A stretch of 64,000 bases of DNA, from positions 188,796 through 252,795 of the forward strand of contig PCXY01000005.1 of the NCBI GenBank assembly GCA_002762785.1, read 5' to 3'. This document shows positions 1 to 64,000 of the stretch, piece by piece (within the stretch, counting starts at the first letter, position 1; each line of letters starts with the position of its first letter). The stretch is from Candidatus Woesearchaeota archaeon CG10_big_fil_rev_8_21_14_0_10_45_16. GTDB lineage: Archaea > Nanobdellota > Nanobdellia > Woesearchaeales > GW2011-AR9. Made by a program: the position numbers and the translations under genes. Under the pieces are notes generated by a model. That model was not told the origin of the DNA. It worked only from the letters and a program-made list of their open reading frames with translations, and ran no database searches.

Positions 1-4
1 TGAG

Positions 5-2896
5 ATGTACAAAGATAATCTATTTAAACCTAAAAGGATAGCTTACAGCAGTGTTGTCGGCGACCTTTTCCATTACGGTCATCTTCAGTCTCTTCAATAT
101 GCAAAATCCATATCAGATTATTTTGTTGTTGGCGTGATCACCGACGAAGGGGTTGAATCATACCGGGCCAAGCCCGTAGCTAATTTTGAAGAAAGGAAAG
201 CCGTCATCGAGAACCTACGATGTGTCGACCGGGTGATGGTGCAGAAAACGCGTGATCATACAGAAAACCTGATGAAACTCCATAGCGAGTTTCCGGATGC
301 AGAACTGATCCTGGTGCACGGAGACGATATCGCTGACATCCATGGAAAAGATTATGCTCTTCAGATAGGAGGGAGGGTCGCAGTCCACCCCTATTATAAT
401 CGTCTCTCAACATTTAAGATTATCCAGCATATACTGGAACAGAAAGACAAGATAAAGGATCTTACGACGTTCTCAAGCCTAATACAAAATGAGAGCGCAA
501 GAAAGAATATCCAAAATAAGATCATCATCTCGACGAAAGCGAACACTCTTGACGCCCTCAGGCCTCTTCTCAAACTATCAAGGATAGAAGATCTTTATTT
601 TTTTACGACCAGCGACTGGATGAACAAGAAAGAAAGGATACTAAATACGATCAAGGGAAGGTTCGGGCCGGCGAAGATTGTCATACGGAGTTCAGCGACA
701 AACGAAGACACGTTAGAGTCCGCAAATGCCGGCTGTTATGAAAGTATCCTGAACATAGATTCAACGGACGAATCAGAGATAGAAAAGGGGATTGAAGAAG
801 TTCTTGACTCATACAGGTCAAAGGATGCACAAAGCTCTTTTAATCAGGTCTTGGTACAGAAACAGACGGAAGGTATTATCATGAGCGGAGTCGTCTTCAC
901 AAGAACGCTTGAGTGGAACGCACCATATTATGTCATCAACTATGATGACGTCTCTGGCAGCACCGATTCGGTGACAGCAGGAAGAGAGAGCCAAAGTGTC
1001 TGCATTTCGCATTTCTGTGAAGATGCACCTGATAACATGAAAGATCTCATAAAAGCAGTGAAAGAGATCGAAGAGATGATCCCGGGAATACCTCTCGATA
1101 TTGAGTTCGCTGTCACGCAAAATGGTGAAGTCATTATCTTCCAAGTAAGGCCGCTGGCCACCAATATCAGGAAGAAAAAGAACGATTTTCTGGTGCGCCA
1201 GAAGATTACAGCTTTAAAAGAGAAGTTCAGATCTTTGAGCGTACCTCTGACGCATGTTGAGGGAGAAAAAACTATCTTCGCTGATATGCCGGACTGGAAT
1301 CCTGCCGAAATAATTGGAGACAGGCCAAACCACCTTGATTTTTCTCTTTATGATTACATCATCACTAATAGATCGTGGCATCTGGCCAGGACGTCGCAGG
1401 GCTATTTTGACGTCAAGAAAGCCCCTTTAGTAGAACTCTTCGGTGTCAAGCCATATATTAACGTAAGGTACTCTTTCAACTCATTCACGCCCGCTTCTTT
1501 ACCGAAAAAGACGCGAGAGAAGCTCGTCCAATTTTATCTAGAAAAACTCAAAGAGAACCGTCATCTCCAAGACAAGATAGAATTCGAGATAGCTTTCACC
1601 TGTTACGATTGCTCTTTCCCAGAGAAAATACGAGAGCTTCGAGAACACGATTTCAGTGATGAAGAGATAGAGGAGATAAGGTCTTCTATCCTTGATCTGA
1701 CAAACAGATTAGTCTCCGATGGTTTGAAAGATATCAATGATGATCTTAAGACGGTCTTCTCATTGGAGAAGAGAAGAGAAGAGATTATATCCCCAGCCCC
1801 TAATGTTCCTAATCCTTCCGAGATCATAGGATATGCAAAATTGCTTCTTGACGAATGCCATGAGAAAGGCACCATCCAGTTTTCAAGGCTAGCTCGCCTT
1901 GGATTTATCGGGAAGATCATCCTAAATAGCCTGGTATCAAAAGGAGTGATTACATCCAATCTTTATGATAAAGCTTTTTCATCCATCGAAACTGTGGCGA
2001 CGGTCTTAAGCAATGATTTTGATGGTCTTTGTTCGGGAAATATTTCCAAGAGCGATTTCCTGCGTAAGTATAAACACCTCAGGCCAGGAACCTATGACGT
2101 AACGTCGCCTCGTTATGAAAACAATGACAAGTTACTATCGACATCGGTGGTCTTCAAGGATAATCATAGGAAAGAAAATTTTGTGTTGGATGGAGATGAC
2201 AAAAAGGCTATTGACCAAGAACTTCAACAACACGGTTTTACGTTTGATAGTAGGCATCTCTTCCGTTTCTTTGAGGAAGCGACCAAGGCGCGTGAACTGG
2301 CTAAATTTGAGTTTACAAAAAATCTTTCTGATGCCCTCGAACTGGTGGCTGATGCCGGAAAACTGATGGGTTTTACACGAAAAGAAGTCGCCATGCTTGA
2401 TATCAACGACATCTTCAAGATGAAAAATCAAGATATCACGAAGATGACGGCCGATTGGCAGGATCTGATAAAAGCCAGAGAACAGAAAAGAAATATTGAT
2501 ATGATGCTTGAACTTCCAGCCGTCATAAGAGACGAAGGGGATTTTGATATCGTTACACACTACCTAGCGAAACCAAACTTCATCACCCAAAAGACCATAA
2601 CATCTCCTATCATGAACATCGCCGAGATCGATCACCAGGATGTTCCTAATTTAGCTGGAAAAGTTGTTCTTATTGAGAACGGTGACCCAGGCTACGATTG
2701 GATCTTCACCAAAAATATCGGCGGTCTTATAACTAAGTATGGTGGTGTCGCCTCGCATATGTCTATCCGCTGTGCAGAGTTCGGCGTCCCTGCCGCCATC
2801 GGCTGCGGCAACGTCTTATTCAATAAATTAGTAAAAGCTAATACAGTTACTTTAGATTGCGCGAAACAGATGATAGATATCAGAGGCTTACGATGA
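5..2896 (+). CDS. Tri-domain fusion of an N-terminal TagD-like cytidylyltransferase with a PEP-synthase/PPDK-type ATP-binding domain and a C-terminal PEP-utilising phosphohistidine swivel domain. The PEP/pyruvate TIM-barrel domain is absent.
   Basis: The HxGH motif 'FHYGHL' with 'VVGVITDEG' lies near the N-terminus. The ATP-grasp-like block 'KIVIRSSATNEDTLESANAGCYESI' follows. The C-terminal mobile His domain reads 'GGLITKYGGVASHMSIRCAEFGVPAAIGCG'. The reading frame is continuous for 963 aa. Confidence 0.7.
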   Translation: MYKDNLFKPKRIAYSSVVGDLFHYGHLQSLQYAKSISDYFVVGVITDEGVESYRAKPVANFEERKAVIENLRCVDRVMVQKTRDHTENLMKLHSEFPDAELILVHGDDIADIHGKDYALQIGGRVAVHPYYNRLSTFKIIQHILEQKDKIKDLTTFSSLIQNESARKNIQNKIIISTKANTLDALRPLLKLSRIEDLYFFTTSDWMNKKERILNTIKGRFGPAKIVIRSSATNEDTLESANAGCYESILNIDSTDESEIEKGIEEVLDSYRSKDAQSSFNQVLVQKQTEGIIMSGVVFTRTLEWNAPYYVINYDDVSGSTDSVTAGRESQSVCISHFCEDAPDNMKDLIKAVKEIEEMIPGIPLDIEFAVTQNGEVIIFQVRPLATNIRKKKNDFLVRQKITALKEKFRSLSVPLTHVEGEKTIFADMPDWNPAEIIGDRPNHLDFSLYDYIITNRSWHLARTSQGYFDVKKAPLVELFGVKPYINVRYSFNSFTPASLPKKTREKLVQFYLEKLKENRHLQDKIEFEIAFTCYDCSFPEKIRELREHDFSDEEIEEIRSSILDLTNRLVSDGLKDINDDLKTVFSLEKRREEIISPAPNVPNPSEIIGYAKLLLDECHEKGTIQFSRLARLGFIGKIILNSLVSKGVITSNLYDKAFSSIETVATVLSNDFDGLCSGNISKSDFLRKYKHLRPGTYDVTSPRYENNDKLLSTSVVFKDNHRKENFVLDGDDKKAIDQELQQHGFTFDSRHLFRFFEEATKARELAKFEFTKNLSDALELVADAGKLMGFTRKEVAMLDINDIFKMKNQDITKMTADWQDLIKAREQKRNIDMMLELPAVIRDEGDFDIVTHYLAKPNFITQKTITSPIMNIAEIDHQDVPNLAGKVVLIENGDPGYDWIFTKNIGGLITKYGGVASHMSIRCAEFGVPAAIGCGNVLFNKLVKANTVTLDCAKQMIDIRGLR

Positions 2897-3570
2897 AGAT
2901 CGCTATTTCCCAAAGACAGGACCAGAACAGACACGGAGATTGGGTAGACAGCCTAGAACAAACATATGGAGTGTATTTTCAGCAGTTTGGAATTTCACTG
3001 ATACCGATACCAAATACGACTATCGACGTTGCGTCACTTTTGGATTCTTTAGAAATTGAAGGGATAATCCTTTCCGGCGGGAATGATATCAATCCTGAAA
3101 GTTATGGAGCAGCTAGGAAGGAAGGAATATCTTTAGCCTTAGGACGGGACGAGGTCGAAAGAGAGATGCTCAAGTATGCTCTCGACAAAAATCTCCCTGT
3201 TCTGGGAATCTGTAGAGGGATGCAGTTCATTAATGTTTATTTTAAAGGAAAATTGGTGGATTTTAAAGCGACCGGTTATGAACATCTCCCAAGAATGGAT
3301 CATACAGTGATGATAAAAGAATTCACCGAGTTGAGTGGTTCTAGAGTAAATTCTTTCCATAATTATGGTATCAGAATAAATGATCTGGGGAATGGTTTGA
3401 AGCCATTTGCAATTACAGAAGATGAAAAAACAGTTGAGGGGTTCTACCATTCCTCACGACCGATAGCAGGGATCGTCTGGCATCCTGAACGGCAAAGTCC
3501 TGATCCTGTTTTCAATGAGAAGATCATGAAAGCTTTTGTTTCAGGAGAATTATTCTGGAAGAAAAAGTAA
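2893..3570 (+). CDS. Class I glutamine amidotransferase-like protein of the peptidase C26 / gamma-glutamyl hydrolase family
   Basis: The Cys nucleophile motif 'GICRGMQ' is present, with 'VWHPE' near the C-terminus. The ATG at 2893 overlaps the upstream stop as ATGA; the track start at 2857 is a TTG. Confidence 0.65.
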   Translation: MKIAISQRQDQNRHGDWVDSLEQTYGVYFQQFGISLIPIPNTTIDVASLLDSLEIEGIILSGGNDINPESYGAARKEGISLALGRDEVEREMLKYALDKNLPVLGICRGMQFINVYFKGKLVDFKATGYEHLPRMDHTVMIKEFTELSGSRVNSFHNYGIRINDLGNGLKPFAITEDEKTVEGFYHSSRPIAGIVWHPERQSPDPVFNEKIMKAFVSGELFWKKK

Positions 3571-3581
3571 AAAAAGGAAAA

Positions 3582-4568
3582 CTAACGCAAAAAGCGTAGC
3601 AGAGTTCCTGACGGGATCTCTTGTGGTGAAAGAAGTTTCATCCCGTTGTAACCATCTGTTTCTTGTCTTCTATCAAAATCCATCGTCCGGGCTATCTGCA
3701 TCCTGTCTGCAAATTTTGTTTTATCTGCATCATATTGAACTCTTACTTCAAAGAAGCCGCCTTGGTCAAAGCTGCCCTCGGCATTGGCGTAAAGATCGTT
3801 ACCGTCGTTGCCCATCGGAACACCACGGACAGCGTTGAATAAAGCTTCGATACCAAAAGTGTGGGTTGCGCCCTGCACAACTCTTTGTCGTCCCTCAGAT
3901 AACTTTGGGACCAGATATGCGAGACCTCTCTGAGCAACCTGCTCTGGAGTTTCTTGGATCCTATCGTCTCCTTGATCCATAGCCACGGTCGCTTGATAAC
4001 GGAAACTTCCTGACGGGAATCTTCCTTTGTTTTCGGGGGTGCTTGATTCCACAAACAATTGATTGCCTTCATGATCCTCTACTAACTTACCATCAACATA
4101 GGCAAAAAAAGCAGGTTCTCCTAATGCCGGATGGCCGGCTTTGTCTCCAACAAACGTCAACCTGTATGGCGCGGCAGTAGCTTTGACAGCTGGCGCCATG
4201 GCATGAACACCGTTGATCTTAGCAACCGGAACGCCCCCTTTCAAAAGCTGGGCGTTATTCATCCCGATGTTTACATTACGTATAGTCTCAACGCAACGTA
4301 CTAAAGGAGAAGCAGTATAGAAAACTGTATCCTTTGCTGGATCAAATCCTTCAGGAAGGCTTAAATCTTGAGCATTAAGCCTGATCTCCAGCATAGATTG
4401 TGGTGAGATATGTGCTTCATCATCTGGACTTACACCAGCACCAGCCCAAGCTGTATATTGGCCATCTACTGAAGAAGTCTCCTCTCCAAAATTGACGAAA
4501 TCGCGAGCGCCGTGACGAAAGACACGAAGTACTCGTTCTTCCCAACGGTTAGTATTTACATTTGCCAT
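3582..4568 (-). CDS. Hypothetical protein of 328 aa with no recognisable family, no signal peptide and no TM segment
   Basis: This is a long ORF with coding-like composition. Its GC looks slightly higher than that of its neighbours. Confidence 0.5.
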   Translation of the reverse strand: MANVNTNRWEERVLRVFRHGARDFVNFGEETSSVDGQYTAWAGAGVSPDDEAHISPQSMLEIRLNAQDLSLPEGFDPAKDTVFYTASPLVRCVETIRNVNIGMNNAQLLKGGVPVAKINGVHAMAPAVKATAAPYRLTFVGDKAGHPALGEPAFFAYVDGKLVEDHEGNQLFVESSTPENKGRFPSGSFRYQATVAMDQGDDRIQETPEQVAQRGLAYLVPKLSEGRQRVVQGATHTFGIEALFNAVRGVPMGNDGNDLYANAEGSFDQGGFFEVRVQYDADKTKFADRMQIARTMDFDRRQETDGYNGMKLLSPQEIPSGTLLRFLR

Positions 4569-4698
4569 TTTATATTCCTCCTAAACACCTACCCTCTGCT
4601 CAGCTTGAATCACGAGGAACCATTTATAAACATGATGGAACTGTGGTCTAAGATGCTTCCATAATTTATATAAACGACAGACCTTAAAATTCTCACAG

Positions 4699-5487
4699 AT
4701 GAAAGCGATAATTCTCGCAGCCGGCATGGGCACCAGATTAGGGAAATATACTGAAAGCCTGCCAAAATGCATGCTCAATTTCAACGGCAAAACCCTTATC
4801 GAGAGACAGGTGGAGACTCTTAGAAAATGCGGAATAACTGATATCACCATTGTCAAAGGATATATGCCAGAGAAGATCGATATACCCAACACTAAAACGT
4901 ACCTCAATTCTGATTATCCAAACACCAACATGGTAGAAACCCTTTTCTGCGCGGAAGCGGAAATGGATGACGACATCCTGATCTGTTACGCTGATATCAT
5001 CTATGAAGAGAAGGTTCTCCAGACGATATTAGATAGTCCATCAGATGTCGGCGTCACCGTCGATGAAGATTATTGGGAATACTGGCAGTCACGAGCGGAT
5101 AACCCCGAGGACGACATGGAAAGCCTCATCATCGAAGATGGCAGGATAGTCGATCTGGGAAATACTAAGTGCACCAGGGAAGACGCGAAAGTGCGTTATG
5201 TTGGCCTTATCAAATTATCAAAAGCCGGCGTTCAAAAGCTACGGGAAGTCTATCATCAGAACAAGATAGATCATTTTCTTAAGAACAAGCCATGGCTGCG
5301 GTCAAAGTCTTTCAAGAAAGCTTATATGACCTGCCTGATCCAGGCCCTTATCAACAGCGGACAGGAAGTGAAGCCGATCACCATCAGAAGAGGCTGGCTG
5401 GAGTTTGATACTGTTGAAGATTATGAGAGATATGTTAGCTGGGCTGATGAAGGAAATCTAGGACGTTTCCTGAGTCTCGACAACTAG
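4699..5487 (+). CDS. LicC-like nucleotidyltransferase, probably a CTP:phospho-alcohol cytidylyltransferase
   Basis: The N-terminal 'MKAIILAAGMGTRLG' motif followed by 'PKCML' is typical of the LicC / sugar-phosphate nucleotidyltransferase fold. Confidence 0.7.
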   Translation: MKAIILAAGMGTRLGKYTESLPKCMLNFNGKTLIERQVETLRKCGITDITIVKGYMPEKIDIPNTKTYLNSDYPNTNMVETLFCAEAEMDDDILICYADIIYEEKVLQTILDSPSDVGVTVDEDYWEYWQSRADNPEDDMESLIIEDGRIVDLGNTKCTREDAKVRYVGLIKLSKAGVQKLREVYHQNKIDHFLKNKPWLRSKSFKKAYMTCLIQALINSGQEVKPITIRRGWLEFDTVEDYERYVSWADEGNLGRFLSLDN

Positions 5488-6234
5488 GGCTTTCTTGTCA
5501 AGTCTCTTCAGGCCGCGGACCGTCGAGTAAAGCTTTCTTAAGAATTCTAAGAAGAACAAGGCTGAGTAGATCAGTGCTAGTTCAACAGGACGGTTGAAGA
5601 TTATCAGGAAAAACAGAAGGTTGAACGGCTGACCCCTTCGCACGATCTCCACAAAAATACGGTTGATGATACTCTTGTTACGGAAAGAGACACTTTCGCT
5701 ATAGACCTTCATGACAACTTCCCGCTTCTCATCTTTGAACCAATAAGGGTTGATGCGTATCAGTTTTTCCAACAGCCAGAAAAGGACTCCTGTCAAAGTA
5801 ATGATCAAGTAGAAGACATTTCCGTTCATTGAAAAATTAGCGATCGCCAAAGCGATAAACACGATAGGCGTGCCGAAGAACAACGCTAACTGCTCCAGGT
5901 AGGAACCAAGCATGCTGAACCGCCCTGTCATCCTGGCAAGGTTACCGTCGACATGATCACCGATGTAGGCGACGAAATTGAATAATATGAGTGCTAGGAT
6001 ATTATACCAATAATCTCCTAATGAAAACAGATATGCTGCCACCAGTTGGAGCATAATCCAAGATGAGGTCACCATGTTAGGTGTTATCGGCGTGCGGGCT
6101 AGTAGAGCTGCCGGATAAAGACTGATCTCCATCCAGAAACGTTGCGAAGGGCTCCAACATTCTTTTCGGCCTTTGGCAAGCATTTCGCCGAAAGTTTTCT
6201 TACCGGTCATCATGGTCCGCAAACGATGGATCAT
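5458..6234 (-). CDS. CDP-alcohol phosphatidyltransferase family membrane protein
   Basis: The family motif 'DHVDGNLAR...G...D' is present along with multiple hydrophobic helices. Confidence 0.7.
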   Translation of the reverse strand: MIHRLRTMMTGKKTFGEMLAKGRKECWSPSQRFWMEISLYPAALLARTPITPNMVTSSWIMLQLVAAYLFSLGDYWYNILALILFNFVAYIGDHVDGNLARMTGRFSMLGSYLEQLALFFGTPIVFIALAIANFSMNGNVFYLIITLTGVLFWLLEKLIRINPYWFKDEKREVVMKVYSESVSFRNKSIINRIFVEIVRRGQPFNLLFFLIIFNRPVELALIYSALFFLEFLRKLYSTVRGLKRLDKKALVVETQETS

Positions 6235-6248
6235 TTATATATTTAACG

Positions 6249-6296
6249 AATTAGAGAATTAGAGAATTAGAGAATTAGAGAATTAGAGAATTAGAG
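6249..6296. repeat. Perfect tandem repeat (AATTAGAG)x6 ending 4 nt before the cmk ATG, in the divergent intergenic region
   Basis: The repeat is read directly from the sequence: 'aattagag' occurs six times with no mismatch. Confidence 0.95.
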
Positions 6297-6300
6297 AGAT

Positions 6301-7083
6301 ATGGCCCAAAACAACAGCTTCTTTTCCACAAGCATTTTAAAGACATCGACAGCACAACTGAGCATGGATATCTTTGATGTCATCACGATCGACGGCTCCT
6401 CATTCACCGGAAAGTCTACCACTGCTAGAGCTCTAGCCAGGATGACCGGCTACCAGCCTTTAAATACCGGAGCGATATATCGAGCTGTAGGGTTCCTGAA
6501 ACAACGGAACAACATCCCTGATGATGATATCCAGCAGATAGTCAAGATGGTGCAGGGTCTTAAAATAAGATATTCCTATGAAAATGAAGCTCCAAAACTG
6601 ATGGTCGATGATGAGGATCTTTCATTTGTCATCAAAGACAGCTCACTGGTGCCTTTAGCGGCGCAAGTAGCCGGGATTCCGGCTGTCCGCGAAGCCCTTC
6701 TACAAATCCAGCGCGACATAGCTGCCAAAGGGAAGTATATTGTCGAGGGACGAGACACTGGAACAATCGTATTCCCTAATGCTCGGTGGAAATTTTTCAT
6801 AGATGCCGATATTGATGTCAAAGTAGCCCGCTTTTTTAAGACACTCTCGGAAGAAGAAAAAAAGAACTATACTTTTGAGCAGGTCAAGAAAATGCTGATT
6901 GAAGTAGACGAGAAAGATCGAGCTAGGAAGGTTGCTCCTCTTCGGCAGGCTGAAGATGCCATCTTTTACGACAACTCAGAGAGTCCGACGCCAGAGCAGG
7001 ATGCGGTTGTTCTTTGGTATCATATAACCCATGCAGCTGAGATCAAGAAAAATTACCCGAATATACTTTCTAGATTGAAATAG
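6301..7083 (+). CDS. cmk: Cytidylate kinase (CMP kinase)
   Basis: The P-loop 'ITIDGSSFTGKST' and overall Cmk-like layout are present. At 260 aa it is somewhat long for this family. Confidence 0.6.
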   Translation: MAQNNSFFSTSILKTSTAQLSMDIFDVITIDGSSFTGKSTTARALARMTGYQPLNTGAIYRAVGFLKQRNNIPDDDIQQIVKMVQGLKIRYSYENEAPKLMVDDEDLSFVIKDSSLVPLAAQVAGIPAVREALLQIQRDIAAKGKYIVEGRDTGTIVFPNARWKFFIDADIDVKVARFFKTLSEEEKKNYTFEQVKKMLIEVDEKDRARKVAPLRQAEDAIFYDNSESPTPEQDAVVLWYHITHAAEIKKNYPNILSRLK

Positions 7084-7141
7084 ATCAATAGCCTGCCTGC
7101 TAAATTCTTTTTGATGGTTTGGTATCCCGCCAACTATCTCT

Positions 7142-8593
7142 TCAGAACTGGAAGTAGAAGAACTGTACTGTCTGGGTCGGGCTGAAGAAGTACAGCAGCA
7201 GACACATCCCCGTGAGATAGATGGTCCATTCAAAATAACCTTTCTGGGCGACGGAAGAGACAAAACCCCTCTTGAAATAAGTCAGAGTATGTATGATCAT
7301 AAATACGATGACGAAAAATAAAGGCACCTGAAACTGCGGCAGGAGGCTGCCAAGCTGGGCTGACCATCCCGAGAAGTCAACAAAGATAAACTTCTTGACC
7401 GCATAGAGGATGTAAGAAGGATCATAGAGGCGGAAGATAAGGAGCGACAACACGAAAAGGTATAATGTGAAGAGGGTCTTGATGAGATTATGAAAACGAG
7501 GGAATGAAGATAATTTAGTCTTTACAGCCAGACGCTGGCGCCAGTCCCGGGTAGCCATGCCGATCAGCAGGAAAACTCCATGTAAAGTTCCCCAAATCAC
7601 GAAGTTCCAGCCAGCGCCGTGCCAGAGGCCGCTAGTAAAATAGACGATAAGGACAGAAATATAAAGCCTAGTCTTGGTGAAACCTTTTCTCATCAGCGGC
7701 ATAAACAGATAATCACGGAACCAGGTTGAGAGAGAGATGTGCCAGCGCTTCCAGAACTCAGCGATCGTCTTGGAGAAGAACGGCTTGTCAAAGTTAAGAG
7801 GGAAATGGAAACCCATGATCCTGGCCAGGCCGATAGCGACGTCAGAATATCCTGAAAAATCGCAATAGACCTGGATGGTGAAAGCGATAGCGCCGACGAT
7901 GATGGGAATACTTCCCGGGTAGGCTGTCGGATCGGCAAAAAAGACGTTGACAAAAGCAGCGATATTGTCAGCGATAACCATCTTCTTGACCAGACCCCAC
8001 ATCACCAAAGCCATGCCGTGCTTGAAGTTTTCTTGGGTGATGGTGATCGGCTTGTCAAGCTGCGGCAGCAGGTCAGAAGCGCGGATGATCGGACCGGCTA
8101 CCAGCTGCGGGAAAAATGAGACGTACAAGGCAAATCTCAGGAAGGAGTCTGTCGGTTTCAGCTTGCGGAAATAGATATCCAGCGTGTAACTCATGGTCTG
8201 GAAGGTGAAGAACGATATCCCGATCGGCAGGATGATGTGGGCTAACGGCAGATGGGGATCATTGCCGAACCAGGAAGCGACCATATTTGTCGTCTTTATA
8301 GCAAAGTTAGTGTACTTAAAGAAAGCCAGGACTCCCAGGTTGCCGATGAGACTGACGGCAAGATACCACTTTCTGTTCTTATCGCTTTTCGAATCATGGA
8401 TAGCTTTCCCACAGAAAAAATCCAGCAAAGAAGAAAACAACAAGAGGACGACCAAAGGGCCGCTTGAAAAATAGTAGAAAAAGTAGCTGGCGAAGAGCAA
8501 GAACAGATACTGGTACTTCCTAGTTTTTACAATCAGAAGGAATAAAAGAACAACAACAGCAAAATAGAGGAAAGGAACGCTGTTAAATAACAT
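7142..8593 (-). CDS. MBOAT family membrane O-acyltransferase of the DltB/AlgI type
   Basis: The conserved His motif 'WHISLSTWFRDYLFMPL' is present in a polytopic protein. The start was trimmed to the 'MLFNSVPFLYF' Met so that it no longer overlaps the upstream gene. Confidence 0.8.
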   Translation of the reverse strand: MLFNSVPFLYFAVVVLLFLLIVKTRKYQYLFLLFASYFFYYFSSGPLVVLLLFSSLLDFFCGKAIHDSKSDKNRKWYLAVSLIGNLGVLAFFKYTNFAIKTTNMVASWFGNDPHLPLAHIILPIGISFFTFQTMSYTLDIYFRKLKPTDSFLRFALYVSFFPQLVAGPIIRASDLLPQLDKPITITQENFKHGMALVMWGLVKKMVIADNIAAFVNVFFADPTAYPGSIPIIVGAIAFTIQVYCDFSGYSDVAIGLARIMGFHFPLNFDKPFFSKTIAEFWKRWHISLSTWFRDYLFMPLMRKGFTKTRLYISVLIVYFTSGLWHGAGWNFVIWGTLHGVFLLIGMATRDWRQRLAVKTKLSSFPRFHNLIKTLFTLYLFVLSLLIFRLYDPSYILYAVKKFIFVDFSGWSAQLGSLLPQFQVPLFFVIVFMIIHTLTYFKRGFVSSVAQKGYFEWTIYLTGMCLLLYFFSPTQTVQFFYFQF

Positions 8594-9551
8594 CGTACTC
8601 ACCCCTGGCGATACGTTCCGATAACAGGCGTGAGCCTTCACGGTTTAGGTGTGTAAGGTCGGTGAAATATTCAGCAGAAAAATCGGTTTCGATGTTGACA
8701 AGCCTGAAGCCGATGATCTCTGACAATCCTTGGATGTAATCATTATACTGCTGAAGAGAATCGGCAGGAACAACGTTAAAGGTAATAGGATTCATCGGCA
8801 TCTGGACGACGACCACTTCGATACCTTCTGCTTTTAAAGAAGCGGTGAGATACGCAAATGCTTCCCTCTCTCTTCGCGGGTGATCACCAAAACTGAATAT
8901 GCCCAAGACTTTTGGATCCTGAAGCTTTTGTTCCAGTTCTTCCGCTGATTGGATATCCTCAAACTGATGGGGATTCTTTAGGTTGTTACCAGCAGGTACA
9001 ACAGCTTCCGAGGAAGAGGACCGGTGCAGGAAACTCAGGAAGTAAGGAAGGATGAATTTTCTTTTGTAAAGAAGACGCTGGAACCTGTTCATGGAGATCA
9101 GTTCCAGTTCGTCGCTATCTAGTCTCTCCAAAAGATAGGAAGAAGGGGTGACGGATGATGACATCAACATGAAGAAATCGTCGTTCTGGTTGATGGTCTC
9201 ATCAAATGATGCAGGAGTGATGCCGATCACGACCTTGCTTGGTCTAGCAGAGATTATCAAATCTTTCTGAAGAGCTACTTGGAACGGCCTCATGCCAGCT
9301 ACGCCTAGGTTGAAGCACGGCGGAGAATCTTTGAGAAGATCCTCGATGACCGTGCAGTCGACATCTTCCCTGATCTGGCTGTCCCCTACAAATAAGATAC
9401 TCCCGTCTGGAACTTCAGCATAAAGATGAAGAACCTCCACGAAATGATTGCCCTGAGCGCCGAACTGAGAGAAATTATAAGCGAAAGAGCAGTAGAGGCC
9501 GGTACTAAGAAGGACTGCCAACAATGGAAAAAACAGATACTTCAGGTTCAT
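8583..9551 (-). CDS. SGNH-hydrolase-like protein of the DltD/AlgX type
   Basis: An N-terminal hydrophobic anchor is followed by block I 'FVGDSQ' and block V 'DLTHLN'. Confidence 0.55.
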   Translation of the reverse strand: MNLKYLFFPLLAVLLSTGLYCSFAYNFSQFGAQGNHFVEVLHLYAEVPDGSILFVGDSQIREDVDCTVIEDLLKDSPPCFNLGVAGMRPFQVALQKDLIISARPSKVVIGITPASFDETINQNDDFFMLMSSSVTPSSYLLERLDSDELELISMNRFQRLLYKRKFILPYFLSFLHRSSSSEAVVPAGNNLKNPHQFEDIQSAEELEQKLQDPKVLGIFSFGDHPRREREAFAYLTASLKAEGIEVVVVQMPMNPITFNVVPADSLQQYNDYIQGLSEIIGFRLVNIETDFSAEYFTDLTHLNREGSRLLSERIARGEYDVI

Positions 9552-9659
9552 GCACCCTCAGGAATGGGGCCGATTTAAATATTTTTAGTTTTTAAAGGTA
9601 GTAACAAAAAAGGACCTTATTTCCTAAAGTTTAAAAAGGGCTGATCAGGTAAAGACAGT

Positions 9660-10103
9660 ATGCTTTTAGACCACATCAATAATCTTAAGAATTATTTTCA
9701 ACTAAACCCCAACCTGAAAGAAGCTCTGGCTTTTCTGCAAAGAGAAGATCTGGGTTCTTTAAGTCCAGGACGGCACGAGATCATGGACGACAAAGTTTTC
9801 GCCATCGTCATCGACTGTGACCAGATGCCGAAAGAGAACACGAAACCGGAAAGACACCGCAAGTATCTTGATCTTCATTACACTATCAAAGGGAATGATC
9901 TAGTCGGCTGGAAACCACTGCATCTCTGTTCTGCCAGCACCGAGTATGATGAACAGGACGACTACCAGCTGTTCAGCAATCTTCCAGAACAGTGGATAGA
10001 TGTGCCTGAAAATCATTTTATCCTTTTCTTCCCAGAAGATGTCCATGCCCCGCTCGCCGGAACTGGTCATCTTAAGAAAGTCGTCGTCAAAGTCAAGATT
10101 TAA
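9660..10103 (+). CDS. YhcH/YjgK/YiaL family protein (DUF386)
   Basis: The 147-aa protein has a YhcH-like beta-sandwich composition with motifs 'HRKYLDLHYTIKGND' and 'FPEDVHAP'. Confidence 0.55.
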   Translation: MLLDHINNLKNYFQLNPNLKEALAFLQREDLGSLSPGRHEIMDDKVFAIVIDCDQMPKENTKPERHRKYLDLHYTIKGNDLVGWKPLHLCSASTEYDEQDDYQLFSNLPEQWIDVPENHFILFFPEDVHAPLAGTGHLKKVVVKVKI

Positions 10104-10126
10104 ATTCATTTAATTTCGATACGCTG

Positions 10127-11227
10127 ATGTCATCAAGATCCAAAAAAATTCTTGGAAACCTGGCCATCTTTATAGTTGGAATTATCATCATCTTCAGTAT
10201 CGCGGAAATCACGGTCAGGGTCTTCAAACAGGATGAACTGGCTCCGGGCCTGTGGCCGGAAGAGAACACCAGATATGTTCCTGAGCTGAAGCGCAACCTT
10301 TACGTCAACATCAGCAATCTTACCAGGTCAACTTCTGAATACAGCTACCAAGTAAGTACTAATGAACAAGGTTTTCGGGACTTTCATCCAATCCTAAAAG
10401 ACGAAGAAACAACAAGGATACTAGGTCTGGGATCTTCTCAAACATTTGGCAACACCGTGGATGCGGACGATACTTACCTCAGCCTTCTAGGTAATGAGCT
10501 AGATGTCGAGACCATTAATCTCGGCCTGGGTGGGATCGGTCTGGATGAGATGAAGATTATCTTGCAGGAGTACGGCTTTTCTTATCAGCCGGACCTTATC
10601 ATCGTTGAGACTAGCTTGGGAAACTTCCAAAGCGGATCTGATTTTGCCCATAAGTCGGAGGCTTCGAGAGAAACTAAGAACAGCGCTTTTTTCTGGCTGT
10701 ATGAACATTCAAAACTGGTGAACCATCTTTATTGGCTGTCAAAGACCACCCATTTAGGAAGCAAGGTGGTAAACACTCTGAAACTAAACGAGCATACTCA
10801 AGACAGCGTCTCTTTTGAGCTCTCTCTTCTCAGGGGTGATGATGATCCCACTTTGTATGAAGCGAAGAAGAGCGTCTTCCGCAATCTTCAGGAGATCAAG
10901 AAGCTGGCTGATGAAAAAGAGGTTCCATTGATGGTTGTTTTTGTCTCTTCATCGTATCAGGTTGAACCAAAAAGGCTTCAAGCTCTCGTTGAAAAGTTTG
11001 GTCTTGCAGAAGAAGATGTCAATCCAGAAAACGCCGAAAATTTTTTCCGTGAAAGCTGTAAAAGGCTGAACATCCCCTTTTTCGAGACCACGGCAGCGCT
11101 CCAGGATCACCAGAAGGGGACTCCAGTTATCTGGAACTTTGACAATCATCTCACGCCAAGAGGTAATCAGATATATGCTTCAGAACTCGCAAAATTTATT
11201 AAAGAACATCATCTAATCGAAAGGTGA
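10127..11227 (+). CDS. Membrane-anchored SGNH/DltD-like protein
   Basis: An N-terminal TM helix is followed by 'ILGLGSSQTFG' and 'INLGLGGIG', which resemble SGNH motifs. Confidence 0.45.
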   Translation: MSSRSKKILGNLAIFIVGIIIIFSIAEITVRVFKQDELAPGLWPEENTRYVPELKRNLYVNISNLTRSTSEYSYQVSTNEQGFRDFHPILKDEETTRILGLGSSQTFGNTVDADDTYLSLLGNELDVETINLGLGGIGLDEMKIILQEYGFSYQPDLIIVETSLGNFQSGSDFAHKSEASRETKNSAFFWLYEHSKLVNHLYWLSKTTHLGSKVVNTLKLNEHTQDSVSFELSLLRGDDDPTLYEAKKSVFRNLQEIKKLADEKEVPLMVVFVSSSYQVEPKRLQALVEKFGLAEEDVNPENAENFFRESCKRLNIPFFETTAALQDHQKGTPVIWNFDNHLTPRGNQIYASELAKFIKEHHLIER

Positions 11228-11269
11228 ACCGATGATTTAGTGTCGGCAACAGGTTTAGAAAGATTTACC

Positions 11270-12196
11270 ATGGATAAAAAAGAACTATTGGAATATACTT
11301 TTCAAAAAATAGGTTCTCACATCGCGACGAGAGCCGTTCCAGCCAGACTGAACAACGATCCTGAATTTGATCCAGAAAAAGCAGCACAGATCTGCCATTG
11401 GCTGTACCGGCTAGGGGGCTGCGACCAGGCTCTTTATGATAAAGCTGTCAATGATTTCATAGACTATTCGCTGGAATTCCTAAAATTACAGGCGGAACTC
11501 GAGAGCGCCCAAAGATATCACTTTTCATCCTATAAAAAACTGCAGGAAGAGATCTATGAAAATCCAGAAGTGATGGAAAACCGGTATCTCAACGGGTTGT
11601 ATCTTACACAGGCCTTGTGGATAAACCACCACAAGATGCTGGCATTTTTCATCAAAAAGTTCTGCTCTGGTCTTGACGTTCAGGGAAAAGCAGTAGAAGT
11701 CCCGGTCGGTACCGGTATCTATGCAGCAGAATTCGCAGCAAGAAATAAAGATTGGCTGGTAGAAGGATATGATCTCAGCCCCAGTGCGGTTGATTATTCT
11801 AAAAAGATGATACCCATAATCTCGCCAGATAAAGAAGTCGCCGTATTTGAGAAGAATGTCTTTGACCTCCCTGACGACAAGAAGTATGACCGTATCATCT
11901 GCGGAGAATTGATGGAAAATTTTGAAGATCCCCATCCACTGCTAGAAAAGCTGGGAAAACTTCTCAACGAGGAAGGAAAGATCTTTCTCACCAGCTCCGT
12001 CTGGGCGGCGGCAATCGACCACATCTATCTCTTTACCAAAGTACAAGAACTGAGGGATGTCCTTTCTTCTCACTTTAAGATAGAGGAAGAACTGGCCCTC
12101 AATGTATTCCAAAACAAGAAGCCCGAAGATGAAAAGACACCGATAAATTATGCCTGTATCCTCAGCCGCCGGTCAGAAGAGCCATCTCAAGACTAA
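11270..12196 (+). CDS. Class I SAM-dependent methyltransferase
   Basis: The SAM-binding motif 'VEVPVGTGIYAAEFA' followed by 'EGYDLS' is present. The ATG start was chosen in place of the track's GTG at 11240. Confidence 0.65.
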   Translation: MDKKELLEYTFQKIGSHIATRAVPARLNNDPEFDPEKAAQICHWLYRLGGCDQALYDKAVNDFIDYSLEFLKLQAELESAQRYHFSSYKKLQEEIYENPEVMENRYLNGLYLTQALWINHHKMLAFFIKKFCSGLDVQGKAVEVPVGTGIYAAEFAARNKDWLVEGYDLSPSAVDYSKKMIPIISPDKEVAVFEKNVFDLPDDKKYDRIICGELMENFEDPHPLLEKLGKLLNEEGKIFLTSSVWAAAIDHIYLFTKVQELRDVLSSHFKIEEELALNVFQNKKPEDEKTPINYACILSRRSEEPSQD

Positions 12197-12228
12197 AAGA
12201 AAACTTCACAAGAGTTTCATCTATCAAA

Positions 12229-13773
12229 ATGATCAGATTAATCCAAGATTATTTCCAACTGTCAGCAGAACGCTCTCCAAAGAAAGTTGCAGTCGTCTAC
12301 GGTGAAGAGAAGATAACGTACAAAGATCTGGACAAAAAGAGCAACCAGTTGGCTCATCTTATCAGGTCGATCGGCGTGAAGAGAAACGACCGAGTAGCAT
12401 TCTGCCTGCATAAGTCGATCGATGCTATCGTTTCCATCCTTGCCATCTTAAGATCCGACTGCTGTTATGTTCCGATGGACGCTAAATCGCCGGAACAGCG
12501 GCTTCGGTATATCGTTGAAGACTGCCAGCCGGCAGTTATCATCTGCAGTCCCGAGACTCACGTTTCCGTGCAATCTTTAGTAGATGGTTGGATCTCAGGA
12601 AAAAGACCAATAGTGATCGTTCTCGGATCTGAGGAGATTGAGAGACAACAGGTGAGCCTGCCTCCAATAGGAAACATCCAGGATGACCTTGCCTACATCT
12701 TCTATACTTCTGGATCTACTGGGAAGCCGAAAGGAGTGATGATAACTCATGGCAATCTTATCAATTTTGTAGAGTGGGCTGCTGATTGTTTCCAGGTCGC
12801 TGAAGATGATATCATCGCCAACCATGCGCCGCTCCACTTTGACATTTCCGGGTTTGATATCTACGCATCGTTTAAGAAAGGGGCTACTCTAGTGTTAGTG
12901 CCGCCGGAACTTAGTCTATTTCCAGCAAAGATAGTCAACCTCATCGAACAAGAGAAGATCACTATCTGGCAGTCGGTTCCCAGCATCCTGGTGCATATGG
13001 CCAAGATGGGAGCGCTTCAAGAGAACACCATGCCCAGCCTGAAGAAGATCATCTTCATCGGCGAAGTCTTTCCCACACCCTTCCTTATCCGCTGGATGAA
13101 GACCTTCCCGAAGAAAGAATTCATCAACTTTTACGGTCCGACAGAATGCACCATCGGCTGTGCATATTATCCTATCAAAGAGGTTCCAGAGGATTCGACA
13201 ACCGCTATTCCTTTAGGAAGAGCAGCTAAAAACATGGAAATGTTCGCCCTGAAAGAAGATGACAGCCTGGCTAACGTTGGAGAAATAGGTGAGTTATGCA
13301 TCCGAGGGCCGACAGTGAGTCCCGGCTACTGGAACAATAAAGAGAAGACTGAGAAAGCGTTTGTGGTAGATCCGCTATTTCCCCATCTAAATGGAAAAAT
13401 CTATAAAACAGGAGACTTGGTAGAAGCCCTTCCTGAGGAGATGTTCACATTCAGAGGAAGAAAAGACAGCCAGATCAAGTTTATGGGATACCGGATCGAG
13501 CTGGGAGAGATAGAGTCAGCGTTATACTCCCTGGGATATGTTAAAGAAGCTGCAGTCATCTACTTGTCTTCAGATGAGAAAAGTGAGATTGTCGCCTTCG
13601 TGGCTCTAAATCGTGAGAGCAGCCCCGGACAGATAAAAGATGATCTGAAGAAGAAGATCCCTTCCTACATGATCCCCCGGACAATCACTATAAAAGATGC
13701 TCTTCCCCTCAACAGTTCAGGGAAGATAGACCGGGTAAAATTAAGACAGGAGTGCGAGAACGATGGAAACTAA
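12229..13773 (+). CDS. DltA-like adenylation enzyme (AMP-binding, carrier-protein ligase)
   Basis: The adenylation-domain motifs 'YTSGSTGKPKGV', 'YGPTE', 'YKTGD', 'GRKDSQIKFMGYRIELGEIE' and 'SGKIDR' are all present. Confidence 0.8.
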   Translation: MIRLIQDYFQLSAERSPKKVAVVYGEEKITYKDLDKKSNQLAHLIRSIGVKRNDRVAFCLHKSIDAIVSILAILRSDCCYVPMDAKSPEQRLRYIVEDCQPAVIICSPETHVSVQSLVDGWISGKRPIVIVLGSEEIERQQVSLPPIGNIQDDLAYIFYTSGSTGKPKGVMITHGNLINFVEWAADCFQVAEDDIIANHAPLHFDISGFDIYASFKKGATLVLVPPELSLFPAKIVNLIEQEKITIWQSVPSILVHMAKMGALQENTMPSLKKIIFIGEVFPTPFLIRWMKTFPKKEFINFYGPTECTIGCAYYPIKEVPEDSTTAIPLGRAAKNMEMFALKEDDSLANVGEIGELCIRGPTVSPGYWNNKEKTEKAFVVDPLFPHLNGKIYKTGDLVEALPEEMFTFRGRKDSQIKFMGYRIELGEIESALYSLGYVKEAAVIYLSSDEKSEIVAFVALNRESSPGQIKDDLKKKIPSYMIPRTITIKDALPLNSSGKIDRVKLRQECENDGN

Positions 13774-14020
13774 AGAGATAATAATTGATATCATCAAAGA
13801 ATTTAAGCAGAAAGACGAAATCCTGCATCCAGAGGAACTGATCAGCAGTGGTTTCTTTGATTCGTTTGATATCTTTTCATTGATCGAAAAGATTGAGAAG
13901 AGATTTTCTTTGAAACTGGATGGAAACGACATCACTATCGAGAATTTTGAAAACATCAGCACCATCTCGGCTATCGTTGAGAGATCCCTGAAAGGCAAAA
14001 GCGATGAGCAGCAGACCTAA
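13763..14020 (+). CDS. Small DltC-like carrier protein
   Basis: The 85-aa acidic protein carries a putative phosphopantetheine-attachment Ser in 'GFFDSFD'. Its start overlaps the upstream adenylase stop by 11 nt. Confidence 0.6.
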   Translation: METKEIIIDIIKEFKQKDEILHPEELISSGFFDSFDIFSLIEKIEKRFSLKLDGNDITIENFENISTISAIVERSLKGKSDEQQT

Positions 14021-14367
14021 TTGATGACCACGACAAAAGCCATGGCATTTTCATCAGTGTGAGAGATGCTGCAGAGAATATCTTTTCTCTCTTCTCCTTT
14101 TATGAAAACAGATGGTCTGCCAGTAGCATCATTGATGACTTCTATATCCAGTAGAGGGATTTTGGAGGAGATGTTTCTTGAAATGGCTTTTAACACTGCT
14201 TCTTTCACGCAGAACTTACCGGTAAGATGGATCGCAGGATCTACTTTGCTTCGGCAATAAGTGAGTTCCCTAGGCGTAAAAAGAAGAGAGAGGAAATGGT
14301 CGTCATCCAGTTTTTCTTTGAAGCGGCTGACTTTCTCGATATCTACTCCTATGTTTTGAAAAGACAT
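14017..14367 (-). CDS. acpS: Holo-ACP synthase (4'-phosphopantetheinyl transferase, AcpS type)
   Basis: The motifs 'GVDIEKVSRF' and 'KEAVLKA' match the AcpS pattern. The protein is 116 aa. Confidence 0.65.
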   Translation of the reverse strand: MSFQNIGVDIEKVSRFKEKLDDDHFLSLLFTPRELTYCRSKVDPAIHLTGKFCVKEAVLKAISRNISSKIPLLDIEVINDATGRPSVFIKGEERKDILCSISHTDENAMAFVVVIN

Positions 14368-14450
14368 ACCGCAGATATCTATGATCCCATTATAAAGATT
14401 GTTAAAGTAGGAACAAAAAATTTAAAAGGAACTTGGCAGACATAGGCAAT

Positions 14451-14588
14451 ATGGGAGCGATATGGGATTTCCTAAAAGTACGTAAGATCTGGTGGATAAC
14501 ACCGCTGGTTATTCTGGCGATTCTCTTAGCGTTTATGTTTCTGGCCGGAGGGAGCGCGCCGGTAACTGATGTCTACGCCCCCATTTAA
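14451..14588 (+). CDS. Putative 45-aa single-TM membrane peptide
   Basis: This is an ATG-started ORF, 'MGAIWDFLKVRKIWWITPLVILAILLAFMFLAGG', that is absent from the 60-aa ORF track. It is strongly hydrophobic. Confidence 0.3.
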   Translation: MGAIWDFLKVRKIWWITPLVILAILLAFMFLAGGSAPVTDVYAPI

Positions 14589-15445
14589 CTTACTCTATTT
14601 TTCTCCTGGATGAAACCGATCTGCTGTAGGATAAAGCTCATGCCCAAGAAGAAGATGATAAGAGGCAGACGCCAGTTGGTGATGTTGGCTTTGAGGATGT
14701 TTTTTGCTGACCAGAAACGTAACCTGATAAGACCGCCAACTTTCCCCACTTTTTTCTTAAACTGGTAATTAGCCTTGCCACGTCGCAGCTGCCATTTGAC
14801 AAAAGAAGAGAAGGTTGTTCTTGCTTCATGGAAAGCATAGCCTTCAGGAACATATTTTATTGGAATATGACTCTTTTCTATCCGCCATGACAACTCAGCA
14901 TCTTCCGCTCCTGATTTCATCGATTCATCGAAAAAGCCCACCTTCTCGAATAAAGATTTTCTTAAAGCGCAGTTTCCGGCTGCCAGATGGTTGGTGAAAC
15001 CTGACTTCGACACTTTCCACATCTTGCTGAAGCCGATACTGCCGCCGCCAGGAAATCCTAACGCAGAGATGCAGTCACCGATAAGGTTTGACTTTGGTAT
15101 CCTGGTGCCGCTGGTGACGGCCAATAGTGAAAGATCCTCCTCAAGAGGTTTTATCAAAGATGAAAGCCATCTTTCATGCACCCAACAGTCGTCATCGATA
15201 AAGACGATTATATCTCCCATCGCTCTTTTGATGCCTTGGTTTCGGTTGAAAGGGATCCCTCTTTTTGGCGGGACGTTGTAGTACTTTATGGGAAGCGGCA
15301 GCTGTGGAAGTGGCAGCGGTTCAACAGCTTCATGGATGAAGATGATCTCAGTATCAGGATTGACCTGTCCTTTCATCGAGTTCAACAACCTTCTGATCTT
15401 ACTCTCCCTGAACCTGTCAAAGATCACTACGATAGAAACTTTCAT
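14585..15445 (-). CDS. Family 2 glycosyltransferase (GT-A fold)
   Basis: The DxD motif 'IIVFIDDDCW' is present with a C-terminal TM segment. Confidence 0.7.
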   Translation of the reverse strand: MKVSIVVIFDRFRESKIRRLLNSMKGQVNPDTEIIFIHEAVEPLPLPQLPLPIKYYNVPPKRGIPFNRNQGIKRAMGDIIVFIDDDCWVHERWLSSLIKPLEEDLSLLAVTSGTRIPKSNLIGDCISALGFPGGGSIGFSKMWKVSKSGFTNHLAAGNCALRKSLFEKVGFFDESMKSGAEDAELSWRIEKSHIPIKYVPEGYAFHEARTTFSSFVKWQLRRGKANYQFKKKVGKVGGLIRLRFWSAKNILKANITNWRLPLIIFFLGMSFILQQIGFIQEKNRVS

Positions 15446-16731
15446 CTCCTTCCCATCCCGTGGTATTGGAACCCTTCTTCTTTGACCAGTTCAGGTTCAT
15501 AGATGTTGCGGCCGTCAAAGATACGCTTGGTTTTCATCTTGAGTTCTGAAAGGTTGACATTCCTGAACTCGTCCCATTCTGTTATGACCAAGATACCATC
15601 GCTGTCTTGGGCGGCTTCTTCCGCCGTGGCGCAGTAAGTTATAGAATCACCAAAAAAATGCTTGGCTTCTTCTACAGCTTTGGGATCATAGGCTCTTATC
15701 CTTGCGCCGTGTTTCAACAGTTCAGAGATGATGGTGATAGCAGGGGCTTCCCTCATGTCACTGGTATTGGGCTTGAACGCTAATCCCCAGACACAGAACG
15801 TTTTTCCGGTGATGTCGTTATTGGATGCAGCCAAGACCTTTTCGACAAGAACTGATTTCTGCCGATCATTGAGAGCCATCACTTCTTCAAATAATCTCGC
15901 TCTGTAGCCGACCTCTTTAGCCGTATGGGCCAGGGCCTTGACATCTTTGGGAAAACAGGATCCGCCGTAGCCCACGCCTGGATTAAGAAATCTCGGAGAG
16001 ATGCGGTAATCCATACCTAGAGCCATGGCCACCATCTTGACGTCAGCCCCAGTGCGGTCGCAGATGTTAGCTATCTCGTTGATGAATGAGATCTTTGTAG
16101 AAAGGAAACTGTTGTTGGCATATTTTATCAGCTCGGCGGTCTCCAAATCAGTCTCTACCACAGGAAGATAGGTCCTGAGCCGGCCGGAATAGACTTTTCT
16201 CATCAGATGGAAAGCTTGATCGTTGGCTGCGCCGACAACTATTTTATCAGGATAATTGAAAGCCCTGATTGCTAACCCTTCCCGCAAGAATTCTGGATTA
16301 GAGACAATATCGATATTTGCCGCAGGATTGATCTCTTTGATCATCTGCTGACATTTCCTGGCAGTTCCGGGAGGTACGGTGCTCTTGATGACCAGCAATT
16401 TTTTGCTGTCTGACCTGGCAGCAGCCTTGACGACCGAAAAGACGTACTCCAGATTAGCTGATCCGTCATCATTGCTTGGTGTGCCGACGCAGTTGAAGAT
16501 GACCTCTCCGAACGCAACGCCTTCATCGATGTTGGAGCTGAAATGAAGACGACTTTTGTTTCTGATGGTCAGCTCTTCCAGACCCGGCTCGTAGAAAGGG
16601 ATCTGACCTTCCTGCAGCGTCTTTATCTTTGCCGTATCTATATCGATGCAGAGAACCTGGTGGCCTAAATTGGCCAGGCAGGCACCGGTGACAAGACCGA
16701 CGTAACTGGTGCCGAAGATGCTTATTTTCAT
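15442..16731 (-). CDS. ugd: UDP-glucose 6-dehydrogenase
   Basis: The N-terminal Rossmann motif 'MKISIFGTSYVGLVTGACLA', the catalytic 'GGSCFPKD' and a full-length 429-aa architecture are present. Confidence 0.85.
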   Translation of the reverse strand: MKISIFGTSYVGLVTGACLANLGHQVLCIDIDTAKIKTLQEGQIPFYEPGLEELTIRNKSRLHFSSNIDEGVAFGEVIFNCVGTPSNDDGSANLEYVFSVVKAAARSDSKKLLVIKSTVPPGTARKCQQMIKEINPAANIDIVSNPEFLREGLAIRAFNYPDKIVVGAANDQAFHLMRKVYSGRLRTYLPVVETDLETAELIKYANNSFLSTKISFINEIANICDRTGADVKMVAMALGMDYRISPRFLNPGVGYGGSCFPKDVKALAHTAKEVGYRARLFEEVMALNDRQKSVLVEKVLAASNNDITGKTFCVWGLAFKPNTSDMREAPAITIISELLKHGARIRAYDPKAVEEAKHFFGDSITYCATAEEAAQDSDGILVITEWDEFRNVNLSELKMKTKRIFDGRNIYEPELVKEEGFQYHGMGRR

Positions 16732-16793
16732 GCTGTTTACCGTTAGAAGACCCCTTAAATACTTTGTGTAACAAAAATGACCAATCTAACCTC

Positions 16794-17525
16794 TTATTTT
16801 GCGTAGAAAAGATTAGCTTTTTCTAATGATTCAATGGTGCCAATGTCAAACCAATGTTCTGTGAAGATAAAACCATGTACTTCAGACACGTTTATTAGAT
16901 AGGGGATGATGTTGCCTGGAGCATCTCCGCCCTTTTCTTTTAATAAAATATCGATCTGTGGAAGATCCCCTTTAGTGAAGATGTAGCAAGCTGTAGACCC
17001 TAAGGCACTTTTTGGTTCAGACGGTTTTTCTTCAAAATTGATTACTTTGGTACCTTCGATGATACCGACTCCCAGACGACCTCTTACGATGTTAACATCA
17101 CCAAAGTCACGGAAAGCCACAATTGAAGTATTCTTTTCGTTGTAGAACTTAACAAAATTTTGTAAAGAGAAGCCAAAGAGATTGTCACCGGCGATGACCA
17201 ATAGATCATCATTGATGTTCTCAGTCTTTATGACATGATTGATGTCGCCAACGGAGCCGAGACGAGCTTCATTAGTCTTAGTATAATCGTTGATGATCTT
17301 GATCGGTTTGTCATAGGTGTAATGTTCTAACCAGTCCATGAAGTTGCTGTAGAACTTATCATTGGTCACTACATAGATGCTTTCCACATCATCAACTGCA
17401 GCTAATTTGTCCAAGATATATTCCATGAGAGGCTTATCAGCCACTTTTAGAAGTGGTTTAGGCGTGTTTTTTGTCAATGGATATAATCTGGTGGCGTATC
17501 CGGCTGCCAGGATCAATGCTTTCAT
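16794..17525 (-). CDS. Sugar-1-phosphate nucleotidyltransferase of the short glucose-1-P thymidylyl/uridylyltransferase form
   Basis: The N-terminal motif 'MKALILAAGYATRLYPLTKNTPKPLL' is characteristic of this family. Confidence 0.75.
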   Translation of the reverse strand: MKALILAAGYATRLYPLTKNTPKPLLKVADKPLMEYILDKLAAVDDVESIYVVTNDKFYSNFMDWLEHYTYDKPIKIINDYTKTNEARLGSVGDINHVIKTENINDDLLVIAGDNLFGFSLQNFVKFYNEKNTSIVAFRDFGDVNIVRGRLGVGIIEGTKVINFEEKPSEPKSALGSTACYIFTKGDLPQIDILLKEKGGDAPGNIIPYLINVSEVHGFIFTEHWFDIGTIESLEKANLFYAK

Positions 17526-17652
17526 GATCTCTAGGACTTAGAAAATGATTTAAAAGGCTTGTGGAAGAAAGGTGTATTGTAGGAGAGGAAGTTAAGGATC
17601 ATTATTTGTAACTAAACCATCTATCGAAAGAAATAAAACCTCTCGCCATTTA

Positions 17653-18636
17653 ATGATCAAGATGAAAGCAACAAAATTCCTGATGATTACATCCTTTATC
17701 TTGATACTTGTTCTCATGACCAGCTGTTTTCAAAACCAGCCAAAACAAAAGATAAAGCCGGCAAGCATCCCAGTTAAAGAGCAATGTCAAGGTGAATTCT
17801 GTAATGATGATGTTGAGATAATATGCCAAAGCAGTAATTGTGATGCAGAACTGTCACAACAATATCTCCAATTACAGACTAAAGTTGTCAAGTGTTTAGA
17901 TAACTACTTCCAGTTCTCTGCTCCAAGAGTTTCTTATAAGATATCATCAAAAGAAAAAACTGCTTGTGAGCAAGAAGGAGGATGCTGTTGCACTACCGGA
18001 GGAATGACTGATTGGTCAGGAGTTTCACAATCTTATCTCTATGGAAATACACCCTTTGGAGCGACAGGAGTGCAAAGTCCGAAAGATATCATTGCAGAAG
18101 AACATGAAACAACACATTTCTTCTTGTTCCAGATGCTTAAAGGTCATCCTGCTTGGTTTAGTGAAGCTATCGCTATCCAGACTAATGAACGGGCAGGATG
18201 TGATGTTTCTGCGATGGATCTGGAAGGAAATGCAAAAGAGTTTGCAAAAAAAGGAGATGCTTATCTTAGAGAGACTAACCTAGATCTACAATCCTCTGGA
18301 GGAGTAAAGATGAGTGATGGATCTATTCTTGATAATGATTATTATTTGAGATTAAAAAATGGTGAAAGTTCTCTTGAGACACGAGATTCACATACCATCG
18401 GTGCATTATGGGTTATCGGATTGAAAGAAGATTATGGATGTGAACAGCAATGCATATTGAGGATCGTCAAAGAATTGCAGAAGTATACTGAATCACAATG
18501 CCGACCAGGAACTTATTGTGGAGATAATCCATTGCAATACCCAGAAATCGTTACAGATGAAGTGATCAAAGAGAAGACCGATCTAATCACTGGTCGCGAT
18601 ACTAGAGAATTATTTGAGCTGTTAGGAATCTTGTGA
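17653..18636 (+). CDS. Secreted Cys-rich protein with an HExxH motif, a putative zincin-like metalloprotein
   Basis: A signal-peptide-like N-terminus is followed by many Cys residues and the motif 'HETTHFF'. Confidence 0.45.
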   Translation: MIKMKATKFLMITSFILILVLMTSCFQNQPKQKIKPASIPVKEQCQGEFCNDDVEIICQSSNCDAELSQQYLQLQTKVVKCLDNYFQFSAPRVSYKISSKEKTACEQEGGCCCTTGGMTDWSGVSQSYLYGNTPFGATGVQSPKDIIAEEHETTHFFLFQMLKGHPAWFSEAIAIQTNERAGCDVSAMDLEGNAKEFAKKGDAYLRETNLDLQSSGGVKMSDGSILDNDYYLRLKNGESSLETRDSHTIGALWVIGLKEDYGCEQQCILRIVKELQKYTESQCRPGTYCGDNPLQYPEIVTDEVIKEKTDLITGRDTRELFELLGIL

Positions 18637-18841
18637 ATAAATCATAAAGAAAAGGTGGACAGCTTACCTGGTTTCCCACGGAATGCAGTACACCCAAGTA
18701 CGGAAGCGGTCTTAATTTCTGTGTTCGAAATGGGAACAGATGAACCCCGCCCCTATGGCCGTCCAATAGGCTCGAGAAAGCCTCCCTTTATAAAGATTTT
18801 GATTATTTTTCCACAACGATTTAAAAAGGCAGTAGAATCAG

Positions 18842-20017
18842 ATGCTTATGAAAACGGTGGTCGTATCAGGATACTTTAACCCTATCCATAGAGGTCATGT
18901 CTCTTTATTCAAAGAAGCCCGTAAATTAGGCGAAAAGTTGATCGTCATCGTCAACAATGATAAACAGGTTCTGATAAAAGGTTCTCAAGCTTTCATGGAT
19001 GAAGAAGAGAGGAAATACATCCTCGAATCCATCCGTTATGTGGATGAAGTGGTCGTTTCCATCGATGAGGACGGCACCCAATGCAGGACTTTAGAGATGC
19101 TCAAGCCCGATATCTTTGCCAACGGCGGAGACAGGAAAAATACCAGTGATATCCCGGAAGCCAAGGTCTGCGAAAGATTAGGCATCCAGATGATCTTCAA
19201 CGTCGGCGGCGACAAGACCCAGAGCAGCAGCTGGCTGTTAGGCAGTGTCAAAGGACCTTCAATTCTCGATGAATACGATCAGACCAAGCATGGTGACAAA
19301 AAAGTCCTGATCGCGGATGTGGACGAGACCATCTGCGAGACCTGTCAGGAGATATCATCGGAGATGGCGGTCGAGATAGATCGGTTGGTAAAACAAGGCT
19401 ATACCTGGGCCTTCATCAGCGGCACCAAAGTTGATGACTTGCAGAAGATGATCTCCTCCAAAGTGAAAGAAGAACATCATCTATTAGCGACGACCGGCAC
19501 CAATTATGTGAAAGTAACTCCTCAAGGAAATGATCTTATCTATCAACAATCTTTCTCCACTGAACAAAAGCAAGAGATCATGGCAGCGTTAGACAAGGTG
19601 ATCACCCATTTCGACATAAGGGCCATGACCACCAAAGAAGACCAGGTCCAAGATAGGGATTCACAGATCACCTTATCTGCTATCGGCAGAAATGCGCCTA
19701 TAGAACTAAAGAAACAATATGATCCAGATGGTGAGAAACGAAAAGTCTGGATAGGATATCTGCAAGATCTTCTTGGAGATAGATATGATTACAAGATCGG
19801 CGGTACTACCTCTTTAGACATCACCCAGAAAGGCTTAGACAAAGAATGGGGTATCAAAGAGTTTGCTAAACAGAACAACATCCTTTTGAAAGAGATTTTA
19901 TTCTTTGGTGACAAGATCTATCCCGGCGGCAACGATTACCCTGCTTCCAAGATAGTTGATTGCATCGCTGTCAAGAATCCGGAAGATACGTTAAGAGAGT
20001 TGAGGAAGATACCATGA
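18842..20017 (+). CDS. Bifunctional protein with an N-terminal RfaE-II/TagD-like nucleotidyltransferase domain (HxGH) and a C-terminal HAD-superfamily phosphatase domain
   Basis: The nucleotidyltransferase motif is 'VVSGYFNPIHRGHV'. HAD motif I is 'LIADVDETICET'. Confidence 0.6.
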   Translation: MLMKTVVVSGYFNPIHRGHVSLFKEARKLGEKLIVIVNNDKQVLIKGSQAFMDEEERKYILESIRYVDEVVVSIDEDGTQCRTLEMLKPDIFANGGDRKNTSDIPEAKVCERLGIQMIFNVGGDKTQSSSWLLGSVKGPSILDEYDQTKHGDKKVLIADVDETICETCQEISSEMAVEIDRLVKQGYTWAFISGTKVDDLQKMISSKVKEEHHLLATTGTNYVKVTPQGNDLIYQQSFSTEQKQEIMAALDKVITHFDIRAMTTKEDQVQDRDSQITLSAIGRNAPIELKKQYDPDGEKRKVWIGYLQDLLGDRYDYKIGGTTSLDITQKGLDKEWGIKEFAKQNNILLKEILFFGDKIYPGGNDYPASKIVDCIAVKNPEDTLRELRKIP

Positions 20018-20826
20018 AAGCAGGAATAGATTTTGGAAGCACCCTTGTAAAAGCCGTATGGAAAAGAGAGGGAAAATATGAATTCTTATCGACGGCTGAT
20101 GTTCCTTTGGATGAACTTGCCAGAAAGTTAAACGAAGGCGGCGTCACGCGTGTCAACCGGGCTGGAATTGGTTATTCAGACGACCTCGCTGAGCGCTTTA
20201 AAGGTTTTGAAGTAAAAACAGTAGATGGCGACCCCATAACATTAGAGAAAAGACTGCAAGTTAAAGGAGCTAAAGAATTGATGGAAGATGGCCCATCTAA
20301 CTTTGCCCTTGTATCTATCGGCACAGGAACATCATACACCTTAAGAAAATGGTGCCTTACTATCCCCATCCCGATTGGAAATTCGTTAAGCGGTGGTTTC
20401 CTTGAAGGGATAGGGAAGTCTTTAGGACTTGAAGATTACCAGGAGATGTCAAGACTAGCTTCGAAAGGGACACCTCTTAACATTTATGTTAGAGATGCAT
20501 TGCCTCATACTGAAGGCACCGTGGTTGGGGACTACGTCATCGCTCATTTCGCCAAGGCAGATAAAGACTCAACACCTCAAGATGTCCTGGCCACTGCAAT
20601 TGATGTCATCGGCGCCACCACCGTCAAAGATCTCGCTTTGCTTTCAGCCGCTTCAAGACTATTTAAGTGGACTGACGATATAGTTTATGTAGGTTCAACT
20701 ATCTCTAGATTTCCTACATTACGGGATTCATTGACCAAATATACTGCAATGCTAGGCAGGAAACCGCACTTCCCAGAGCATGGAGAATTTGCGCTGGCAA
20801 TGGGCGCTTATCATATGATGGAGTAG
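20014..20826 (+). CDS. ASKHA-fold kinase resembling type II pantothenate kinase (fumble family)
   Basis: The motifs 'MKAGIDFGSTLVKAV', 'SIGTGTSYTL' and 'GNSLSGGFLEG' resemble fumble glycine-rich motifs. The ATG overlaps the upstream stop as ATGA. Confidence 0.5.
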   Translation: MKAGIDFGSTLVKAVWKREGKYEFLSTADVPLDELARKLNEGGVTRVNRAGIGYSDDLAERFKGFEVKTVDGDPITLEKRLQVKGAKELMEDGPSNFALVSIGTGTSYTLRKWCLTIPIPIGNSLSGGFLEGIGKSLGLEDYQEMSRLASKGTPLNIYVRDALPHTEGTVVGDYVIAHFAKADKDSTPQDVLATAIDVIGATTVKDLALLSAASRLFKWTDDIVYVGSTISRFPTLRDSLTKYTAMLGRKPHFPEHGEFALAMGAYHMME

Positions 20827-20863
20827 GAGCATCTTTTTATACTATCAGTTATTCCCAAGAAGC

Positions 20864-21772
20864 ATGGACGAGGAGACTCTCAAGAAATGTATCAAAGCGG
20901 GAAAGATCGCTGCTCAGGTGCGAAGGGAAGGCGCTGAGAAGCTGGCCAAGCCAGGAACATCGTTCCTGGAAGTGATGGACCATTGCGAAAAAAGGATCCT
21001 GCAGCTAGGCGGTCAGATTGCCTGGGCCCAGATGGCTCTTAACGACGTCGCTGCTCATTTCTGCCCGGAAGAAGATGATGCTCAAGTTTCTAGAGAAGGC
21101 GACCTGATCAAGATCGACATCGGTGTCCACCAAGAGGGTTATATCGCCGATAATGCCATGACCGTGCAGGTAAAGACCAAAGAACATTCCGAACTTATCA
21201 AAGCCGCACAGAACGCCTTGAGATCGGCCGTAAAATTAGTAGAACCAGGACGACAGCTCTGGGAGTTAGGCGAAGCGCAGTATTCTGAAGCGGAAGCGTT
21301 AGGCTTTACAACAGTAAAAAACTTATCTGGCCATACCCTTGAACAGTATAAAGTTCACGCCGGCGTGTCCATCCCTGCTTTTAACACCAAAGAAAAAACC
21401 CAGCTGAAAGCAGGCTGGCAGATCGCCATCGAACCATTCGTCACGCCTGGACAAGGTCTTATCAAAGAGAAAGGAAAAGCTACTATCTTTATGGTCCATA
21501 AACAAGGCGGCGCCAGGACACCTTATGCCCGCAAGATATTGGACGAAGTGAAATCCCAGAATGGATTGCCATTTACCACTAGATGGCTCACCAGGAAATT
21601 CGGCAAAGGACCGACGGCGTTAGGCTTGCGCGAACTGGAAAGGACAGGCATCCTGCATAGTTATCCACCATTGGCAGAAGTATCTTCCGGCTTAGTATCA
21701 CAGTTTGAACATTCTATGATAGTTTCTGAGAAGACGAAAGTGTATACCAGACATGAAGACGATACGTGGTAG
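20864..21772 (+). CDS. map: Methionine aminopeptidase, type 2 (archaeal)
   Basis: The layout 'KAGKIAAQV ... DVAAHF ... IKIDIGVHQEGYIADNA ... SGHTL' matches the MAP2 fold at 302 aa. Confidence 0.85.
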   Translation: MDEETLKKCIKAGKIAAQVRREGAEKLAKPGTSFLEVMDHCEKRILQLGGQIAWAQMALNDVAAHFCPEEDDAQVSREGDLIKIDIGVHQEGYIADNAMTVQVKTKEHSELIKAAQNALRSAVKLVEPGRQLWELGEAQYSEAEALGFTTVKNLSGHTLEQYKVHAGVSIPAFNTKEKTQLKAGWQIAIEPFVTPGQGLIKEKGKATIFMVHKQGGARTPYARKILDEVKSQNGLPFTTRWLTRKFGKGPTALGLRELERTGILHSYPPLAEVSSGLVSQFEHSMIVSEKTKVYTRHEDDTW

Positions 21773-21820
21773 ACGTGAGATATATTGAGGGGTGCTTAAT
21801 GATTACCCTTCATTAAAGAA

Positions 21821-22120
21821 CTAAACAAAAATAAGTATTGATTGAATTACTTTAAAAGCATTCTTTGTATTGACGCAATCAGTAAGATAAGATTTTCCAT
21901 CAGCAGACACCAATTTCAGTTGTCCGATTTTTGCGGACAACTCAAAACCTTCATCAGTAAGTCTATTTTTAAGATCAGACCAATACTTTCGAGCTCGATC
22001 GCTTTCGGTCAATGCCCCTACAATGTCAACTACAGAAAACCACCATTCATCATTAAACCAGGTTCTCCTAATAGCTTTATCTTGGAAAACAATTAACCCC
22101 TTTTTAGATTCCTCAACCAT
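21821..22120 (-). CDS. Bro-N domain protein, a truncated paralog of the DinD-like gene at 48089-48910
   Basis: The segment 'IRRTWFNDEWWFSVVDIVGALTESDRARKYW' closely matches 'IRKTWHKGEWWFSVVDVVGILSESDDARNYW' in the N-terminus of the 273-aa gene. Confidence 0.5.
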   Translation of the reverse strand: MVEESKKGLIVFQDKAIRRTWFNDEWWFSVVDIVGALTESDRARKYWSDLKNRLTDEGFELSAKIGQLKLVSADGKSYLTDCVNTKNAFKVIQSILIFV

Positions 22121-22206
22121 CTTTTATATTAAAATGACTTTGAATTTAAATAATTAGCTTTTATCTGGAGGTGAAACCAGACCATTCAATCTTGGCAGTA
22201 CCACTC

Positions 22207-23055
22207 TCAGAAAAAGAAAAACCTCTTACGGACAGCAGGAGGGATCTCTTCCTCTACCGCCAGCTCTAAACCGCCGGAGGCATCAGAGATTTTTGAAAGG
22301 CGACCTTCAGCAGATTCCGGCGCGACATGAAGACCTTGCGAGGATCTTTTACGCTTCGCGAACGCCTCCGGCGTATGGGCTGCCAGCAGGAAACGGCCGG
22401 AGATGCTAAGGTTGATATTGCCACCGGCGTTGGACCTGTTGCTAAGATCATTGACGCAGGCCGCCAAAACTGTATCTGTTTTAACTCTTGGGGGGGCAAA
22501 AAAAACCATCAGAGCGTCTGGCTTACCGCTCTCATGCCAAGTGATGTCACGAAATTGCCGCAATAGCGCCACGTCATCCTCCAACACAGCGCGCCAACCG
22601 GCATGGTCTTCAATCTTGGCGTATGGCAACGGCTCATTATAGATCCCTTCTGAACTATCAAGTGGAATGCCATCGACGGAAGAGTAAGGGATTTCAAAAA
22701 AAAAGCCTTTAAAATGCTTCGGAATCTTTATCAATGGGATACATTCTCGGGCAAATTGAAACTTTGTGCTATTCTCCTCATACGCAAAAGCACTGCACGT
22801 ATCGAGCCAGTCACCCCATAATCTCTTACGCTCTGCCTGGCTTTTATCGTAACGTTCATAATCATCGACCTTCGCTTCAACCGTCTCTTTGAAAGTCATA
22901 GCCCTGTAGATGCTGGAACCGTTAAGCAATTGCAATCTCGGCTGAGCAGTATTTTCATCTTTTATGCACTTCTCCCGCAAAGCATGAACCCCTAGGGCAT
23001 AGGTGCCCATCCTGGGAAGGGAGGTATATTCCTTGTCAAAGTCCGGAGTAACCAT
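22207..23055 (-). CDS. Hypothetical protein that looks GC-rich relative to its neighbours, with no recognised family
   Basis: This 282-aa ORF contains T8 and C7 homopolymer runs in the coding strand that encode 'FFAPP'. Confidence 0.5.
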   Translation of the reverse strand: MVTPDFDKEYTSLPRMGTYALGVHALREKCIKDENTAQPRLQLLNGSSIYRAMTFKETVEAKVDDYERYDKSQAERKRLWGDWLDTCSAFAYEENSTKFQFARECIPLIKIPKHFKGFFFEIPYSSVDGIPLDSSEGIYNEPLPYAKIEDHAGWRAVLEDDVALLRQFRDITWHESGKPDALMVFFAPPRVKTDTVLAACVNDLSNRSNAGGNINLSISGRFLLAAHTPEAFAKRKRSSQGLHVAPESAEGRLSKISDASGGLELAVEEEIPPAVRKRFFFF

Positions 23056-23117
23056 AATGAGCTTAATAGAATAGCTACTTTATAAATTTTGCCACTATTT
23101 AGTGACACTGCTCAGAG

Positions 23118-23279
23118 TTACGGTTTCTTCAATCTTGGCAGCACCCAATAGGCAAACACGGCAGCCACCACGATCACGCTCCAGAAGACGATATCTGGAA
23201 TCAAGCGTAATGCAAAAAGGATCAGATTAGCGATAATGACGATCAAAAAAAAGATGCCGATAACTTTAGCCGGTTTCAT
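23118..23279 (-). CDS. Putative 53-aa two-TM membrane peptide translationally coupled to hisS
   Basis: Its ATG overlaps the hisS stop as ATGA. The hydrophobic sequence is 'MKPAKVIGIFFLIVIIANLILFALRLIPDIVFWSVIVVAAVFAYWVLPRLKKP'. It is absent from the ORF track because it is shorter than 60 aa. Confidence 0.3.
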   Translation of the reverse strand: MKPAKVIGIFFLIVIIANLILFALRLIPDIVFWSVIVVAAVFAYWVLPRLKKP

Positions 23280-24607
23280 CCTAGTCTCTTGATAACGTCT
23301 TTAACGCTCAACACTTGTTCAGTGCCGTCAGTCATGTTCCGGAGTACAACTTTCTTCTTCTTCAGCTCGTCTTCACCGAGGATGAGGGCATAAGGGATGC
23401 CGACAGAACCGGCATATTCCAGATTCTTGCTGACGCCTTTCCTGAAGGCAAAGTCAACATTGATACCGGCTTCCCGTAGTTCCTTCGCCATCTTTAACGA
23501 TTCAGTCATCGTATTGATAGGGATCACATACACTTGAGCTGTTGTCCTTTTCTGAAAACCTTCCTTCTCCTTCAACACTTCCATCAGTGGAACCAGACCG
23601 AAAGCGATACCTACTGCCGGTGTATCTCGGCCGGAGAACTTGCCGATCATGTCATCCCATCTGCCGCCGGCTGCCAGAGAAGAGGTGATGGAACTCTTCT
23701 TGGCAAAGGCTTCATAGACCGTACCAGTGTAATAGGCTAATCCTCTAGCAAGAGAAACATCAAACTTGACAGTTGAAACTCCCATCACTTTCAGATACGA
23801 GAACAGTTCTTCCATCTCAGCAATACCTTGCTGCGCTTCTTCATTCTTGATCTTTTTTAAAGTCTTGAGAGTAGCTTTCTCGGTAACATAGGAAAACAGC
23901 GCATCGGTCTGTTTCTTAGAATAACCACGCTGTTTCAGCTCTTCAGAAACACCGCCCTTACCGATCTTGTCTAACTTGTCGATGGCGACGATGGCCGACC
24001 CTTTATCTTTTATCCCGGCTTCCTCAAGAATACCATTTAAGATCATTCTATTATTTACCTTGATGACAACATCCATGCTCAGATCATTGAAGACCTTTTC
24101 AGCTATCGCCAGCAGTTCCGCTTCCGCCAGCATCGACTTTACGCCGATAGTGTCAGCATCACACTGCCAGAACTGCCGCACCCGGCCTTTCTTGATCGGC
24201 CCGTCTCTGAAGACCGGACCCATCTCATACCTCTTGAACGGTAATTTCAGCATCGGATTAGCAGCCATATATCTTGCTAACGGAACCGTCAGGTCGAAAC
24301 GCAATCCTAATTTCCGGTTGCCTTGATCCTTCAGCTTGAAGATCTCTTTCAGAGCGTCGGAAGATTCACCGGCAGCAAATTTAGCAGCCAGGGTTTCATA
24401 GCGTTCGATGATCGGTGTCTCCAACGGCGCGAAGCCATACGATTCAAAAGCCGATCTGATGGTGTTCACTACTTTGTTCTGCATGATCTTCTCTTCCGGC
24501 GAGATGTCTGAAACCCCCTTAGCTGTCTGAAAGTCCATTTTCCTATCCTCGATGATTGTTTTGGTGTTTATAAGGTTTTTTCCGTCAAGTTTCATTTTTA
24601 CCTCCAT
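23276..24607 (-). CDS. hisS: Histidyl-tRNA synthetase
   Basis: Class II aaRS motifs with HisRS-specific 'AAGGRWD' are present, as is a C-terminal anticodon-binding domain. An alternative start lies 4 codons in at 24595. Confidence 0.85.
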   Translation of the reverse strand: MEVKMKLDGKNLINTKTIIEDRKMDFQTAKGVSDISPEEKIMQNKVVNTIRSAFESYGFAPLETPIIERYETLAAKFAAGESSDALKEIFKLKDQGNRKLGLRFDLTVPLARYMAANPMLKLPFKRYEMGPVFRDGPIKKGRVRQFWQCDADTIGVKSMLAEAELLAIAEKVFNDLSMDVVIKVNNRMILNGILEEAGIKDKGSAIVAIDKLDKIGKGGVSEELKQRGYSKKQTDALFSYVTEKATLKTLKKIKNEEAQQGIAEMEELFSYLKVMGVSTVKFDVSLARGLAYYTGTVYEAFAKKSSITSSLAAGGRWDDMIGKFSGRDTPAVGIAFGLVPLMEVLKEKEGFQKRTTAQVYVIPINTMTESLKMAKELREAGINVDFAFRKGVSKNLEYAGSVGIPYALILGEDELKKKKVVLRNMTDGTEQVLSVKDVIKRLG

Positions 24608-24832
24608 TTATACATCTCAACTATAGAACGATAGACCGCTCTCGCTGTATCTATATCTTCAGAAGAGATTACGCCCATCTTATAGGCTCTTTCCATCTCT
24701 AATAATTTTTCTAAGTTATCTTCGATAGGACTGCTGGCGATGAACACCCTGGCTGTTCCCGCTATAGCTAGTTTGACTTCCTCTTTGTATTACATTTTTA
24801 TTTTCCATCTTTCATATCTCCCTGCTTAGAGC

Positions 24833-24895
24833 CCAGGCGGCTTTGAAGGCCTGCCGAGGAGAATTGAACTCCTGTCTCTTGAGTCACAGTCAAGA
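24833..24895. other. Three consecutive perfect stem-loops in the hisS upstream region, with unknown function
   Basis: The hairpins are 'caggc...gcctg', 'aggag aattgaa ctcct' and 'tcttga gtcacag tcaaga', with stems of 5, 5 and 6 bp. Confidence 0.3.
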
Positions 24896-25072
24896 ATCTT
24901 ACCATTAGAAGACGGCAAGCATAAGAAACGATGTGTGGGCTTTCGCCTAACGATGATGCAGAGAACTATCTATACTTTTCAAGACAGAGCAATAACTAGA
25001 AAAATCACCGACAATGAATACAATCAACTCGTGTCATAAGTATCTAAAAATAGTATTTCATTAAAAATGTTT

Positions 25073-25756
25073 CTATAGATAACTGCGAAGATGCTTGCCC
25101 AAAGTCAAGAAACCGGCAGCGCTCATACCGTAAGCCACAGTATAAAGAATGTCCGCGACCACAAGGAATCCGATGTCGTAGATAACATCTCCCAAGAGGA
25201 TGCCCAAGCTGGCGAAAAAGAAGATAGACAGAGGCTTGCTGATCGGACCAAGCTCTTTTGAAAAGATGAACGAACAGCTGGCCAGGGCTACGATCAATGA
25301 ACTGACTATCGGATAGAGATACAAGAAGAACGATTCAAGCGGACTTACGACACTGAACAAGATATAGGCAGAGATACCCAACAATACGGCAGCGATGCCA
25401 AAGATAGCCAGGATCTTCTGAAAGTTAGACGTACGCCTGAACAAAACGATCACCAAAGCCAGGAAAGAGAGGATGATGAAAAACGCTCCTGCTGTCCAGT
25501 AGACGTCGCCGATACCGACAAGACCGGTGCTGTTAAGGACGTTGATGTCCAGGAAATACGAGACTTCACCCAAGGCGTAAAGGAAATATCCTGAGACCAA
25601 GAAAAACAAGATGAAATAATTGGCGTCATCAAAAAGAGTCTTTAGCTTGTTGTTGAAAAGATGGGCCAAAGTGACAACTCCAGCTACAGCGGCCAAGCCC
25701 GCAAGAATCACTGCCAGATAAGCAAATATAGTGCTTAGATCCATCACCATGAACAT
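25073..25756 (-). CDS. Polytopic membrane protein of unknown function
   Basis: This 227-aa protein has 6 or more hydrophobic helices and matches no recognisable family. Confidence 0.45.
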   Translation of the reverse strand: MFMVMDLSTIFAYLAVILAGLAAVAGVVTLAHLFNNKLKTLFDDANYFILFFLVSGYFLYALGEVSYFLDINVLNSTGLVGIGDVYWTAGAFFIILSFLALVIVLFRRTSNFQKILAIFGIAAVLLGISAYILFSVVSPLESFFLYLYPIVSSLIVALASCSFIFSKELGPISKPLSIFFFASLGILLGDVIYDIGFLVVADILYTVAYGMSAAGFLTLGKHLRSYL

Positions 25757-25810
25757 AAAGGAAAGAAAACCAGTATTTAAAACATTCGTTTACAGGATAG
25801 AGATAAAGAG

Positions 25811-25898
25811 GGCAGCTGGGGGGAATCGAACCCCCTCCACAGGTTTGCTGCAACCTAACTCCACAGACCCGTATACTAGCCGTTATACTACAGCCGCC
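25811..25898 (-). tRNA. tRNA-His (anticodon GUG) with a genomically encoded G-1 and a 15-nt intron after position 37
   Basis: The T-arm 'GGGGG TTCGATT CCCCC' is intact and the acceptor stem GCGGCTG pairs with CAGCTGC. G-1 opposes the C73 discriminator, which is the His identity element. The anticodon loop reads 'CTGTGGA', and the 3' half 'ACCTG' pairs with 'CGGGT' after removal of 'AGTTAGGTTGCAGCA' (about 25846-25860). CCA is not encoded. Confidence 0.65.
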
Positions 25899-25943
25899 AT
25901 AGGAACATTTTTCAGATAAACTTATTTAAATCTTTCGTGGGAG

Positions 25944-27377
25944 TCAGATCACCAGCACTTTCTGCTCTCTGACCACTTTCAGGCTCAGTCTCTTAGTATA
26001 ACCAAGGAACTCGCCACCAGCCTGCAAAGGAAACGGCTTCTTGGCAGTGATCTCGATCTTCCTGCCGTGGACCAACACCAGCGGGGCTATCTTTAGACCG
26101 AAACTAGGCAGTATCAATGACCAAAGGCGCACCAGCTTGTTGGACACAGAAAGGTGAGTATTGATGCAGGCTGCCGCATAGATCTGCTTCTCAGCAGGCC
26201 GCATTCGCCCAGGATACCAACGCAGACCGAAACCGTAATAGGGATGGGTGCCCAGGATGACATTGACTACATTGTTCCAATTCTGCTTCCTGCCATCGAC
26301 CTTACAGACAAAATCATATCTCCCCGGAGCGTGCCACAAAGCTTTCCAGCTGCCACGCATGTAATCAAGGAACCCGTTCTGCGACCTTCTGACCCCGAAG
26401 CGGATGACGTCAGCATCGATGCCGATGGAAAGGAACGTCGTCTGTCTTTTGCCACGATCCCATTCGATCTCAGCGACGTTAAGAACATCTTCTTGGAACC
26501 TGAAACGAGAGCGAAGGTATTCGAAACGCTTTCCTTTATAGAAGTAAGAATAATAGGCATTTCCTGCCCCTAGAGGAAAGAAACCCAGAAAATTCTTCTG
26601 CAGCGGCTTATGGTTAAGAGCGCTTTCAAACGAACCGTCGCCGCCAGCGATGATCACATGCGGTGTCGTCTTTTTCTCAACACCTTTGAACATATCACTT
26701 TTTTTAGACAGGAACAATAAAGAAGCATTCCTTCTCCGTGAGAACAGGTAAAGAAGCCTTCTCCGATACCCGTCATGGAAACCGCGGGAACGGTTGTTGG
26801 CCAGGATCGTCAACGGCACTTTAAGAGCAACTTTTCCATGACGTCTTTGACTCAGAGCTTTACCATAACCATGAAAGTAATAGATGATCGATGAAAGAGC
26901 GACTATCAGGGCGACGATGATCACGATGTCTTGCAGCAGTATCAAAAAGGAAAGAGCCGGCCTTTGATCTTGCATCAAGTACTGGTTAAAGAAAATCAGT
27001 ATCAGTATCAAGTATTGAAAACCCACTAAAACTTTCCCATAGATCTCTCCAGGAACCTCTACATCTTCCTGGCCGGCCAGCCAGCGGATGACACCGACAA
27101 AAACGTCGCGGAAAGCGAAGAACAACAGAAAATATACTGAAAAATGTCCTAAAGCCGTGAACGTTGTCAGTAGACCGATCACCAGCAGCTTATCGGCAAA
27201 CGGATCGTAGAAAGAACCTACATCATGGGTAAAGATGAGGTTATCGATGACATCGGACAGGACGGCTAGGAGCATGATAGCCAAAGCCAGCAAAGAAGAC
27301 AGTGGCGTCTGTTGCAGCACCAGATATATCAATAAAGGCAAGGCCAGGAAACGGAATGCCGTGATGATCGATGCCAT
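25944..27377 (-). CDS. Fusion of an N-terminal divergent CDP-alcohol phosphatidyltransferase-like membrane domain with a C-terminal diacylglycerol/lipid kinase catalytic domain
   Basis: The N-terminal TM region carries 'SDVIDN...DPFADK'. The C-terminal DAGK_cat motif is 'VIIAGGDGSFESALN'. Confidence 0.55.
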   Translation of the reverse strand: MASIITAFRFLALPLLIYLVLQQTPLSSLLALAIMLLAVLSDVIDNLIFTHDVGSFYDPFADKLLVIGLLTTFTALGHFSVYFLLFFAFRDVFVGVIRWLAGQEDVEVPGEIYGKVLVGFQYLILILIFFNQYLMQDQRPALSFLILLQDIVIIVALIVALSSIIYYFHGYGKALSQRRHGKVALKVPLTILANNRSRGFHDGYRRRLLYLFSRRRNASLLFLSKKSDMFKGVEKKTTPHVIIAGGDGSFESALNHKPLQKNFLGFFPLGAGNAYYSYFYKGKRFEYLRSRFRFQEDVLNVAEIEWDRGKRQTTFLSIGIDADVIRFGVRRSQNGFLDYMRGSWKALWHAPGRYDFVCKVDGRKQNWNNVVNVILGTHPYYGFGLRWYPGRMRPAEKQIYAAACINTHLSVSNKLVRLWSLILPSFGLKIAPLVLVHGRKIEITAKKPFPLQAGGEFLGYTKRLSLKVVREQKVLVI

Positions 27378-27418
27378 GACATCTCAGAAAATAATCTTGC
27401 TTAAAAATGTTTCAGTTC

Positions 27419-29038
27419 TCACATCATGTCAGCCGGTGATCTTCTTTCCAGCTTTTTCTCAGGAGAACCGCCTAGGATGACGTCATCTATCCGCAGGATC
27501 ATCTCGGCCACGGCAGTGGCACTGGACAAAGCCTGCGTCTTTATTTTAAGAGGTTCGATGACACCAGAAAGCCAAGCGTCCATGGTCTTGCCGCTGAAGA
27601 CATCGATGCCGATCCAGCGCTGCTGCTGGTCATGGGCTGAACGGAGCATCGTCAGGACATCGATCGGATCAAGGCCGGCGTTCTCGGCCAAGGTTCTGGG
27701 GATAACTTCCACCGCTTCAGCATACGCCTGCACGGCCAACTGCTCACGGCCTTGCAATGAGGCAGCATATGACCGCAGCCCTTTAGCCAGTTCCATCTCG
27801 ACGGAACCTGCTCCGCCGACGACAAACCCGTCTTTGACAGCGGCAGCGATATCACCAAGAGCATCAGTCACGGCCCGCTTCACTTCATCAGCGACGTGTT
27901 CAGTGCCACCGCGAACCAACAAAGTGACCGCTTTAGGATTCTTGCAGCGTTTGACGAAGATCATCTCTTCATCACCGATCTTCTCTTCATAGACAGAGCC
28001 GGCAAAGCCCAGATCCAAAGATGATAACTCTTTCCAGTTGCTGACGATCCTGGCTCCAGTGGCCCGGTTCAGCTTTTCCATGTCGCTTTTCTTTACCCGA
28101 CGGACGGCAAGGATGCCTGCTTTAGAAAGAAAATGCTGGGCCATGTCGTCGATGCCCCGCTGGCAGAATACAACCTTGGCTCCGCTGGCGATAATCTTGT
28201 CTGCGATCATCTTCAATGTCCTTTCCTCCTGATCGAGAAAAGCGTTAAGCTGCGAAGGATCGGTGATCTGGATCTTGGCATCGATCTCTGTATTGCGGAT
28301 CTCCAACGGACAATCCAATAAAGCGATGCCTGCATCATTGACAGTTTCCGGCATGGAAGGATGGACCCGTTCCTTGTCCAAGACAATTCCGTCGACAAGC
28401 TCGCTCTTGTCAGAACTTTCACCGACGATCCGCTCTACTTTGATATCAGCCAGGTCGACGATGATCTTACCATCTTTCCGTTCAGCGATACTGCTGACGG
28501 CTTTTACAGCGAGAGAAGCAAGATGATCCCGATTTGCTTCTGCTCCTTTGCCAGTCATGGCGGTGACTGCGATACTGTTCAATAAGTCAGGCTGATCCAA
28601 TGAAACTTTTTCAGCGATGTTCTTAAGGATCCTTTGAGCTTCCGCTTCGGCTAACCTGTATCCTTTGGCCAGCACCGTCGGATGGATCTCCTGATCAAGA
28701 AGATCCTCAGCTTTCTTCAGAAGTTCGCCGGCCAGGACTACAGCAGTCGTCGTGCCGTCACCGACAGCCGCTTCCTGCGTCTTTGCTATCTCTACCACCA
28801 TCTTGGCAGCAGGATGCTCGATCTGCATCTCTTCCAGGATGGTCACGCCGTCGTTGGTCACGATGACATCACCGCTTTGATCGACGATCATCTTGTCCAT
28901 GCCCTTTGGCCCCAGAGTTGTACGTACGGTCTGAGCCACCGCTTTCGCCGCGGCGATGTTGTTGCGCTGAGCATCCCTTCCAGTAGTTCTCTTGGTATCT
29001 TCCGGCAGAATGTATATAGGTTGGACGTTATTAGACAT
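27419..29038 (-). CDS. ths: Thermosome subunit (group II chaperonin)
   Basis: The 'GPKGMDKM' and 'NDGVTIL' motifs and the full chaperonin architecture are present. The ATG start at 29038 is preceded by GGTGGGGG, whereas the track start at 29050 is a GTG. Confidence 0.9.
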
Positions 29039-29087
29039 ATTTACCCCCACCTCCTCCGGGAGAAAACGATTTTATAAAGATTATGGT

Positions 29088-29109
29088 GATTAAGACTTTG
29101 TAGAAAAAG
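29088..29109. repeat. Direct repeat copy A, 'gattaagactttgtagaaaaag'
   Basis: This 22-nt copy is identical to the one at 29262-29283. Confidence 0.9.
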
Positions 29110-29111
29110 AA

Positions 29112-29235
29112 GGGTCACCGCCTCTGTGCAAGCGGTACCGACAATTTGTGGGGGTAGTTTGCGACAGGGGGAGCGCCCCTAGGGGGATGTCGCATTCTTA
29201 TCGCATCAACTCAAGAGCGAGCTGGCTGTGACCCC
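29112..29235. other. GC-rich structured non-coding element with terminal inverted repeats GGGTCAC and GTGACCC, which could be an ncRNA or a MITE-like insertion
   Basis: It contains nested perfect stems ('ccgc...gcgg', 'gcgaca...tgtcgc', 'gggg agcg cccc'). Its GC content is much higher than that of the flanking AT-rich intergenic DNA. Confidence 0.4.
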
Positions 29236-29261
29236 TCGAAGAGATTTTCTACAGAATCGGC

Positions 29262-29283
29262 GATTAAGACTTTGTAGAAAAAG
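29262..29283. repeat. Direct repeat copy B, 'gattaagactttgtagaaaaag'
   Basis: This copy is a perfect 22/22 match to copy A, which lies 174 nt upstream. Confidence 0.9.
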
Positions 29284-29370
29284 CCAGCACCGTCATCTGT
29301 TGCAGAATGGAATCTCACTATCCCACCACAACAATCTTTATTAAGAAAAATTCTCCAGACAACCGTATCC

Positions 29371-30174
29371 ATGGTGGCCATCACATTCTTAGGGACAGCC
29401 GGAACATCTGCTGTTGTCAGCAAGCAGTTCCGCAGCTCTGGCGGGATCGTCCTCCAGCAAGGCGATTTCCAGCTCCATCTTGATCCAGGTCCAGGCTCAT
29501 TGAACAGGGCTAAGGAGTTCGGCATCAACGTCCATCATACTACCGCCATATTAGTCAGCAATAATACTCTTCTTTCCTGCAACGATCTTAACGTGATGAT
29601 CGATGCCATGACCCACGGCGGCATCGAACAGCGCGGCTTGGTCCTAGGCAGCAAGACTGTCTTGCAGGGAGCAGGGGAGATTCCATCGTATCTGACTCCA
29701 TATCATAGAAAACTGGTGGAACGCATCATCCCGTTCGACAAAAGCCATAAGCTCGGCCTTGATTCGGTAGAGATCAGCGCGCTTCCAGCCAAGCATGCTG
29801 ATGCTAATGCTACTGGGTTTAAGATCCAGTTCCCTCGTGTGACCGTCAGCTATACCGGCGACACCGCGCTTTCAGAAGAGCTGCTGGAAAACCTAGGCGG
29901 TTCTGACGTTATCGTCCTTAGTGTACCATTTCCCGGCAATAAAGGGCAGGGCTCTCATCTTGATACGGAAACAGCCATCAAGATAATCTCCAGAACCCAG
30001 CCCAAACTGGTGATTATCAGTAATTTCGGTATGGAGATGTTGAAAGCCGACCCGATCCAGGAAGCAAGAGAGATACAAAGGATCACCGGCATCCAGACTA
30101 TCGCGGCCTACGACGGATTGAAAGTAGCATCAGACGGCTTCGGCATGCATCAAAGTCCGGTCAAAGGGTTTTGA
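29371..30174 (+). CDS. Metallo-beta-lactamase-fold hydrolase
   Basis: 'FLGTAGT', an 'HxHxDH'-like segment 'HLDPGPG' and downstream His/Asp residues are present in a 267-aa protein. Confidence 0.55.
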   Translation: MVAITFLGTAGTSAVVSKQFRSSGGIVLQQGDFQLHLDPGPGSLNRAKEFGINVHHTTAILVSNNTLLSCNDLNVMIDAMTHGGIEQRGLVLGSKTVLQGAGEIPSYLTPYHRKLVERIIPFDKSHKLGLDSVEISALPAKHADANATGFKIQFPRVTVSYTGDTALSEELLENLGGSDVIVLSVPFPGNKGQGSHLDTETAIKIISRTQPKLVIISNFGMEMLKADPIQEAREIQRITGIQTIAAYDGLKVASDGFGMHQSPVKGF

Positions 30175-30205
30175 GAACTTTTCTTATCAGCTTCTATAAA
30201 ATTTC

Positions 30206-31099
30206 CTATAGAAGATACTGCACCAGCCAGATCACGCCCAATCCTACGAAACAGCCGGCACCGATGAACGGCATCGCCGGATAGAACTTGTCTTTTTCTC
30301 CCAACCACAACAAGTAGGCTAGACCAGCCATAGCAAAGAAAGGTAACACCAAACTCTGCCAAAGCCCCATCTCTTTCAACAAGACACCGGCGAAGATCAA
30401 AGGAAATCCGATATCGCCGCCGCCCAGGATGGCCGTGCGGACCTTGATCGGAGCTGGCGTCTTGGTCCGGGACGTTTTCTTTACTTTCGAGACCGTCTTT
30501 TTGGGAAGCTCGTAGGGGATGACCAAGCCGGCAAAGACTTTGGCTTTGGTCTGTTCTTGAGCAAGTGTGATCATGTGTTTTGATTTCCAGACGGCATAAG
30601 CGTCGTAGATAGCGATCAGTACGAGCAGGATGCTTACCGACAATACGTTGAGCAAAGGGACCATGATGGCCGCAAGACCGCCATAGATGAACAGTTCTGT
30701 CAGGTTCTGCACCCAGAAATTCGGCCTAAATATTTTCCAGAAACCGAAAAAGACAGCGCCGATACCCGCAAAGAGCACCGGGATGAAAGCTCCGAAAGCC
30801 ACTGTCAGGGAAAGGACCACGGCCAGCAAGAACCAGACCTTCCAGAGGATCATGAAACGATGTTTCATCAGGAACAGCATCAGGATCGTGCCGACGATGA
30901 TGGTGATGATGATCGGGATGTATGATGTTTTTTCTTCCAACGGCGGCCGTTCGCCGATAGGCAGATCACGGAACTCCGTCTGCCCGGTCTCTTCCGACTT
31001 ACTTACGTCAATATAATTGTAGATGATAGCCAGGCCGATGAACTGGGCCAGCATAAAGAATAATAACAGCAGACCGGTGACTTTGTAAGAATGTTTCAT
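30206..31099 (-). CDS. Presenilin/signal-peptide-peptidase-like intramembrane aspartyl protease (A22 family)
   Basis: The YD motif 'IAIYDAYAV', the GxGD motif 'LGGGDIGFP' and a PAL-like 'PAMP' occur in a polytopic protein. Confidence 0.55.
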   Translation of the reverse strand: MKHSYKVTGLLLLFFMLAQFIGLAIIYNYIDVSKSEETGQTEFRDLPIGERPPLEEKTSYIPIIITIIVGTILMLFLMKHRFMILWKVWFLLAVVLSLTVAFGAFIPVLFAGIGAVFFGFWKIFRPNFWVQNLTELFIYGGLAAIMVPLLNVLSVSILLVLIAIYDAYAVWKSKHMITLAQEQTKAKVFAGLVIPYELPKKTVSKVKKTSRTKTPAPIKVRTAILGGGDIGFPLIFAGVLLKEMGLWQSLVLPFFAMAGLAYLLWLGEKDKFYPAMPFIGAGCFVGLGVIWLVQYLL

Positions 31100-31144
31100 G
31101 ATCTATCTTATTTCATCGATCGTTTTAAAATATCCTCACCACTT

Positions 31145-32656
31145 CTAAGAGAGAAAACTATCATCCATGGTGTAAGTCTCTTTCTGGACTTTAGCAAAAT
31201 CTTTGAACAAAGGTACTTTGATCGGCACGGCTAGTCTGGTGAATGTCGATGTGACCAAAGCTTCTCCTTTGTCTAACGAAGCGATAGTGCGGCTGTCCTG
31301 GCTTAAATCTTGAGGAGAGGATTCGATGACAGCCAATCGTTCCGAATTCATCTCCATACCCAGTAGGATCTTAGTGTTCATGTTAGCAAGGATATTCTTC
31401 GGTATCTCTGAAGGTAATTGAGTTATAGCGATAAGGCCGATCTTGAACTTACGGCCTTCTCTGGCGATCGAATCAAAGACGTTGCTGCCTTGTTCCAGCA
31501 CTTTCTTTCCCAATACCCGGGGGGCTTCTTCCAGGACGATAGAAATTACTGGTTTCTCTTCCAGCTGGCCTAGCCTTTTGTAATATTTATACAATGAAAA
31601 CATTTCAGTGGTGATGATACTGCCGATCATGATCTCTAAAGCTCCTGAGAAATAGCTGGTGTCGATGATGACAGTCTTGCTTCTTTCTAACTCCTGACAG
31701 ATCTCGCTGATGGTATTCTCGCCGGCAACATTGTCAAAGATGCCTTTGCAGTTGATCTCCGAACCTTCCAGCTCCAGGTCCAGCAAAGAGATCAGTTTCC
31801 GCTTGACGACGGCGATGGTATCTTCATGGAAATGAACTCCTTCGATCTTTTTTTCTTCCAATAGGAATCTTATCCAATTATTTTTAAATTTCTTGTAATA
31901 AACATGAAGACACTGACGTTGCGGATCAGATAAAGAGACCGCTCCTTGAAAATGTTCAGGTTTTAGTTTGGTGAGGTTGATCTTCATAGTCCTGGCTCCC
32001 GGCGGCGGGTTGTGGGGCGTGTAATAGACAACTTTATTTTTTTGAGGATGGTCTTTCAACCCCAATCCGGAACGGCCGTAGTATTCGTCGTGAGGATCGA
32101 GAACTAACATGCCGGCATAATCTTTCTCGGTGATGTCCCAGAGGATGCAGGACATCAAGTTACTTTTCCCTTTTCCGGTACTGGCTGGGATAAGCACGTG
32201 GTGAGATAAGACATCTTTTCCCGGCAGGAAGACGTTGAAATCAAGGACTTGGCTGCCGCTCCTGACGTTTCCTAAGAATAAAGGGGTGCTCGGTTTGGTG
32301 ATGAAGAATAGGTCTTCCTTTTGGATGGCTCTTACTTTGGTGAAGAATGAAGGCAGTTTTTTACAAGTCTTACTGCTGTCGGTGATAGTCAAGATTGGCT
32401 TTAAGAAAGCCAATTGATAATTTCGTAAAGATTCGTCCATGATCTGGAAACTGCCTTCCTCCAGGTTCATCCCGGAGACCATCTCTAGGTTCTGCTGCGA
32501 GATCTGGCTGCCGTAAGTGAGATCATAGACCTGCAGGATGAACTTCTCTTGCGCATCTTCGATGACCATCAGCTCGCCTAGTTCCACCTGCTGATCGGCT
32601 TTAATCCGCATGACAATCTTGCCAAAATCTCCGGAGACGACTTGTCCTTTTAACAT
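31145..32656 (-). CDS. HerA/FtsK-superfamily ATPase (DUF87-like)
   Basis: The Walker A motif '[11 protein letters not shown]' is present. The start was moved to 'MLKGQVV', because the upstream 114 codons of the track ORF look non-coding. Confidence 0.6.
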
Positions 32657-32756
32657 GAGAAGAAAAAGAGAGGTTTCTTTTTTAATTATTCTCGTGCTTG
32701 AAGATACAGGAGATTGAATGAAATATTTATATATCAGTGTATGTTTATGTTTAAAC

Positions 32757-33011
32757 ATGGTTACCAAAACGATTACCGTTACAGAAGAAGCATATAATTC
32801 ACTGAAAGGACTTAAAGGAGAAAACGAAAGTTTCAGTGATGTTTTATTAAGAATAGGAAAGAAGAGATCCACCGTAAGTAATTTCTTAGGAATTCTGAAA
32901 GGAGGAGATATCAGCGAAGCCAGAAGAGCTCTTAAGAGATCACGAGATGATTTTTCAAGAGATGCTGAAAAAAGATACAATGCACTGTTTGGACACAAGC
33001 GCAGTACTTGA
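32757..33011 (+). CDS. vapB: VapB-type antitoxin
   Basis: '[33 protein letters not shown]' matches the archaeal small antitoxin pattern. A TATA-like 'aaatatttatatat' lies about 25 nt upstream. Confidence 0.55.
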
Positions 33012-33351
33012 GATGCTCTATGAAACTGAGAAAGGTAAAGAAATAGAGAGTATTACAAAAGGTGGGCAGATCAGGATAACATCTCTCACTATCCAGGAAC
33101 TTCTTATAGGAATGAAAGAAAAAGAAGTCAAGATGCTAGAAGCATTTTTTGGTGAAGTTCTTGTAACTGATTTTTCTAAAGAGTGTGCCACCCATAGTGC
33201 TGTATTAGAAAGATATCTCAGAAAAAGTGGTAAGCTGATAAATAAAGTAGATATTCTTATAGCCGGTATCTGTTTCAATCATAACTACCACCTGATTACT
33301 TGTGATAGAGATTTTGAAAAGATAAAAGGACTTAGAATTACCATCCTATAG
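32962..33351 (+). CDS. vapC: PIN-domain toxin VapC
   Basis: The conserved acidic residues of a PIN fold appear in 'CLDTSAV' and 'ITCDRDF'. The start is ambiguous, with candidate Met codons at 32962 and 32980, and the gene overlaps vapB. Confidence 0.6.
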
Positions 33352-33360
33352 CCGATATCT

Positions 33361-33370
33361 TTATAAATAA
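33361..33370 (+). promoter_or_regulatory. TATA box about 25 nt upstream of the rpl35ae ATG, implying a leaderless transcript
   Basis: The sequence is 'ttataaataa'. Confidence 0.4.
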
Positions 33371-33390
33371 CCACCTGTTCGAAGCATTCT

Positions 33391-33645
33391 ATGGAAGCAA
33401 CAGTCATGCATTTCCGCCAAGGACGGCATCATCAGAACACCGGACAGATGATCATCAAGGTAGCTGATACCGCTGACGCTGCTGCTAAAGTTATCGGCAA
33501 AGAAGTCGTCTGGACCTCTCCTGCCGGTGCTGAGATCAAAGGCAAGATTTCTGCTCTGCATGGCCGTAAAGGTAATGTTCGGGCTATTTTCGCTGAGAAA
33601 GGATTACCTGGGCAGAGTTTAGGCCAGAAGATTAAGGTTAAATAA
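33391..33645 (+). CDS. rpl35ae: Ribosomal protein L35Ae
   Basis: The 84-aa protein carries an 'RQGRHHQNTGQMIIKV' pattern typical of L35Ae. Confidence 0.7.
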   Translation: MEATVMHFRQGRHHQNTGQMIIKVADTADAAAKVIGKEVVWTSPAGAEIKGKISALHGRKGNVRAIFAEKGLPGQSLGQKIKVK

Positions 33646-33675
33646 GAGATTTAAGTTAATAATTCTAAGAATTAG

Positions 33676-34965
33676 TTAATTAACTGGAATTTTCTGTTCT
33701 AAGGCTAATAGACCATTAAGATCTTTTTGTATCTCCTGAACAATAATCAGAGCGGCATTGAACTTATTTTCTAAGATTTGCCACTCGGCAGAATCGGCAG
33801 GAGCTACATTTTTGTAAATTTTACCAAGGGTTGGCGTAATGGTACTATTCAATCTCTTGAAAAGGACAAGAACATTCTTCGACAAAGTCTCCATTTGATT
33901 AATTACAGCAGGATTTACGGGAAGAGGATTAATATTTCTCAATTCTCCTACCAAATTATCTACTATCCCAAGATAACCTCCAATCTCGGACTGAAGCAAA
34001 TCTACCTCGCGAAGTTTTTTAATATTCTTTTTATCAACCATCGCCGACCAAAGTTCGCCTGAAGCTAGTGTTCCATACTCGCTTAGAACACCAGCAATGG
34101 TTTTCAATCGAGGAAGCAGTCCGCGACGCCCACCCCGACGCCAAATACTTCCACCGATGGCATTTCTCAGATTGTTCCGTAAATTTTTAGCTCGTTTAGC
34201 CGTGTCTGCTGTCTCTTCAGCTGCTAGGACTCCAGGTTTTGCAGCAGCTTTTTGGCTTCTTAGATCCATCTTATTTCTGGTTTTCAGAGCTTTCTCTGTA
34301 AATTTTCCCTGGATATCCCGCTGCCTATCTGCCTCCTGTTGTGCTGTAAGAGCCACCTTAGGTTTTCTCCTGAGACTATACGTAGTCACAAAACTGAATA
34401 ATTCCCATATCAGGAAACCGGCACATAACCACAAACCAGCTGTTATGAACCAGCCGAAAAGACCTAACTTATCAGTCCAGTCAGGAACGATGAAATCAAT
34501 GATGAAATAAAGAGCGACGTAAACGAGAGGAATCAAGAAAGGCATAGCACGACTAGGGCCGCCTTGCTTCCAAGCTAACATCACCAATAACCCTATCACT
34601 ACACAAAAAATGAAGACCGCAATAATTTTTGCGCCGAAATTCTCAGAGAAACTTTTGATGGTATAATCAGACACCCATACCGCCCACGCTGCTGATAACC
34701 CTAAGATCAGAGAGAGTACCAATCGTCCGTTACGGGTCTTTCCTTCATCCCACCCGAGAGCAGCAGTAGCTTTTATCGACCCAAACCAGAAAGCGATGGT
34801 GGCCACAAACCAGACCACTAAAGCAGTAGCCATCTTCGGTTCTGATGTCACAAAGTCGAGGATTCCTTTAAAAAAAGCTTTAGCGTCATCTCCCGTAGCG
34901 CCTAAAGCCATAGGTACAACAAACAGGCTCAGCACAAATAATAAGAGTAACAGCTTCTTCCTCAA
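33676..34965 (-). CDS. Membrane protein with a signal peptide, 4-5 TM helices and a Lys/Arg-rich cytoplasmic coiled segment; function unknown
   Basis: The assignment rests on composition and hydropathy, and no family was recognised. Confidence 0.45.
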   Translation of the reverse strand: MRKKLLLLLFVLSLFVVPMALGATGDDAKAFFKGILDFVTSEPKMATALVVWFVATIAFWFGSIKATAALGWDEGKTRNGRLVLSLILGLSAAWAVWVSDYTIKSFSENFGAKIIAVFIFCVVIGLLVMLAWKQGGPSRAMPFLIPLVYVALYFIIDFIVPDWTDKLGLFGWFITAGLWLCAGFLIWELFSFVTTYSLRRKPKVALTAQQEADRQRDIQGKFTEKALKTRNKMDLRSQKAAAKPGVLAAEETADTAKRAKNLRNNLRNAIGGSIWRRGGRRGLLPRLKTIAGVLSEYGTLASGELWSAMVDKKNIKKLREVDLLQSEIGGYLGIVDNLVGELRNINPLPVNPAVINQMETLSKNVLVLFKRLNSTITPTLGKIYKNVAPADSAEWQILENKFNAALIIVQEIQKDLNGLLALEQKIPVN

Positions 34966-35068
34966 ATCAGATCACCTTTTTATATCCAGAAAATACCACC
35001 ACGATATATAAAGATTTCTTATTTGCAATCTCAGGAAAGGAAGCGTTCTCCCTCTTCCCAACAATAAA

Positions 35069-35080
35069 CTTTATAAATAG
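35069..35080 (+). promoter_or_regulatory. TATA box for the rps19e-rpl39e-rpl31e operon (leaderless)
   Basis: 'ctttataaatag' is centred about 25 nt upstream of the ATG at 35100. Confidence 0.5.
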
Positions 35081-35099
35081 GCCGTCATCCCATGCCCCT

Positions 35100-35531
35100 A
35101 TGACGCATATCTTACGTGTAAATCCTAATGAACTGGTCAACCAGGCAGCTGGAGAACTTAAGAAACAAAACCTGGTCAAGCCGACCGAATGGTCCAAGTT
35201 CGTCAAGACCGGCCATCACAAGCAGCGCCTGCCTGACGATGCTGACTGGTGGTATCACCGATCCGCAGCTATCTTACGGAGCATCGCTAAACTAGGTCCG
35301 GTCGGTACTGAAAAATTACGCACCAAATACGGCGGCAAGAAGAACCGCGGCCATAAACCTGAAAAATTCTATCCTGCATCAGGATCCATCATCAGAAAAA
35401 TATTACAACAGCTGGAAAAAGCAGAACTTATCAAACAGGCTGAGAAAGGCGTCCACAAAGGAAGGATCTTAACTCCAAAAGGAATATCCTTCTTAGACAA
35501 GATCGCTGTACAGCTGGCAAAACAGAGATAA
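35100..35531 (+). CDS. rps19e: Ribosomal protein S19e
   Basis: 'VKTGHHKQRLPDDADWWYHRSAAILR' is typical of S19e. Confidence 0.85.
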   Translation: MTHILRVNPNELVNQAAGELKKQNLVKPTEWSKFVKTGHHKQRLPDDADWWYHRSAAILRSIAKLGPVGTEKLRTKYGGKKNRGHKPEKFYPASGSIIRKILQQLEKAELIKQAEKGVHKGRILTPKGISFLDKIAVQLAKQR

Positions 35532-35532
35532 A

Positions 35533-35706
35533 ATGGCTACCAATAAACACCCATCACGAAAGAAAAGGCTTATCAAACTGAACGGACAGACCAAATGGGC
35601 TCCATTCTGGACAGTCTTCAAGATCTATGGAAAAGGGAGAAGAGTTCATCCATCCAGGCATACGGAAGTAAAACGTAACTGGCGGAGAACCAAGACAAAA
35701 GCATGA
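35533..35706 (+). CDS. rpl39e: Ribosomal protein L39e
   Basis: The 57-aa basic protein 'MATNKHPSRKKRLIKLNGQTKWAPFWTVFKIYGKGRRVHPSRHTEVKRNWRRTKTKA' matches L39e. It is absent from the 60-aa ORF track. It starts 2 nt after the S19e stop and overlaps the L31e start as ATGA. Confidence 0.7.
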   Translation: MATNKHPSRKKRLIKLNGQTKWAPFWTVFKIYGKGRRVHPSRHTEVKRNWRRTKTKA

Positions 35707-36005
35707 GCACTGAAAGAACCTATAACGTCCCATTGAGGAGAGAATATCAGAAAGTTCCTCGTTGGAGAAGGACCAAGAAAGCCGTCAAGGCGTTGAAAGA
35801 GTTCCTCCAGAAGCACATGAAATCTGAAGATGTCAAGCTCAGCAAAGATCTTAACGAAGAGATCTGGAAGCACGGCATCAGGAACCCGCCGCATCACGTC
35901 AAAGTAACTGTCACCAAAGATGATAAAGGTGTCGTGACCGCTGACCTGTTCGGCAAGAAAGAAGTTGCTCCAAAGCCAGCTAAGAAGACCAAAGCAAAAG
36001 CATAA
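35703..36005 (+). CDS. rpl31e: Ribosomal protein L31e
   Basis: 'YNVPLRREYQKVPRWRRTKKAVKALKEF' is typical of L31e. Confidence 0.85.
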   Translation: MSTERTYNVPLRREYQKVPRWRRTKKAVKALKEFLQKHMKSEDVKLSKDLNEEIWKHGIRNPPHHVKVTVTKDDKGVVTADLFGKKEVAPKPAKKTKAKA

Positions 36006-36058
36006 TTTTTCTTATTCTATAGAAAACCTTTTATTATAACCCCCTTAGCAGTCATCTT

Positions 36059-36991
36059 ATGAACAAACAGATCTTCATCAAGAGGGAAGCCCAAGGAGAG
36101 TTCGGAAAGGCGCCGGAAGAACGGACGGCCGAAGAACGCATCCAGTTCGGCATCATCAACATCGACAAACCGAAAGGGCCGACGTCGCATCAGGTTTCTG
36201 ATTATGTCAAGAAGATACTGAAAGTCAGTAAGGCCGGACATTCCGGCACTTTGGATCCGCAGGTTTCGGGCGTCCAGCCGGTGGCCGTCGGCAACGCTAC
36301 CAGGATCACTTTATTTCTATTGACTGCTCCTAAAGAATACGTCTGCCTGATGCATCTCCATAAAGATATCAGCCAAGAAGAACTGCTGGAGAAGAGCAAG
36401 GAATTTATCGGCAAGATCAGGCAGCTGCCTCCTGTAAAAAGCGCCGTCAAACGTGAAGAACGAACACGAGAGATCTATGAACTTGAAATAATCGAGAAGA
36501 AAGATCGAGAAGTTCTTTTCCGAGTAAAATGTCAAGCCGGGACTTATATCAGAAAACTTTGCCATGATCTTGGACAAGCCCTGGGAACAGGAGCGCATAT
36601 GGCCGAATTACGGCGAACCCAAGCCGGACCATTTAGAGAAGAAGATAATCTAGTCACTTTAAACGATCTGCAGGATGCTCTTAAGTTCCATGAAGAAGGT
36701 AATGACAAATTTTTACTGCATTGCATCCAACCAGTGGAGAATGCTTTGAAATACCTCTCAAAATGCTGGATCCTTGACAATAGCATCCAGAGCCTCACTC
36801 ACGGAAGAGACTTAGCCATACCCGGTATCAGCAAACTGGAAAATTTCCGTAAAGGCGAAATTGTCGCTATCCTTACCTTGAAAGGAGAGCTGGTGGCTGT
36901 CGGTGAAGCTGCTATGTCTGCCGTGGAGATAAATACAAAAGAAAAAGGGATAGCCGTAACGGTATCCAAAGTATTCATGCCGGCAGTCTAA
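36059..36991 (+). CDS. cbf5: tRNA/rRNA pseudouridine synthase Cbf5 (H/ACA RNP catalytic subunit)
   Basis: The TruB catalytic motif 'GHSGTLD' and a C-terminal PUA domain are present in a 310-aa protein. Confidence 0.85.
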   Translation: MNKQIFIKREAQGEFGKAPEERTAEERIQFGIINIDKPKGPTSHQVSDYVKKILKVSKAGHSGTLDPQVSGVQPVAVGNATRITLFLLTAPKEYVCLMHLHKDISQEELLEKSKEFIGKIRQLPPVKSAVKREERTREIYELEIIEKKDREVLFRVKCQAGTYIRKLCHDLGQALGTGAHMAELRRTQAGPFREEDNLVTLNDLQDALKFHEEGNDKFLLHCIQPVENALKYLSKCWILDNSIQSLTHGRDLAIPGISKLENFRKGEIVAILTLKGELVAVGEAAMSAVEINTKEKGIAVTVSKVFMPAV

Positions 36992-37761
36992 TCTTGTTTC
37001 TCGTATCCTACTGGAAGAGTCGTCTCTGACTTCTTGGTGTTGGCGGCGGAAAACTGTCCGAAGATAAACTCTTTAAGTACCAGCTCATCACCGTCATTGA
37101 CCTCAAAGATCGTATGTTTAAGGGGCATGCCGTAAAACTGGTCGACCCAGATTCGCTCCTCATTACCGTCGCTGTCGGTAAACCTCAAGACGGACGACTT
37201 CCTGTTCTGGAAGACACCCTGCTGTTCGATCTCAGCACTGGACAGGACAGATTCTTTGACGGTGAACGGAGTGATCCGCAGCCGTTCGAAGTTGTATTCG
37301 ACCTTGTACGCTTTATTTTCTAAACCAGTACATTTTATACTTCTTGCGGTACAGATGCCGTAAGCAGTCATCGCATCGCTGTCCAAGAATACTTCATTAT
37401 AATGGATGTTGTCGCGTAGTTTCTGAGGAGCAGCATAGACCTTCTTGATGTTGTTGCCGTTGACATAGACTGAGAACGCAGCAGTGTCATAGTTCTCAAA
37501 CTGGTTCCTGACCCTTGAACTGTAAGCGTAACCGTAGCTGTCGATCTCATCGCTCTTGGCCAGCAAGGAAGCGATCTCCGGATCTAAAGGCTGCTGTTTA
37601 ACCTGCGGCTCTTCGGGCTGCGTCTCTACCGGCGCTGAAGGGACTGCTGCCGGTTCTACTGCCGGCTGTTGGACAGGTTCAGGCTGCGGTAACTCTTCTG
37701 CAGGAGAGCAGGATACCAACAGCATCGTAGCGATCAATAATACGATTATAACGGTTTTCAT
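36988..37761 (-). CDS. Secreted or lipid-anchored protein with a Pro/Gln-rich linker; function unknown
   Basis: A signal peptide with 'LLVSCSP' is followed by 'PQPEPVQQPAVEPAAVP' and then a globular domain. Confidence 0.45.
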   Translation of the reverse strand: MKTVIIVLLIATMLLVSCSPAEELPQPEPVQQPAVEPAAVPSAPVETQPEEPQVKQQPLDPEIASLLAKSDEIDSYGYAYSSRVRNQFENYDTAAFSVYVNGNNIKKVYAAPQKLRDNIHYNEVFLDSDAMTAYGICTARSIKCTGLENKAYKVEYNFERLRITPFTVKESVLSSAEIEQQGVFQNRKSSVLRFTDSDGNEERIWVDQFYGMPLKHTIFEVNDGDELVLKEFIFGQFSAANTKKSETTLPVGYEKQD

Positions 37762-37798
37762 AACAGTAAGAAAGAATTTATGATATAAAAAGGTTGCC

Positions 37799-38398
37799 TC
37801 ATTTCAGTTCTACAACCTTCCCTTCCCAGCCCGGGTTGATCAGCAGCATCTTGCCGATCTTCTGGCTTTGGCCGGCCGTCTCATGGAGGTGGCCGCATAA
37901 CACCAGCTTCGGTTCGACCCGTTCGATAAACTTCTGATAGTCTTTGTTGCCGACGTGTTTCTCATGCAACAGGTCAAGATTACAGCCAAACGGCGGACCA
38001 TGGGTCAGCAGGACAATCTTCTTACCTTTGTGGCGGCCGTACCAGTCTCTCGCAACCTTTCTGAACATCTTATCTTCCTGTGCGAAACCGCCGCCCCCAT
38101 AACCGAGGAAGACATAGCTGCCTACTTCTTTATCTTTACAATGAAGATTTTCAACATGAGAAAAAGGTTTGACGGCGTCATCAAGCATTGTCCCCGATTC
38201 TTCGTGGTTGCCAGGAATAACATAGAACGGCTTGCCGACCTTATTGAAAGCGTTCAGGACATTTTTCAGTCCACGGCCAAAATTAGAGATGTCACCCAGA
38301 GAGATGACAAAATCAACATCATCTTTTTCCGCCCTTGAGACCAGCTCTTTAAGCTGTTTCTTGTTCTCATGCAGGTCCGTAAACACCAAAAATTTCAT
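37799..38398 (-). CDS. Calcineurin-like metallophosphoesterase
   Basis: 'FTDLHEN', 'GDISNFG', 'GNHE' and 'GHLH' are all present. Confidence 0.7.
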   Translation of the reverse strand: MKFLVFTDLHENKKQLKELVSRAEKDDVDFVISLGDISNFGRGLKNVLNAFNKVGKPFYVIPGNHEESGTMLDDAVKPFSHVENLHCKDKEVGSYVFLGYGGGGFAQEDKMFRKVARDWYGRHKGKKIVLLTHGPPFGCNLDLLHEKHVGNKDYQKFIERVEPKLVLCGHLHETAGQSQKIGKMLLINPGWEGKVVELK

Positions 38399-38419
38399 GG
38401 GAAAAGGAAAAAGAAAAAT

Positions 38420-39139
38420 TTAATCCTCTTGAGGCTCTTCGTCAGAATCTTCGTCTTCTGCATCCTGATCTTCTTCAGAGGATTCTTCAACGGAAGCTTC
38501 TTCTTCAGCCATCTCCGGTTCTTCTTCCATCACTTCTTCATCAGTAGATGACGGAGACTCGCCCTGAAGCTTGACCACACGGACGGAAACTTCTTTCACG
38601 GGAAAGATCTTGTGCAGCCCTTTCTTGAAGGTGCCCTGAACCTTTCTGGTGACGATGGCATTGACAAGGCTTTCAAAAGAATTTCTACTCAGTTCTTCCT
38701 GCATCAGTTCACGCAATTTTTCGCGCAGAGCCGTACGGACAGACCGCTGGGACCGATAACGGGTGACGATGAACGTCTTGACGACAGCTTTCTTGCCGTC
38801 TTTGGTCGTTCCCAGGACGTAATCATCGATCCTGGCCGTGTTCTTCCTGACAGCCCTCTTGACATAAGAAGCAGACAGCTCGTAGCCGGTGGTGTAAGTC
38901 CTCAAGACGCTGCCGTCTGCCGTTCCGATACGGAAGAAGACGTTGGCGTTCTGATCCTTGATGTTGCCGGTGATATCTTTCAGGTTCGCTTTCATAGACC
39001 GGCCTAGAGCGCTTTCGGGCGAAGTCAAGTATGCTTCGCCGACTTCTCGCTGACCAAAGATCTTAGGAGCGGTGATAGTGTACCATAATTTTTTCTTGGA
39101 TTTTATCCTGCTAACTTGTTTTTTTTCGGTTTTTGCCAT
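38420..39139 (-). CDS. rps3ae: Ribosomal protein S3Ae (S1e) with an acidic C-terminal extension
   Basis: The N-terminal 'KKKLWYTITAPKIFG' is typical of S3Ae. The last ~40 residues are a Glu/Asp/Ser-rich tail. Confidence 0.85.
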   Translation of the reverse strand: MAKTEKKQVSRIKSKKKLWYTITAPKIFGQREVGEAYLTSPESALGRSMKANLKDITGNIKDQNANVFFRIGTADGSVLRTYTTGYELSASYVKRAVRKNTARIDDYVLGTTKDGKKAVVKTFIVTRYRSQRSVRTALREKLRELMQEELSRNSFESLVNAIVTRKVQGTFKKGLHKIFPVKEVSVRVVKLQGESPSSTDEEVMEEEPEMAEEEASVEESSEEDQDAEDEDSDEEPQED

Positions 39140-39359
39140 TGTGCTAGGGTTTTTTATAAGCCCGGAGTTTGTTTTTAGATACCCGAATACCTCTGGAGAA
39201 GGGGGTTATTTAAAAATGTTTTGGGAAGATAAGAAAGAAATTGCCAGTAAAATGCAGGCAGGAACAGAGAATTATCTCTTCAATCTTGATATGAAGCCCA
39301 AAAAAGAAGTTATTAAAGACTAGAAATGAATTTAAGCAAATGAAAATGCCCAGAACACT

Positions 39360-40661
39360 ATGGACATCCAACCAGGACAGGTAGCCCGATACATTGCCGA
39401 GCATGATCAAATTTTGGACCCTCATGGGACCAGAGTCCCTAAGATCCCACTTACTCCTTATTTCATAGAGCAGCCTTTTCTGGAAGAAGTGGCCGTGATG
39501 GTTGGAGCTTTCACCAGGCTTCATGAACATGTCGCCCAAAAGTACGGCACCTTCCGAGAGATCCTAGGGTATGAAGAATACCTGGACCGACTATTACAAG
39601 GTTCACCAACGTTTGCACTCAATACGGCGCTGACACGCCTTGATGTTTTTCCTACAGACGAAGGTCTCAAAGTGGTTGAGGTCAATTGCCAATCGCCTGG
39701 CGGCAACGAGGATTCAGCTGCTTTAGAGACACTCTTCAAGAAGCATTTTGCAATAGAAGGCGAACAGCTTCCTGACAGGATAGGCACAGCTCTTGACGCT
39801 ATTGTAGGTTGCTACCATGAACAGATTTCTTTGAAAGGAGGAGCGGAAATAGATAAACCCTCCATAGCCCTGATAGAAAAGAGGAAAGACATCAGCAGCC
39901 TGATGGGGCGTTTTGCCGTATTTATAGACAGGGCGCGGGAATTAGGACACCCCTGCGAGATCGCCGCTCCCGAAGATCTGACGTTTCACGGCAAGGAAGT
40001 CCGTCTTGACGGAAAAGCAGTCGATATTATCTACAATCGCCTGATAACCGACGAGATCGCCCACGAACCAAAGGTGGGCGGTTACGACTTCGCCAGGCGG
40101 CTGAATGACAGCGAAGCAGCAGTAGTGCTGCCCTTCAGCGCAAAACGCGCAGATTCCAAGAGGATGTTGACCTTCCTATCTGACCCCAGATACCGCTCCC
40201 TCTTCCCGACGGAGCTGCAAAAAGATCTGCACATCACCAGCAAATATATCCCAGAGACAGTGATTTTAGCAACGCCAGATGATGCAGACGGATTGATTAG
40301 AAGATTAAAAAGAGAACAAGACGGATGGGTATTGAAAGCAGCTAATTCCGTAGCGAGCCAGGCCGTCTACCTCGGGAGCGACATGACACCAGCAGACTGG
40401 CAACTGGCCATCGACAGAGCTGTCGGAAAGGATTGGGTCGCCCAGAGAAGGATCCCCTTGCCAAGGATGCCCGTAACTTTCTACGATCAGAGAACCAAAT
40501 CACAAAGAACGACGCAGATGGTCTACAACGTCTGCCCATTCACTTTTGGTGGCAAGTTTACAGGAGCATTTTATGTCCGTGCTTCCCAAGATAACCTGAC
40601 TTCAGCCAAGAGCGGCACTGCTTACACCATACTTCCCTGCTTTGAAAAGAGAAAGGATTAA
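39360..40661 (+). CDS. ATP-grasp-type amide ligase, glutathionylspermidine-synthase-like or circularly-permuted ATP-grasp
   Basis: The protein is 433 aa. The C-terminal 'KAANSVASQAVYLG...VYNVCPFTFGGKF' resembles the GspS/YgiC synthetase region. Confidence 0.45.
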   Translation: MDIQPGQVARYIAEHDQILDPHGTRVPKIPLTPYFIEQPFLEEVAVMVGAFTRLHEHVAQKYGTFREILGYEEYLDRLLQGSPTFALNTALTRLDVFPTDEGLKVVEVNCQSPGGNEDSAALETLFKKHFAIEGEQLPDRIGTALDAIVGCYHEQISLKGGAEIDKPSIALIEKRKDISSLMGRFAVFIDRARELGHPCEIAAPEDLTFHGKEVRLDGKAVDIIYNRLITDEIAHEPKVGGYDFARRLNDSEAAVVLPFSAKRADSKRMLTFLSDPRYRSLFPTELQKDLHITSKYIPETVILATPDDADGLIRRLKREQDGWVLKAANSVASQAVYLGSDMTPADWQLAIDRAVGKDWVAQRRIPLPRMPVTFYDQRTKSQRTTQMVYNVCPFTFGGKFTGAFYVRASQDNLTSAKSGTAYTILPCFEKRKD

Positions 40662-40686
40662 ATCAACATTCCAACATCCACAGAAC

Positions 40687-41286
40687 ATGGAGCCACATTT
40701 CCAGAGCACACCGTTCACTACCGCTGCTTCTAGTCTCCTTGCCGTGTTGCATCACTTCAAGCCGGAGATCGCATTGTCCAGGGAAAATGAATTTGACATC
40801 TGGCAGAAGACAGCCACCTTGCCGACGAGAGCCTCATCAATCTATGCTTTGGCCACCTACGCAGCAGCGAGAGGCATAAAACCTAAAGTTGTCGTCGAGA
40901 AAAAAGAGTATGATTTCCCAGATTATCGTTTCTACAGATACACTAAAAAGGACATCGAACATGCCGCGTTCACATCCAATTTGCACTTGCAAGCCGCAGA
41001 ACGAGATTGCGTGGAAATCGTCGAAGAAGAGATCACGTTCAAGAGGATAAAAAAAGAGCTTGGCGATGGAAAGATCCTCATCGCCCGGCTAAATACAAAA
41101 CCATTCCGCAATGATAAGAGGAATACTTCTAATTTCCTGGTTCTTCATGGTTTTTCAGAAGGATATTTTCACATCATTGATCCGGCTTTCAGGGCTTACT
41201 CCATTCCGGAAAAAATCCTGGAGGATTCTTTTGAATCATTAGAAACAAGGAAATTCAGAGACCACCGGGTCTTGATATTCTATTAA
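40687..41286 (+). CDS. Hypothetical protein of about 200 aa, co-operonic with the ligases
   Basis: The start was set at 'MEPHFQ' to avoid overlapping the upstream gene. The 'HxxxxxG'-type motif 'FLVLHGFSEGYFHIIDP' is present but no catalytic Cys was found, so the family is unclear. Confidence 0.4.
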   Translation: MEPHFQSTPFTTAASSLLAVLHHFKPEIALSRENEFDIWQKTATLPTRASSIYALATYAAARGIKPKVVVEKKEYDFPDYRFYRYTKKDIEHAAFTSNLHLQAAERDCVEIVEEEITFKRIKKELGDGKILIARLNTKPFRNDKRNTSNFLVLHGFSEGYFHIIDPAFRAYSIPEKILEDSFESLETRKFRDHRVLIFY

Positions 41287-41491
41287 ATTAGCTTATTTTC
41301 CATAAAAAGACCAATATCTTGCTTTTTTTCTTGAATGATTACATTTTATTCATTCTCTTTTCGAATATGCACCAACAAAACACCCAAAATTGACTAAAAA
41401 GGCAAATATAGTTTATAGAATCAAAATATTTATATATAGGTGCCACCTTTGAAAATATACAAAAAATGACCGTAGTATACAAAAGAGGCAA

Positions 41492-42841
41492 ATGGTGTCG
41501 AAAATTGGTAATGAATATGAATTCCTACTTCTGGATAAAGAGGGTTATGTCGCCAACCAAGCTGACAGAATTTTAAATGATCCCCGAAATCTGAGACTGG
41601 CAGAACCGATAGTGCCAGAGATCAGTCTGGCGCAAGTAGAGATCAACTCTAAACCTGTCGAGACAATTGCGGAACTTCATCACGATCTTTTGCCGCGCCT
41701 CGCTCTTTTGGAGGATATCTGCCAAGATCATGGCCTTTTGGCAACACCTATCAGCGAGTTAGGTGCGGGAAGAGGCGAGCGACGCAATGGGAAGGCCAGA
41801 TACGAATTATACACTGACATCCTTAGTGCAAGAGGAAATGATCTATTACATAGGATTACCGGAATCCACGCCCATCTTGATCAAGAGCCAGATAGAATTC
41901 TTGACCAGCTAAGACTCATCGTCGCTTTAGACCCTTTGAGTGCGGCAGTGACTGCAAATAGTCCCATAACTCCTGGATATTTAGCCACCCCCGAATCGCC
42001 TCTCAGAGAAGGCGGATTCAATTCGGCTAACAACTGGCGCATCGTCAACATGAGAACATTTATGTTCGCAGAATATCCACTGCATGCCCAGCTCTTGGGA
42101 TATCCTTCTTCCTTACAAGAGATTGGTCAGCAGAACCAGCAGCGCTGGGAGGAATGGCTTGACGTAGCCAGGAAAAAAGGTAAAGAAGATGAATATAGGG
42201 CCGGCTTCCAACCAGATAACACCGGATTTTTGCCATACCGTCTCCGGCCTTTCGGACCAAAAGGGACTATAGAGATCAGGGCATTTGGATCCGTGCCGCT
42301 GGATATAGATCTCGCCACATTAGCTTTTCTCAAAGGCAGCAACGACAGGATGATCGAACGTAATATACCAGTCAGGATCAGTGAGGTCGATGGAGAGTAT
42401 TCGTTTACCGACAAAGAGATAGTACTACCTCCTTTCAGGACAGTCCAGAGATTTGCCAAACTACAAGCCAATTACGGATTGGAAAAAAAGCCCTCCCCAC
42501 AACTTGCTGAGTATCTTTCTCAGGTTTTGACTTTCGCTGAAGAAGGTCTGCCACAAGAAGACAGACCATACCAGCAACCTCTCTGGGAGATGGCAGCAAC
42601 AGGAAAAAATCATTCCAGCCTAATCCTAGAATATCTCCACCAACAGAGAAAAGAAAGACAGTTTGAAGGCCCGATCTATGCCGAAGGCAGGATTCCCCAG
42701 ATTACAGCATCGAATATTCACCGCTTCAGCGAACCAGAAGTTGCTCAAGCCCAGCTCTTCGCCCGCAAGCTTTATGTAGATAGCCTTTCTCTCCCTATCG
42801 GTGGAAGGCAGCCTTATGAGCCTCTCCAACTTGCCAGTTGA
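41492..42841 (+). CDS. Glutamate-cysteine ligase family 2 carboxylate-amine ligase (YbdK/EgtA-like)
   Basis: 'NEYEFLLLD', 'LAQVEINSKP' and 'ITGIHAHLD' match GCS2 motifs. The RBS 'aagagg' lies 4 nt upstream of the ATG. Confidence 0.75.
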   Translation: MVSKIGNEYEFLLLDKEGYVANQADRILNDPRNLRLAEPIVPEISLAQVEINSKPVETIAELHHDLLPRLALLEDICQDHGLLATPISELGAGRGERRNGKARYELYTDILSARGNDLLHRITGIHAHLDQEPDRILDQLRLIVALDPLSAAVTANSPITPGYLATPESPLREGGFNSANNWRIVNMRTFMFAEYPLHAQLLGYPSSLQEIGQQNQQRWEEWLDVARKKGKEDEYRAGFQPDNTGFLPYRLRPFGPKGTIEIRAFGSVPLDIDLATLAFLKGSNDRMIERNIPVRISEVDGEYSFTDKEIVLPPFRTVQRFAKLQANYGLEKKPSPQLAEYLSQVLTFAEEGLPQEDRPYQQPLWEMAATGKNHSSLILEYLHQQRKERQFEGPIYAEGRIPQITASNIHRFSEPEVAQAQLFARKLYVDSLSLPIGGRQPYEPLQLAS

Positions 42842-42843
42842 AA

Positions 42844-43542
42844 ATGTGTCGGATGTTAGCAGCTGCGGGGAATCTTGACCTCAAGAGATTGCTAGCAGGC
42901 GCTGTGTGTATGGCCAAGGACGAAAACGAACGCCACGAAAGGAACGCGGCGGAAGTCTGGCGCCATGATGGCGGCTGGGGCATCGCCTATCTTCAAGACG
43001 GGGAATGGCAGATATACAGATCAGTAAAACCGATATTTGAAGATAATCTTAGCAAATTTGACGGTGTCAAGACTTCTGTCGCTATCATCCATGCCCGAAA
43101 GGTTACCAAAGGCGAGATCGCCTTGAAAAACACCCATCCTTTCAGCAAAAGAGATTATGTTTTCTGCCATAACGGCACCGTCTTTGACAACATCTCTTTT
43201 TCACAGGATTTTAAAGTGAAAGGCAATACTGATTCAGAGCAGATATTTTATTCATTACTTACAGATCACAAAGATGAGATGAGTTCTACCATCAGAAACA
43301 ACATGAAAAAGTATAAAGATTTTACTGGAATAAATATAATCCTAGCGAATCCTAAAAAAACTTTTGTAAGTATCCACCATAACGAATGCCCGCTGTATTA
43401 CACCATGAAAATGCTGAAAAGCAAAGATGCCGTCGTCATCAGTTCTGAGAAACTGCCGCAGCTCGAAGGAGAATGGCAGGAGATCAGCATGGGCAAGATC
43501 GTTGAAATCGATAATGAGAAGCTGGATGTAATGGTTGTGTAG
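42844..43542 (+). CDS. Class II (Ntn-type) glutamine amidotransferase-like hydrolase (EgtC-like)
   Basis: The N-terminal 'MCRMLA' leaves Cys1 after Met removal. 'HARKVTKGEIALKNTHPF' is also present. The gene starts 2 nt after the GCS2 stop. Confidence 0.7.
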   Translation: MCRMLAAAGNLDLKRLLAGAVCMAKDENERHERNAAEVWRHDGGWGIAYLQDGEWQIYRSVKPIFEDNLSKFDGVKTSVAIIHARKVTKGEIALKNTHPFSKRDYVFCHNGTVFDNISFSQDFKVKGNTDSEQIFYSLLTDHKDEMSSTIRNNMKKYKDFTGINIILANPKKTFVSIHHNECPLYYTMKMLKSKDAVVISSEKLPQLEGEWQEISMGKIVEIDNEKLDVMVV

Positions 43543-43566
43543 GGAAGACTTGCTTACGCAGTAACA

Positions 43567-44658
43567 TCACTCTACCTTAAACCCTTTCGCGGTCAATATC
43601 TTCCTTACTGAAGCGTCGATCTGCTCTTCAGATATCTCTCCCCGTTCGACCGCAGCCGAAACTACCTGGATCATCCGGTAGATCTCCAAAGGATCTTCAT
43701 CGAAATTGATGATCAGGTCATTGCCTGCCCTGAATACAGCGACATACAGCTCATCCACCGAATCATAGAAGTTACGTAGTCCCAGCATCATCGTGTCATC
43801 TGATATTATCAGACCACCATACTGTTCCTTCAGATTCCCAACTACCGGAAGAGAGACTACAGAAGGGACACCGGAAGAATCTACCGCACCAGAGACGATG
43901 ATGTGGCTAACCATAATACTGCCGACATCTTCTCCAGGGATCAGCTGTTCATACGGCAGGAGATCCTGAGATGATATTTCGGCGGAAACTAAGACCTTGT
44001 GAGGATCGTTCACCACTAAAGTCTTTCCTGGATAATGTTTAGCGGTGGCCAGGATCCCTTCACCCTGCAACCCTTCCGAATATGAACGGGCTAGTTCAGT
44101 GATGTGTTCAGCATTTCCAGGAAAAGAACGACAGCGCCAGATCTGGTCATCAAGATCGACTACCGGTGCAAAGTTAAGGCTAAATCCTAACTCTTTGAGG
44201 AAAGCGCCGTCGGTCTTGCCTTTCTCAAAAGCCTGTTCAATGGTGCTGATGGACCTGGCTGCCGGCGAAGAAAAGAAGTTAGAGAATGGATTGAGACAAC
44301 CTTCAAGATCTGACGAGACGAAGAACGGGATCTGCATATCTGTTTGAAACTGATTTATTGTGTCTTTATACAATTCGCCGTCCTGCAAAGCAAAGAGATG
44401 GATACCGCCGATCTGCATCGACTTAAAAGCCTCTTTATTATACAAGCCGCCATGCACAATAACCATTTGAGCAATTTTTTGCTCCAAAGTAAGATCAGCT
44501 AAATGAATTACATTATTTTCAATCGCCAACGCAGGCTGTTCCGGGATCAGCAACCCTTTAGCTTTAGCGATATTCAGGCTGCCTAATACTAAGACGAGAA
44601 CTGCCAACACTACAAAGACTCGCTGTTGTACACTTCTTTTTTTCTGTTTTCGTCTCAT
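43567..44658 (-). CDS. Glycoside hydrolase family 3 N-terminal domain protein (NagZ/beta-hexosaminidase-like), membrane-anchored
   Basis: 'KHYPGKTLVVNDPHKV' is the GH3 KHFPG/DSH signature. An N-terminal hydrophobic segment is also present. Confidence 0.65.
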   Translation of the reverse strand: MRRKQKKRSVQQRVFVVLAVLVLVLGSLNIAKAKGLLIPEQPALAIENNVIHLADLTLEQKIAQMVIVHGGLYNKEAFKSMQIGGIHLFALQDGELYKDTINQFQTDMQIPFFVSSDLEGCLNPFSNFFSSPAARSISTIEQAFEKGKTDGAFLKELGFSLNFAPVVDLDDQIWRCRSFPGNAEHITELARSYSEGLQGEGILATAKHYPGKTLVVNDPHKVLVSAEISSQDLLPYEQLIPGEDVGSIMVSHIIVSGAVDSSGVPSVVSLPVVGNLKEQYGGLIISDDTMMLGLRNFYDSVDELYVAVFRAGNDLIINFDEDPLEIYRMIQVVSAAVERGEISEEQIDASVRKILTAKGFKVE

Positions 44659-44984
44659 GGCCAGAATGATTGTCGTTGACAGTAGCGGTAAGCTTTATCG
44701 TTCAAAACATAATGGACAGTATCGGAACCGGCACCGCAGTCCCATCCGCCAACTTCAGGCTCGCAGGATAATTGTTTCCTGGCTTGCAGGCAGCAGCTGT
44801 CCAGATCGTACCATTGCGTCTGTTCACCTTGCCAGTCTACCAGGCAGCTAGGTTCTTCCGTATCGAAGAAAGACTGAGCCTGACCGACACTGGGAAGATG
44901 GATATTGAACAGGTTTAACGCCAACAAGACGGCTGCCAGGATCAAGGCGACGTTGAAGATCGCATACCTTCTCTCTGAGAACAT
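44655..44984 (-). CDS. Small secreted Cys-rich protein
   Basis: An N-terminal TM/signal segment and 8 Cys residues are present. The gene overlaps the GH3 start as ATGA. Confidence 0.4.
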   Translation of the reverse strand: MFSERRYAIFNVALILAAVLLALNLFNIHLPSVGQAQSFFDTEEPSCLVDWQGEQTQWYDLDSCCLQARKQLSCEPEVGGWDCGAGSDTVHYVLNDKAYRYCQRQSFWP

Positions 44985-45036
44985 GAGTAAAAATAAAGAA
45001 AAAGTATATATAAACCTATCTTTTTAACAGCTTAAC

Positions 45037-45264
45037 ATGAACATTATCATCTATACCAGCCCCTCTGACCAATGGTCAGCTGAACTAAAAACTTTCCTCA
45101 AGAAGAAAAAGCTCCAATTTGAAGAGAGGGAAGTCATGGAAGAACATCCTTTCTGGGGCGAAGTTTTGCAGAAGACCGACCAGTTAAGCACCCCGGTCAT
45201 CGATATTGACGGCACCATCATCGTCGGCTTCGATAAAGAACGGATTGAGAAAGCCCTTAGTTGA
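45037..45264 (+). CDS. Glutaredoxin-fold protein lacking the CxxC active site
   Basis: 'IIIYTSPSDQWS' sits where a CPxC motif is expected, and the thioredoxin-fold spacing with 'TPVIDIDG' is retained. A TATA box 'aaagtatatataaac' lies about 25 nt upstream. Confidence 0.5.
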   Translation: MNIIIYTSPSDQWSAELKTFLKKKKLQFEEREVMEEHPFWGEVLQKTDQLSTPVIDIDGTIIVGFDKERIEKALS

Positions 45265-46147
45265 AAGCTCTTCCCGTCTTCTGGATACGTAGAGTCCGCT
45301 GTTCCGTCACTTCATAATCGTATTCTAACTCTACCGACAGTGGTGTCAGGAACGAAGCTCTGGAACGAAGATCAGACAAACAGATGACAGTAGTATCTTT
45401 CTTATCGGCCTCAAAGACCATCTGCTTCGCTCCTGGATCTTCTGAATCAGGAAGGATGCAGTTCAGCTCATCATTTCCCAACTTAGATTTTAGCAATCGC
45501 AGATTCTTGATGATACCCTTCCCGCGGTTGCTTACCTGCATCCGAAATTCCATGCGAGGATTATCAAAACCGAGGGAGACAGCCTCCAGTTTACTGATAG
45601 CCACTGGCGCCCCCTGCCCCGAATACGACAGCGAACCAGTCGGGACCTTACAGCCGCCGTCCTCTACCTCCAGGTACAGACCGCCAACACAGACCGTCGG
45701 ATCGAAGATGACCGACGAAGTATAGGTAAGATGGACACGATAGTTCAGATCCTGTGAATCTGCTCCAGAACGCAGCAGATGTAATTTTCCTTCAAACGGC
45801 ACGTCAGCGATAGCCGGAGCTGGATTGAACTGGTCTAGGGCAGGCATCTGGTTGCCGCTGAAATCACGGCATGGTTCCTGCGACTGCGTATTGTACAATT
45901 CTACGAACGCCGGATCGATAAGCAGGTCCATCTTGCAGTTTTTCACCGGATACGCAGCTTTGTTCGACAACTGCAGTGGCAGGTAGAAATCGCTGCCCTC
46001 GTATAAAGCCGGACTGCTAGGCGGCATGGTGATAGATAACTCTTTGATACCAGTGTGATAATTTATCGGACCTTGGTCTTTAGGAGTACCGCAAGCGACC
46101 AAAAAGACGCAGATCAGCAGCAGGACTAATACTTTTTTCTGTATCAT
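45257..46147 (-). CDS. Secreted lipoprotein-like protein of unknown function
   Basis: A lipobox-like 'FLVACGTP' is present. The C-terminal beta-rich domain resembles the C-terminus of the next gene. Confidence 0.45.
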   Translation of the reverse strand: MIQKKVLVLLLICVFLVACGTPKDQGPINYHTGIKELSITMPPSSPALYEGSDFYLPLQLSNKAAYPVKNCKMDLLIDPAFVELYNTQSQEPCRDFSGNQMPALDQFNPAPAIADVPFEGKLHLLRSGADSQDLNYRVHLTYTSSVIFDPTVCVGGLYLEVEDGGCKVPTGSLSYSGQGAPVAISKLEAVSLGFDNPRMEFRMQVSNRGKGIIKNLRLLKSKLGNDELNCILPDSEDPGAKQMVFEADKKDTTVICLSDLRSRASFLTPLSVELEYDYEVTEQRTLRIQKTGRAFN

Positions 46148-48042
46148 GAGAACACCGCCAACAATTTAACCTCGACTTTGGTCTTCTCTTCCAATACATA
46201 ATCATAGTTCAATGTTGCAAAGAAGGTCTCGACTTTATATGATCCCTCAAATGAAGTATAATCAAACGGCAGATCAAGAAGACAAGTCTGAGTATAGATC
46301 TTCTCCGTCTTACGCTGGGCTTTATCAGCCGGAAGGAGTATGTTCTCATCACCAAGGCAGCGGTCGTTGCCGGCGCGTACTGAAAAGCCGTTCTCATCGA
46401 GAGTATCCATGTAAAAAGAGTTGATCTTGCTTACCTTGCCGCCCTGCCGATTTTCCACGGAAACGGTCAGTAAAGCATTATCACTTGACAAGATGAACGG
46501 ATCTTTTGAAGCCCGGCCAAACTCGAAATTAAGGCGGGCGAACTCCTCCGGAGATTGCGATAAAATATCCGCCTGTGAACGGAAATTATCCTGCTTGACG
46601 TCATCCTGCCAGCGTTCCAGGTCAAGCTCGTCCTTGAAGAAAGCTCTTTTCAACGTCGTGGTGGACTGCAAGTTGCCGATACCGGCTTTTAGGTTAAGAT
46701 CATAGACGCCTTCCAGATCTCCCGGGAAATTGCATAAGACTCTTATCAACTCATCTTTCTTGACGACAAAGCTAGGGTATTCCGGCCCGAGGATGATATG
46801 TGATGACGGCGGGGCTGAGGTAAGGCCGATCACCGTATCCCCTTTGATCTCCTGCGACCCTTTCTTGAGAGTACAGCCGATCTGCACGTCCAGTTCCTGG
46901 TTACGAGGATTTTTCAGGTCCAGGACAGCCGAAACGACAACCTTATCGCCTATCGAAGGAGATTTTTGGATATCGATAAATTTAGCTGAAGTAACCTCAT
47001 CAAAATTGCGGGCAACGCCGCCGGAAGCAGCCAGCTTCTCTTCCTGCTTGCGTTTTTTCTCAGCATCAAAACAGACCGCCTCATCAGAATACTGCCCTTG
47101 TTGTATCAGCTCATCGCAAAGATTACGGATCTCCGAATCCTCCTGCTGCTGAGAGACACAGTTTTCAACATCAGTAGGAGCTGAGAGGACACACTTCAAG
47201 TTTGACCAGACCGGGTTCTCTCTTTTGACCGACTGCTGCAGCCGCTGCTGAGCCTGCTCAAACTCAGCCGCCACTGGAGAAGAGACCTTCTCATAACCCA
47301 GATTCGGTACGACAGGAACTAGAAAGACAAAAACGATATAGACGATGCCGGCAATCTTCATAAGCCCGACGATGTTGCTTAATGTAGGACTTTCTATCTC
47401 CGGGATCAGGTATAAGCCAAAGAGAGCCCACCAGGGCATGAACACGACCATGTTCTCCAGCAGCGGCGTGATGTTCCACTGCACTTTCTCCAGCAGCCAC
47501 GGCAGCATGCCGATGTCCAGAAACAGGAAGATGACCGGAATGAAGCCCAGCATCTGCGCCTGCAGGCTTTCCCCTTTGGTGTAAAACATAGGAAGGACAA
47601 AGACTGCTGCAAATATAGATAAGAAACGCACTAGGAAACTGGCTGAATAATTGCCTTCAAAGACGAAATACCACAAGACAAAAGCCAGCATCGGCACCAG
47701 GATCAATAACCTATCTTTCTCTAATTTCTGAGCAAGAGCATAGCCGGATATGACGAAGAGGATCAGTGATAGAGTAAACGTAAATTCCGGCGCAGCCAAC
47801 GACCGCCGTAGAAAGTATTGGATGATCCCGCCGATGACGACCATGAAACTTAATGATTTCATCAGACGGATGGACGCTTCGGGAGATACCTTTGGCAGAG
47901 AGCGTTCCTTGGTCATGGCTTCCTTGACCACCGTAATCTGCTGCTGGCTGCGTTCTTTATCGTACGTTGTAGCCCAGTTCCAGATCGAGCCGGCAGCCCT
48001 GCGAACCTTTCCCGGCTTTTTATCTACTTCATCCTCTGCCAT
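46144..48042 (-). CDS. Polytopic membrane protein with a large extracytoplasmic C-terminal domain
   Basis: Six or more TM helices are followed by a ~380-aa soluble domain. The C-terminal 'LNYDYVLEEKTKVEV' resembles 'LEYDYEVTEQRTLRI' in the 45257 gene. Confidence 0.5.
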   Translation of the reverse strand: MAEDEVDKKPGKVRRAAGSIWNWATTYDKERSQQQITVVKEAMTKERSLPKVSPEASIRLMKSLSFMVVIGGIIQYFLRRSLAAPEFTFTLSLILFVISGYALAQKLEKDRLLILVPMLAFVLWYFVFEGNYSASFLVRFLSIFAAVFVLPMFYTKGESLQAQMLGFIPVIFLFLDIGMLPWLLEKVQWNITPLLENMVVFMPWWALFGLYLIPEIESPTLSNIVGLMKIAGIVYIVFVFLVPVVPNLGYEKVSSPVAAEFEQAQQRLQQSVKRENPVWSNLKCVLSAPTDVENCVSQQQEDSEIRNLCDELIQQGQYSDEAVCFDAEKKRKQEEKLAASGGVARNFDEVTSAKFIDIQKSPSIGDKVVVSAVLDLKNPRNQELDVQIGCTLKKGSQEIKGDTVIGLTSAPPSSHIILGPEYPSFVVKKDELIRVLCNFPGDLEGVYDLNLKAGIGNLQSTTTLKRAFFKDELDLERWQDDVKQDNFRSQADILSQSPEEFARLNFEFGRASKDPFILSSDNALLTVSVENRQGGKVSKINSFYMDTLDENGFSVRAGNDRCLGDENILLPADKAQRKTEKIYTQTCLLDLPFDYTSFEGSYKVETFFATLNYDYVLEEKTKVEVKLLAVFS

Positions 48043-48088
48043 TATCGCCTCTTTTTAAGAAAATAGAATACGCTGGTATATAAAAAGC

Positions 48089-48910
48089 TTACTTAAGGAG
48101 TCTACTTCTTTTAAGATGTAAATAATTTTTGCCGGAAACTACTTTTTCGCCCGTTTCTGCTTCGAGCTGCTTCCTAGCGACGCCAGCAACAGCCCCACCT
48201 TTTCGTGCAGCATCTCGATTCTCAGAAAAACCTTGCGCATCATTTTTACGGGCTATCTTTGTCGTTGAAGCCTCGCCCAGCATCGTGAATATCAATTCTA
48301 GATCATCCATGTGGTCGCGCAGATTCTCATGTTGAAGATTCTTAATTTCTTTATGTTCTCGAGGACTAAGATCAAAAGTAGCTTTAGATATTTCTGATGT
48401 TAGGATGGCAAATTCCTTTTTCCTTTCCACGCCCCTCTTATCCCATTCATCCGTCAATTCGTCTCTGATGGCGATGCCTCTCACCCTTCTTTCGATCCAA
48501 TCGTTGGGGTAACCTTTAGCTTTGTAGAGCTCTTTCATCCGTTTTTGAGCTAGTTCAGGATTTTCAATCTCTTTGACACGTTCGTAACCCACTTTAGCCA
48601 GCCACAACTTAAATGGCTCCGCTTTCTTGGAGGGGATAGACTGGATTAACCTAAAAGCGCCTTCAGTGTTGATGCAGTCTGTTAACCTCATCTTACTGTC
48701 GTTGGCCACCATCTTCAACCGGTTACAATTTGTAACCGTTTCAACCGATCCCTCCTGAAGAAGCCTATGCTTCAAAACTTTCCAGTAATTCCGAGCATCA
48801 TCACTTTCAGACAAGATACCAACGACATCAACGACAGAAAACCACCACTCTCCCTTATGCCAAGTCTTCCGTATGCTCTTACCTTCAAAGACAGCGATCG
48901 TGTTTTCCAT
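48089..48910 (-). CDS. DinD-like protein (Bro-N domain plus a DNA-damage-inducible protein D-like C-terminal domain)
   Basis: The N-terminal Bro-N segment is 'KTWHKGEWWFSVVDVVGIL'. The C-terminal 'HKEIKNLQHENLRDHMDDLELIFTMLGEASTTKIA' resembles DinD/KilA-C. Confidence 0.6.
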   Translation of the reverse strand: MENTIAVFEGKSIRKTWHKGEWWFSVVDVVGILSESDDARNYWKVLKHRLLQEGSVETVTNCNRLKMVANDSKMRLTDCINTEGAFRLIQSIPSKKAEPFKLWLAKVGYERVKEIENPELAQKRMKELYKAKGYPNDWIERRVRGIAIRDELTDEWDKRGVERKKEFAILTSEISKATFDLSPREHKEIKNLQHENLRDHMDDLELIFTMLGEASTTKIARKNDAQGFSENRDAARKGGAVAGVARKQLEAETGEKVVSGKNYLHLKRSRLLK

Positions 48911-49031
48911 GGGATTGATTATTGATTTGCCACTATATAAAGCCTACCCCAACTTGACCAGTGCGTCCAGTGCTTTATAAATAACCGTCTGAAACTAAAG
49001 AATTTGGAAGATAGAAGCCCTCTAGCACTGG

Positions 49032-50234
49032 TCACTTCAACAGCTCTATCTTCAGCTCACGGACTTCCATCGTCCTTTTGGGCTTGATCTTGATAGCATT
49101 GTTACCGCGGACGATATCATCACTGATGTCCATGGTATAAGAAACTTCTTTGGTATCAAACTGGTTGATATGGCCATTGACCAGCACGTCAGCTTCTTTA
49201 TCCGCAGTGACATCAACAAAGTCCAAGCGCAGACGCACTCTCCTGCGGTCACTGGTAACATCAAGATAATCCTCATGTGATATCTCAAAATAGAATGTCG
49301 GGAAATCAACTTCACGCAGTTTCGATTCCGCTACTACGTGGCTTAAGAGATAAGTGCCACTCTCGGCTCTGAAAGTGATGCGGTTCTCGCCTTTATTGAC
49401 AATCTCTGAAGAGAATTCGATCGGCACTGTCTCCAGTCCGCAGTCAGGAATCGCTTTGTAGATCTCGTTGCCGTTGACAGTCACGGTCAGAAGGCCGACT
49501 TGTCCATACTGGCAGTCAGGCTGGAACTTTAATGTGACCTTCTCCAGATTGTCTTTCTCAGTCTCTGATACCAGGAAGACGTTACGCGACACTTGCGCAT
49601 CCAGGTTCTGGACATCGCCGACAACTTTGACATTCTGAAGGATCGCTTCATTGGTGCGCCAGAAAGCCAGGCCGGGAGAAGAGACACTGAATACTACCGT
49701 GTTGTCTTCCGTAAGCATGTTCTTAGGCACACGGATGGGTTCTACAGCTCCGCCGGTGGCTGAACCTCTGAACAACTCTTGACCGTTAAGGGTGACGAAT
49801 AATTCTCCGACAAGCGATTCCACGTTGAAGCTGAGGAGAACATCGTCAGTGTTAGGAAGATCAGCGACAGGGAAACGGAACTCACTGGTCTGATCAGTAA
49901 AGACCGCCCGTTTGACTGAAACAACACTCTTCTCTGCTAAAATTTTGCTTTCGGTTGTGGTAAAGATGTTGACGACCGGCAGAGGATGTTCAATCTCCCT
50001 CTGGGCGAGATAATCTATACGGCCCGGTGATGTTTCCAGCAATACTTCCACTGACTTATCAACGGTAGAAGATCTGGTTCCTGAAGAGGTTCCAGACGTA
50101 TAATTTTGATCTAGTAATTCCGCACGTTCCTGCGGTGGCAGAAGGATGATAAATAATACCATGAGGCCTGCAATGATCAATAATAATACGGCTGCGCCCG
50201 CAGCTGCTCCTTGCTGACCTCTTTTTGAATCCAT
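49032..50234 (-). CDS. Single-pass membrane-anchored protein with a large beta-rich ectodomain; function unknown
   Basis: The start was trimmed to 'MDSKRGQQ' and followed by a TM helix. The track's 5' extension looks non-coding. Confidence 0.5.
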   Translation of the reverse strand: MDSKRGQQGAAAGAAVLLLIIAGLMVLFIILLPPQERAELLDQNYTSGTSSGTRSSTVDKSVEVLLETSPGRIDYLAQREIEHPLPVVNIFTTTESKILAEKSVVSVKRAVFTDQTSEFRFPVADLPNTDDVLLSFNVESLVGELFVTLNGQELFRGSATGGAVEPIRVPKNMLTEDNTVVFSVSSPGLAFWRTNEAILQNVKVVGDVQNLDAQVSRNVFLVSETEKDNLEKVTLKFQPDCQYGQVGLLTVTVNGNEIYKAIPDCGLETVPIEFSSEIVNKGENRITFRAESGTYLLSHVVAESKLREVDFPTFYFEISHEDYLDVTSDRRRVRLRLDFVDVTADKEADVLVNGHINQFDTKEVSYTMDISDDIVRGNNAIKIKPKRTMEVRELKIELLK

Positions 50235-50290
50235 CTCTTTCTTACAAAATATTGTTATATATAAAATATTCTGTTTTCGTGAAGACAAAT

Positions 50291-50298
50291 TTTTATAG
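50291..50298 (+). promoter_or_regulatory. TATA box for pelota (leaderless)
   Basis: 'ttttatag' is centred about 25 nt upstream of the ATG at 50320. Confidence 0.45.
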
Positions 50299-50319
50299 TC
50301 TGCTCTTTTCAGTCTAGAT

Positions 50320-51372
50320 ATGGACCTCATAAAACATAATTTCAAGACCGGCATCGTGCAGCTGCGGGTGACCGACCTGGACGACCTCTGGTATCTGCGG
50401 CAGATCATCGACCCCGGCGACTTGATAACTGGCAAGACTACCCGGAAGGTCAAGATCGGCGATAGTGAGAACGCCAAAGTTGTCAAAAAGACCCTTACCC
50501 TTAAGGTTGAAGCAGAGACCATCGAGTTTGGGGAAGACAATTCCAGCCTCCGCGTCAACGGCCGTATCCGGGAAGGGCCTGAAGACATTCCCCGAGACAG
50601 TTATCATGCTATTACTTTAAGCGAAGGGACTGAGTTCACGATACAGAAGACACAATGGCTTTCCTATCAGCGGCAAAAGCTCGAAGAAGCAGCAGAGAAA
50701 AGGTTCAGCTACTTGTTATGCCTTTTCGACAGGGAAGAAGCTTTATTTGCTCTTACAAAAAAATACGGATTTGAAGTCTTGGTCAAGATCAAAGGTGAAG
50801 TGCCTAAGAAAGACAAAGCGCAGCAGATCACCAAAGACTTTCAGCAAGAGATCATCAAAGCCCTGGATGTCTACGCCGGCCGCTATAACCCAGAACATAT
50901 CATCCTGGCTTCTCCCGCGTTCTATAAAGAAGATCTGGTAAAGAAGATAAAAGATAAAGAACTGCTGAAGAAGATAGTCCTTGGCGTCTGTTCAGAAGTA
51001 GACGAAAGCGCGTTAAATGAAGTCATGCGCCGGCCGGAACTGGCAGCAACCTTAAAAGATAGTAAAGCCCGGGAAGAACAGTTATTAGTAGAAGAGCTGC
51101 TTACCGAGATAAATAAACAAGGTAAAGCAGTCTACGGCTGGCAGGACGTGAAAAATGCAGCCGCATCTGGAGCCATCCAAAGTCTGCTGATAACGGATGC
51201 GTTTATCCAGAAAAAAAGAGAAGAAGGAAAGTTTGCCGAAGTGGACGAACTATTGAAAGTGATAGATACTTTGCAGGCGCCGATCCACATAATATCCACG
51301 GAACACGACGGCGGACAGAGGTTGTCAGGCCTCTCGGGCATCGCCGCTCTTCTTCGCTACAAGCTCTCTTGA
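50320..51372 (+). CDS. pelA: Pelota (Dom34) mRNA surveillance factor
   Basis: An eRF1-like three-domain layout and 'LLITD' are present in a 350-aa protein. Confidence 0.85.
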   Translation: MDLIKHNFKTGIVQLRVTDLDDLWYLRQIIDPGDLITGKTTRKVKIGDSENAKVVKKTLTLKVEAETIEFGEDNSSLRVNGRIREGPEDIPRDSYHAITLSEGTEFTIQKTQWLSYQRQKLEEAAEKRFSYLLCLFDREEALFALTKKYGFEVLVKIKGEVPKKDKAQQITKDFQQEIIKALDVYAGRYNPEHIILASPAFYKEDLVKKIKDKELLKKIVLGVCSEVDESALNEVMRRPELAATLKDSKAREEQLLVEELLTEINKQGKAVYGWQDVKNAAASGAIQSLLITDAFIQKKREEGKFAEVDELLKVIDTLQAPIHIISTEHDGGQRLSGLSGIAALLRYKLS

Positions 51373-51472
51373 AACGCTATCGTTGTAAAACCACAACCTT
51401 TTAATAGTAGTTTGTTTTACTGATGGACAAGTAACAAAAAAAGAGTTTGTGAAAAAAGGAGGGGTTTTGAAA

Positions 51473-52267
51473 ATGATCGTTAAAGACGAATTATTAGGTA
51501 CACTTCGGCGCCATTTTGATCTTAATCTTTACGAAGTGAAATTGTGGACAGCACTGCTGAGCCGCGGCGTTTCCACCGCTGGTGAATTATCTGACATCGC
51601 TGATGTTCCAAGAAGCAGAAGTTATGATGTTCTTGAATCATTGGAGAAAAAAGGTTTTGTAGTCATGAAGTTAGGAAAACCTATCAAGTATATCGCAATC
51701 CCGCCGGGAGAAGTTGTCGATAGAGTGAGAAAAAACATGAACGTGGAAGCGCAGGAAAAAGTAAAGCGCTTAGAGAGTGTCAAAGGCTCCACATTGATGG
51801 AAGAACTGGAAACCCTTCATACCCAAGGTATCGCTTTGATCGATCCAGCAGAGATGAGCGGCTGCCTGCGCGGCAGGAACAACCTCTATAACCATCTTGA
51901 TCTTCTTATCAAAGATGCCAAGAAGAGTGTTAACATCATGACTTCTGACACCGGTTTCATGCGAAAAGCAGAGGGTCTGCGCCCTAGTTTAGAGAAAGCA
52001 AAGAAGCGCGGCGTCGCGGTCAAGATCATGGCTCCGATCACCAAAGAAAACAAAATGGTGGCTGACAGTCTTAAAGCGATAGCCCAGATCAAGCATACTG
52101 ACAAAATAAAATCGCGGTTTGTCACTGTCGACAGTAAAGACATGGTCTTCATGACTCTAGACGACAAGCAAGTACATCCCTCCTATGATCTGGGAGTATG
52201 GGTAAAGACGCCTTACTTCACGACGGCGATGGACCAGATGTTCAACAGCTTGTGGATGCAGAAGTAA
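51473..52267 (+). CDS. TrmB-family transcriptional regulator
   Basis: An N-terminal wHTH 'ELSDIADVPRSRSYDVLESLEKKGFV' is present. A GGAGG RBS lies 7 nt upstream of the ATG, whereas the track start is a GTG. Confidence 0.65.
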   Translation: MIVKDELLGTLRRHFDLNLYEVKLWTALLSRGVSTAGELSDIADVPRSRSYDVLESLEKKGFVVMKLGKPIKYIAIPPGEVVDRVRKNMNVEAQEKVKRLESVKGSTLMEELETLHTQGIALIDPAEMSGCLRGRNNLYNHLDLLIKDAKKSVNIMTSDTGFMRKAEGLRPSLEKAKKRGVAVKIMAPITKENKMVADSLKAIAQIKHTDKIKSRFVTVDSKDMVFMTLDDKQVHPSYDLGVWVKTPYFTTAMDQMFNSLWMQK

Positions 52268-52344
52268 TTTTTTATCTCTCTTTTTTTCTCTGTTTTAGTT
52301 TGATATGGGAAACTTTTATAATCATCGATGGGATTGATAGATTG

Positions 52345-52746
52345 ATGGAAAATAAAGACCTGAATAAAGTGATAAAGTCAAGCCCAGTAGTAATCCATAA
52401 GGGAAGATACGCTTATCTTAAGAGTAAAGAGAAAGGCTTGAATGACCATTTTCTGATAAGTCAGGATAAAGATGAGATAACGATCGTGACAGAAGAGGGA
52501 AATCTTCATTCTTTAAGATATGAAGAGGAAGTGAAATGGTTCAAACTATTTGAATTTAAAGTGTCGATGCCGTTCCTTGCTCCTGGATTCCTGGCTAAGA
52601 TTACGGAAACAGTCGCTGACAAAGGATTGAATATCTTGATCGTGTCTACATTTTCTAAAGATTACGCTTTGATCAAAGAAGAAAACTTTAAGACGGCGAT
52701 GGAAGCTCTTGAAACTGTCGGTTTTAAGATTGAAGTTGAAAAATGA
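52345..52746 (+). CDS. Small conserved hypothetical protein with a possible ACT-like regulatory domain
   Basis: The 133-aa protein starts at the 'MENKD' ATG. The track's 5' extension overlaps trmB and is unlikely to be real. Confidence 0.4.
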   Translation: MENKDLNKVIKSSPVVIHKGRYAYLKSKEKGLNDHFLISQDKDEITIVTEEGNLHSLRYEEEVKWFKLFEFKVSMPFLAPGFLAKITETVADKGLNILIVSTFSKDYALIKEENFKTAMEALETVGFKIEVEK

Positions 52747-52763
52747 TCTTATTTCGTCTTCAA

Positions 52764-54986
52764 CTATTTCACTTTCAACTTATTCTTAAATTCTTCTAAA
52801 GAAGCATAACCCTTCTGTTTCATGATCTCTTGCAGTTCTTTGACGATCCTCTCAAATGCCGGCGTGTCTTCCTGCATGAACACCGTCCCGAGCTGCACCG
52901 CATCCGCCCCTGCCAAAATATACTCAAAGACATCTTTGCCGGAAGTGATGCCGCCGACACCGATAACCTGGATCTCTGGTCTCAACAATTCTCTAAACTT
53001 GCGGACGTTGGAAAGGCCGAACGGCTTTATGGAAGTTCCGCCGACACCGCCGAAGCCGCCTTTGGGCTTGATGACCGCTTCTTCCGTCTCTGGATCGATA
53101 ACCAGACCGTTTCCGAGACTGTTGACACAGGTGACGAAACTGACGCTGCTTTGGTTAAGGATGTCAGCCATCTCCTGGAAATGAGCAAAGTCAAAATACG
53201 GCGGCAGCTTGACACCAAATGGTTTGGTACAGACTTCGGAAACTTGTTTAAGAACTTCTTTTGACTGTTCAAAGTCGTAGCCAACCTGCGGTTTGCCGAT
53301 GACGTTGGGACAAGAAAGGTTAAGTTCGATGAGATCGATCTCTTCCACGGCAGACAGTTCTTTCAGCATCACCAGGTTATCAGCAAGAGAAAGGCCGGAG
53401 ACGCTGACGATGCAAGGTTTTCCATGCTGCTTCAATCCAGGGATGGTCTCGGCATATCTCTGGTAGCCAAGGTTGCACAAGCCGTTGGAGTTGATTGAGT
53501 TTTGAGAAAAATCATGATACCGTGGTTCAGGATTACCATCCCTCGGTTCCAGAGTGCAGGACTTGGTCATGATCGCCGATGAGACTGAGGCTCCCAAGAG
53601 TTCTAATTCTTCCTCCGTCGTGCATCTGGGACCAGCCGCATTGAAGATAGGATGCTGGAAAGGGACGCCTCCTATCATGGTAGAAAGATCAAGGTTCTGC
53701 GCGAAATGTACTTCTTGTCCTTTGGCCTCTTCATAGATCCGGCCTCTTTCAAAAGCTACTTGTCCGTTGACGATAGTCATCACCGGCCAGCCTTTGATGG
53801 TCATGCCATGAAATGGCGTCCAGCCGCACTTAGAGAACTGCGCCTCGTCAGAGATTATGCCTTCCCGTTCCAGGTCGATGACGCAGATATCAGCGTGATA
53901 GCCTTCTTTCAGTTCGCCGCGGTTTTCGATGTAGAATATCCTGGCGGGATTGGTCGAAGTCAGTCTTATGACATCAAGAAGCGTCAGCTTATTCTCATGG
54001 ACAGCATTCAGAAGGAGAGGCAGCATCGTCTGCACGCCAGGGACACCGCACGGCGCCTGCTGGAATTCACGGTTCTTTTCCTCTTTGGTATGTGGAGCGT
54101 GATCAGTCGCTATCATGTCCACGACACCGTCACGGATACCAGTCCAGAGGGCTTCCTGATCTTCCACATAGCGAAGAGGGGGATTCATCTTGCCCAAATT
54201 TTTTTTCTGAATGAAGAAAGCCTCAGTTAAGAACAGATGATGCGGACAGACTTCGCAAGTCACTTTAGTTGTCTTGTTCTTCTGCAGGAATTCCATCTCT
54301 GCTTTGGTGCTGCAATGAGCGATATGGAGCGGTCTGTCAAGATACGAGGAGATGGTTATCGCTTCGGCCAGGCTAGTTACTGCGCAGAGAGCGTCCCGCA
54401 TCTTGTGGTGAAGCTGTGAGTTTCCATGAAGATGATTGAAGTGACGGATGAGCTGTTCGTTCTCAGCGTGGACGACCACAGGTCTTCTGGAATTTTGTAG
54501 AATTTCCGCAAAGACGCCAAGATCATCAGTCAGATAGTTTCCGGTGCTGCTGCCCAGATATACTTTGATACCGGCGATATTCTTCTGGCGGAGATTATCT
54601 TTGTTTTCGACACAGCCCAGCAGATAAAAACCGTAATTGACAATGCTCTTCATGGCCAGCTCTCTTTTTTCTTTAAGCTGTTCTTCGAAGACTGTGGGAG
54701 GGTTATTGTTAGGCATGTCCAGGATAGTCGTGACGCCGCCGGCAGCAGCCGCTTTCGAACCGGAAAGGAAATCTTCTTTATGGGTCGCACCCGGCTCACG
54801 GAAATGGACATGCGCGTCGATGAGGCCAGGGATGACATGCTTGCCGGCACAGTCGACGACAGTCTCATATTGCTCTGGAAGAAGATTAGGCTTGATCTCA
54901 GCGATAAGACCGTCTTTGATGCGAAGGTCGGCGGCGATGAAACCACCTTTCTCTACAGAATGGACCTTGCCGTTTTTAAGAAGCAT
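52764..54986 (-). CDS. Fusion protein with an N-terminal dihydroorotase and a C-terminal class 1A dihydroorotate dehydrogenase
   Basis: The N-terminal 'IDAHVHFREPG' is the cyclic amidohydrolase motif. The C-terminal half aligns along its length with L. lactis PyrDa-type DHODH, including 'NLSCPN' with the catalytic Cys and 'GGFGGVGG'. The frame is continuous for 740 aa. Confidence 0.75.
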   Translation of the reverse strand: MLLKNGKVHSVEKGGFIAADLRIKDGLIAEIKPNLLPEQYETVVDCAGKHVIPGLIDAHVHFREPGATHKEDFLSGSKAAAAGGVTTILDMPNNNPPTVFEEQLKEKRELAMKSIVNYGFYLLGCVENKDNLRQKNIAGIKVYLGSSTGNYLTDDLGVFAEILQNSRRPVVVHAENEQLIRHFNHLHGNSQLHHKMRDALCAVTSLAEAITISSYLDRPLHIAHCSTKAEMEFLQKNKTTKVTCEVCPHHLFLTEAFFIQKKNLGKMNPPLRYVEDQEALWTGIRDGVVDMIATDHAPHTKEEKNREFQQAPCGVPGVQTMLPLLLNAVHENKLTLLDVIRLTSTNPARIFYIENRGELKEGYHADICVIDLEREGIISDEAQFSKCGWTPFHGMTIKGWPVMTIVNGQVAFERGRIYEEAKGQEVHFAQNLDLSTMIGGVPFQHPIFNAAGPRCTTEEELELLGASVSSAIMTKSCTLEPRDGNPEPRYHDFSQNSINSNGLCNLGYQRYAETIPGLKQHGKPCIVSVSGLSLADNLVMLKELSAVEEIDLIELNLSCPNVIGKPQVGYDFEQSKEVLKQVSEVCTKPFGVKLPPYFDFAHFQEMADILNQSSVSFVTCVNSLGNGLVIDPETEEAVIKPKGGFGGVGGTSIKPFGLSNVRKFRELLRPEIQVIGVGGITSGKDVFEYILAGADAVQLGTVFMQEDTPAFERIVKELQEIMKQKGYASLEEFKNKLKVK

Positions 54987-55068
54987 GATTGTTTTCTATG
55001 ACGATCGTATAAAAAGATTTGGATGGTGGAAGAGATAGGCTCTTTAGTTATTGTCCACTTCCCATAAA

Positions 55069-55080
55069 TTTATATAAAAA
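55069..55080 (+). promoter_or_regulatory. TATA box for pyrE
   Basis: 'tttatataaaaa' is centred about 25 nt upstream of the ATG at 55099. Confidence 0.4.
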
Positions 55081-55098
55081 ATGTTTCTACTCAAAACC

Positions 55099-55740
55099 AT
55101 GGATTACAAAGAGGCGATAGCATTGGAGCTGTTGAGCATAAAAGCTGTTTCTTTGCGCACCAATCCGCCGTATACCTGGACTTCAGGTATCAAGGCGCCG
55201 ATCTATACTGACAATAGATTGATAATCTCTTTCCCTGATGTGCGGGAGAAAGTCATCGATGGTTTCAAAAGGATGATAAAAGATAATGATCTAGAGTTTG
55301 ATGTGATCGCCGGCACGGCTACGGCAGCGGTGCCGTTCGCCAGTTTTCTAGCCTGGGAATTGAAGAAGCCGCTGGTGTACATCCGCCATAAAGCCAAAGA
55401 GTATGGCGCCAGCAAACAGATCGAAGGGACGATGCCGGAAGGGGCGAGGGTACTTATTGTAGAAGACCTGATCTCCACCGGAGGCAGTGCCATCAGGTCG
55501 GTGGAAGCCTGCCGTAACGAGTATAAAGCAGATGTGGTCGGCGTGATAGCCGTGTTCAACTATCAGATGCATGAAGCTGTGAGCAATTTCTCAAAAGCTG
55601 AATGTTCTCTTCATACTTTAAGCAACTTTTCAACATTGGTGGAAGTCGCTGCCGAGCAGAACTATTTACGGACTGAAGATAAAGAGAAGGTCCTGCAATG
55701 GGCGGCTGATCCGGAAGGCTGGTATAATGCAACCTACTGA
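55099..55740 (+). CDS. pyrE: Orotate phosphoribosyltransferase
   Basis: The PRPP-binding motif 'VLIVEDLISTGGS' is present. The start was moved to the second ATG because the first abuts the TATA box. Confidence 0.8.
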   Translation: MDYKEAIALELLSIKAVSLRTNPPYTWTSGIKAPIYTDNRLIISFPDVREKVIDGFKRMIKDNDLEFDVIAGTATAAVPFASFLAWELKKPLVYIRHKAKEYGASKQIEGTMPEGARVLIVEDLISTGGSAIRSVEACRNEYKADVVGVIAVFNYQMHEAVSNFSKAECSLHTLSNFSTLVEVAAEQNYLRTEDKEKVLQWAADPEGWYNATY

Positions 55741-55747
55741 AAAAGAG

Positions 55748-56473
55748 ATGGAAGCGAGGAAGAGGCTGTGCTTGCCTTTAGATAATCTAGATTCATTAGA
55801 TACTGTAAAAGAGAGAGTTGAAGAATTATCCCCTTATGTAGGTTTATTTAAAGTTGGGAAAGGGTCGTATACGCGATTCGGACCATCAGTCGTAGATTTA
55901 GTGCACGAATCTGGAAGCAGCGTCTTTCTTGATCTTAAATATCACGATATTCCTGCCACCGTCAGAGATGCCTGCAAAGCAGCAGCTTCATTAGGTGTCT
56001 ATATGCTTAATGTCCATGCTTCCGGCGGTATGGAGATGATGAAAGCGGCCATGGCGGGAGCTGTAGAAGGGACGCTTCCCGGCTATCAGCGACCGAAGGT
56101 CATCGCCGTCACGGTATTGACAAGTATTGATGAAGAAACTCTTAATGGAGAATTGAATGTTCCCGGAAAACTAGAAGAGCACGTGTTACGTCTAGCCACT
56201 TTAGCACAGAAAGCTGGATTGGACGGCATCGTCTGTTCCGCTAATGATCTTGGTTACATCAAGCCGCATCTTCCAGAAGATTTTATGTACGTGACACCTG
56301 GTATCAAAGGAGTTACGAGTGAGGCTGGTTCAGATCAGGCCCGGGTGAGTTCTCCTAGTGGTGCTATGGCAGCTGGTTCTTCTATATTAGTTGTTGGGAG
56401 AGCAATTACTGGTGCTCCCGATCGAAAGGAAGCTGCGTATGAAATATTGCAGGATATGGCGAAGGGTTTATGA
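55748..56473 (+). CDS. pyrF: Orotidine-5'-phosphate decarboxylase
   Basis: 'LDLKYHDIPATV' and 'VVGRAI' are present. The ATG lies just after the pyrE stop. Confidence 0.8.
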   Translation: MEARKRLCLPLDNLDSLDTVKERVEELSPYVGLFKVGKGSYTRFGPSVVDLVHESGSSVFLDLKYHDIPATVRDACKAAASLGVYMLNVHASGGMEMMKAAMAGAVEGTLPGYQRPKVIAVTVLTSIDEETLNGELNVPGKLEEHVLRLATLAQKAGLDGIVCSANDLGYIKPHLPEDFMYVTPGIKGVTSEAGSDQARVSSPSGAMAAGSSILVVGRAITGAPDRKEAAYEILQDMAKGL

Positions 56474-57688
56474 TAACCTGCCGTAAGATTTCCGCAGTTC
56501 TGCTTCAAGTTTAGGCCAGTCCTGTGGAGAAGTTATGTTTCTGTTCGCAGTCAGGATAGCCTGAAATTGTTCTTCGTTGATTTCCGATGGAGCCGGTGGA
56601 ACGTCTGAAATTTTCGGCGCCGCGCTCAGCGCCTCTCCCTGCCGTACCCCACGAAGGCGGTCATGACTGTAGACGTCGTAACCACCGGCGGAGAAGCTGG
56701 AACTGTCGAAATTACCCAGCAAAGACGCCCGCCAGAGACTCTGGCCGCGCTGCGTGTTCTCTCGTACGTAATCAGGATGAAGAACGAGGATTCTAGTCTC
56801 TTTAATGTTGCTGTCACGCAGCAGTTGAAGGTACTCAGGGGTAAAGCCTAACCGATCTATGGCTCTGTGTTCATCCTCGTTTGCTTCCTGAAAGCCATCG
56901 GCAGTTGCAATGTATCCATCAGCTGTCCGGATCACCAGAGAACGGTATTCCGCTCCATCGCCGGATAAGCGAAGATTTTTCAGAGGGATGACGACGGAAC
57001 TGGCAGCGTTCCTGGCAGCTTCGGCTTCTTCAACAGCCGGCCGGAAATTGTGAGTCTGGATCAATTGGCCAAATGAATTGTTCTCGGGACCATACAGATG
57101 TCGCAGGACAAGGTTCTCTGGCTGTCTGGTGATGATCCATTCAACATTATCATTTTCTCTTCTCAAATAACCATGGCCGTCAGCAGTGTAGAACATACTG
57201 CCTCGGGATCCCTTATCCACCAATCGATGTTGGGTCAATTCATCGACATGGCAAAATGTGCCTGGTCCCAGTTTATTATAATCTAAGAGAGTGCCGGTGA
57301 TGTCTTCCAGGACGGTGAAGGGATGATCTATTCCAACTTGCGCCATCATTTCACCGAGATCAGTAACAAGAGAATGGAATCTTTCCCGTTTCTTAGGATT
57401 CCTCAACAGAACCTCAGCAGGAAGACCCATCCGCTGTCGGAGGATAGTAGCGCCGTATTTCTTTCTCAGTACCTTGGCGAGATCCCGTTGGCATCGGGCG
57501 CTGGCTTCATACAATGAGCCATCGTCGGAACCAGGATGCATGAAACGAGATTGAAAAACTATCGCTTCACCGAAAAGGCCATAGATACCGCCGGCTGCCT
57601 GCATCCCATCAGCGGCGATTACATATTCTTCAACTGCGCCCCCGTCTATCCCACGATAATCCCTAGCTACCCGGTCTATAAGTTTCAT
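56468..57688 (-). CDS. Hypothetical protein of 406 aa that looks GC-rich and has no recognised family
   Basis: This long ORF has coding composition. It sits between pyrF and pheS with converging orientation. Confidence 0.5.
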   Translation of the reverse strand: MKLIDRVARDYRGIDGGAVEEYVIAADGMQAAGGIYGLFGEAIVFQSRFMHPGSDDGSLYEASARCQRDLAKVLRKKYGATILRQRMGLPAEVLLRNPKKRERFHSLVTDLGEMMAQVGIDHPFTVLEDITGTLLDYNKLGPGTFCHVDELTQHRLVDKGSRGSMFYTADGHGYLRRENDNVEWIITRQPENLVLRHLYGPENNSFGQLIQTHNFRPAVEEAEAARNAASSVVIPLKNLRLSGDGAEYRSLVIRTADGYIATADGFQEANEDEHRAIDRLGFTPEYLQLLRDSNIKETRILVLHPDYVRENTQRGQSLWRASLLGNFDSSSFSAGGYDVYSHDRLRGVRQGEALSAAPKISDVPPAPSEINEEQFQAILTANRNITSPQDWPKLEAELRKSYGRLS

Positions 57689-57783
57689 CAGAACTATCGA
57701 AAATGACGGGTTTTTATAAACCTTGTGGAAGTTTAGTTACTGTTTAGTGACAATCATTTGGTGTCCAGGCAGGTGTAATTAAC

Positions 57784-57792
57784 TTTATAAAG
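57784..57792 (+). promoter_or_regulatory. TATA box for pheS (leaderless)
   Basis: 'tttataaag' is centred about 25 nt upstream of the ATG at 57814. Confidence 0.45.
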
Positions 57793-57813
57793 AACAGCCC
57801 TCTCAAACTGAGT

Positions 57814-59328
57814 ATGGACCTGCAGCCCTTGATCGCAAAATTGCACCCATTAGAAAGGCAAGTTCTTCCAGCTTTGAAGACAGAAACCGAACTTACGGCT
57901 ATCTGCAAGAAAGCCGGGATGCAGGAAGTGGAAGTCATCCGTTCTCTGCAATGGTTAGAGAACAAAGAAGTTCTCAAGATCAACAGTAAGAAGATACGGA
58001 TCATCTCACTAGACAAAGACGGAAAGACCTACAAGGAACACGGTCTGCCGGAAAAGATATTCCTTTCTACTTTAACGGAAGAGTTCAAAGGATTGAACAT
58101 CATCACCAAAAAATCCAAGCTCAGCCGAGCAGAAGTCAACGCCTGCATCGGCCTGCTGAAAAGAAAAGAAGCCATCGACATCCAGAAAGAGAAAGACGAG
58201 CTTTCCATAAAGATAAACGATAAAGGAAAAGAACTTCTTAAAGCTGCCTCACCTGAAGAAGATTTTCTTAAGCTTGATTTCCCCTTGGAAGAAAGTGAGA
58301 TCAAAGATCGCACCCTCATAAGAGACCTCAGCAAGAGAGGCATCCTCAAAATTGAAGAAAGAAAGATCATCACTGTCGGACTGACGCCATTAGGACATGA
58401 ACTGGTCGCCAAAGATATTGTCGGAGAGGTTGTCAACAGGCTTACTTCAAAGATGCTCAAAGACGGTTCCTGGAAGAAGAAAGAGTTCCGCTCATACGAC
58501 GTAGAGATCAACGTCCCTAAAGTCTATCCAGGAAAGAAACATTTCGTCAATGAAGCTGTCGAATACATCCGCAGCATCTGGCTGGAGATGGGTTTCAAAG
58601 AGATGACCGGCAACTATGTGCAGTCTGCTTTCTGGGATCTTGATGCGTTATTCGTACCGCAGGATCATCCCGCAAGGGAGATGCAGGATACGTTCTATCT
58701 AAAAGGGAAAGCAGAATTGCCTGAACTGTGGAAGAAAGTGAAAGCCGCCCATGAGAATGGTGGTGACACCGGCAGTAAAGGCTGGCAGTATACATTCTCA
58801 GAAGATGAAACTAAAAAAATATTGCTGCGGACGCACACCACCGTCTTGTCAGCGCAGACCATCTCCCACTTAAAGAAAGAGGATCTGCCGGCCAAGTTTT
58901 TCGCTGTCGGCAAAGTTTTTAGAAACGAAGCATTAGACTGGAAACATCTGTTTGAATTTTACCAGGTGGAAGGCATCGTCATTGACCCTGATGCCAACCT
59001 CAAACACCTCAAAGGCTATCTCACGCAATTTTATAAGAAGATGGGGTACAGCAAGGTCAGGATGCGGCCCGCCCATTTCCCCTACACGGAGCCATCTTTA
59101 GAAGTAGACGTCTTCCACCCAGTGAAGAAAGAATGGATCGAACTAGGCGGCGCGGGAATCTTCCGCCCGGAAGTGATCAAACCATTACTTGGCTTTGATT
59201 GTCCGGTCCTGGCCTGGGGACAAGGTATGGGAAGAATAATTTCAGAATACTGGAAGATCACCGATATCAGAGATCTCTACAAGAACGACCTGAAACAATT
59301 GAGAGAAGCGAAAACGTGGTTACGATAA
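57814..59328 (+). CDS. pheS: Phenylalanyl-tRNA synthetase alpha subunit (archaeal type)
   Basis: N-terminal wHTH repeats are followed by class II motifs 'FRNEALDWKHLFEFYQVEG' and 'GAGIFRPEV'. Confidence 0.85.
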   Translation: MDLQPLIAKLHPLERQVLPALKTETELTAICKKAGMQEVEVIRSLQWLENKEVLKINSKKIRIISLDKDGKTYKEHGLPEKIFLSTLTEEFKGLNIITKKSKLSRAEVNACIGLLKRKEAIDIQKEKDELSIKINDKGKELLKAASPEEDFLKLDFPLEESEIKDRTLIRDLSKRGILKIEERKIITVGLTPLGHELVAKDIVGEVVNRLTSKMLKDGSWKKKEFRSYDVEINVPKVYPGKKHFVNEAVEYIRSIWLEMGFKEMTGNYVQSAFWDLDALFVPQDHPAREMQDTFYLKGKAELPELWKKVKAAHENGGDTGSKGWQYTFSEDETKKILLRTHTTVLSAQTISHLKKEDLPAKFFAVGKVFRNEALDWKHLFEFYQVEGIVIDPDANLKHLKGYLTQFYKKMGYSKVRMRPAHFPYTEPSLEVDVFHPVKKEWIELGGAGIFRPEVIKPLLGFDCPVLAWGQGMGRIISEYWKITDIRDLYKNDLKQLREAKTWLR

Positions 59329-59329
59329 G

Positions 59330-60970
59330 ATGCCGACAATAACACTAAACAAGACCGTATTCGAGAAACTGGTGGGCAAAGAATTGCCGTTAGAACAGCT
59401 GAAAGACCGTATCAGCATGCTCGGGACGGATCTAGAGAAAATTGAAGGTAACGAGATCCACGTAGAGATCTTCCCTAACCGGCCTGATCTTCTTTCAGAG
59501 CAGGGCTTTGCCAGGGCTTTCAGCAGTTTCATCGGTGTCAAGACCGGATTACGGAAATATGAAGTAAAGAAGAGCGGGGAAAAGATCATCGTCGATCCTT
59601 CCGTCAGCATGCGCCCTTATACTGCCTGCGCTATCGTCAAGAACCTGACCTTCTCAGAAGAGAGGATCAAAGAGATCATGCAAGTTCAGGAAAAACTAGC
59701 CGTCACCTTTGGCCGGAACCGTAAGAAATCGGCGTATGGCATCTATCCAATCGATAAGATAACTTTCCCCGTAACCTATATCGCCAAAGATCCTTCTACC
59801 GTAACTTTCTGGCCGTTGGGTATGGAAGGAAATATGAACGCTTCAGAAGTACTGGAGAAACATCCTAAAGGTCAAACCTATAAGCATCTTACAGAAAGCT
59901 GGAAGAAATATCCGTTCTTCATCGACGCCAAACAGAAAGTCATGTGTATGCTGCCGTTCACCAATTCACATGATACAGGAAAAGTTGACGACGATACTAA
60001 AGATGTTTTCGTCGAATGCACCGGTAATGATCTGCAAAATGTCCAGCTGGCCCTTAACATTATCACAACGGTCTTGGCTGACATGGGCGGGCAGATCTAC
60101 AGCCTTGACATCGAGTACCCTGACAAGACCATCACCACTCCTGATCTTACGCCGAAGAAGATGGATCTTGATCTATCGTACATCAACAAGCTTCTGGGAT
60201 TGAAACTAGGTGAGAACAAAGTTAAAGATCTTCTGGAAAAGATGGGTTTCGGCTATGAGAAAGGCGAAGTGTTGATTCCAGCATACCGGGCTGATATCCT
60301 CCATCAGGCTGATCTTGTTGAAGATATCGCCATCGCCTACGGTTATGAGAACTTTGAAGAAGAGATACCGAACGTAGCAACGATCGGTGAAGAATCTCAG
60401 CTAGAGAAATTAAGCCGGAAGATCCGTGATATTCTCATCGGCCTGCGCCTGTTAGAAGTTAAGAACTACCATCTTACGACAAGGGAAGATCTCAATGAGA
60501 AATTGAACGTTGAGGAAGACGTCATCCCTTTGCAGAACGCTCTTGGAGAGCATAACCATCTGCGGAACAAGATATTATCAAGTCTCTTGAAGAATCTTGC
60601 CGATAACCAGCACCATGAATATCCACAGAACCTCTTTGAGATCGGCCGGGTGTTCACTTCCGGGAAATCAGAGACAGGAATCGTCGAAAAAGAACACCTA
60701 GCGGTAGTCTTATGTCATGAGAAAACTGATTTCACAGAAGTGAAACAAGTCTTGGATACGCTGATGCAGTCCTTCGGGATCGAATATGAAGTCAAGGAAA
60801 GTTCTCATCCCAGTTATATTAAAGGAAGGGTCGGCGAAATCATCCTCGATGGAAAGAAAGTCGGTGTGATCGGCGAACTTCATCCGACTGTGATAGAGAA
60901 GTGGGGGATGCTGATGCCTATCGTCTGTCTGGAGATGGATGTTGATTTACTTCTTAAAGTTACTCTTTAA
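59330..60970 (+). CDS. pheT: Phenylalanyl-tRNA synthetase beta subunit (archaeal type)
   Basis: The 546-aa protein has B3/B4 and B5 domains. Its start lies 2 nt after the pheS stop. Confidence 0.85.
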   Translation: MPTITLNKTVFEKLVGKELPLEQLKDRISMLGTDLEKIEGNEIHVEIFPNRPDLLSEQGFARAFSSFIGVKTGLRKYEVKKSGEKIIVDPSVSMRPYTACAIVKNLTFSEERIKEIMQVQEKLAVTFGRNRKKSAYGIYPIDKITFPVTYIAKDPSTVTFWPLGMEGNMNASEVLEKHPKGQTYKHLTESWKKYPFFIDAKQKVMCMLPFTNSHDTGKVDDDTKDVFVECTGNDLQNVQLALNIITTVLADMGGQIYSLDIEYPDKTITTPDLTPKKMDLDLSYINKLLGLKLGENKVKDLLEKMGFGYEKGEVLIPAYRADILHQADLVEDIAIAYGYENFEEEIPNVATIGEESQLEKLSRKIRDILIGLRLLEVKNYHLTTREDLNEKLNVEEDVIPLQNALGEHNHLRNKILSSLLKNLADNQHHEYPQNLFEIGRVFTSGKSETGIVEKEHLAVVLCHEKTDFTEVKQVLDTLMQSFGIEYEVKESSHPSYIKGRVGEIILDGKKVGVIGELHPTVIEKWGMLMPIVCLEMDVDLLLKVTL

Positions 60971-62297
60971 AATATAGGATCTCATCTAATCTGTCTTCAG
61001 CTTTTAACTTTGAATAGATGCGGCTGTTGGGCAGTCCCGCTTCACTCCAGATCTTGGAGATCGTTCTTCTTGGCTTCCCTAATCCTTTTGCTGCGGTTAC
61101 AGCATTACCTTCAAAATGTTTGTGGAAGACGACGATCCAGTCTCGTTCGTATTGAGTGTACCCGCGAAAGTCAGGGATGGCTTCATCCAGCTGGCCGTAT
61201 CGCAGCAGAGCACGATGAAGGGAAGGGTCGATCTTTTTTAGTTCCCTTCTAGTCAGTCCTTCCCAAGAACCATATACTTTTGTATAGAATGCCGAAGGGT
61301 TTTCAGCATAATCCCGGTTATGGCCTTCTTTAGCGACTTTAAATCCCTGATTCCGCCAGATCCCAGAAAGAAAAGAATCCGGCAAGTTTAAGCGGCGAGA
61401 TGCATCTAAGATGGTCTGAATGTCACCCACATCAATTCTGCCTATATCCGGCGCATTGGACTTCTTGCGGTGTTTCCTTGTTCTTGGTCTCAAATTATTA
61501 TTGTTCCAAAAGTTCCAAACTTTCCGCCACGGAAGAGACATAGCAGCAGCAGCAGTAGTCACGTCTCCTTGACAGAGATAATAAGAACCGATGATAGTCA
61601 TCCGTTCTTCATCTGTATGTCCAAATCTTTGCGGGATAGCTGTTGAAATGAGACCGGCATCGTATAAAGCATCATGCAGACCACGATCATGTTGCCGAAG
61701 CCGATATCGTGAATCAACTCCATTAGGATATTTCTCATGGAAGAAAGTCAAAGGATCAGGAGCATATTTGGTCGAAAACTGAATATCAAACCCACTTTCC
61801 AGGGGAGTGATAGAAACTATCTTCCGGGGAATGACTACTTTTCCATCATACGTAAGAGCCTCCATCAGCCGCCGGACATTATCTTCTGCTGTTGCATCAG
61901 CAGGTAAGCCACGTAGAGCGTCAATGATTGTCGGGGAAGCTCTGGAGATCAATCTTTCCACGAATTCCTGTAATTTTTTATCCGAGAAAGTGGGCAACGC
62001 ATCTGTAAGGTGAACTGATTCTTCTGGAGCACTAAGAGTATCTCCTAAAAACAGAGGTTTTCCGTCAGCAGAGCCTATAACCCTTTCAAGGGAAGTTCTT
62101 CTTTTGGGATTGATCTGCTCAAGAGCATAGAACTGGAGCAGTGCCCTCTCTTCGTCAATAGCAGCTAGAGCTAAAATCATCCGTTGATGATACGGAGTAA
62201 GATCAGACGCTTCCAGAAGATAATCTATCGCTCTCCTCTCTAGACCCTCTGTCTCTTTTACCAGCCGAGCAAGATTGAAATCAGTCATAATAATCAT
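60960..62297 (-). CDS. Protein with an internally duplicated HTH-like module, possibly derived from a mobile element
   Basis: The repeat segments are 'GDVTTAAAAMSLPWRKVWNFW' and 'GNAVTAAKGLGKPRRTISKIWSEAG'. The start was trimmed to 'MIIMTD' (62297) to avoid overlapping the L14e stop. Confidence 0.45.
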   Translation of the reverse strand: MIIMTDFNLARLVKETEGLERRAIDYLLEASDLTPYHQRMILALAAIDEERALLQFYALEQINPKRRTSLERVIGSADGKPLFLGDTLSAPEESVHLTDALPTFSDKKLQEFVERLISRASPTIIDALRGLPADATAEDNVRRLMEALTYDGKVVIPRKIVSITPLESGFDIQFSTKYAPDPLTFFHEKYPNGVDSRYRLRQHDRGLHDALYDAGLISTAIPQRFGHTDEERMTIIGSYYLCQGDVTTAAAAMSLPWRKVWNFWNNNNLRPRTRKHRKKSNAPDIGRIDVGDIQTILDASRRLNLPDSFLSGIWRNQGFKVAKEGHNRDYAENPSAFYTKVYGSWEGLTRRELKKIDPSLHRALLRYGQLDEAIPDFRGYTQYERDWIVVFHKHFEGNAVTAAKGLGKPRRTISKIWSEAGLPNSRIYSKLKAEDRLDEILYFKE

Positions 62298-62319
62298 CAA
62301 AAAAAGTAATAAAAAAAAA

Positions 62320-62739
62320 TTATTGAGCAGCTGCTTCGACTTTAACCGGTTCTTTCTCAACAGGAGCTTCTTTCTTAGCCGGTTCTTCAGCAGTCGATTT
62401 CTTTTCAGCTTTTGGAGCTTTCTTCTTAGCTTCTTTCACTGGCTTTGCTGCTTTCTTCTTCTGCTTCTTAGGTCTCTCAGCCGTTTTTCTTGGCTTGCTT
62501 TCTTTTACAGCGACACCGAGTTTGCTGAAAGCGGCTTTGACCTCAGCCGAAGATGCTTTCTCTTTGATATCAAGCGTCTGAGCCAGCGGTTCCAGGTGGC
62601 GGACATTAACTTTCTTCCTTCTGGTAGCCCCATCGACAACAACGAACCGTTCATCAACAGCTTCGACGACAACACATTTCTTCCCAGCATCTCTTCCTGC
62701 CAGCTTCACACAGACCTTTCCTACGTGATAGATACTCAT
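62320..62739 (-). CDS. rpl14e: Ribosomal protein L14e with a Lys/Ala-rich C-terminal extension
   Basis: The KOW-like 'GKVCVKLAGRDAGKKCVVV' is followed by a ~60-aa KKxAxK tail. Confidence 0.8.
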   Translation of the reverse strand: MSIYHVGKVCVKLAGRDAGKKCVVVEAVDERFVVVDGATRRKKVNVRHLEPLAQTLDIKEKASSAEVKAAFSKLGVAVKESKPRKTAERPKKQKKKAAKPVKEAKKKAPKAEKKSTAEEPAKKEAPVEKEPVKVEAAAQ

Positions 62740-63026
62740 TGTGACTCACCTCGGGCTTTTTGCTGTAAGAGTTTCCTGGTACAGGCTGAGCACAAGACTC
62801 CTCCGTACGGTCTCTCCGGTCTCCTGGCAGTCTTCGGCATCTTCCCTAAGATAGCCGGACGTTCTCTAGGAACGCCTAGAAGCGGTTTCTTACAAGTACC
62901 GCAGACAGCTTTGCTTGGCTTCCGCTCTCGTAGATGGACTTTCGTATCTCCACCAGGTGTCTTGACGAACACTTTTCGGAAACGTCCTGATTTTTCTCTT
63001 CCTTTTGGCATTGTTTTTTCCTCCAA
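62736..63026 (-). CDS. rpl34e: Ribosomal protein L34e
   Basis: Zn-ribbon Cys pairs 'CGTC...CSAC' occur in a basic 96-aa protein. The gene overlaps L14e as ATGA. Confidence 0.8.
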   Translation of the reverse strand: MEEKTMPKGREKSGRFRKVFVKTPGGDTKVHLRERKPSKAVCGTCKKPLLGVPRERPAILGKMPKTARRPERPYGGVLCSACTRKLLQQKARGESQ

Positions 63027-63131
63027 AGGAACCCGATAGAAGTAGAATGATTCTACGACCCGAGTTGCCTCAATTGGTCACCCATGTAGGGTATTCGTAA
63101 CTAATTATGAGGGTGATTTATAAAAGTTTGC

Positions 63132-63902
63132 TCAATAAACTTTCATCAGCTTCCTTAGGATCAGACTAAACACTAATGAAGCGATGACATAGATGCCCAG
63201 CCAGCCGGGCTGCCAGCCGAAGATGGAAGTCGTCCCCAACGGCTTTAACTTGTTATAGTTTATCTGGATATTGCTGATAGCAGAACCTTTTTCATATTGG
63301 GCAACTGGTTCTTCATAGCGAAGATCTTTAGTGATCAAAACATTCTTAGACTGCTGTTCTTCAGCAGCTTCAACAACTACAGTATGGCTGCCTTCCGTGC
63401 TTTTAAGACGCCAGGTGAGAGCGCCAGTTATCGATTGCGTGGCATCGCTGAGGAGTTCCGTCCCTTCATCTACCGCCAGCATAGCATCGCCGGTAACACC
63501 TTCAGAGAATGAAGCAGTGATGGTATAAACTTCTCCCGGATAGATCGGCTCATAGGCTAGAGAACCGGCCATCCAGCCGAAAATCAATAAAGCAGGCAGC
63601 ATGGTTGCCAGCATCACTTTCGGCTTGAAAGAAGCGTTCATCATGTAATCCTTGTTGACGCTCATGGCTTCCTTCTGGACCTTCATCATCTCTTCTGGAT
63701 TGGAACGTAATTCTTTCATCCGTCTCTGAAACTCTTTCTGCTTGCTCTTGATCTCTTTCAGCTTCGGCTGGTCGGTCATCTTCTTATAGACGAAGGTGGC
63801 GTAAAGAGCATAGGCTAAAGAGATGATAACGATAGCCAGAAAAGGGCTTAGGTCGATCAACGGACGCAGTACAGGCCCCAACACTGGTTCTAAAAATGCC
63901 AT
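63132..63902 (-). CDS. DUF106-family membrane protein (archaeal YidC/Oxa1/EMC3-like insertase) with a C-terminal extension
   Basis: 'LEPVLGPVL', a TM helix, the coiled 'KEIKSKQKEFQRRMKELR' and a second TM helix match the DUF106 layout. Confidence 0.6.
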   Translation of the reverse strand: MAFLEPVLGPVLRPLIDLSPFLAIVIISLAYALYATFVYKKMTDQPKLKEIKSKQKEFQRRMKELRSNPEEMMKVQKEAMSVNKDYMMNASFKPKVMLATMLPALLIFGWMAGSLAYEPIYPGEVYTITASFSEGVTGDAMLAVDEGTELLSDATQSITGALTWRLKSTEGSHTVVVEAAEEQQSKNVLITKDLRYEEPVAQYEKGSAISNIQINYNKLKPLGTTSIFGWQPGWLGIYVIASLVFSLILRKLMKVY

Positions 63903-64000
63903 GGTAAAGAGATTTTATCAATGGTTTAAAAAGGTTGTGCTCAAATGTCACGCCATTTGAAAGGCGGGCGTATTACTCACTAAAGATCGTAATACACTAA

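What the first reader, a model, noticed from the sequence alone, without database searches (positions are those of the whole stretch)
7142..14367. Complete Dlt-like module (adenylase + carrier + MBOAT + two DltD-like SGNH proteins + AcpS) in an archaeal genome
A DltA-like adenylation enzyme (12229-13773) overlaps a small DltC-like carrier (13763-14020). A PPTase of the AcpS type is adjacent. Upstream lie an MBOAT of the DltB type with 'WHISLSTWFRDY' and two membrane-anchored SGNH/DltD-like proteins. This gene set is what Gram-positive bacteria use to D-alanylate teichoic acids. Its presence with all accessory parts in an archaeal chromosome implies aminoacyl esterification of a surface polymer. 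The co-located methyltransferase and DUF386 protein could be extra tailoring steps.
Basis: partly seen in the sequence, partly recalled or inferred. Interest (0 to 1): 0.75.

Follow-up and report, generated by a model that had tools for sequence, protein, structure and literature searches.

The report
Carrier-fed Dlt-like acylation module, DPANN archaeon
A tiny groundwater archaeon (Woesearchaeota) carries a conserved gene set that most likely loads a small amino acid onto a carrier protein and passes it through a membrane acyltransferase onto a cell-surface molecule; it works like bacterial teichoic-acid D-alanylation but is built from a different, hybrid set of parts.

Summary
The adenylase is an NRPS-type amino-acid adenylation enzyme. 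It is not a fatty-acyl ligase and not a DltA orthologue, and its pocket code DIFQIIFIGK differs from D-Ala codes. The carrier has Ser34 in a DltC-like GFFDSF motif, and an AcpS gene is adjacent.

The MBOAT is not DltB-type. It is AlgI/PatA-type, 483 aa, and ends in FFYFQF. This is the FxYxxF acyl-shuttle motif that Firmicutes carry on the separate microprotein DltX. One SGNH protein is DltD-like by fold. The other is a generic membrane-anchored SGNH protein.

Seven genes, all except DUF386, recur together in two further loci (one clearly archaeal), and six of them in a third that has a different loader. The loader varies (A domain, acyl-ligase fusion, FkbH), while carrier, MBOAT and DltD-like partner recur, usually with AcpS and the methyltransferase. 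MBOATs that sit beside carriers have lost a PLGG(N/S)(R/K) loop motif. All 79 carrier-less AlgI-like MBOATs examined keep it.

Best reading: carrier-fed, Dlt-like esterification outside the cytoplasm with a probably small neutral amino acid, on an unknown acceptor. This is a new variant of a known kind.

The parts
7142..8593 (-). AlgI/PatA-type MBOAT, 483 aa from M17 (the ORF extends to a GTG at 8641). The catalytic His is His341 in ORF numbering.
   Evidence: PF03062 scores 91.5 bits and TIGR04091 DltB 172.7 bits, below its 375 cutoff. The only PDB sequence matches are DltB 8jem/6bug, with RWHISLS and LWHGA aligned to the DltB His motifs. Homologues start at MLFNS.
7145..7162 (-). C-terminal FFYFQF, an FxYxxF acyl-shuttle motif. 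Tyr496 is the predicted acyl-Tyr intermediate.
   Evidence: Read directly from the sequence. 118 of 120 MBOAT homologues end in FxYxxF. The motif and its role are defined in PMC12148441.
7619..7621 (-). Codon of the invariant MBOAT His (His341, in SGLWHGA).
   Evidence: Invariant in alignment A2. Aligned to the DltB catalytic His region. Coordinates.
8583..9551 (-). DltD-like SGNH protein of 322 aa with an N-terminal membrane anchor. Ser58 (GDSQ), Gly86, Asn121/123, Asp298 and His301 (DLTHLN) are conserved.
   Evidence: Pfam DltD scores 25.9 bits against a 22.7 cutoff. The residues are invariant in 14 homologues. The AF2 model has pLDDT 84. The best PDB folds are DltD 6o93, 6pfx and 3bma, E 1e-7 to 1e-5.
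9552..9659 (.). Divergent intergenic region between the MBOAT/DltD-like pair and the DUF386-SGNH-MTase-A-CP operon. It is AT-rich, with TTTAAATA and TTTAAAAA TATA-like boxes.
   Evidence: Read from the sequence. No tool here scores archaeal promoters.
9660..10103 (+). DUF386 (YhcH/YjgK/YiaL) protein. It is first in the plus-strand gene run but is not conserved in related modules.
   Evidence: PF04074 scores 145.8 bits and TIGR00022 104.6 bits against a 45.5 cutoff. No DUF386 hit in L025, L029, L112 or L114.
10127..11227 (+). Second membrane-anchored SGNH protein, 366 aa. Ser104 lies in a variant GSSQ block I; Asp339-x-His341 forms block V.
   Evidence: Gly102, Ser104 and His341 are invariant and Asp339 nearly so in 40 homologues. 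The AF2 model has pLDDT 92. Fold hits are SGNH esterases (CgnD, TesA, acetyl-xylan esterases), E 1e-10 to 1e-6, with no DltD among the top 50.
11270..12196 (+). Class-I SAM methyltransferase (308 aa as called in the Logan and JGI assemblies) with an uncharacterised N-terminal extension of about 140 aa.
   Evidence: Methyltransf_12/23/25/11 hits over residues 145-259. Only weak PDB matches. Orthologues at 46-52% identity in L025, L029, L112 and L114.
12229..13773 (+). Stand-alone NRPS-type amino-acid adenylation enzyme, 514 aa. Specificity code DIFQIIFIGK. Asp205 corresponds to PheA Asp235 and Lys499 to Lys517.
   Evidence: TIGR01733 scores 390 bits against a 317 cutoff. The DltA models fall below cutoff. 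PDB hits are NRPS A domains and DltA. Code.
13763..14020 (+). 85-aa carrier protein. The phosphopantetheine-attachment Ser34 (13862-13864) lies in GFFDSF.
   Evidence: PP-binding scores 18.9 bits and the DltC model 24.3 bits, both below cutoff. Ser34 aligns with the DltC and ACP Ser. Coordinates.
14017..14367 (-). AcpS-type 4'-phosphopantetheinyl transferase, 116 aa, convergent with the carrier gene.
   Evidence: PF01648 scores 65.3 bits and TIGR00556 77.1 bits against a 45.35 cutoff. Orthologues lie next to the carrier in L023, L025, L027, L029, L112 and L114.

Best explanation
This is a carrier-protein-fed MBOAT-SGNH acylation system. It works like the Dlt pathway but is built on an AlgI/PatA-type MBOAT.

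Proposed steps:
1. AcpS converts the 85-aa carrier to its holo form at Ser34.
2. The stand-alone adenylation enzyme activates an alpha-amino acid and thioesterifies it to the carrier. The crowded, apolar pocket suggests a small neutral residue such as Gly or Ala.
3. The conserved methyltransferase may modify the carrier-bound acyl group or the acceptor.
4. The MBOAT takes the acyl group from the carrier at its cytoplasmic face. Using His341, it moves the group onto Tyr496 of its own C-terminal FFYFQF shuttle on the outer face.
5. The two membrane-anchored SGNH proteins (DltD-like Ser58 and SGNH Ser104) take it from the Tyr and deliver it as an ester to an extracytoplasmic acceptor. The acceptor is probably a glycan or a phospho-headgroup-bearing lipid or polymer made by the surrounding island.

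What is shown: domain identities, catalytic residues, the motif, synteny, and the link between motif loss and carrier genes. What is inferred: the donor-acceptor chain, the substrate, the role of the methyltransferase, and the acceptor.
For: 1. All catalytic parts are present and intact: A-domain Asp235/Lys517 equivalents, carrier Ser34, AcpS, MBOAT His301/His341, C-terminal FxYxxF, and SGNH Ser/Asp/His in both partners.

2. The FxYxxF Tyr shuttle has been shown biochemically for DltX and PatA (PMC12148441).

3. Synteny. SGNH-MTase-A-CP-AcpS-DltD-like-MBOAT recurs at 39-68% identity in L025/L026 and L029. In L112 and L114 the loader is replaced while the rest of the module largely stays. L112 has an acyl-ligase/2-Hacid_dh/ACP fusion. 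L114 has FkbH plus ACP. Two more adenylase/MBOAT pairs appear to share contigs, judged by matching longest-contig lengths.

4. Specificity of the linkage. None of 79 AlgI-like MBOAT loci that keep the PLGG(N/S)(R/K) motif has a carrier or AcpS within 8 kb. Eleven of 13 MBOATs lacking the motif do (Fisher p about 1e-12). These include classical DltB (L014, L019) and bacterial A-CP-long-MBOAT-SGNH operons (L005, L009, L013). Two MBOATs picked only because they lack the motif (P0182, P0244) both proved to sit next to FkbH plus ACP.

5. The window contains no other acyltransferase (GNAT, condensation or 2-oxoacid_dh type) that could consume the loaded carrier.

6. Gene layout: A and CP overlap by 11 nt, gaps within the plus-strand run are 12-32 nt, and the MBOAT pair is transcribed divergently from the same 108-bp AT-rich spacer.
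Against: - There is no biochemical or expression evidence.
- The closest adenylase homologue (P0011, 56% identity) and a CPR relative sit with AcpS, a carrier and GNAT-type transferases, with no MBOAT nearby (L023, L027). The A-CP-AcpS cassette can therefore serve other acceptors.
- The SGNH-DltD-like-MBOAT trio also exists without any visible carrier genes (L030, L032).
- Two MBOATs lacking the motif have no carrier in the visible flank (L041, L060).
- The loci behind the Fisher test are not phylogenetically independent. In the unbiased metagenome sample alone p is only 0.04.
- The substrate guess rests on pocket bulk. The code matches no class among the 120 closest homologues.
- That the lost motif binds CoA is my inference, not an established fact.
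Confidence: 0.6

Rival explanations
1. Two unrelated systems lie side by side in a glycan island. The MBOAT and its SGNH partners O-acetylate a surface glycan from acetyl-CoA, as AlgI/PatA do. The A-CP-AcpS-MTase set makes an aminoacyl thioester for a different, cytoplasmic transfer.
For: The MBOAT belongs to the AlgI-like clade and has the fused shuttle typical of acetyl-CoA users. A-CP-AcpS occurs with GNAT transferases and no MBOAT in L023 and L027. The trio occurs without carriers in L030 and L032.
Against: The window offers no alternative acyltransferase for the loaded carrier. Every examined MBOAT of this subclade (57% identity or more) is linked to a carrier module, even where the loader differs. 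The subclade has lost the PLGG(N/S)(R/K) motif, as DltB has, while all 79 carrier-less relatives keep it.
Confidence: 0.2
2. The same carrier-fed machinery operates, but the acceptor is a membrane lipid or glycolipid head group, or an S-layer glycoprotein glycan, rather than a teichoic-acid-like polymer.
For: A CDP-alcohol phosphatidyltransferase family gene is conserved near the MBOAT: 59% identity and directly adjacent in L112, and present in L029. Its best NCBIfam hits are archaetidylinositol-phosphate synthases, below cutoff. No TagF-like polymerase is present in the window.
Against: Nothing in the sequence separates this from a polymer acceptor. Glycosyltransferase, UDP-glucose dehydrogenase and nucleotidyltransferase genes also flank the module.
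Confidence: 0.12
3. This is a genuine dltABCD operon recently transferred from a Gram-positive bacterium, and it D-alanylates a teichoic acid.
For: PGAP names the adenylase 'D-alanine--poly(phosphoribitol) ligase'. The DltA subfamily model is the second-best NCBIfam hit.
Against: The adenylase is 29% identical to DltA and below both DltA cutoffs. Its code DIFQIIFIGK differs from DL(M/F)x(M/L)CT(V/C)AK and lacks the Cys. The MBOAT is AlgI-type with a fused shuttle, not a short DltB plus DltX as in L019. The nearest relatives of all parts are in DPANN or CPR organisms. GC is uniform.
Confidence: 0.03

Closest known systems
Dlt pathway of Firmicutes (DltA, DltC, DltB, DltX, DltD)
   Same: Both have a stand-alone adenylation enzyme and a small carrier with a DSF Ser motif activated by AcpS. 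Both have an MBOAT with the two conserved His, an FxYxxF Tyr acyl shuttle, and a membrane-anchored DltD-fold SGNH transferase. [quoted passage not shown]
   Different: The adenylase is not a DltA orthologue and its pocket is not the D-Ala pocket. The MBOAT is AlgI-like, about 90 aa longer, and has the shuttle motif fused on, so there is no DltX gene. There is a second, non-DltD SGNH protein and a conserved methyltransferase. The host is an archaeon with no known teichoic acid.
PatA/PatB and AlgI/AlgJ/AlgX (bacterial MBOAT-SGNH O-acetyltransferases with a fused shuttle)
   Same: The MBOAT architecture matches: core, extra C-terminal helices, and a terminal FxYxxF. Sequence identity to AlgI-annotated proteins is 45-50%. 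As in AlgJ/AlgX, there are two SGNH-type partners.
   Different: Those systems use acetyl-CoA and have no carrier protein (PMC12148441). Here a carrier, its loader and AcpS are conserved neighbours, and the PLGG(N/S)(R/K) loop motif of the acetyl-type enzymes is lost.
Uncharacterised bacterial A-CP-long-MBOAT-SGNH operons (Lachnospiraceae L009, Bacillota L005, Chitinophaga MAG L013)
   Same: They show the same hybrid design: a DltA-like adenylase and carrier next to a 478-551 aa MBOAT ending FMYASF, FIYREF or FIYFNF, followed by a membrane-anchored protein. That partner is weakly SGNH-like in L009 and has no family match in L005 and L013. The PLGG motif is also lost.
   Different: Their adenylases are only 30-35% identical to the window's and have different codes (DVKIMSLCNK, DVQVITFIYK). 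They have no conserved methyltransferase and only one partner protein. I found no publication on them.
AlmEFG of Vibrio cholerae (glycine addition to lipid A; recalled from memory, not tested here)
   Same: A DltA-like ligase and a DltC-like carrier deliver a small amino acid to an envelope molecule.
   Different: The transferase AlmG is a cytoplasmic-face LpxL-type acyltransferase, not an MBOAT/SGNH pair.

Membership tests
Dlt pathway (DltABCDX) | Adenylase is a DltA equivalog | tested here: not met
   TIGR01734 scores 334 bits against a 560 cutoff, and NF003417 358 against 476. Identity is 29% to B. subtilis DltA (sequence from memory) and 30% to L019 DltA.
Dlt pathway (DltABCDX) | D-Ala pocket, including the Cys at the PheA-301 position | tested here: not met
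   The window code is DIFQIIFIGK with Ile at 301. Classical codes are DLMVLCTCAK (L019), DLFILCTVAK (L014) and DLMTMCTVAK (B. subtilis).
Dlt pathway (DltABCDX) | Small carrier with a phosphopantetheinylated Ser in a (L/F)(L/F)DSF motif | tested here: met
   Ser34 in GFFDSF aligns with the DltC and ACP Ser. The DltC equivalog HMMs are below cutoff, however (24.3 bits against 68).
Dlt pathway (DltABCDX) | Short DltB-type MBOAT (about 390-420 aa) plus a separate DltX microprotein carrying FxYxxF | tested here: not met
   The MBOAT is 483 aa with FFYFQF fused at its end. TIGR04091 scores 172.7 bits against a 375 cutoff. The classical layout is seen in L019: a 391-aa DltB plus a 55-aa DltX ending FIYNQF.
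Dlt pathway (DltABCDX) | DltD: membrane-anchored SGNH protein with the DltD fold and a Ser/Asp/His triad | tested here: inconclusive
   Pfam DltD scores 25.9 bits against 22.7, over the C-terminal 80 aa only. TIGR04092 scores 15.5 against 150. The best PDB folds are DltD, but TM-scores are only 0.46-0.54. Ser58, Asp298 and His301 are invariant.
Dlt pathway (DltABCDX) | Acceptor is a (lipo)teichoic acid | not testable with these tools
   There is no chemistry. No TagF/LtaS-type polymerase was seen in the window.
Bacterial MBOAT-SGNH acyltransferases with fused shuttle (AlgI/PatA type) | MBOAT core with the invariant catalytic His | tested here: met
   PF03062 scores 91.5 bits. His301 and His341 are conserved.
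Bacterial MBOAT-SGNH acyltransferases with fused shuttle (AlgI/PatA type) | C-terminal FxYxxF hexapeptide after extra TM helices | tested here: met
   The protein ends in FFYFQF. 118 of 120 homologues share the motif. The definition comes from PMC12148441.
Bacterial MBOAT-SGNH acyltransferases with fused shuttle (AlgI/PatA type) | Acyl-CoA donor, with no carrier protein in the pathway | tested here: not met
   Carrier, loader and AcpS genes are conserved neighbours. The PLGG(N/S)(R/K) motif kept by 79 of 79 carrier-less relatives is lost. The donor itself was not assayed.
NRPS-type amino-acid adenylation domains | TIGR01733 above cutoff, with the Asp235 and Lys517 equivalents that bind the alpha-amino and carboxylate groups | tested here: met
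   TIGR01733 scores 390 bits against 317.4. Asp205 and Lys499 are present. Top PDB hits are NRPS A domains, a Pro-carrier ligase and DltA.
Fatty-acyl-AMP/CoA ligases | Best match to acyl-CoA/FAAL models and no alpha-amino-binding Asp | tested here: not met
   Acyl-CoA ligase models score 150-290 bits, all far below their cutoffs and below the amino-acid model. The Asp is present.
AcpS-type phosphopantetheinyl transferases | ACPS domain of about 120 aa above the curated cutoff | tested here: met
   PF01648 scores 65.3 bits and TIGR00556 77.1 against 45.35.

The most novel reading that the evidence does not exclude
Woesearchaeota and related DPANN archaea possess a family of carrier-protein-fed MBOAT acylation systems. 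A constant export core consists of an MBOAT with a fused Tyr shuttle and the DltD-like SGNH protein, usually with the second SGNH protein, the methyltransferase and AcpS. This core is combined with interchangeable loaders: amino-acid adenylases with different pockets, an acyl-ligase/dehydrogenase fusion, or FkbH. Different lineages would therefore ester-decorate their surfaces with different acyl groups. Loss of the cytoplasmic PLGG(N/S)(R/K) loop would be a general sequence marker that an MBOAT has switched from acyl-CoA to carrier-protein donors, in bacteria as well as archaea.
Probability: 0.4. Interest if true: 0.75.

Novelty: new variant of a known kind. Interest (0 to 1): 0.6.

Why it matters
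1. From my own knowledge, archaea are generally regarded as lacking ACP/AcpS-dependent pathways and teichoic-acid-type ester decorations. A conserved carrier-dependent surface acylation system in DPANN archaea would add a new kind of archaeal envelope chemistry. That chemistry is relevant to how these episymbionts contact their hosts.

2. The current mechanistic literature divides MBOAT-SGNH systems into two kinds. One is Dlt, with a carrier and a separate DltX. The other is 'all others', with acyl-CoA and a fused shuttle (PMC12148441). This module and its bacterial counterparts are a third combination: a carrier with a fused shuttle.

3. The link between motif loss and carrier genes gives a simple, testable sequence rule for predicting the donor type of uncharacterised MBOATs.

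4. Loader swapping and pocket divergence between orthologous modules suggest that the surface modification is diversifying.

Tried and rejected
- The genome-contig scan with the adenylase did not find the source genome. It returned only relatives at 36% identity or less. These were still useful as bacterial comparators and supplied a classical dlt operon (L019).
I used it instead as a background sample of AlgI-like MBOAT loci.
- PDB sequence searches with the two SGNH proteins found nothing usable, so AF2 models and Foldseek were needed.
- An NJ tree of adenylases groups the window with DPANN/CPR stand-alone enzymes. It does not resolve their relation to DltA versus NRPS domains, since pairwise identity is about 30% to both. 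I draw no conclusion from it.
- I rejected recent transfer from Firmicutes and a fatty-acyl ligase identity.
- I first thought the methyltransferase N-methylates the aminoacyl group. That is weakened because its orthologues also accompany FkbH and acyl-ligase loaders, so any role must be more general.
- The small 76-85 aa ORFs and the 2-oxoacid_dh-like gene beside AcpS in L025, L029 and L112 are absent from the window. They are not part of the minimal module.
- L108, an MBOAT next to a gene 26% identical to the adenylase, keeps the PLGGNR motif and has no carrier. I treat it as an unrelated neighbour.
- Schultz et al. 2023 (Nat Microbiol) is not held in the library.
- The second cluster look-up returned no organism names.
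- Literature searches for Dlt or MBOAT in DPANN/Woesearchaeota archaea found nothing relevant.

Full report
**Observation**

- MBOAT, 7142-8641(-): PF03062 91.5 bits; it contains RWHISLSTWFRDY.
- A 322-aa protein, 8583-9551(-): a weak but above-threshold Pfam DltD hit.
- DUF386, 9660-10103(+).
- A 366-aa protein, 10127-11227(+): weak GDSL/ALGX hits.
- A class-I methyltransferase, 11240-12196(+).
- An adenylation enzyme, 12229-13773(+).
- An 85-aa carrier, 13763-14020(+), overlapping the adenylase by 11 nt.
- AcpS, 14017-14367(-).

Homologue alignments move the MBOAT start to M17, giving 7142-8593 and 483 aa. The methyltransferase start probably moves to 11270.

The window is archaeal. It carries a thermosome, Cbf5, HerA, a presenilin-type peptidase, an intron-containing tRNA-His and a lone 5S rRNA. 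Its proteins are deposited as Candidatus Woesearchaeota archaeon CG10_big_fil_rev_8_21_14_0... (PIN73371-73378) on contigs of about 560-568 kb.

The same gene order appears in independent Logan and JGI assemblies, and GC is flat at 0.43-0.46. I therefore see no sign of a chimeric contig or a very recent insertion.

**The cytoplasmic half**

The adenylase passes the curated threshold for amino-acid adenylation domains (TIGR01733, 390 bits against 317). It fails both DltA models (334 against 560 and 358 against 476). Acyl-CoA and fatty-acid ligase models score lower and far below their cutoffs. Its best solved relatives are NRPS A domains, a stand-alone Pro-carrier ligase and DltA, all at similar scores.

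The motif spacing checks out. The ten specificity positions read DIFQIIFIGK.
- The Asp that binds the alpha-amino group and the Lys that binds the carboxylate are present (Asp205, Lys499). The substrate is therefore an alpha-amino acid, not a fatty acid.
- Classical DltA enzymes read DLMVLCTCAK (L019, from a textbook dltA-B-C-D-X operon), DLFILCTVAK (L014) and DLMTMCTVAK (B. subtilis, from memory).
- The window enzyme has Ile where DltA has the Cys. From memory, that Cys is implicated in D-selectivity.
- It has bulkier residues at four other positions. I read this as a small, apolar pocket suited to Gly or Ala. This is an inference, not a prediction tool's output.
- The code is unique among the 120 nearest homologues. 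Orthologues in syntenic modules read DL(F/W)LFTMVEK, and CPR relatives read DLFNFNMVQK. The activated amino acid evidently differs between lineages.

The carrier's Ser34 sits in GFFDSF and aligns with the DltC and ACP serines. AcpS passes its domain threshold.

**The membrane half**

The MBOAT matches DltB structures in the PDB by sequence, and both His motifs are conserved. That is simply because no other MBOAT chain in the PDB matched by sequence.
- Its closest relatives are AlgI-annotated proteins of DPANN archaea, Thaumarchaeota and bacteria, at 45-68% identity.
- It ends in FFYFQF. This is the FxYxxF 'acyl shuttle'. The Tyr in this motif has been shown to carry the acyl group in DltX and in PatA (PMC12148441).
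- 118 of 120 homologues end the same way.

The DltX function is therefore fused to the MBOAT, as in acetyl-CoA-dependent systems and unlike classical Dlt.

The 322-aa partner has an N-terminal helix and invariant Ser58 (GDSQ), Gly86, Asn121/123, Asp298 and His301. Its AF2 model (pLDDT 84) finds DltD structures as its best PDB folds, followed by generic SGNH esterases.

The 366-aa partner has an N-terminal helix, invariant Ser104 and His341, and near-invariant Asp339 in a D-x-H block. Its model (pLDDT 92) matches generic SGNH esterases, not DltD.

**Are the two halves one system?**

Three lines of evidence say yes.

*1. Synteny.* In L025/L026, an archaeal contig with proteasome and aCPSF1 genes, the seven genes SGNH, MTase, A, CP, AcpS, DltD-like and MBOAT recur at 39-57% identity in a different order. 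L029 holds the same seven and also several of the window's other neighbours. Two further adenylase/MBOAT pairs appear to share contigs, judged by matching longest-contig lengths.
- In L112 the MBOAT (65%), DltD-like (46%), SGNH (48%), MTase (52%), AcpS (53%) and CDP-alcohol transferase (59%) are all retained. The loader is instead a 935-aa 2-hydroxyacid-dehydrogenase/ACP/acyl-ligase fusion, with an extra ACP, an aminotransferase, an SDR and a MaoC dehydratase.
- In L114 the loader is FkbH plus ACP, with AcpS and a methyltransferase 46.5% identical to the window's.

The MBOAT, the DltD-like partner, a carrier and usually AcpS and the methyltransferase stay together, while the loading enzyme is swapped. 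DUF386 is never part of the set.

*2. Specificity.* In 80 AlgI-like MBOAT loci from metagenomes (36-50% identity), only one has a carrier module (L036: FkbH-ACP-MaoC-AcpS). One other has an unrelated ligase-like neighbour.

*3. A sequence signature.* Carrier-less MBOATs have W(L/F)RDYLYIP(L/M)GG(N/S)(R/K) followed by GGLWHGA. The window's subclade has WFRDYLFxP(L/I)(M/V)... followed by SGLWHGA. I searched all fetched loci with HMMs built from the carriers and AcpS proteins.
- None of 79 loci that keep the motif has a carrier or AcpS within 8 kb.
- Eleven of 13 loci that lack it do (Fisher p about 1e-12).
- Those eleven include classical DltB (L014, L019), three bacterial A-CP-long-MBOAT operons (L005, L009, L013), and the archaeal modules.
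- P0182 and P0244 were chosen only because they lack the motif. Both proved to lie next to FkbH plus ACP.
- The exceptions are L041 and L060, which lack the motif and show no carrier in the visible flank.

The loci are not independent. In the unbiased sample alone p is 0.04. I treat the signature as strong correlative evidence that this MBOAT takes a carrier-bound donor. The idea that the loop normally contacts CoA at the cytoplasmic face is my own inference.

Finally, the window has no GNAT, condensation or 2-oxoacid_dh-type enzyme that could otherwise use the loaded carrier.

**Evidence against a single system**

- The A-CP-AcpS cassette also occurs with GNAT-type transferases and no MBOAT. 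This is seen in the closest adenylase homologue's locus (L023) and in a CPR bacterium next to TagF-like genes (L027).
- The SGNH/DltD-like/MBOAT trio also occurs without carriers, in Aenigmarchaeota L030 and in L032.

The module therefore looks like a combination of two mobile units. The rival reading, adjacent but independent systems, cannot be excluded without biochemistry.

**Mechanism proposed (confidence about 0.6)**

1. AcpS primes the carrier.
2. The adenylase loads a probably small, neutral alpha-amino acid.
3. The MBOAT transfers it via His341 to Tyr496 of its own C-terminal shuttle on the outer face.
4. The DltD-like and second SGNH proteins pass it, via Ser58 and/or Ser104, to an extracytoplasmic acceptor.

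The role of the methyltransferase is unknown. It accompanies amino-acid, acyl-ligase and FkbH loaders alike, so it cannot be a dedicated N-methylase. It may methylate the alpha-heteroatom of the carrier-bound group, or it may act on the acceptor.

The acceptor is also unknown. The surrounding island encodes GT2, UDP-glucose dehydrogenase, several nucleotidyltransferases, a CDP-alcohol phosphatidyltransferase and a CDP-phosphoramidate-like pathway. This suggests a glycan or lipid bearing phospho-linked head groups rather than a classical teichoic acid.

**Comparison and novelty**

The system works like Dlt but fails membership on the adenylase, the pocket, the MBOAT type and DltX. It has the AlgI/PatA architecture but not the carrier-free, acyl-CoA character described for that class (PMC12148441).

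The same hybrid exists, apparently uncharacterised, in Lachnospiraceae, other Bacillota and a Chitinophaga MAG.

PGAP already labels the genes generically as 'D-alanine--poly(phosphoribitol) ligase' and 'alginate O-acetyltransferase'. I found no paper describing a Dlt-like or carrier-fed MBOAT system in archaea.

I rate it a new variant of a known kind, with interest 0.6.

Noticed in passing
window 5-3570 (+): A 963-aa fusion has an N-terminal cytidylyltransferase joined to a PRK05849-family PPDK_N/PEP-utilizers enzyme (NF004508, 858 bits against a 501 cutoff). Next to it is a Peptidase_C26 protein whose best NCBIfam match is gamma-glutamyl-CDP-amidate hydrolase (112 bits, below the 250 cutoff). 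This resembles the Campylobacter Cj1416/Cj1417/Cj1418 route to CDP-phosphoramidate (PMC11800397). The same pair occurs in L029 13160-16788. A phosphoramidate-type surface modification in a DPANN archaeon would be unusual.
   Followed up: partly
L112 1-9000; L114 1797-4996; L113 9421-11114; L036 7001-9788: Related MBOAT modules have other loaders in place of the amino-acid adenylase. L112 has a 935-aa 2-hydroxyacid-dehydrogenase/ACP/acyl-ligase fusion with an aminotransferase, an SDR and MaoC. L114, L113 and L036 have FkbH plus ACP, with AcpS in L114 and L036 and MaoC in L036 only. All four MBOATs lack the PLGG(N/S)(R/K) motif.
   Followed up: partly
L023 9508-14549; L027 9678-14621: The closest adenylase relatives sit in AcpS-A-carrier cassettes coupled to GNAT-type transferases instead of an MBOAT. 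In L023 the carrier is fused to the GNAT. In the CPR bacterium L027 the cassette lies among TagF-like glycerophosphotransferases and a TagD-like cytidylyltransferase.
   Followed up: no
L025 11883-13149; L029 2996-4202; L112 1-899: In three related modules AcpS is fused to or followed by a 2-oxoacid_dh-like (CAT-fold) domain of about 200 aa, which seems to lack the usual catalytic His. In L025 and L029 there is also a 76-85 aa ORF without a DS carrier motif. Neither gene is present in the window.
   Followed up: partly
window 23276-25897 (-): Two tRNA-His(GTG) genes lie directly next to the histidyl-tRNA synthetase gene. One (24848-24919) is 72 nt. The other (25810-25897) is 88 nt and presumably contains an intron. 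A 227-aa ORF of unknown family lies between them.
   Followed up: no
window 6301-7083 (+): A bacterial-type cytidylate kinase (TIGR00017, 164 bits against a 135 cutoff) is embedded in the glycan island, between the CDP-alcohol transferase and the MBOAT. It could regenerate CDP/CTP for the CDP-dependent steps. It could also stand in for the Cj1415-type kinase.
   Followed up: no
window 18842-20017 (+) and 4699-6234: There is a cytidylyltransferase fused to a PMM/HAD-IIB phosphatase-like domain. Separately, an NTP_transf_3 gene is paired with a CDP-alcohol phosphatidyltransferase, a layout resembling IPCT/DIPPS-type phospho-alcohol transfer. The CDP-alcohol transferase is 59% identical to the one directly beside the MBOAT in L112.
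   Followed up: partly
window 17653-18636 (+): A 327-aa Cys-rich protein with an N-terminal hydrophobic segment has no Pfam or NCBIfam match. It lies between the sugar-nucleotide genes and the 5S rRNA gene (18654-18766).
   Followed up: no
window 14433-14588 (+): A small ORF of about 51 aa was called in the JGI copy (L002 8178-8333) as DUF5989, a small membrane protein. It lies between AcpS and the GT2 gene. The same family sits next to the GT2 gene in L029.
   Followed up: no

Follow-up and report, generated by a model that had tools for sequence, protein, structure and literature searches.

Diversity-generating retroelements (DGRs) use a mutagenic reverse transcriptase (RT) to rewrite the binding site of a target protein. 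In Nanoarchaeota, partial DGRs with no more than a target gene, its VR (variable repeat) and cis elements have been described (Paul et al. 2015, PMC4372165), and homologues of the variable protein AvpA have been reported outside any DGR (Handa et al. 2016, PMC5006420). A locus that is probably of this partial kind lies between map and hisS in the 64-kb stretch of DNA analysed here (the window, mean GC 0.456). It holds an AvpA-like target gene, with neither TR (template repeat) nor RT in the 64 kb, next to a Bro-N fragment in a variable slot, and the gene is likely to be frozen. The genes of the locus, together with a more distant paralogue of the Bro-N fragment, are the following.

20864-21772, plus strand: map, type-2 methionine aminopeptidase (Peptidase_M24), convergent with the hisS operon and one edge of the slot
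21821-22120, minus strand: N-terminal fragment of Bro-N / PDC-S13 type, 99 aa, GC 0.353
22207-23055, minus strand: predicted AvpA-like C-type-lectin-fold protein, 282 aa, DGR variable-protein homologue (PIN73386.1, COV20_04110)
23118-23279, minus strand: membrane ORF, 53 aa; overlaps the stop codon of hisS and forms the ancestral border of the insertion slot
23276-24607, minus strand: hisS
48089-48910, minus strand: full-length Bro-N / PDC-S13 paralogue of the 99-aa fragment, 273 aa

The reading frames between map and hisS are present as the original prediction described them. That prediction had the 282-aa protein belonging to no recognisable family, and proposed it as a defence or abortive-infection candidate. 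The lack of a family holds for Pfam, NCBIfam, PHROGs and PADLOC, none of which gave a match, but not for exhaustive phmmer or fold comparison. With phmmer the protein matches 316 representative clusters at E<1e-3, 33 of them at E<1e-30; the closest homologue by word index (P0002, on contig L001) is 41% identical. The family has no Pfam model, as 65 members searched against Pfam gave no match, and its profile finds nothing among PDB sequences even at E 10. An AF2 model built from an alignment of 65 sequences reached pLDDT 89 and pTM 0.81 (pLDDT 31 from the single sequence), and a Foldseek search with it gave E 6e-8. The model has the C-type-lectin fold of the AvpA subclass. Since identity to AvpA is just 12-13% and the profile matches no PDB sequence, the link to AvpA rests on the fold. 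By sequence and model, then, the protein is a member of an AvpA-like C-type-lectin-fold family of DGR variable proteins, in place of the defence candidate first proposed, and it is a predicted ligand binder. The gene is intact, with a confident model and the family-conserved residues in place. Its GC had been called raised, which is so only mildly (0.490 vs 0.456, 85th percentile); the rise sits in the 3' third, in the VR (0.57) and the tail (0.525). A pattern scan of IMG/VR gave no match for the family. A hypothetical protein without a family, PIN73386.1, is now classified, and more than 300 clusters that lack a Pfam model can be read as a family of DPANN-archaeal DGR targets of AvpA-like type.

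The homologues of the 282-aa protein are themselves DGR targets. A search of GTDB genomes with a 10-sequence alignment found family members at 37 loci, almost all of them in MAGs that carry the label Woesearchaeota, Nanoarchaeota or just 'archaeon'; a few of the records bear the label Methanosarcinales. An RT occurs within the locus in 8 of the 37, directly downstream of the target gene in 7. For example, on contig L001 a VR and a TR of 93 nt differ at 15 positions, of which 14 are TR adenines, and an RT reading frame with a YVDD motif comes after them. Eight further loci have VR/TR pairs whose differences likewise fall at TR adenines: 10/10 (L006), 14/16 (L007), 14/19 (L008), 11/14 (L011), 16/20 (L022), 11/11 (L024), 10/11 (L036) and 14/14 (L041). 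In an intact cassette of this family the TR, rich in AAY (Asn) codons, and the RT lie just downstream of the target gene; an error-prone cDNA of the TR, substituted at template adenines, replaces the VR at the 3' end of the gene and so rewrites about 13 binding-site residues. About half of the family loci have neither TR nor RT within 6 kb. L024 has both VR and TR with no RT within reach, which indicates that DGR components are scattered in the genomes of this family.

The 3' part of the window gene can be read against these cassettes, and four features are distinguished there.

22375-22473, minus strand: VR-equivalent segment, aa 195-227, in register with nine TR/VR pairs
22399-22452, minus strand: hypervariable block, 13 codons at the AAY positions of the family TRs
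22362-22374, minus strand: GC-rich hairpin ACGCC-GGA-GGCGT, encoding TPEA, just after the VR at the hairpin position of the family
22210-22368, minus strand: C-terminal tail, 53 aa (aa 230-282), missing from most homologues

An nhmmer profile of the family TRs has one match in the window, 22386-22456, at E 2.4e-8. The hypervariable codons (aa 202, 203, 205-207, 209, 211, 213-215, 217-219) read AAT GAT AGC AAC AGG AAC GGT AAT ATC AAC AGC ATC TCC. In 12 of the 13 the last nucleotide is C or T, the NNY form expected of codons derived from AAY, and the scaffold codons between them are conserved. This footprint suggests that the window copy was diversified in the past.

A perfect stem of at least 5 bp follows the VR in 18 of 30 family VRs and in none of 7 TRs. 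These hairpins lie 8-19 nt past the F-L-R motif and have loops of 3-4 nt (5 nt in one), and the stems vary in sequence while complementarity is kept. The window hairpin, with a 5-bp stem and a 3-nt loop, is short and thermodynamically weak when taken alone (z -0.68); the case for it comes from its conserved position and the changing stem sequence, not from stability. By this comparison the hairpin is a putative cis element for target recognition. A target that is still usable and a recent fossil are equally compatible with the kept hairpin and the almost clean NNY footprint.

Most homologues end in or beside the hairpin loop, where the window gene has the loop codon GAG instead of TAG or TAA, and most phmmer matches stop at query positions 223-229. 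Replacement of a stop codon in the loop has probably added the 53-aa tail. The tail is faintly similar to those of two homologues, P0007 (E 0.04) and P0105 (E 0.009), and AF2 confidence drops along it, to about 50-68 from residue ~241. The tail and the region downstream were also considered as a decayed TR, and set aside; the TR profile matches the VR alone.

No cognate TR was found in the 64-kb window. Everywhere else in the window, an adenine-tolerant scan gave 27 or more non-adenine mismatches over 96 nt, and a degenerate TR pattern matched only the VR itself at up to 3 mismatches. A tblastn search of the window with the RT of L001 found nothing significant (best E 0.022). None of the DGRs given for metagenome 3300004210 in the accessible part of Roux et al. 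2021 lies on Ga0066639_10000008, a weak indication. The island has exactly the same sequence in four other assemblies of different samples or runs (100% identity over 1.7-13 kb), although this is identity of consensus sequences, probably from one aquifer population (Crystal Geyser). No heterogeneity is seen at the adenine-templated positions of the VR among the five assemblies, again as consensus sequences. The window copy would then have kept the target gene, a previously diversified VR and the downstream hairpin, with neither a TR nor an RT in the 64 kb. Most likely it is now a frozen binder of fixed specificity, and diversification has presumably ceased.

The main competitor, which we consider possible although doubtful, is that the gene is still an active target, with a TR and RT elsewhere in the genome rewriting 22399-22452 in trans by way of the VR 3' end and hairpin. 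Both of these elements are kept, 12 of the 13 hypervariable codons retain the AAY-derived form, and DGR parts are scattered in the family, as L024 and the half of the loci with neither part within 6 kb illustrate. An RT of the same clade occurs in another Woesearchaeote of the same sample (COV17_01915), and of the two interpretations that PMC4372165 gives for its partial DGRs, one is remote diversification. Against it stand the lack of TR and RT in 64 kb, the identical sequence in five assemblies, and the 90% identity cluster of the 282-aa protein, which has a single member. The hypervariable codon AGG is not derivable from AAY, and the residues LAACV upstream of the VR depart from the LRALFV that the family TRs encode. 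More weakly, no RT labelled COV20 is found among the best 120 of 4781 or the best 120 of 1887 matches.

The place in which the gene is found is a variable slot in this lineage. At the syntenic locus of L024 the order is hisS, small membrane ORF, map, with a 14-nt spacer and zero extra genes; homologues of the 53-aa membrane ORF adjoin hisS there and at 40 map loci (tblastn). Related map/hisS junctions, 52 in all, differ in their spacers: 11 have 8-23 nt, most of the others have unrelated cargo in spacers that run to hundreds or thousands of nt, and a different, complete DGR occupies one junction. Neither the 99-aa nor the 282-aa gene occurs at any of the 52. The proposal that the island is an insertion relative to related genomes is borne out by this synteny, since the island is absent from L024 and from the 52 junctions. 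Three short elements mark the boundaries and the upstream region of the 282-aa gene.

22185-22202, no strand assigned: direct-repeat copy B, TTCAATCTTGGCAGTACC, 4 nt past the stop codon of the 282-aa gene
23128-23145, no strand assigned: direct-repeat copy A, TTCAATCTTGGCAGCACC, in WVLPRL, the final codons of the 53-aa membrane ORF
23079-23086, minus strand: TTTATAAA, TATA-box-like, 24-31 nt upstream of the start codon (ATG) of the 282-aa gene

The two copies of the 18-nt repeat bracket a 943-nt unit made up of the promoter region and the 282-aa gene. With up to 2 mismatches allowed, the window has no further copy, and the maximum in the shuffle null was 14 nt. We take TTTATAAA to be possibly the gene's own archaeal promoter, with a leaderless transcript. 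The gene may have arrived in the hisS-map slot as the unit that the direct repeat brackets, a mode of insertion that we infer. There is no integrase or transposase in the 1.35-kb segment, and a flanking repeat of the 18-nt type was not found at the other stand-alone single-copy family loci examined. Long flanking matches at L008, L011, L013 and L021 were considered as insertion duplications and rejected, as they appear to be neighbouring copies of paralogues.

A bolder interpretation, and an improbable one, is that DGR targets of Woesearchaeota are mobile as 943-nt cassettes that enter a hisS-map hot spot, and that the tailed sub-lineage consists of binders adopted by the host. The mobile unit would comprise promoter, gene, VR and hairpin, and the 18-nt repeat would be a duplication of the 3' end of a host gene. 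In the window gene, P0007 and P0105 the stop codon embedded in the hairpin would have become a sense codon, leaving tailed proteins that are no longer diversified. If this were true, a specificity written by a DGR would have been taken into permanent use by the host.

The other gene of the island is the Bro-N fragment. The 99-aa reading frame scores slightly below the cutoff for Pfam Bro-N (E 5.8e-5, 24.1 bits; cutoff 25.6 bits), and matches PADLOC PDC-S13 at E 1e-33 over profile positions 4-95 of 286 only, and phrog_15286 over positions 3-95 of 274. This partial coverage confirms that the gene is truncated to its N-terminal third, as had been suggested. Its proposed kinship with the gene at 48089-48910 is equally sound (56% identity, E 1e-32); the latter encodes a complete PDC-S13 protein (E 4e-120, profile positions 2-271 of 286), with no IMG/VR match in a pattern scan. 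The likeness of the fragment to its paralogue stops at aa 95; after it come 4 unrelated residues, then a stop codon, with 48 nt left before the stop codon of map. At GC 0.353 (1.5th percentile of the window) the fragment is a true compositional outlier, which the original prediction had missed. The AT-rich truncated Bro-N/PDC-S13 gene may have been acquired independently of the adjoining 282-aa gene. The description of the island as a degraded integrated element fits the Bro-N fragment, and fits the DGR only in the sense of an incomplete cassette; it does not fit the 282-aa gene, which is intact.

It is also conceivable, although very improbable, that diversification never touched this paralogue of the family, which would then be a plain protein of C-type-lectin fold whose resemblance to VRs reflects shared ancestry only. 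TR and RT are indeed missing nearby, the C-terminal tail is atypical for the family, and three AvpA homologues outside DGRs are on record (PMC5006420). However, the varied residues (N, D, S, N, R, N, G, N, I, N, S, I, S) fall exactly at the AAY positions of nine independent TRs, in codons that mostly have C or T in third position and are separated by conserved scaffold codons. The hairpin, which is specific to VRs (0 of 7 TRs have one), is also present.

Homopolymer tracts lie at two places within the 282-aa coding sequence.

22490-22505, minus strand: T8-G-C7 on the coding strand (on the plus strand, G7 at 22490-22496 and A8 at 22498-22505), encoding FFAPP, just upstream of the VR
22696-22704, minus strand: T9 on the coding strand (A9 on the plus strand), encoding FFF

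The T8, C7 and A9 runs had been singled out as sites of frame switching. They are real and locally clustered, the A9 within the same coding sequence rather than merely near it, but their lengths are identical in the four other assemblies and they simply encode Phe and Pro residues. Window-wide, runs of at least 7 number 29 (23.5 expected) and runs of at least 8 number 6 (6.9 expected). It is hardly credible that the gene serves defence or abortive infection by phase variation, with slipped-strand mispairing at T8/C7/T9 switching its expression or frame: the gene does hold 3 of the 29 runs of at least 7 in 849 nt (about 0.4 expected), including G7, the sole G/C run of that length in the window, and its neighbour belongs to the PADLOC defence-candidate family PDC-S13, but tract lengths do not change among assemblies, the window-wide count is as expected, the tracts encode FF, PP and FFF inside a confidently modelled domain, a shift at T8/C7 would merely truncate the protein ahead of the VR, and the protein matches nothing in PADLOC or PHROGs and is already explained by the DGR variable-protein family.

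The locus is a well-bounded example of a DGR target parted from its template and enzyme. It leaves the understanding of the DGR mechanism unchanged. Among known systems, the bacterial and phage DGR variable proteins Mtd, TvpA and TaqVP show a much weaker structural likeness, because they belong to the FGE-type subclass, and their domain contexts differ. Bro-N / PDC-S13 proteins (about 275-290 aa) share an N-terminal Bro-N-like domain with the 99-aa reading frame, which lacks the C-terminal two thirds and has GC 0.353 against a window mean of 0.456. AvpA, the DGR variable protein of Nanoarchaeota (PDB 5IOO, PMC5006420), has a VR near the C-terminus and about 12-13 AAY-templated residues, as predicted here; in both cases the host is a DPANN archaeon, and members of the 282-aa family adjoin TR and RT. 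In contrast to AvpA, the 282-aa family is a separate sequence family (12-13% identity), and the window copy lacks TR and RT within 64 kb and carries a 53-aa tail past its VR. The partial DGRs of the DUSEL4 Nanoarchaeota (PMC4372165) are similar in being stand-alone targets whose VR has a footprint of adenine mutagenesis, with putative cis elements kept and no adjacent RT, and they pose the same choice between a fossil and a remote target. The window copy differs from them in protein family and in host lineage, which is Woesearchaeota, and in its setting: it sits in a defined hisS-map slot, with an 18-nt repeat and a truncated Bro-N gene as neighbour.

The window belongs to a Candidatus Woesearchaeota genome from the Crystal Geyser sample CG10_big_fil_rev_8_21_14_0.10, and the two island proteins are PIN73386.1 (COV20_04110) and PIN73385.1 (COV20_04105). 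The genes are arranged as follows:

20864-21772, plus strand, map, then a 48-nt spacer
21821-22120, minus strand, 99-aa ORF, then an 86-nt spacer
22207-23055, minus strand, 282-aa ORF, then a 62-nt spacer
23118-23279, minus strand, 53-aa membrane ORF, overlapping the hisS stop codon
23276-24607, minus strand, hisS

The 282-aa ORF is a homologue of the variable proteins of diversity-generating retroelements (DGRs). The original prediction described it as belonging to no recognisable family. This is true of the family libraries (Pfam, NCBIfam, PHROGs and PADLOC, all without a match), but an exhaustive phmmer search detected 316 representative clusters at E<1e-3. Most of the matches stop at query positions 223-229, and therefore the variable repeat (VR) lies at the extreme C-terminus. 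A word-index search found a single homologue, P0002 (41% identity), on a 2.3-kb contig (L001) where a 93-nt direct repeat of the gene's 3' end occurs 367 nt downstream. The two copies have 15 differences, with A in the downstream copy at 14 of them, and directly after that copy comes a reverse transcriptase (RT) ORF with YVDD. This arrangement is the signature of a DGR; the downstream copy is the template repeat (TR), encoding FVNNLNNNSNANGNNNLNNNGSFLRITH, and the copy at the gene's 3' end is the VR. A Pfam scan of 65 family members gave no hit to any of them, and the family profile found nothing among PDB sequences. An AF2 model built with a 65-sequence alignment reached pLDDT 89 and pTM 0.81, and Foldseek was in agreement (E 6e-8).

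In GTDB genomes the family occurs at 37 loci, nearly all in MAGs labelled Woesearchaeota, Nanoarchaeota or 'archaeon', with a few records labelled Methanosarcinales. An RT of a single clade is present at eight of these loci, in seven directly downstream of the family gene. Adenine-specific VR/TR pairs (10/10 to 16/20) have been detected at L006, L007, L008, L011, L022, L024, L036 and L041. About half of the 37 lack both TR and RT within 6 kb, and several carry tandem arrays of paralogues. Other architectures have also been observed. P0004 consists of two fused variable-protein domains, each with its own VR-like C-terminal motif. P0006, as judged by eye, begins with a Ser/Thr-kinase-like region, continues with seemingly hydrophobic stretches and ends in a variable domain. 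At L025 5824-7626 (DUIB01000055.1) a family gene, a TR-like Asn-rich segment and an RT follow one another in one frame with Ns present; here the assembly has probably collapsed the VR onto the TR.

The window VR (22375-22473) aligns readily with nine TRs and nine VRs. At the 13 positions that are AAY in the TRs its codons are AAT GAT AGC AAC AGG AAC GGT AAT ATC AAC AGC ATC TCC. Twelve of them are NNY, the form expected from adenine mutagenesis of AAY. Between the 13 lie conserved scaffold codons (L, S, A, G, L, G, F). Just 3' of the VR lies a hairpin, ACGCC-GGA-GGCGT (22362-22374). A hairpin in this position is a known target-recognition element of DGRs, as in the Bordetella phage system. The window hairpin alone is thermodynamically unexceptional. 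A perfect GC-rich stem of at least 5 bp with a loop of 3-4 nt (5 nt in one) is found at the same position in 18 of 30 family VRs and after none of the seven TRs examined; the stem sequence varies among loci with complementarity kept.

The stop codon of most homologues falls in or beside the hairpin loop (CCG TAG GCG in L001, for example). The window gene has GAG as its loop codon and runs 53 codons further, into a tail modelled with low confidence (pLDDT about 50-68 from residue ~241). The tail is weakly similar to those of the homologues P0007 (E 0.04) and P0105 (E 0.009), with the motif GRLS..SD.SGG. The next paralogue lies 27 nt downstream of the tailed P0105 (locus L043). At L019 (6739-7197) a tail-like sequence occupies a separate ORF downstream of a normally ending family gene, so that the window tail may derive from a once separate downstream element.

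Neither template nor enzyme was detected in the window. An adenine-tolerant TR scan gave 27 non-adenine mismatches in 96 nt at the best other site, a degenerate TR pattern, like the TR profile, matched the VR only, and tblastn with the RT of L001 was negative. Four further contigs, two of them from JGI, one from Logan and one from ENA, represent different samples or runs and are 100% identical to the window over 1.7-13 kb, a span that includes the VR and every homopolymer. At 90% identity the clusters of both island proteins have one member each.

The best-supported reading of the 282-aa gene is a 'partial DGR', in which an intact AvpA-like target gene, with a binding site written by adenine mutagenesis, would now stand apart from template and enzyme. 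Such DGR fragments were described in Nanoarchaeota by Paul et al. 2015 (PMC4372165), who did not decide between fossils and remote targets, and AvpA homologues outside DGRs were reported by Handa et al. 2016 (PMC5006420). The window copy is likelier to be frozen, because its sequence does not vary among the assemblies, AGG at one of the hypervariable codons breaks the pattern, the stretch upstream of the VR no longer resembles that of the family and the stop codon is lost. That it serves as a remote DGR target, for which the retained hairpin speaks, is possible at lower probability. The other role proposed for this protein, in defence or abortive infection, found no support.

Frame switching at homopolymers had also been suggested as a possibility. 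The tracts themselves are confirmed, at 22490-22505 and 22696-22704:

22490-22496, plus strand, G7, forming T8-G-C7 with the A8 run on the coding strand and encoding FFAPP
22498-22505, plus strand, A8, the other part of T8-G-C7
22696-22704, plus strand, A9, T9 on the coding strand, encoding FFF

Slippage, and phase variation by it, are not supported; the tracts are identical in the four further contigs. Across the window 29 runs of at least 7 nt were observed against 23.5 expected (6 against 6.9 for at least 8 nt). The 282-aa gene holds three of the 29, including the window's only G/C run of at least 7 nt.

The slot between hisS and map is, by comparison of its sequences, variable. The closest syntenic locus, in a Nanoarchaeota MAG (L024; map 73% identity), has the order thermosome, family gene plus TR, CDP-alcohol phosphatidyltransferase-like gene, tRNA-His, hisS, 59-aa membrane ORF and map, with 14 nt between the last two. 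Scanning metagenomes with map yielded 80 loci, of which 52 hold map and the convergent hisS side, none with a family gene or Bro-N gene in the slot. The absence of the island from these and from L024 supports the predicted insertion. Where the membrane ORF could be detected (40 loci), the spacer was 8-23 nt in 11, 84 nt in one, 385-1314 nt in 25 and >3 kb in three. Cargo is unrelated from locus to locus and, as judged by eye, includes DedA-like membrane proteins, secreted proteins and a possible toxin-antitoxin pair; the 1,345 nt in the window are one of many different fillings. At L089 (Ga0209542_10000626, 7124-9352; map 74% identity) a complete DGR of another target family directly follows map, with an RT, a TR (8226-8318) and a VR (8703-8795) in a 276-aa gene, and all nine differences in the 93-nt pair fall at template adenines.

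Family genes recur at differing positions in the map neighbourhood of three relatives, as distant members (26-34% identity) 2.5-4.7 kb upstream of map (L049 2952-3506, L083 1286-1948, L103 3092-3646). The family member and TR of L024 (JAUYPT010000036.1, 4203-5572; 11/11 differences adenine-specific) lie between the thermosome and CDP-alcohol phosphatidyltransferase-like genes with no RT within reach, and TR and RT are thus separable in these genomes.

Other features of the window neighbourhood were noted. A 391-aa ORF (18842-20017, plus strand) with a cytidylyltransferase-like N-terminus and a phosphomannomutase/HAD-like C-terminus may be a fused enzyme of a sugar-nucleotide pathway. The minus strand carries two tRNA-His(GTG) genes. 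The copy at 25810-25897, orthologous to the only tRNA-His of L024, has a 15-nt insertion, probably an intron, directly 3' of the anticodon region; the one adjoining hisS (24848-24919) is divergent (roughly 60% identity). Between them is a 227-aa membrane ORF (25073-25756) that L024 lacks; this may represent a second insertion event in the neighbourhood.

An 18-nt direct repeat (17/18 identical) at 22185-22202 and 23128-23145 flanks the 282-aa gene together with the region upstream of it; the copy at 23128-23145 makes up the final codons of the membrane ORF. The repeat has only these two copies in the window, and shuffled controls gave at most 14 nt. This would fit a 943-nt unit that was inserted independently of the AT-rich Bro-N fragment. 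The GC of the 282-aa gene had been thought higher than that of its surroundings; it is mildly raised (0.490, 85th percentile), with the increase in the 3' third, but the true composition outlier is the Bro-N ORF (0.353, 1.5th percentile).

The prediction that this 99-aa ORF is a truncated Bro-N gene, paralogous to the N-terminus of the gene at 48089-48910 (minus strand), was borne out. It matches the PADLOC family PDC-S13 (E 1e-33) at profile positions 4-95 of 286 only and phrog_15286 at 3-95 of 274, and scores just under the cutoff for Pfam Bro-N. It is evidently a truncated copy, because similarity stops at residue 95, four residues of unrelated sequence short of the stop codon; map is 48 nt away. 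The gene at 48089-48910 encodes 273 aa, a full-length member of PDC-S13 (E 4e-120) with a Bro-N domain; residues 5-92 of this protein share 56% identity (E 1e-32) with the 99-aa ORF. At that distance the fragment is no recent duplicate of the resident paralogue, and to judge by its low GC it may have come separately from a foreign source. Full-length homologues occur a few kb from family genes at L025 (2758-3558) and L032 (1145-1939), and at L088 (3967-4704) about 1.3 kb beyond hisS. This recurrence near family genes is mild, with about 0.4 expected by chance among the 37 loci.

DGRs, AvpA-type targets and partial DGRs are already known in DPANN archaea. What is new here is the placement of an unannotated sequence family, the description of the hairpin conserved in it, the variants with a tail and the variable slot between hisS and map.

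Follow-up and report, generated by a model that had tools for sequence, protein, structure and literature searches.

The reverse strand of the window, the 64-kb stretch of DNA analysed here, carries a gene in which a six-helix membrane module descended from PgsA is joined, through a linker of about 10 residues, to a putative lipid kinase of the DAGK/SphK/YegS type. Because the transferase site has decayed here, the product is most likely a membrane-tethered lipid kinase, and we propose with moderate confidence that this kinase faces the cytoplasm and that a lipid-binding module derived from PgsA, no longer active as a transferase, both anchors it and feeds it. The open reading frame starts with ATG and encodes 477 residues plus a stop, and an identical sequence is recorded as a hypothetical protein from Candidatus Woesearchaeota archaeon CG10_big_fil_rev_8_21_14_0_10 (P0001). 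The gene and its parts are as follows.

25944..27377, minus strand: whole gene, PgsA-like membrane domain plus DAGK/SphK-type lipid kinase (from the list of open reading frames)
26850..27377, minus strand: residues 1-176, six-helix CDP-alcohol phosphotransferase (PgsA-like) membrane domain, N-in/C-in
26823..26849, minus strand: residues 177-185, short K/R-rich linker between TM6 and the kinase (AF2 secondary structure, pLDDT ~78-82)
25947..26822, minus strand: residues 186-477, cytoplasmic two-domain lipid-kinase fold, an alpha/beta DAGK_cat-like domain plus a YegS_C-like beta-sandwich

The sequence-only reading had proposed a fusion of a CDP-alcohol-phosphotransferase-like and a lipid-kinase domain, pointing to two strings that lie in this frame, SDVIDNLIFTHDVGSFYDPFADK (residues 41-63) and AGGDGS (residues 244-249, within kinase motif 3), and the fusion is real, both assignments holding up by profile and by fold. 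The N-terminal half matches Pfam CDP-OH_P_transf (PF01066) over residues 2-160 with 58 bits against a cutoff of 22, as do all 44 sampled relatives, and structure comparison shows that it has the PgsA fold. The kinase half lies below cutoff in this protein, both for DAGK_cat (PF00781; 20.2 against 23.6) and for YegS_C (PF19279; 18.7 against 27), but DAGK_cat is matched in 44/44 relatives at E <= 0.01 (best E 4.6e-10) and YegS_C in 26 of them. Its two-domain fold, an alpha/beta domain and a beta-sandwich with an interdomain cleft, is nearest to those of SphK1, DgkB and AGK, and the fold scores rule out identity as an NAD kinase. The search of other archaea that had been suggested returned 215 homologs, and the gene was placed at 73 species-level loci, so that the gene is real and conserved and not a chance open reading frame.

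The architecture was new to the author of that reading, and our literature search likewise found no paper describing this fusion, a Woesearchaeota diacylglycerol kinase or a DPANN phosphatidylglycerophosphate synthase; nor did the searchable literature yield an archaeal enzyme of the DAGK/SphK class, whether as archaeol kinase or as archaeal lipid kinase. Woesearchaeota hypothetical proteins with the CAP motif have received passing mention (PMC8141893). AF2299 chimeras (5D91/5D92) are among the structure matches to the fusion. An archaeal precedent exists for this kind of fusion: in the IPCT-DIPPS and AF2299-type proteins, the membrane domain of a CDP-alcohol phosphotransferase is attached to an enzyme or accessory domain in the cytoplasm. 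Their partner is an N-terminal domain of the cytidylyltransferase type, which makes the CDP-alcohol donor, whereas our fusion has an ATP-type lipid kinase joined at the C terminus, and its family has often lost the transferase motif.

As to topology, which had been left for prediction to settle, PgsA homology and positive-inside counts (approximately 11.2 K+R inside versus 1.1 outside) show a membrane domain of six TM helices that begins and ends in the cytoplasm and has its active site at the cytoplasmic face. The cavity of S. aureus PgsA (SaPgsA) opens toward the cytoplasm (PMC8640168), and therefore both active sites of the fusion, that of the kinase and the PgsA-like one, lie on the same side of the membrane. 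The short linker and the AF2 model (pTM 0.83) suggest that the two domains may be held in a fixed arrangement.

Two features of the membrane domain, defined by comparison with SaPgsA, bear on its present function.

27192..27254, minus strand: residues 42-62, degenerate transferase signature D42..D45-N..F-T...G54...D58...D62 (residue roles from the SaPgsA structures; PMC8640168)
26889..27191, minus strand: span of the head-group phosphate pocket, K63, R90, D91, R98 and S163 (HMM alignments to 7drj; residue map in PMC8640168)

The motif had been called degenerate from sequence, and correctly so. Where the canonical signature reads D-x2-D-G-x2-A-R-x8-G-x3-D-x3-D (x7-9 allowed), this protein reads D42-x2-D45-N-x2-F-T-x3-G54-x3-D58-x3-D62, so that the complete signature is absent: G61, A64 and R65 of the SaPgsA CMP pocket are replaced by N46, F49 and T50, three of the four pocket-lining residues are thereby lost, and 5 residues are missing from the TM2-3 loop. 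In SaPgsA, alanine replacement of any of the four Asp residues abolishes activity, G61S causes a dramatic or complete loss and R65A is impaired in the lipidic phase (PMC8640168). Compared with PgsA itself (S. aureus 7DRJ/7DRK; archaeal counterpart Ags), the fusion falls well short of the NCBIfam pgsA equivalog (TIGR00560; 58.6 bits against a cutoff of 109.1), adds a C-terminal kinase of 300 residues, and belongs to a family of which more than half has lost the signature.

The strict motif is intact in 51/120 homologs and at 17/73 species loci, P0018 and P0024 being examples of motif-intact homologs. Among the 69 degenerate members, the first Asp survives in 43, the second in 30 and the third in 31, the two Gly in 12 and 22, the Ala in 11 and the Arg in 26; on a tree of the kinase domains alone, the motif state changes independently about 14 or more times. 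The closest relative, P0002, departs from the canonical motif solely by G->N, while others of the same subclade (P0003-P0007, P0015, P0105) show varied and progressive decay, as expected under relaxed selection. Judged from these alignments, the signature is dispensable across the family, and with the disappearance of the CMP-binding pocket, head-group transfer has probably ended both here and in the majority of relatives. All four metal-binding Asp (D42, D45, D58, D62) are nonetheless present here, only D62 being invariant family-wide, and this protein might thus retain some metal-dependent chemistry in which the donor is not a CDP-lipid.

These same observations bear on whether the protein could be a true bifunctional enzyme, both halves of which are catalytic, so that a lipid is phosphorylated and a head group is moved to or from an intermediate activated with CDP; an example would be the conversion of archaeol to archaetidic acid, CDP activation, and then formation of archaetidylglycerol phosphate. 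An N-terminal domain above the Pfam threshold, with the PgsA fold and its full set of metal ligands, would suit such an enzyme, as would the near-canonical P0002, and the fusion itself implies functional coupling. That 51 of the 120 relatives keep all eight residues of the signature makes it very probable that the family descends from an active transferase. We nevertheless consider bifunctionality unlikely for this protein, given the CMP-pocket substitutions, two of them at positions where mutation impairs SaPgsA, the shortened loop and the progressive decay in its own subclade; moreover, no CDP-archaeol synthase, the enzyme of the intermediate step, was seen within the 64-kb window. The earlier proposal that phosphorylation is coupled to head-group transfer hence divides in two: it is not well supported for this protein, with its lost CMP pocket, but such coupled catalysis would be plausible in the motif-intact members. 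A division of labour between a canonical and a degenerate copy in one MAG was also considered and rejected, as both copies (L020 and L049) are of the degenerate 'HP/YP' form.

Other residues of the membrane domain have been kept. Residues D62, K63, R90, D91, R98 and S163 are equivalent to SaPgsA D82, K83, R110, E111, R118 and S177, and of these D82, K83, R110, R118 and S177 are in contact with, or close to, the 3'-phosphate of PGP in the bound state (PMC8640168). In the family, D62, K63, R90, R98 and S163 show 96-100% conservation. The K63, R90, R98 and S163 columns are kept in 115-118 of 120 homologs and D91 in 114; among the 69 motif-degenerate members, D62 and S163 persist in all 69, K63 and R98 in 68 and R90 in 67, the pocket columns including D91 ranging from 64 to 69. 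In SaPgsA the phosphate of glycerol-3-phosphate is held by K83, R110, R118, K137 and Y181 with S177 nearby (PMC8640168). The equivalent of K137 is L117 here and is unconserved, and the Y181 position, occupied by Y167 in this protein, is only partly conserved in the family, so that the pocket for PGP is incomplete. The conserved basic residues could also be structural to the CDP-alcohol phosphotransferase fold rather than contacts to a ligand.

Were the N-terminal domain a passive anchor with no role in ligand binding, the protein could be a salvage kinase for core lipids that phosphorylates a neutral lipid such as archaeol, diacylglycerol or a monoalkyl- or monoacyl-glycerol, as DgkB and AGK do. 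The closest folds, SphK1, DgkB and AGK, all act on neutral lipid alcohols, and the same clade includes stand-alone kinases lacking the membrane domain (P0134, P0139, P0142, P0148), from which it follows that the kinase can work without the membrane module. At P0134 a split gene was considered and discarded: the unannotated upstream frame of 188 residues, seen on two contigs, has one N-terminal helix and scores an hhalign probability of 0.2% to the family's N domain. This enzyme class is also known to need membrane recruitment (PMC11962490). However, D62 and the pocket residues are kept at about 95-100% where the rest of the site is lost, which a mere anchor would not need, and a six-helix domain derived from an enzyme is costly beside the single helix of AGK. 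We therefore regard the passive anchor as decidedly unlikely and prefer a module that still binds lipid.

The kinase half retains most, though not all, of the motifs of its class.

26781..26804, minus strand: residues 192-199, kinase motif 1, LANNRSRG (corresponding to SK1 21-LNPRGG-26 and YegS ILNGKS)
26625..26648, minus strand: residues 244-251, kinase motif 3, AGGDGSFE, with the GGDG nucleotide-binding/catalytic loop (aligned to GGDGT of BmrU and YegS)
26559..26576, minus strand: residues 268-273, kinase motif 4, PLGAGN (SK1 GSGN; sequence alignments)
26010..26021, minus strand: residues 453-456, AGGE in place of kinase motif 5, V-D-G-E (ungapped register with the C terminus of E. coli YegS)

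The ATP-pocket motifs 1, 3 and 4 (N-P/x-x-x-G, G-G-D-G and G-x-G-N) are all present. N194 of motif 1, G245, G246, D247, G248 and E251 of motif 3, and G270, G272 and N273 of motif 4 are invariant in an alignment of 44 sequences, N194 being kept in at least 95% of the 120 homologs, and the near-invariant (at least 95%) stretches extend to LANxxSRGY, YRRRLL, AGGDGSFE and LGFFPLGAGNAxYSYFY.G.RFEYLRSRF. The clade also has additional conserved arginines, R205, R206, R216, R284, R289, R291, R386, R417 and R470. Mean pairwise identity is 55.6% in the kinase against 35.6% in the membrane domain, in canonical and degenerate subgroups alike, and on this measure the kinase is the constrained half of the fusion.

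In motif 5, characterised kinases carry an Asp with a role in Mg binding, and it is here that the fusion departs from them. The register was set by the ungapped C termini (...FNLDGEPL... in YegS against ...PLQAGGEFL...) and checked by hmmalign across 150 representatives, the family profile aligning to E. coli YegS only from GGDG to the beta-sandwich. At the Asp position, representatives scoring at least 190 bits have 23 Gly, 3 Ala and no Asp, whereas 66 of 78 ordinary relatives have Asp; the Glu that follows, E456, is kept in at least 90% of the 44-sequence alignment and is Glu or Asp in every representative. By the SK1 motif definitions, this Asp is the residue credited with Mg binding in SK1 and DgkB (PMC4466670), and its replacement could mean that the kinase is inactive or of a different chemistry.

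The protein might then be a pseudokinase or structural protein, transferring no phosphate and serving in the membrane as a lipid-binding, scaffolding or regulatory component. Every clade member has Gly or Ala at the Mg-binding position, and the structural neighbours include AGK as a subunit of TIM22 (7cgp), in which complex AGK acts independently of its kinase activity. Set against this are the invariant residues of motifs 1, 3 and 4 and the nearly invariant E456, a pattern unusual for a dead enzyme. Furthermore, the fusion retains the GDG-loop Asp, which in SK1 sits within the ATP pocket and whose mutant there had no activity (PMC4466670). We judge a pseudokinase very unlikely and keep to an active kinase with a modified site.

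Beyond motif 5, the fusion differs from each characterised kinase to which it can be compared. Identity to sphingosine kinase 1 (3VZB/3VZD/4L02/4V24) is 13-15%, and SK1 is soluble and peripheral with VDGE where the fusion has AGGE and is tied to a polytopic membrane domain; to our knowledge, sphingolipids are not expected in an archaeon. DgkB, YegS and BmrU (2QV7, 2BON/2JGR, 3T5P) are soluble and carry DGE in motif 5, and the membrane-bound fusion lies below their Pfam and NCBIfam thresholds and has the many additional arginines of its clade. Mitochondrial acylglycerol kinase (AGK, 7CGP) is eukaryotic and related to the kinase half only at the level of fold, its membrane attachment being a single N-terminal helix with no enzyme-derived six-helix domain.

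The analysis directly shows the architecture, the folds and topology, how residues are conserved and in which lineages the gene occurs. On this basis we tentatively propose the following mechanism, in which transferase loss, kinase activity, substrate and salvage role are each inferred. The PgsA-derived module would tether the kinase at the cytoplasmic face of the membrane and, through its basic pocket for the terminal phosphate of a phosphatidylglycerol-phosphate head group and its fourth Asp, would either bind and present an anionic glycerolipid head group or hold the phosphorylated product. Phosphate transfer would be performed by an active site that keeps GGDG, the motif-1 Asn and GxGN and has Gly for the motif-5 Asp. 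Our favoured guess at the substrate is an archaetidylglycerol- or phosphatidylglycerol-like lipid, with archaeol or diacylglycerol and polyprenol as alternative candidates; phosphatidylglycerol kinase activity has been reported for E. coli YegS (PMC12673472). The enzyme may serve to recycle or remodel the membrane lipids of this tiny symbiotic archaeon, which is believed to acquire them from a host.

Woesearchaeota and other DPANN archaea are reported to be without most lipid-synthesis genes, and are thought to be unable to make membrane lipids and to take them from their hosts (PMC6470261), and how they maintain or remodel membranes with host-derived lipids is a question on which the fusion bears. 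Conserved across the order and seemingly single-copy, this predicted membrane lipid kinase is therefore a concrete, clonable candidate for membrane-lipid remodelling. Its family would also illustrate how a CDP-alcohol phosphotransferase domain repeatedly became an apparently non-catalytic lipid-binding anchor with its head-group phosphate pocket kept, and, in an enzyme family of medical importance, the existence of a whole DAGK/SphK-type clade lacking the Mg-binding Asp of the characterised members has implications for how catalysis works. A more speculative and highly improbable extension is a DPANN route of lipid remodelling independent of CTP and CDP-archaeol synthase (CarS), in which scavenged archaetidylglycerol would be phosphorylated to archaetidylglycerol phosphate in the PgsA-derived pocket, after which a motif-intact domain would use CMP to catalyse the reverse reaction and yield CDP-archaeol, motif-less lineages stopping at the kinase step and accumulating a PGP-type lipid. 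If true, CDP-archaeol, the universal donor, would be regenerated for new head groups, and the fusion would give the DAGK-type lipid kinases their first archaeal member of defined role, as well as a concrete enzyme through which symbionts auxotrophic for lipids modify those of their hosts.

The fusion belongs to the core gene set of Woesearchaeales. In most species the gene order is HerA, SPP, MBL, thermosome, fusion, tRNA-His and HisRS, the fusion usually lying directly downstream of the thermosome gene, and across the 73 species loci the neighbours include thermosome in 56, HisRS in 47, MBL in 41 and SPP in 29. These are housekeeping genes, and a lipid operon is not supported on that account. 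A link to an envelope-polymer anchor, raised in the sequence-only reading, would make the fusion a member of a teichoic-acid-like pathway that makes or phosphorylates the lipid anchor of the polymer, and the part of the window from 1 to 17.5 kb does encode a Dlt-like set (MBOAT, DltD-like, AMP-binding), cytidylyltransferases, a cytidylate kinase and another CDP-alcohol phosphotransferase. That cluster, however, lies 9-25 kb from the fusion in a different gene block and does not travel with it: the CTP_transf-PMM fusion, the only cluster-side gene tested, is near the fusion gene at 10/73 loci. The wide distribution of the fusion gene suggests that its presence is independent of the Dlt-like cluster, and we consider membership of such a pathway extremely improbable.

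One further element lies just upstream of the gene.

27401..27407, minus strand: TTTTTAA, TATA-box-like, 23 nt upstream of the ATG and inside the 41-nt gap that follows the thermosome stop

Its position suggests that the fusion may have its own promoter and a leaderless mRNA. The chaperonin gene that adjoins the fusion in most species might be taken to favour a structural protein without kinase activity, but this adjacency seems to reflect a conserved order of genes in which the fusion has a promoter of its own.

The fusion gene is an ORF of ATG start whose product is identical to P0001, annotated as hypothetical in Candidatus Woesearchaeota archaeon CG10_big_fil_rev_8_21_14_0_10 and carried on a 568-kb contig. 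It lies in the following setting.

Fusion gene and immediate neighbours
27419..29050, minus strand: thermosome gene, 41-nt gap before the fusion gene
25944..27377, minus strand: fusion gene, 477 aa
25810-25897, minus strand: tRNA-His(GTG) gene, 88 nt, flanked by the fusion gene on one side and a 227-aa membrane protein on the other

The N-terminal half matches Pfam CDP-OH_P_transf (58 bits, cutoff 22, aa 2-160), NCBIfam pgsA (58.6 bits, under the equivalog cutoff of 109.1) and the cardiolipin synthase ClsA model (25 bits), and the fusion-family profile matches S. aureus PgsA (SaPgsA, 7drj) with an E of 2.4e-15. The C-terminal half falls below threshold for DAGK_cat (20.2 vs 23.6) and YegS_C (18.7 vs 27) and is covered by the lipid kinase PRK13057 model (28 bits, aa 234-471); among 44 relatives sampled, all match DAGK_cat and 26 match YegS_C. 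In a confident AlphaFold2 model, with 44 homologs in the input (pLDDT 88.6, pTM 0.83), aa 2-176 form six long helices, a short linker follows, and aa 182-477 fold into an alpha/beta plus beta-sandwich unit. Because the HMM matches and the modelled fold of both halves agree with the domains named in the sequence-only reading, in place of a wrong N-terminal domain and a different kinase fold, the architecture is almost certainly a PgsA-like domain joined to a lipid kinase. The protein belongs at fold level to both the CAPT and lipid-kinase superfamilies. Both are well known, and pipelines already give some members both names.

The PgsA catalytic cavity opens towards the cytoplasm (PMC8640168). 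Counted over 120 homologs, mean K+R is 3.4 in the TM2-3 loop, 1.6 in the TM4-5 loop and 6.2 in the segment after TM6, all assigned inside, against 0.2, 0.5 and 0.4 in the outside TM1-2, TM3-4 and TM5-6 loops. PgsA homology and these counts together predict an N-in/C-in membrane domain with the kinase in the cytoplasm, on the side of the PgsA-type cavity, which answers the question of which side each domain faces. At the level of the fold, then, a PgsA-derived polytopic domain is joined by a short linker to a lipid-kinase fold, with both sites facing the cytoplasm.

Of the two strings on which the initial assignment relied, SDVIDNLIFTHDVGSFYDPFADK occupies aa 41-63 and 'AGGDGS' aa 244-249; the transferase motif is degenerate, as had been noted. 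The canonical family consensus is SDxLDGxxARx8GSFLDPFADK; the fusion protein reads D42-x2-D45-N46-x2-F49-T50-x3-G54-x3-D58-x3-D62, with N46, F49 and T50 in place of the signature G, A and R and a loop five residues shorter. In SaPgsA, G61, A64, R65 and G74 line the CMP pocket, and D57, D60, D78 and D82 are ligands of two metals, alanine at any one of which abolishes activity (PMC8640168). Applying these roles to the signature, the fusion protein is predicted to retain its metal ligands and to have lost three of four nucleotide-pocket residues. It falls short of PgsA in both the signature that defines it and the equivalog score. The earlier interpretation is partly supported: the fusion itself stands, and the transferase half of the reading is not well supported for this protein, the CMP pocket being lost. 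The strict signature is intact in 51 of 120 homologs and in only 17 of 73 species loci. The fourth Asp is invariant (120/120), and the other positions survive to varying extents (D1 94, D2 81, G 63, A 62, R 77, G2 73, D3 82). Parsimony on a neighbour-joining tree of the kinase domain only gives a rough estimate of 14 changes between canonical and degenerate states. One large clade shares a consistent alternative signature, D..GK...SF[LI]HPFSDK, and decay within the fusion protein's own subclade is varied and progressive.

The other side of the site has fared differently. SaPgsA grips the 3'-phosphate of its phosphatidylglycerol phosphate ligand with K83, R110, R118, K137 and Y181, and S177 lies nearby (PMC8640168). 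These residues were mapped to the fusion protein through HMM alignments.

SaPgsA residues, fusion-protein equivalents and conservation among 69 degenerate members
D82 = D62: 69/69
K83 = K63: 68/69
R110 = R90: 67/69
E111 = D91: 64/69, plus 4 Glu
R118 = R98: 68/69
S177 = S163: 69/69
Y181 = Y167: 46/69, partly conserved
K137 = L117: no conservation

By residue conservation, the nucleotide side of the PgsA-type site appears dispensable and the head-group phosphate side does not. This is our main reason for thinking that the module probably continues to bind an anionic lipid head group and is not an inert anchor.

The kinase half seems to be the constrained part of the protein, mean pairwise identity being 55.6% at aa 186-477 vs 35.6% at aa 1-176, with the same values in canonical and degenerate subgroups. 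Alignment to BmrU and YegS covers all three of its motifs, LANNRSRG (192-199), AGGDGSFE (244-251) and PLGAGN (268-273). The corresponding SK1 motifs are 21-LNPRGG, 79-SGDGLMHE, 110-GSGN and 340-VDGE, in which D341 and E343 are predicted Mg ligands by analogy to DgkB (PMC4466670). Unlike in characterised lipid kinases, motif 5 is absent from the fusion protein: in an ungapped alignment of the C-terminal strands with E. coli YegS (FNLDGEPLSGQNFHIEIL against PLQAGGEFLGYTKRLSLKV), A453-G454-G455-E456 falls on V-D-G-E. When a kinase-only profile was run exhaustively with HMMER against 1.84 billion representatives, 1832 matched at E <= 1e-3, 35 of them at E <= 1e-30. Aligned to this profile, representatives of at least 190 bits carry Gly (23) or Ala (3) and never Asp at the motif-5 Asp position, whereas weaker DAGK/YegS-like matches with a residue aligned carry Asp in 66 of 78, so that the replacement, on these alignments, defines the clade. 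The nearest outgroups carry their acidic residue one helix position after E251.

Conservation across the family points to strong constraint on the kinase and the phosphate pocket, and to none such on the CMP pocket. We tentatively propose that the protein would be an active lipid kinase, tethered to the membrane through a PgsA-derived domain that would have lost CDP-alcohol transfer while retaining anionic lipid head-group binding; to this anchored kinase with a non-transferring, lipid-binding module we would give an even chance. One precedent is the soluble kinase DgkB, which depends on the membrane protein GdpS for the orientation of its active site at the bilayer, irrespective of GdpS catalytic residues (PMC11962490). 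Another is YegS, which reportedly phosphorylates phosphatidylglycerol (PMC12673472). An AG/PG-like substrate would suit the retained PGP pocket and is our favoured guess, though of low probability; archaeol/DAG or polyprenol are the alternatives. Since most lipid-synthesis genes are reportedly absent from DPANN, including Woesearchaeota (PMC6470261), recycling or remodelling of acquired lipids is a plausible role; lipid core-synthesis genes were not found within the 64-kb window, a small part of the genome. We found no literature on a PgsA-kinase fusion or any archaeal DAGK-type lipid kinase, and none is mentioned in a 2022 review of how archaea make phospholipids; a CAP motif in Woesearchaeota hypothetical proteins has drawn a passing remark (PMC8141893).

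A word-indexed search returned 215 homologs, the best 120 of which are nearly all 476-491 aa, share 41-53% identity and, where the source is named, come from Woesearchaeota or Nanoarchaeota MAGs; JGI labels some homologs 'phosphatidylglycerophosphate synthase/diacylglycerol kinase family enzyme'. The proposed search of other archaea, scanning one genome per GTDB species, found the fusion gene at 73 loci, all in Woesearchaeota/Nanoarchaeota-type MAGs and with a conserved neighbourhood: thermosome upstream on the same strand (56/73), HisRS downstream (47/73), a metallo-beta-lactamase-fold gene (41/73), signal-peptide peptidase (29/73) and HerA (19/73). Gene order across these loci is that of a housekeeping block, neither a lipid nor an envelope operon. 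The suggested link to an envelope-polymer anchor is not borne out, as the neighbours that the fusion gene keeps across these loci are housekeeping genes and not the Dlt-like/CDP-alcohol cluster that lies at 1-17.5 kb in the window. In the 41-nt gap, TTTTTAA lies 23 nt ahead of the fusion ATG and would suit an archaeal TATA box, with the transcript leaderless. The histidyl-tRNA synthetase gene (23276-24607) lies 1.2 kb downstream of the tRNA-His(GTG) gene, which is itself preceded by a TTTAAATAA element. The MAG SMAG_U8050 has two fusion genes on separate contigs (L020, L049), both of the degenerate 'HP/YP' type, which may reflect genuine paralogy or a bin of mixed strains. Many TPA-assembled MAGs with the Woesearchaeales-type block (loci L001, L007, L009-L013 and many others) are titled 'uncultured Methanosarcinales archaeon', which looks like a generic mislabel, a placeholder or a wrong taxon label.

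Stand-alone proteins of the same kinase clade also occur, at ~285 aa (P0134, P0139, P0142, P0148) or ~325 aa (P0137, P0138, P0147). The P0134 contig, the one examined among them, is archaeal; the ORF upstream of P0134 was considered as a detached membrane domain and rejected. A second, rare and divergent fusion clade of ~428 aa, with only three representatives in the searches run (P0155, P0157, P0270), shows a transferase motif close to the canonical one (DG..SR), and AGD as motif 5; the P0155 gene lies at L075:6001-7287 on an archaeal 1.56-Mb contig.

Other features of the window are as follows.

1-17525: envelope-polymer-like cluster, unusual for an archaeon
5-2896, plus strand: fusion of cytidylyltransferase-like, pyruvate-phosphate-dikinase N-terminal (ATP-grasp) and PEP-utilising mobile domains, 963 aa, unusual architecture
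5458-6234, minus strand: another CDP-alcohol phosphotransferase, this one stand-alone, 258 aa, scoring 35.5 bits in Pfam
7142-8641: MBOAT, DltB-like (in the cluster)
8583-9551: DltD-like protein (in the cluster)
10127-11227: SGNH/AlgX-like protein (in the cluster)
12229-13773: AMP-binding enzyme, DltA-like (in the cluster)
18842-20017, plus strand: cytidylyltransferase-like plus phosphomannomutase/HAD fusion, 391 aa
45257-50588: BRO-N domain protein (48089-48910) surrounded by large ORFs of 296, 632 and 518 aa that match nothing in Pfam
51449-52267, plus strand: TrmB-family regulator, C-terminal part also a weak PLD-like (PLDc_2) match
52764-54986, minus strand: dihydroorotase (Amidohydro_1) plus dihydroorotate dehydrogenase (DHO_dh) fusion, 740 aa

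The cluster, which looks like a D-alanylation/teichoic-acid-type system by its gene content, also holds a methyltransferase, GT2, UDP-glucose dehydrogenase and two nucleotidyltransferases, and an 85-aa ORF after the DltA-like gene could be a carrier protein. The stand-alone phosphotransferase is degenerate the opposite way, with D..DG..AR-x8-G intact, the third Asp replaced by Glu and the fourth, at the position invariant in the fusion family, by Leu (DHVDGNLARMTGRFSMLGSYLEQLAL); its gene and the end of a MobA-like nucleotidyltransferase gene overlap, and a cytidylate kinase gene lies alongside. Only 10 of the 73 loci have the 18842-20017 fusion type near the PgsA-kinase fusion gene. The ORF run at 45257-50588 may be a mobile or viral remnant, and the 52764-54986 gene adjoins orotate phosphoribosyltransferase-like and OMP decarboxylase genes in a compact pyrimidine cluster.
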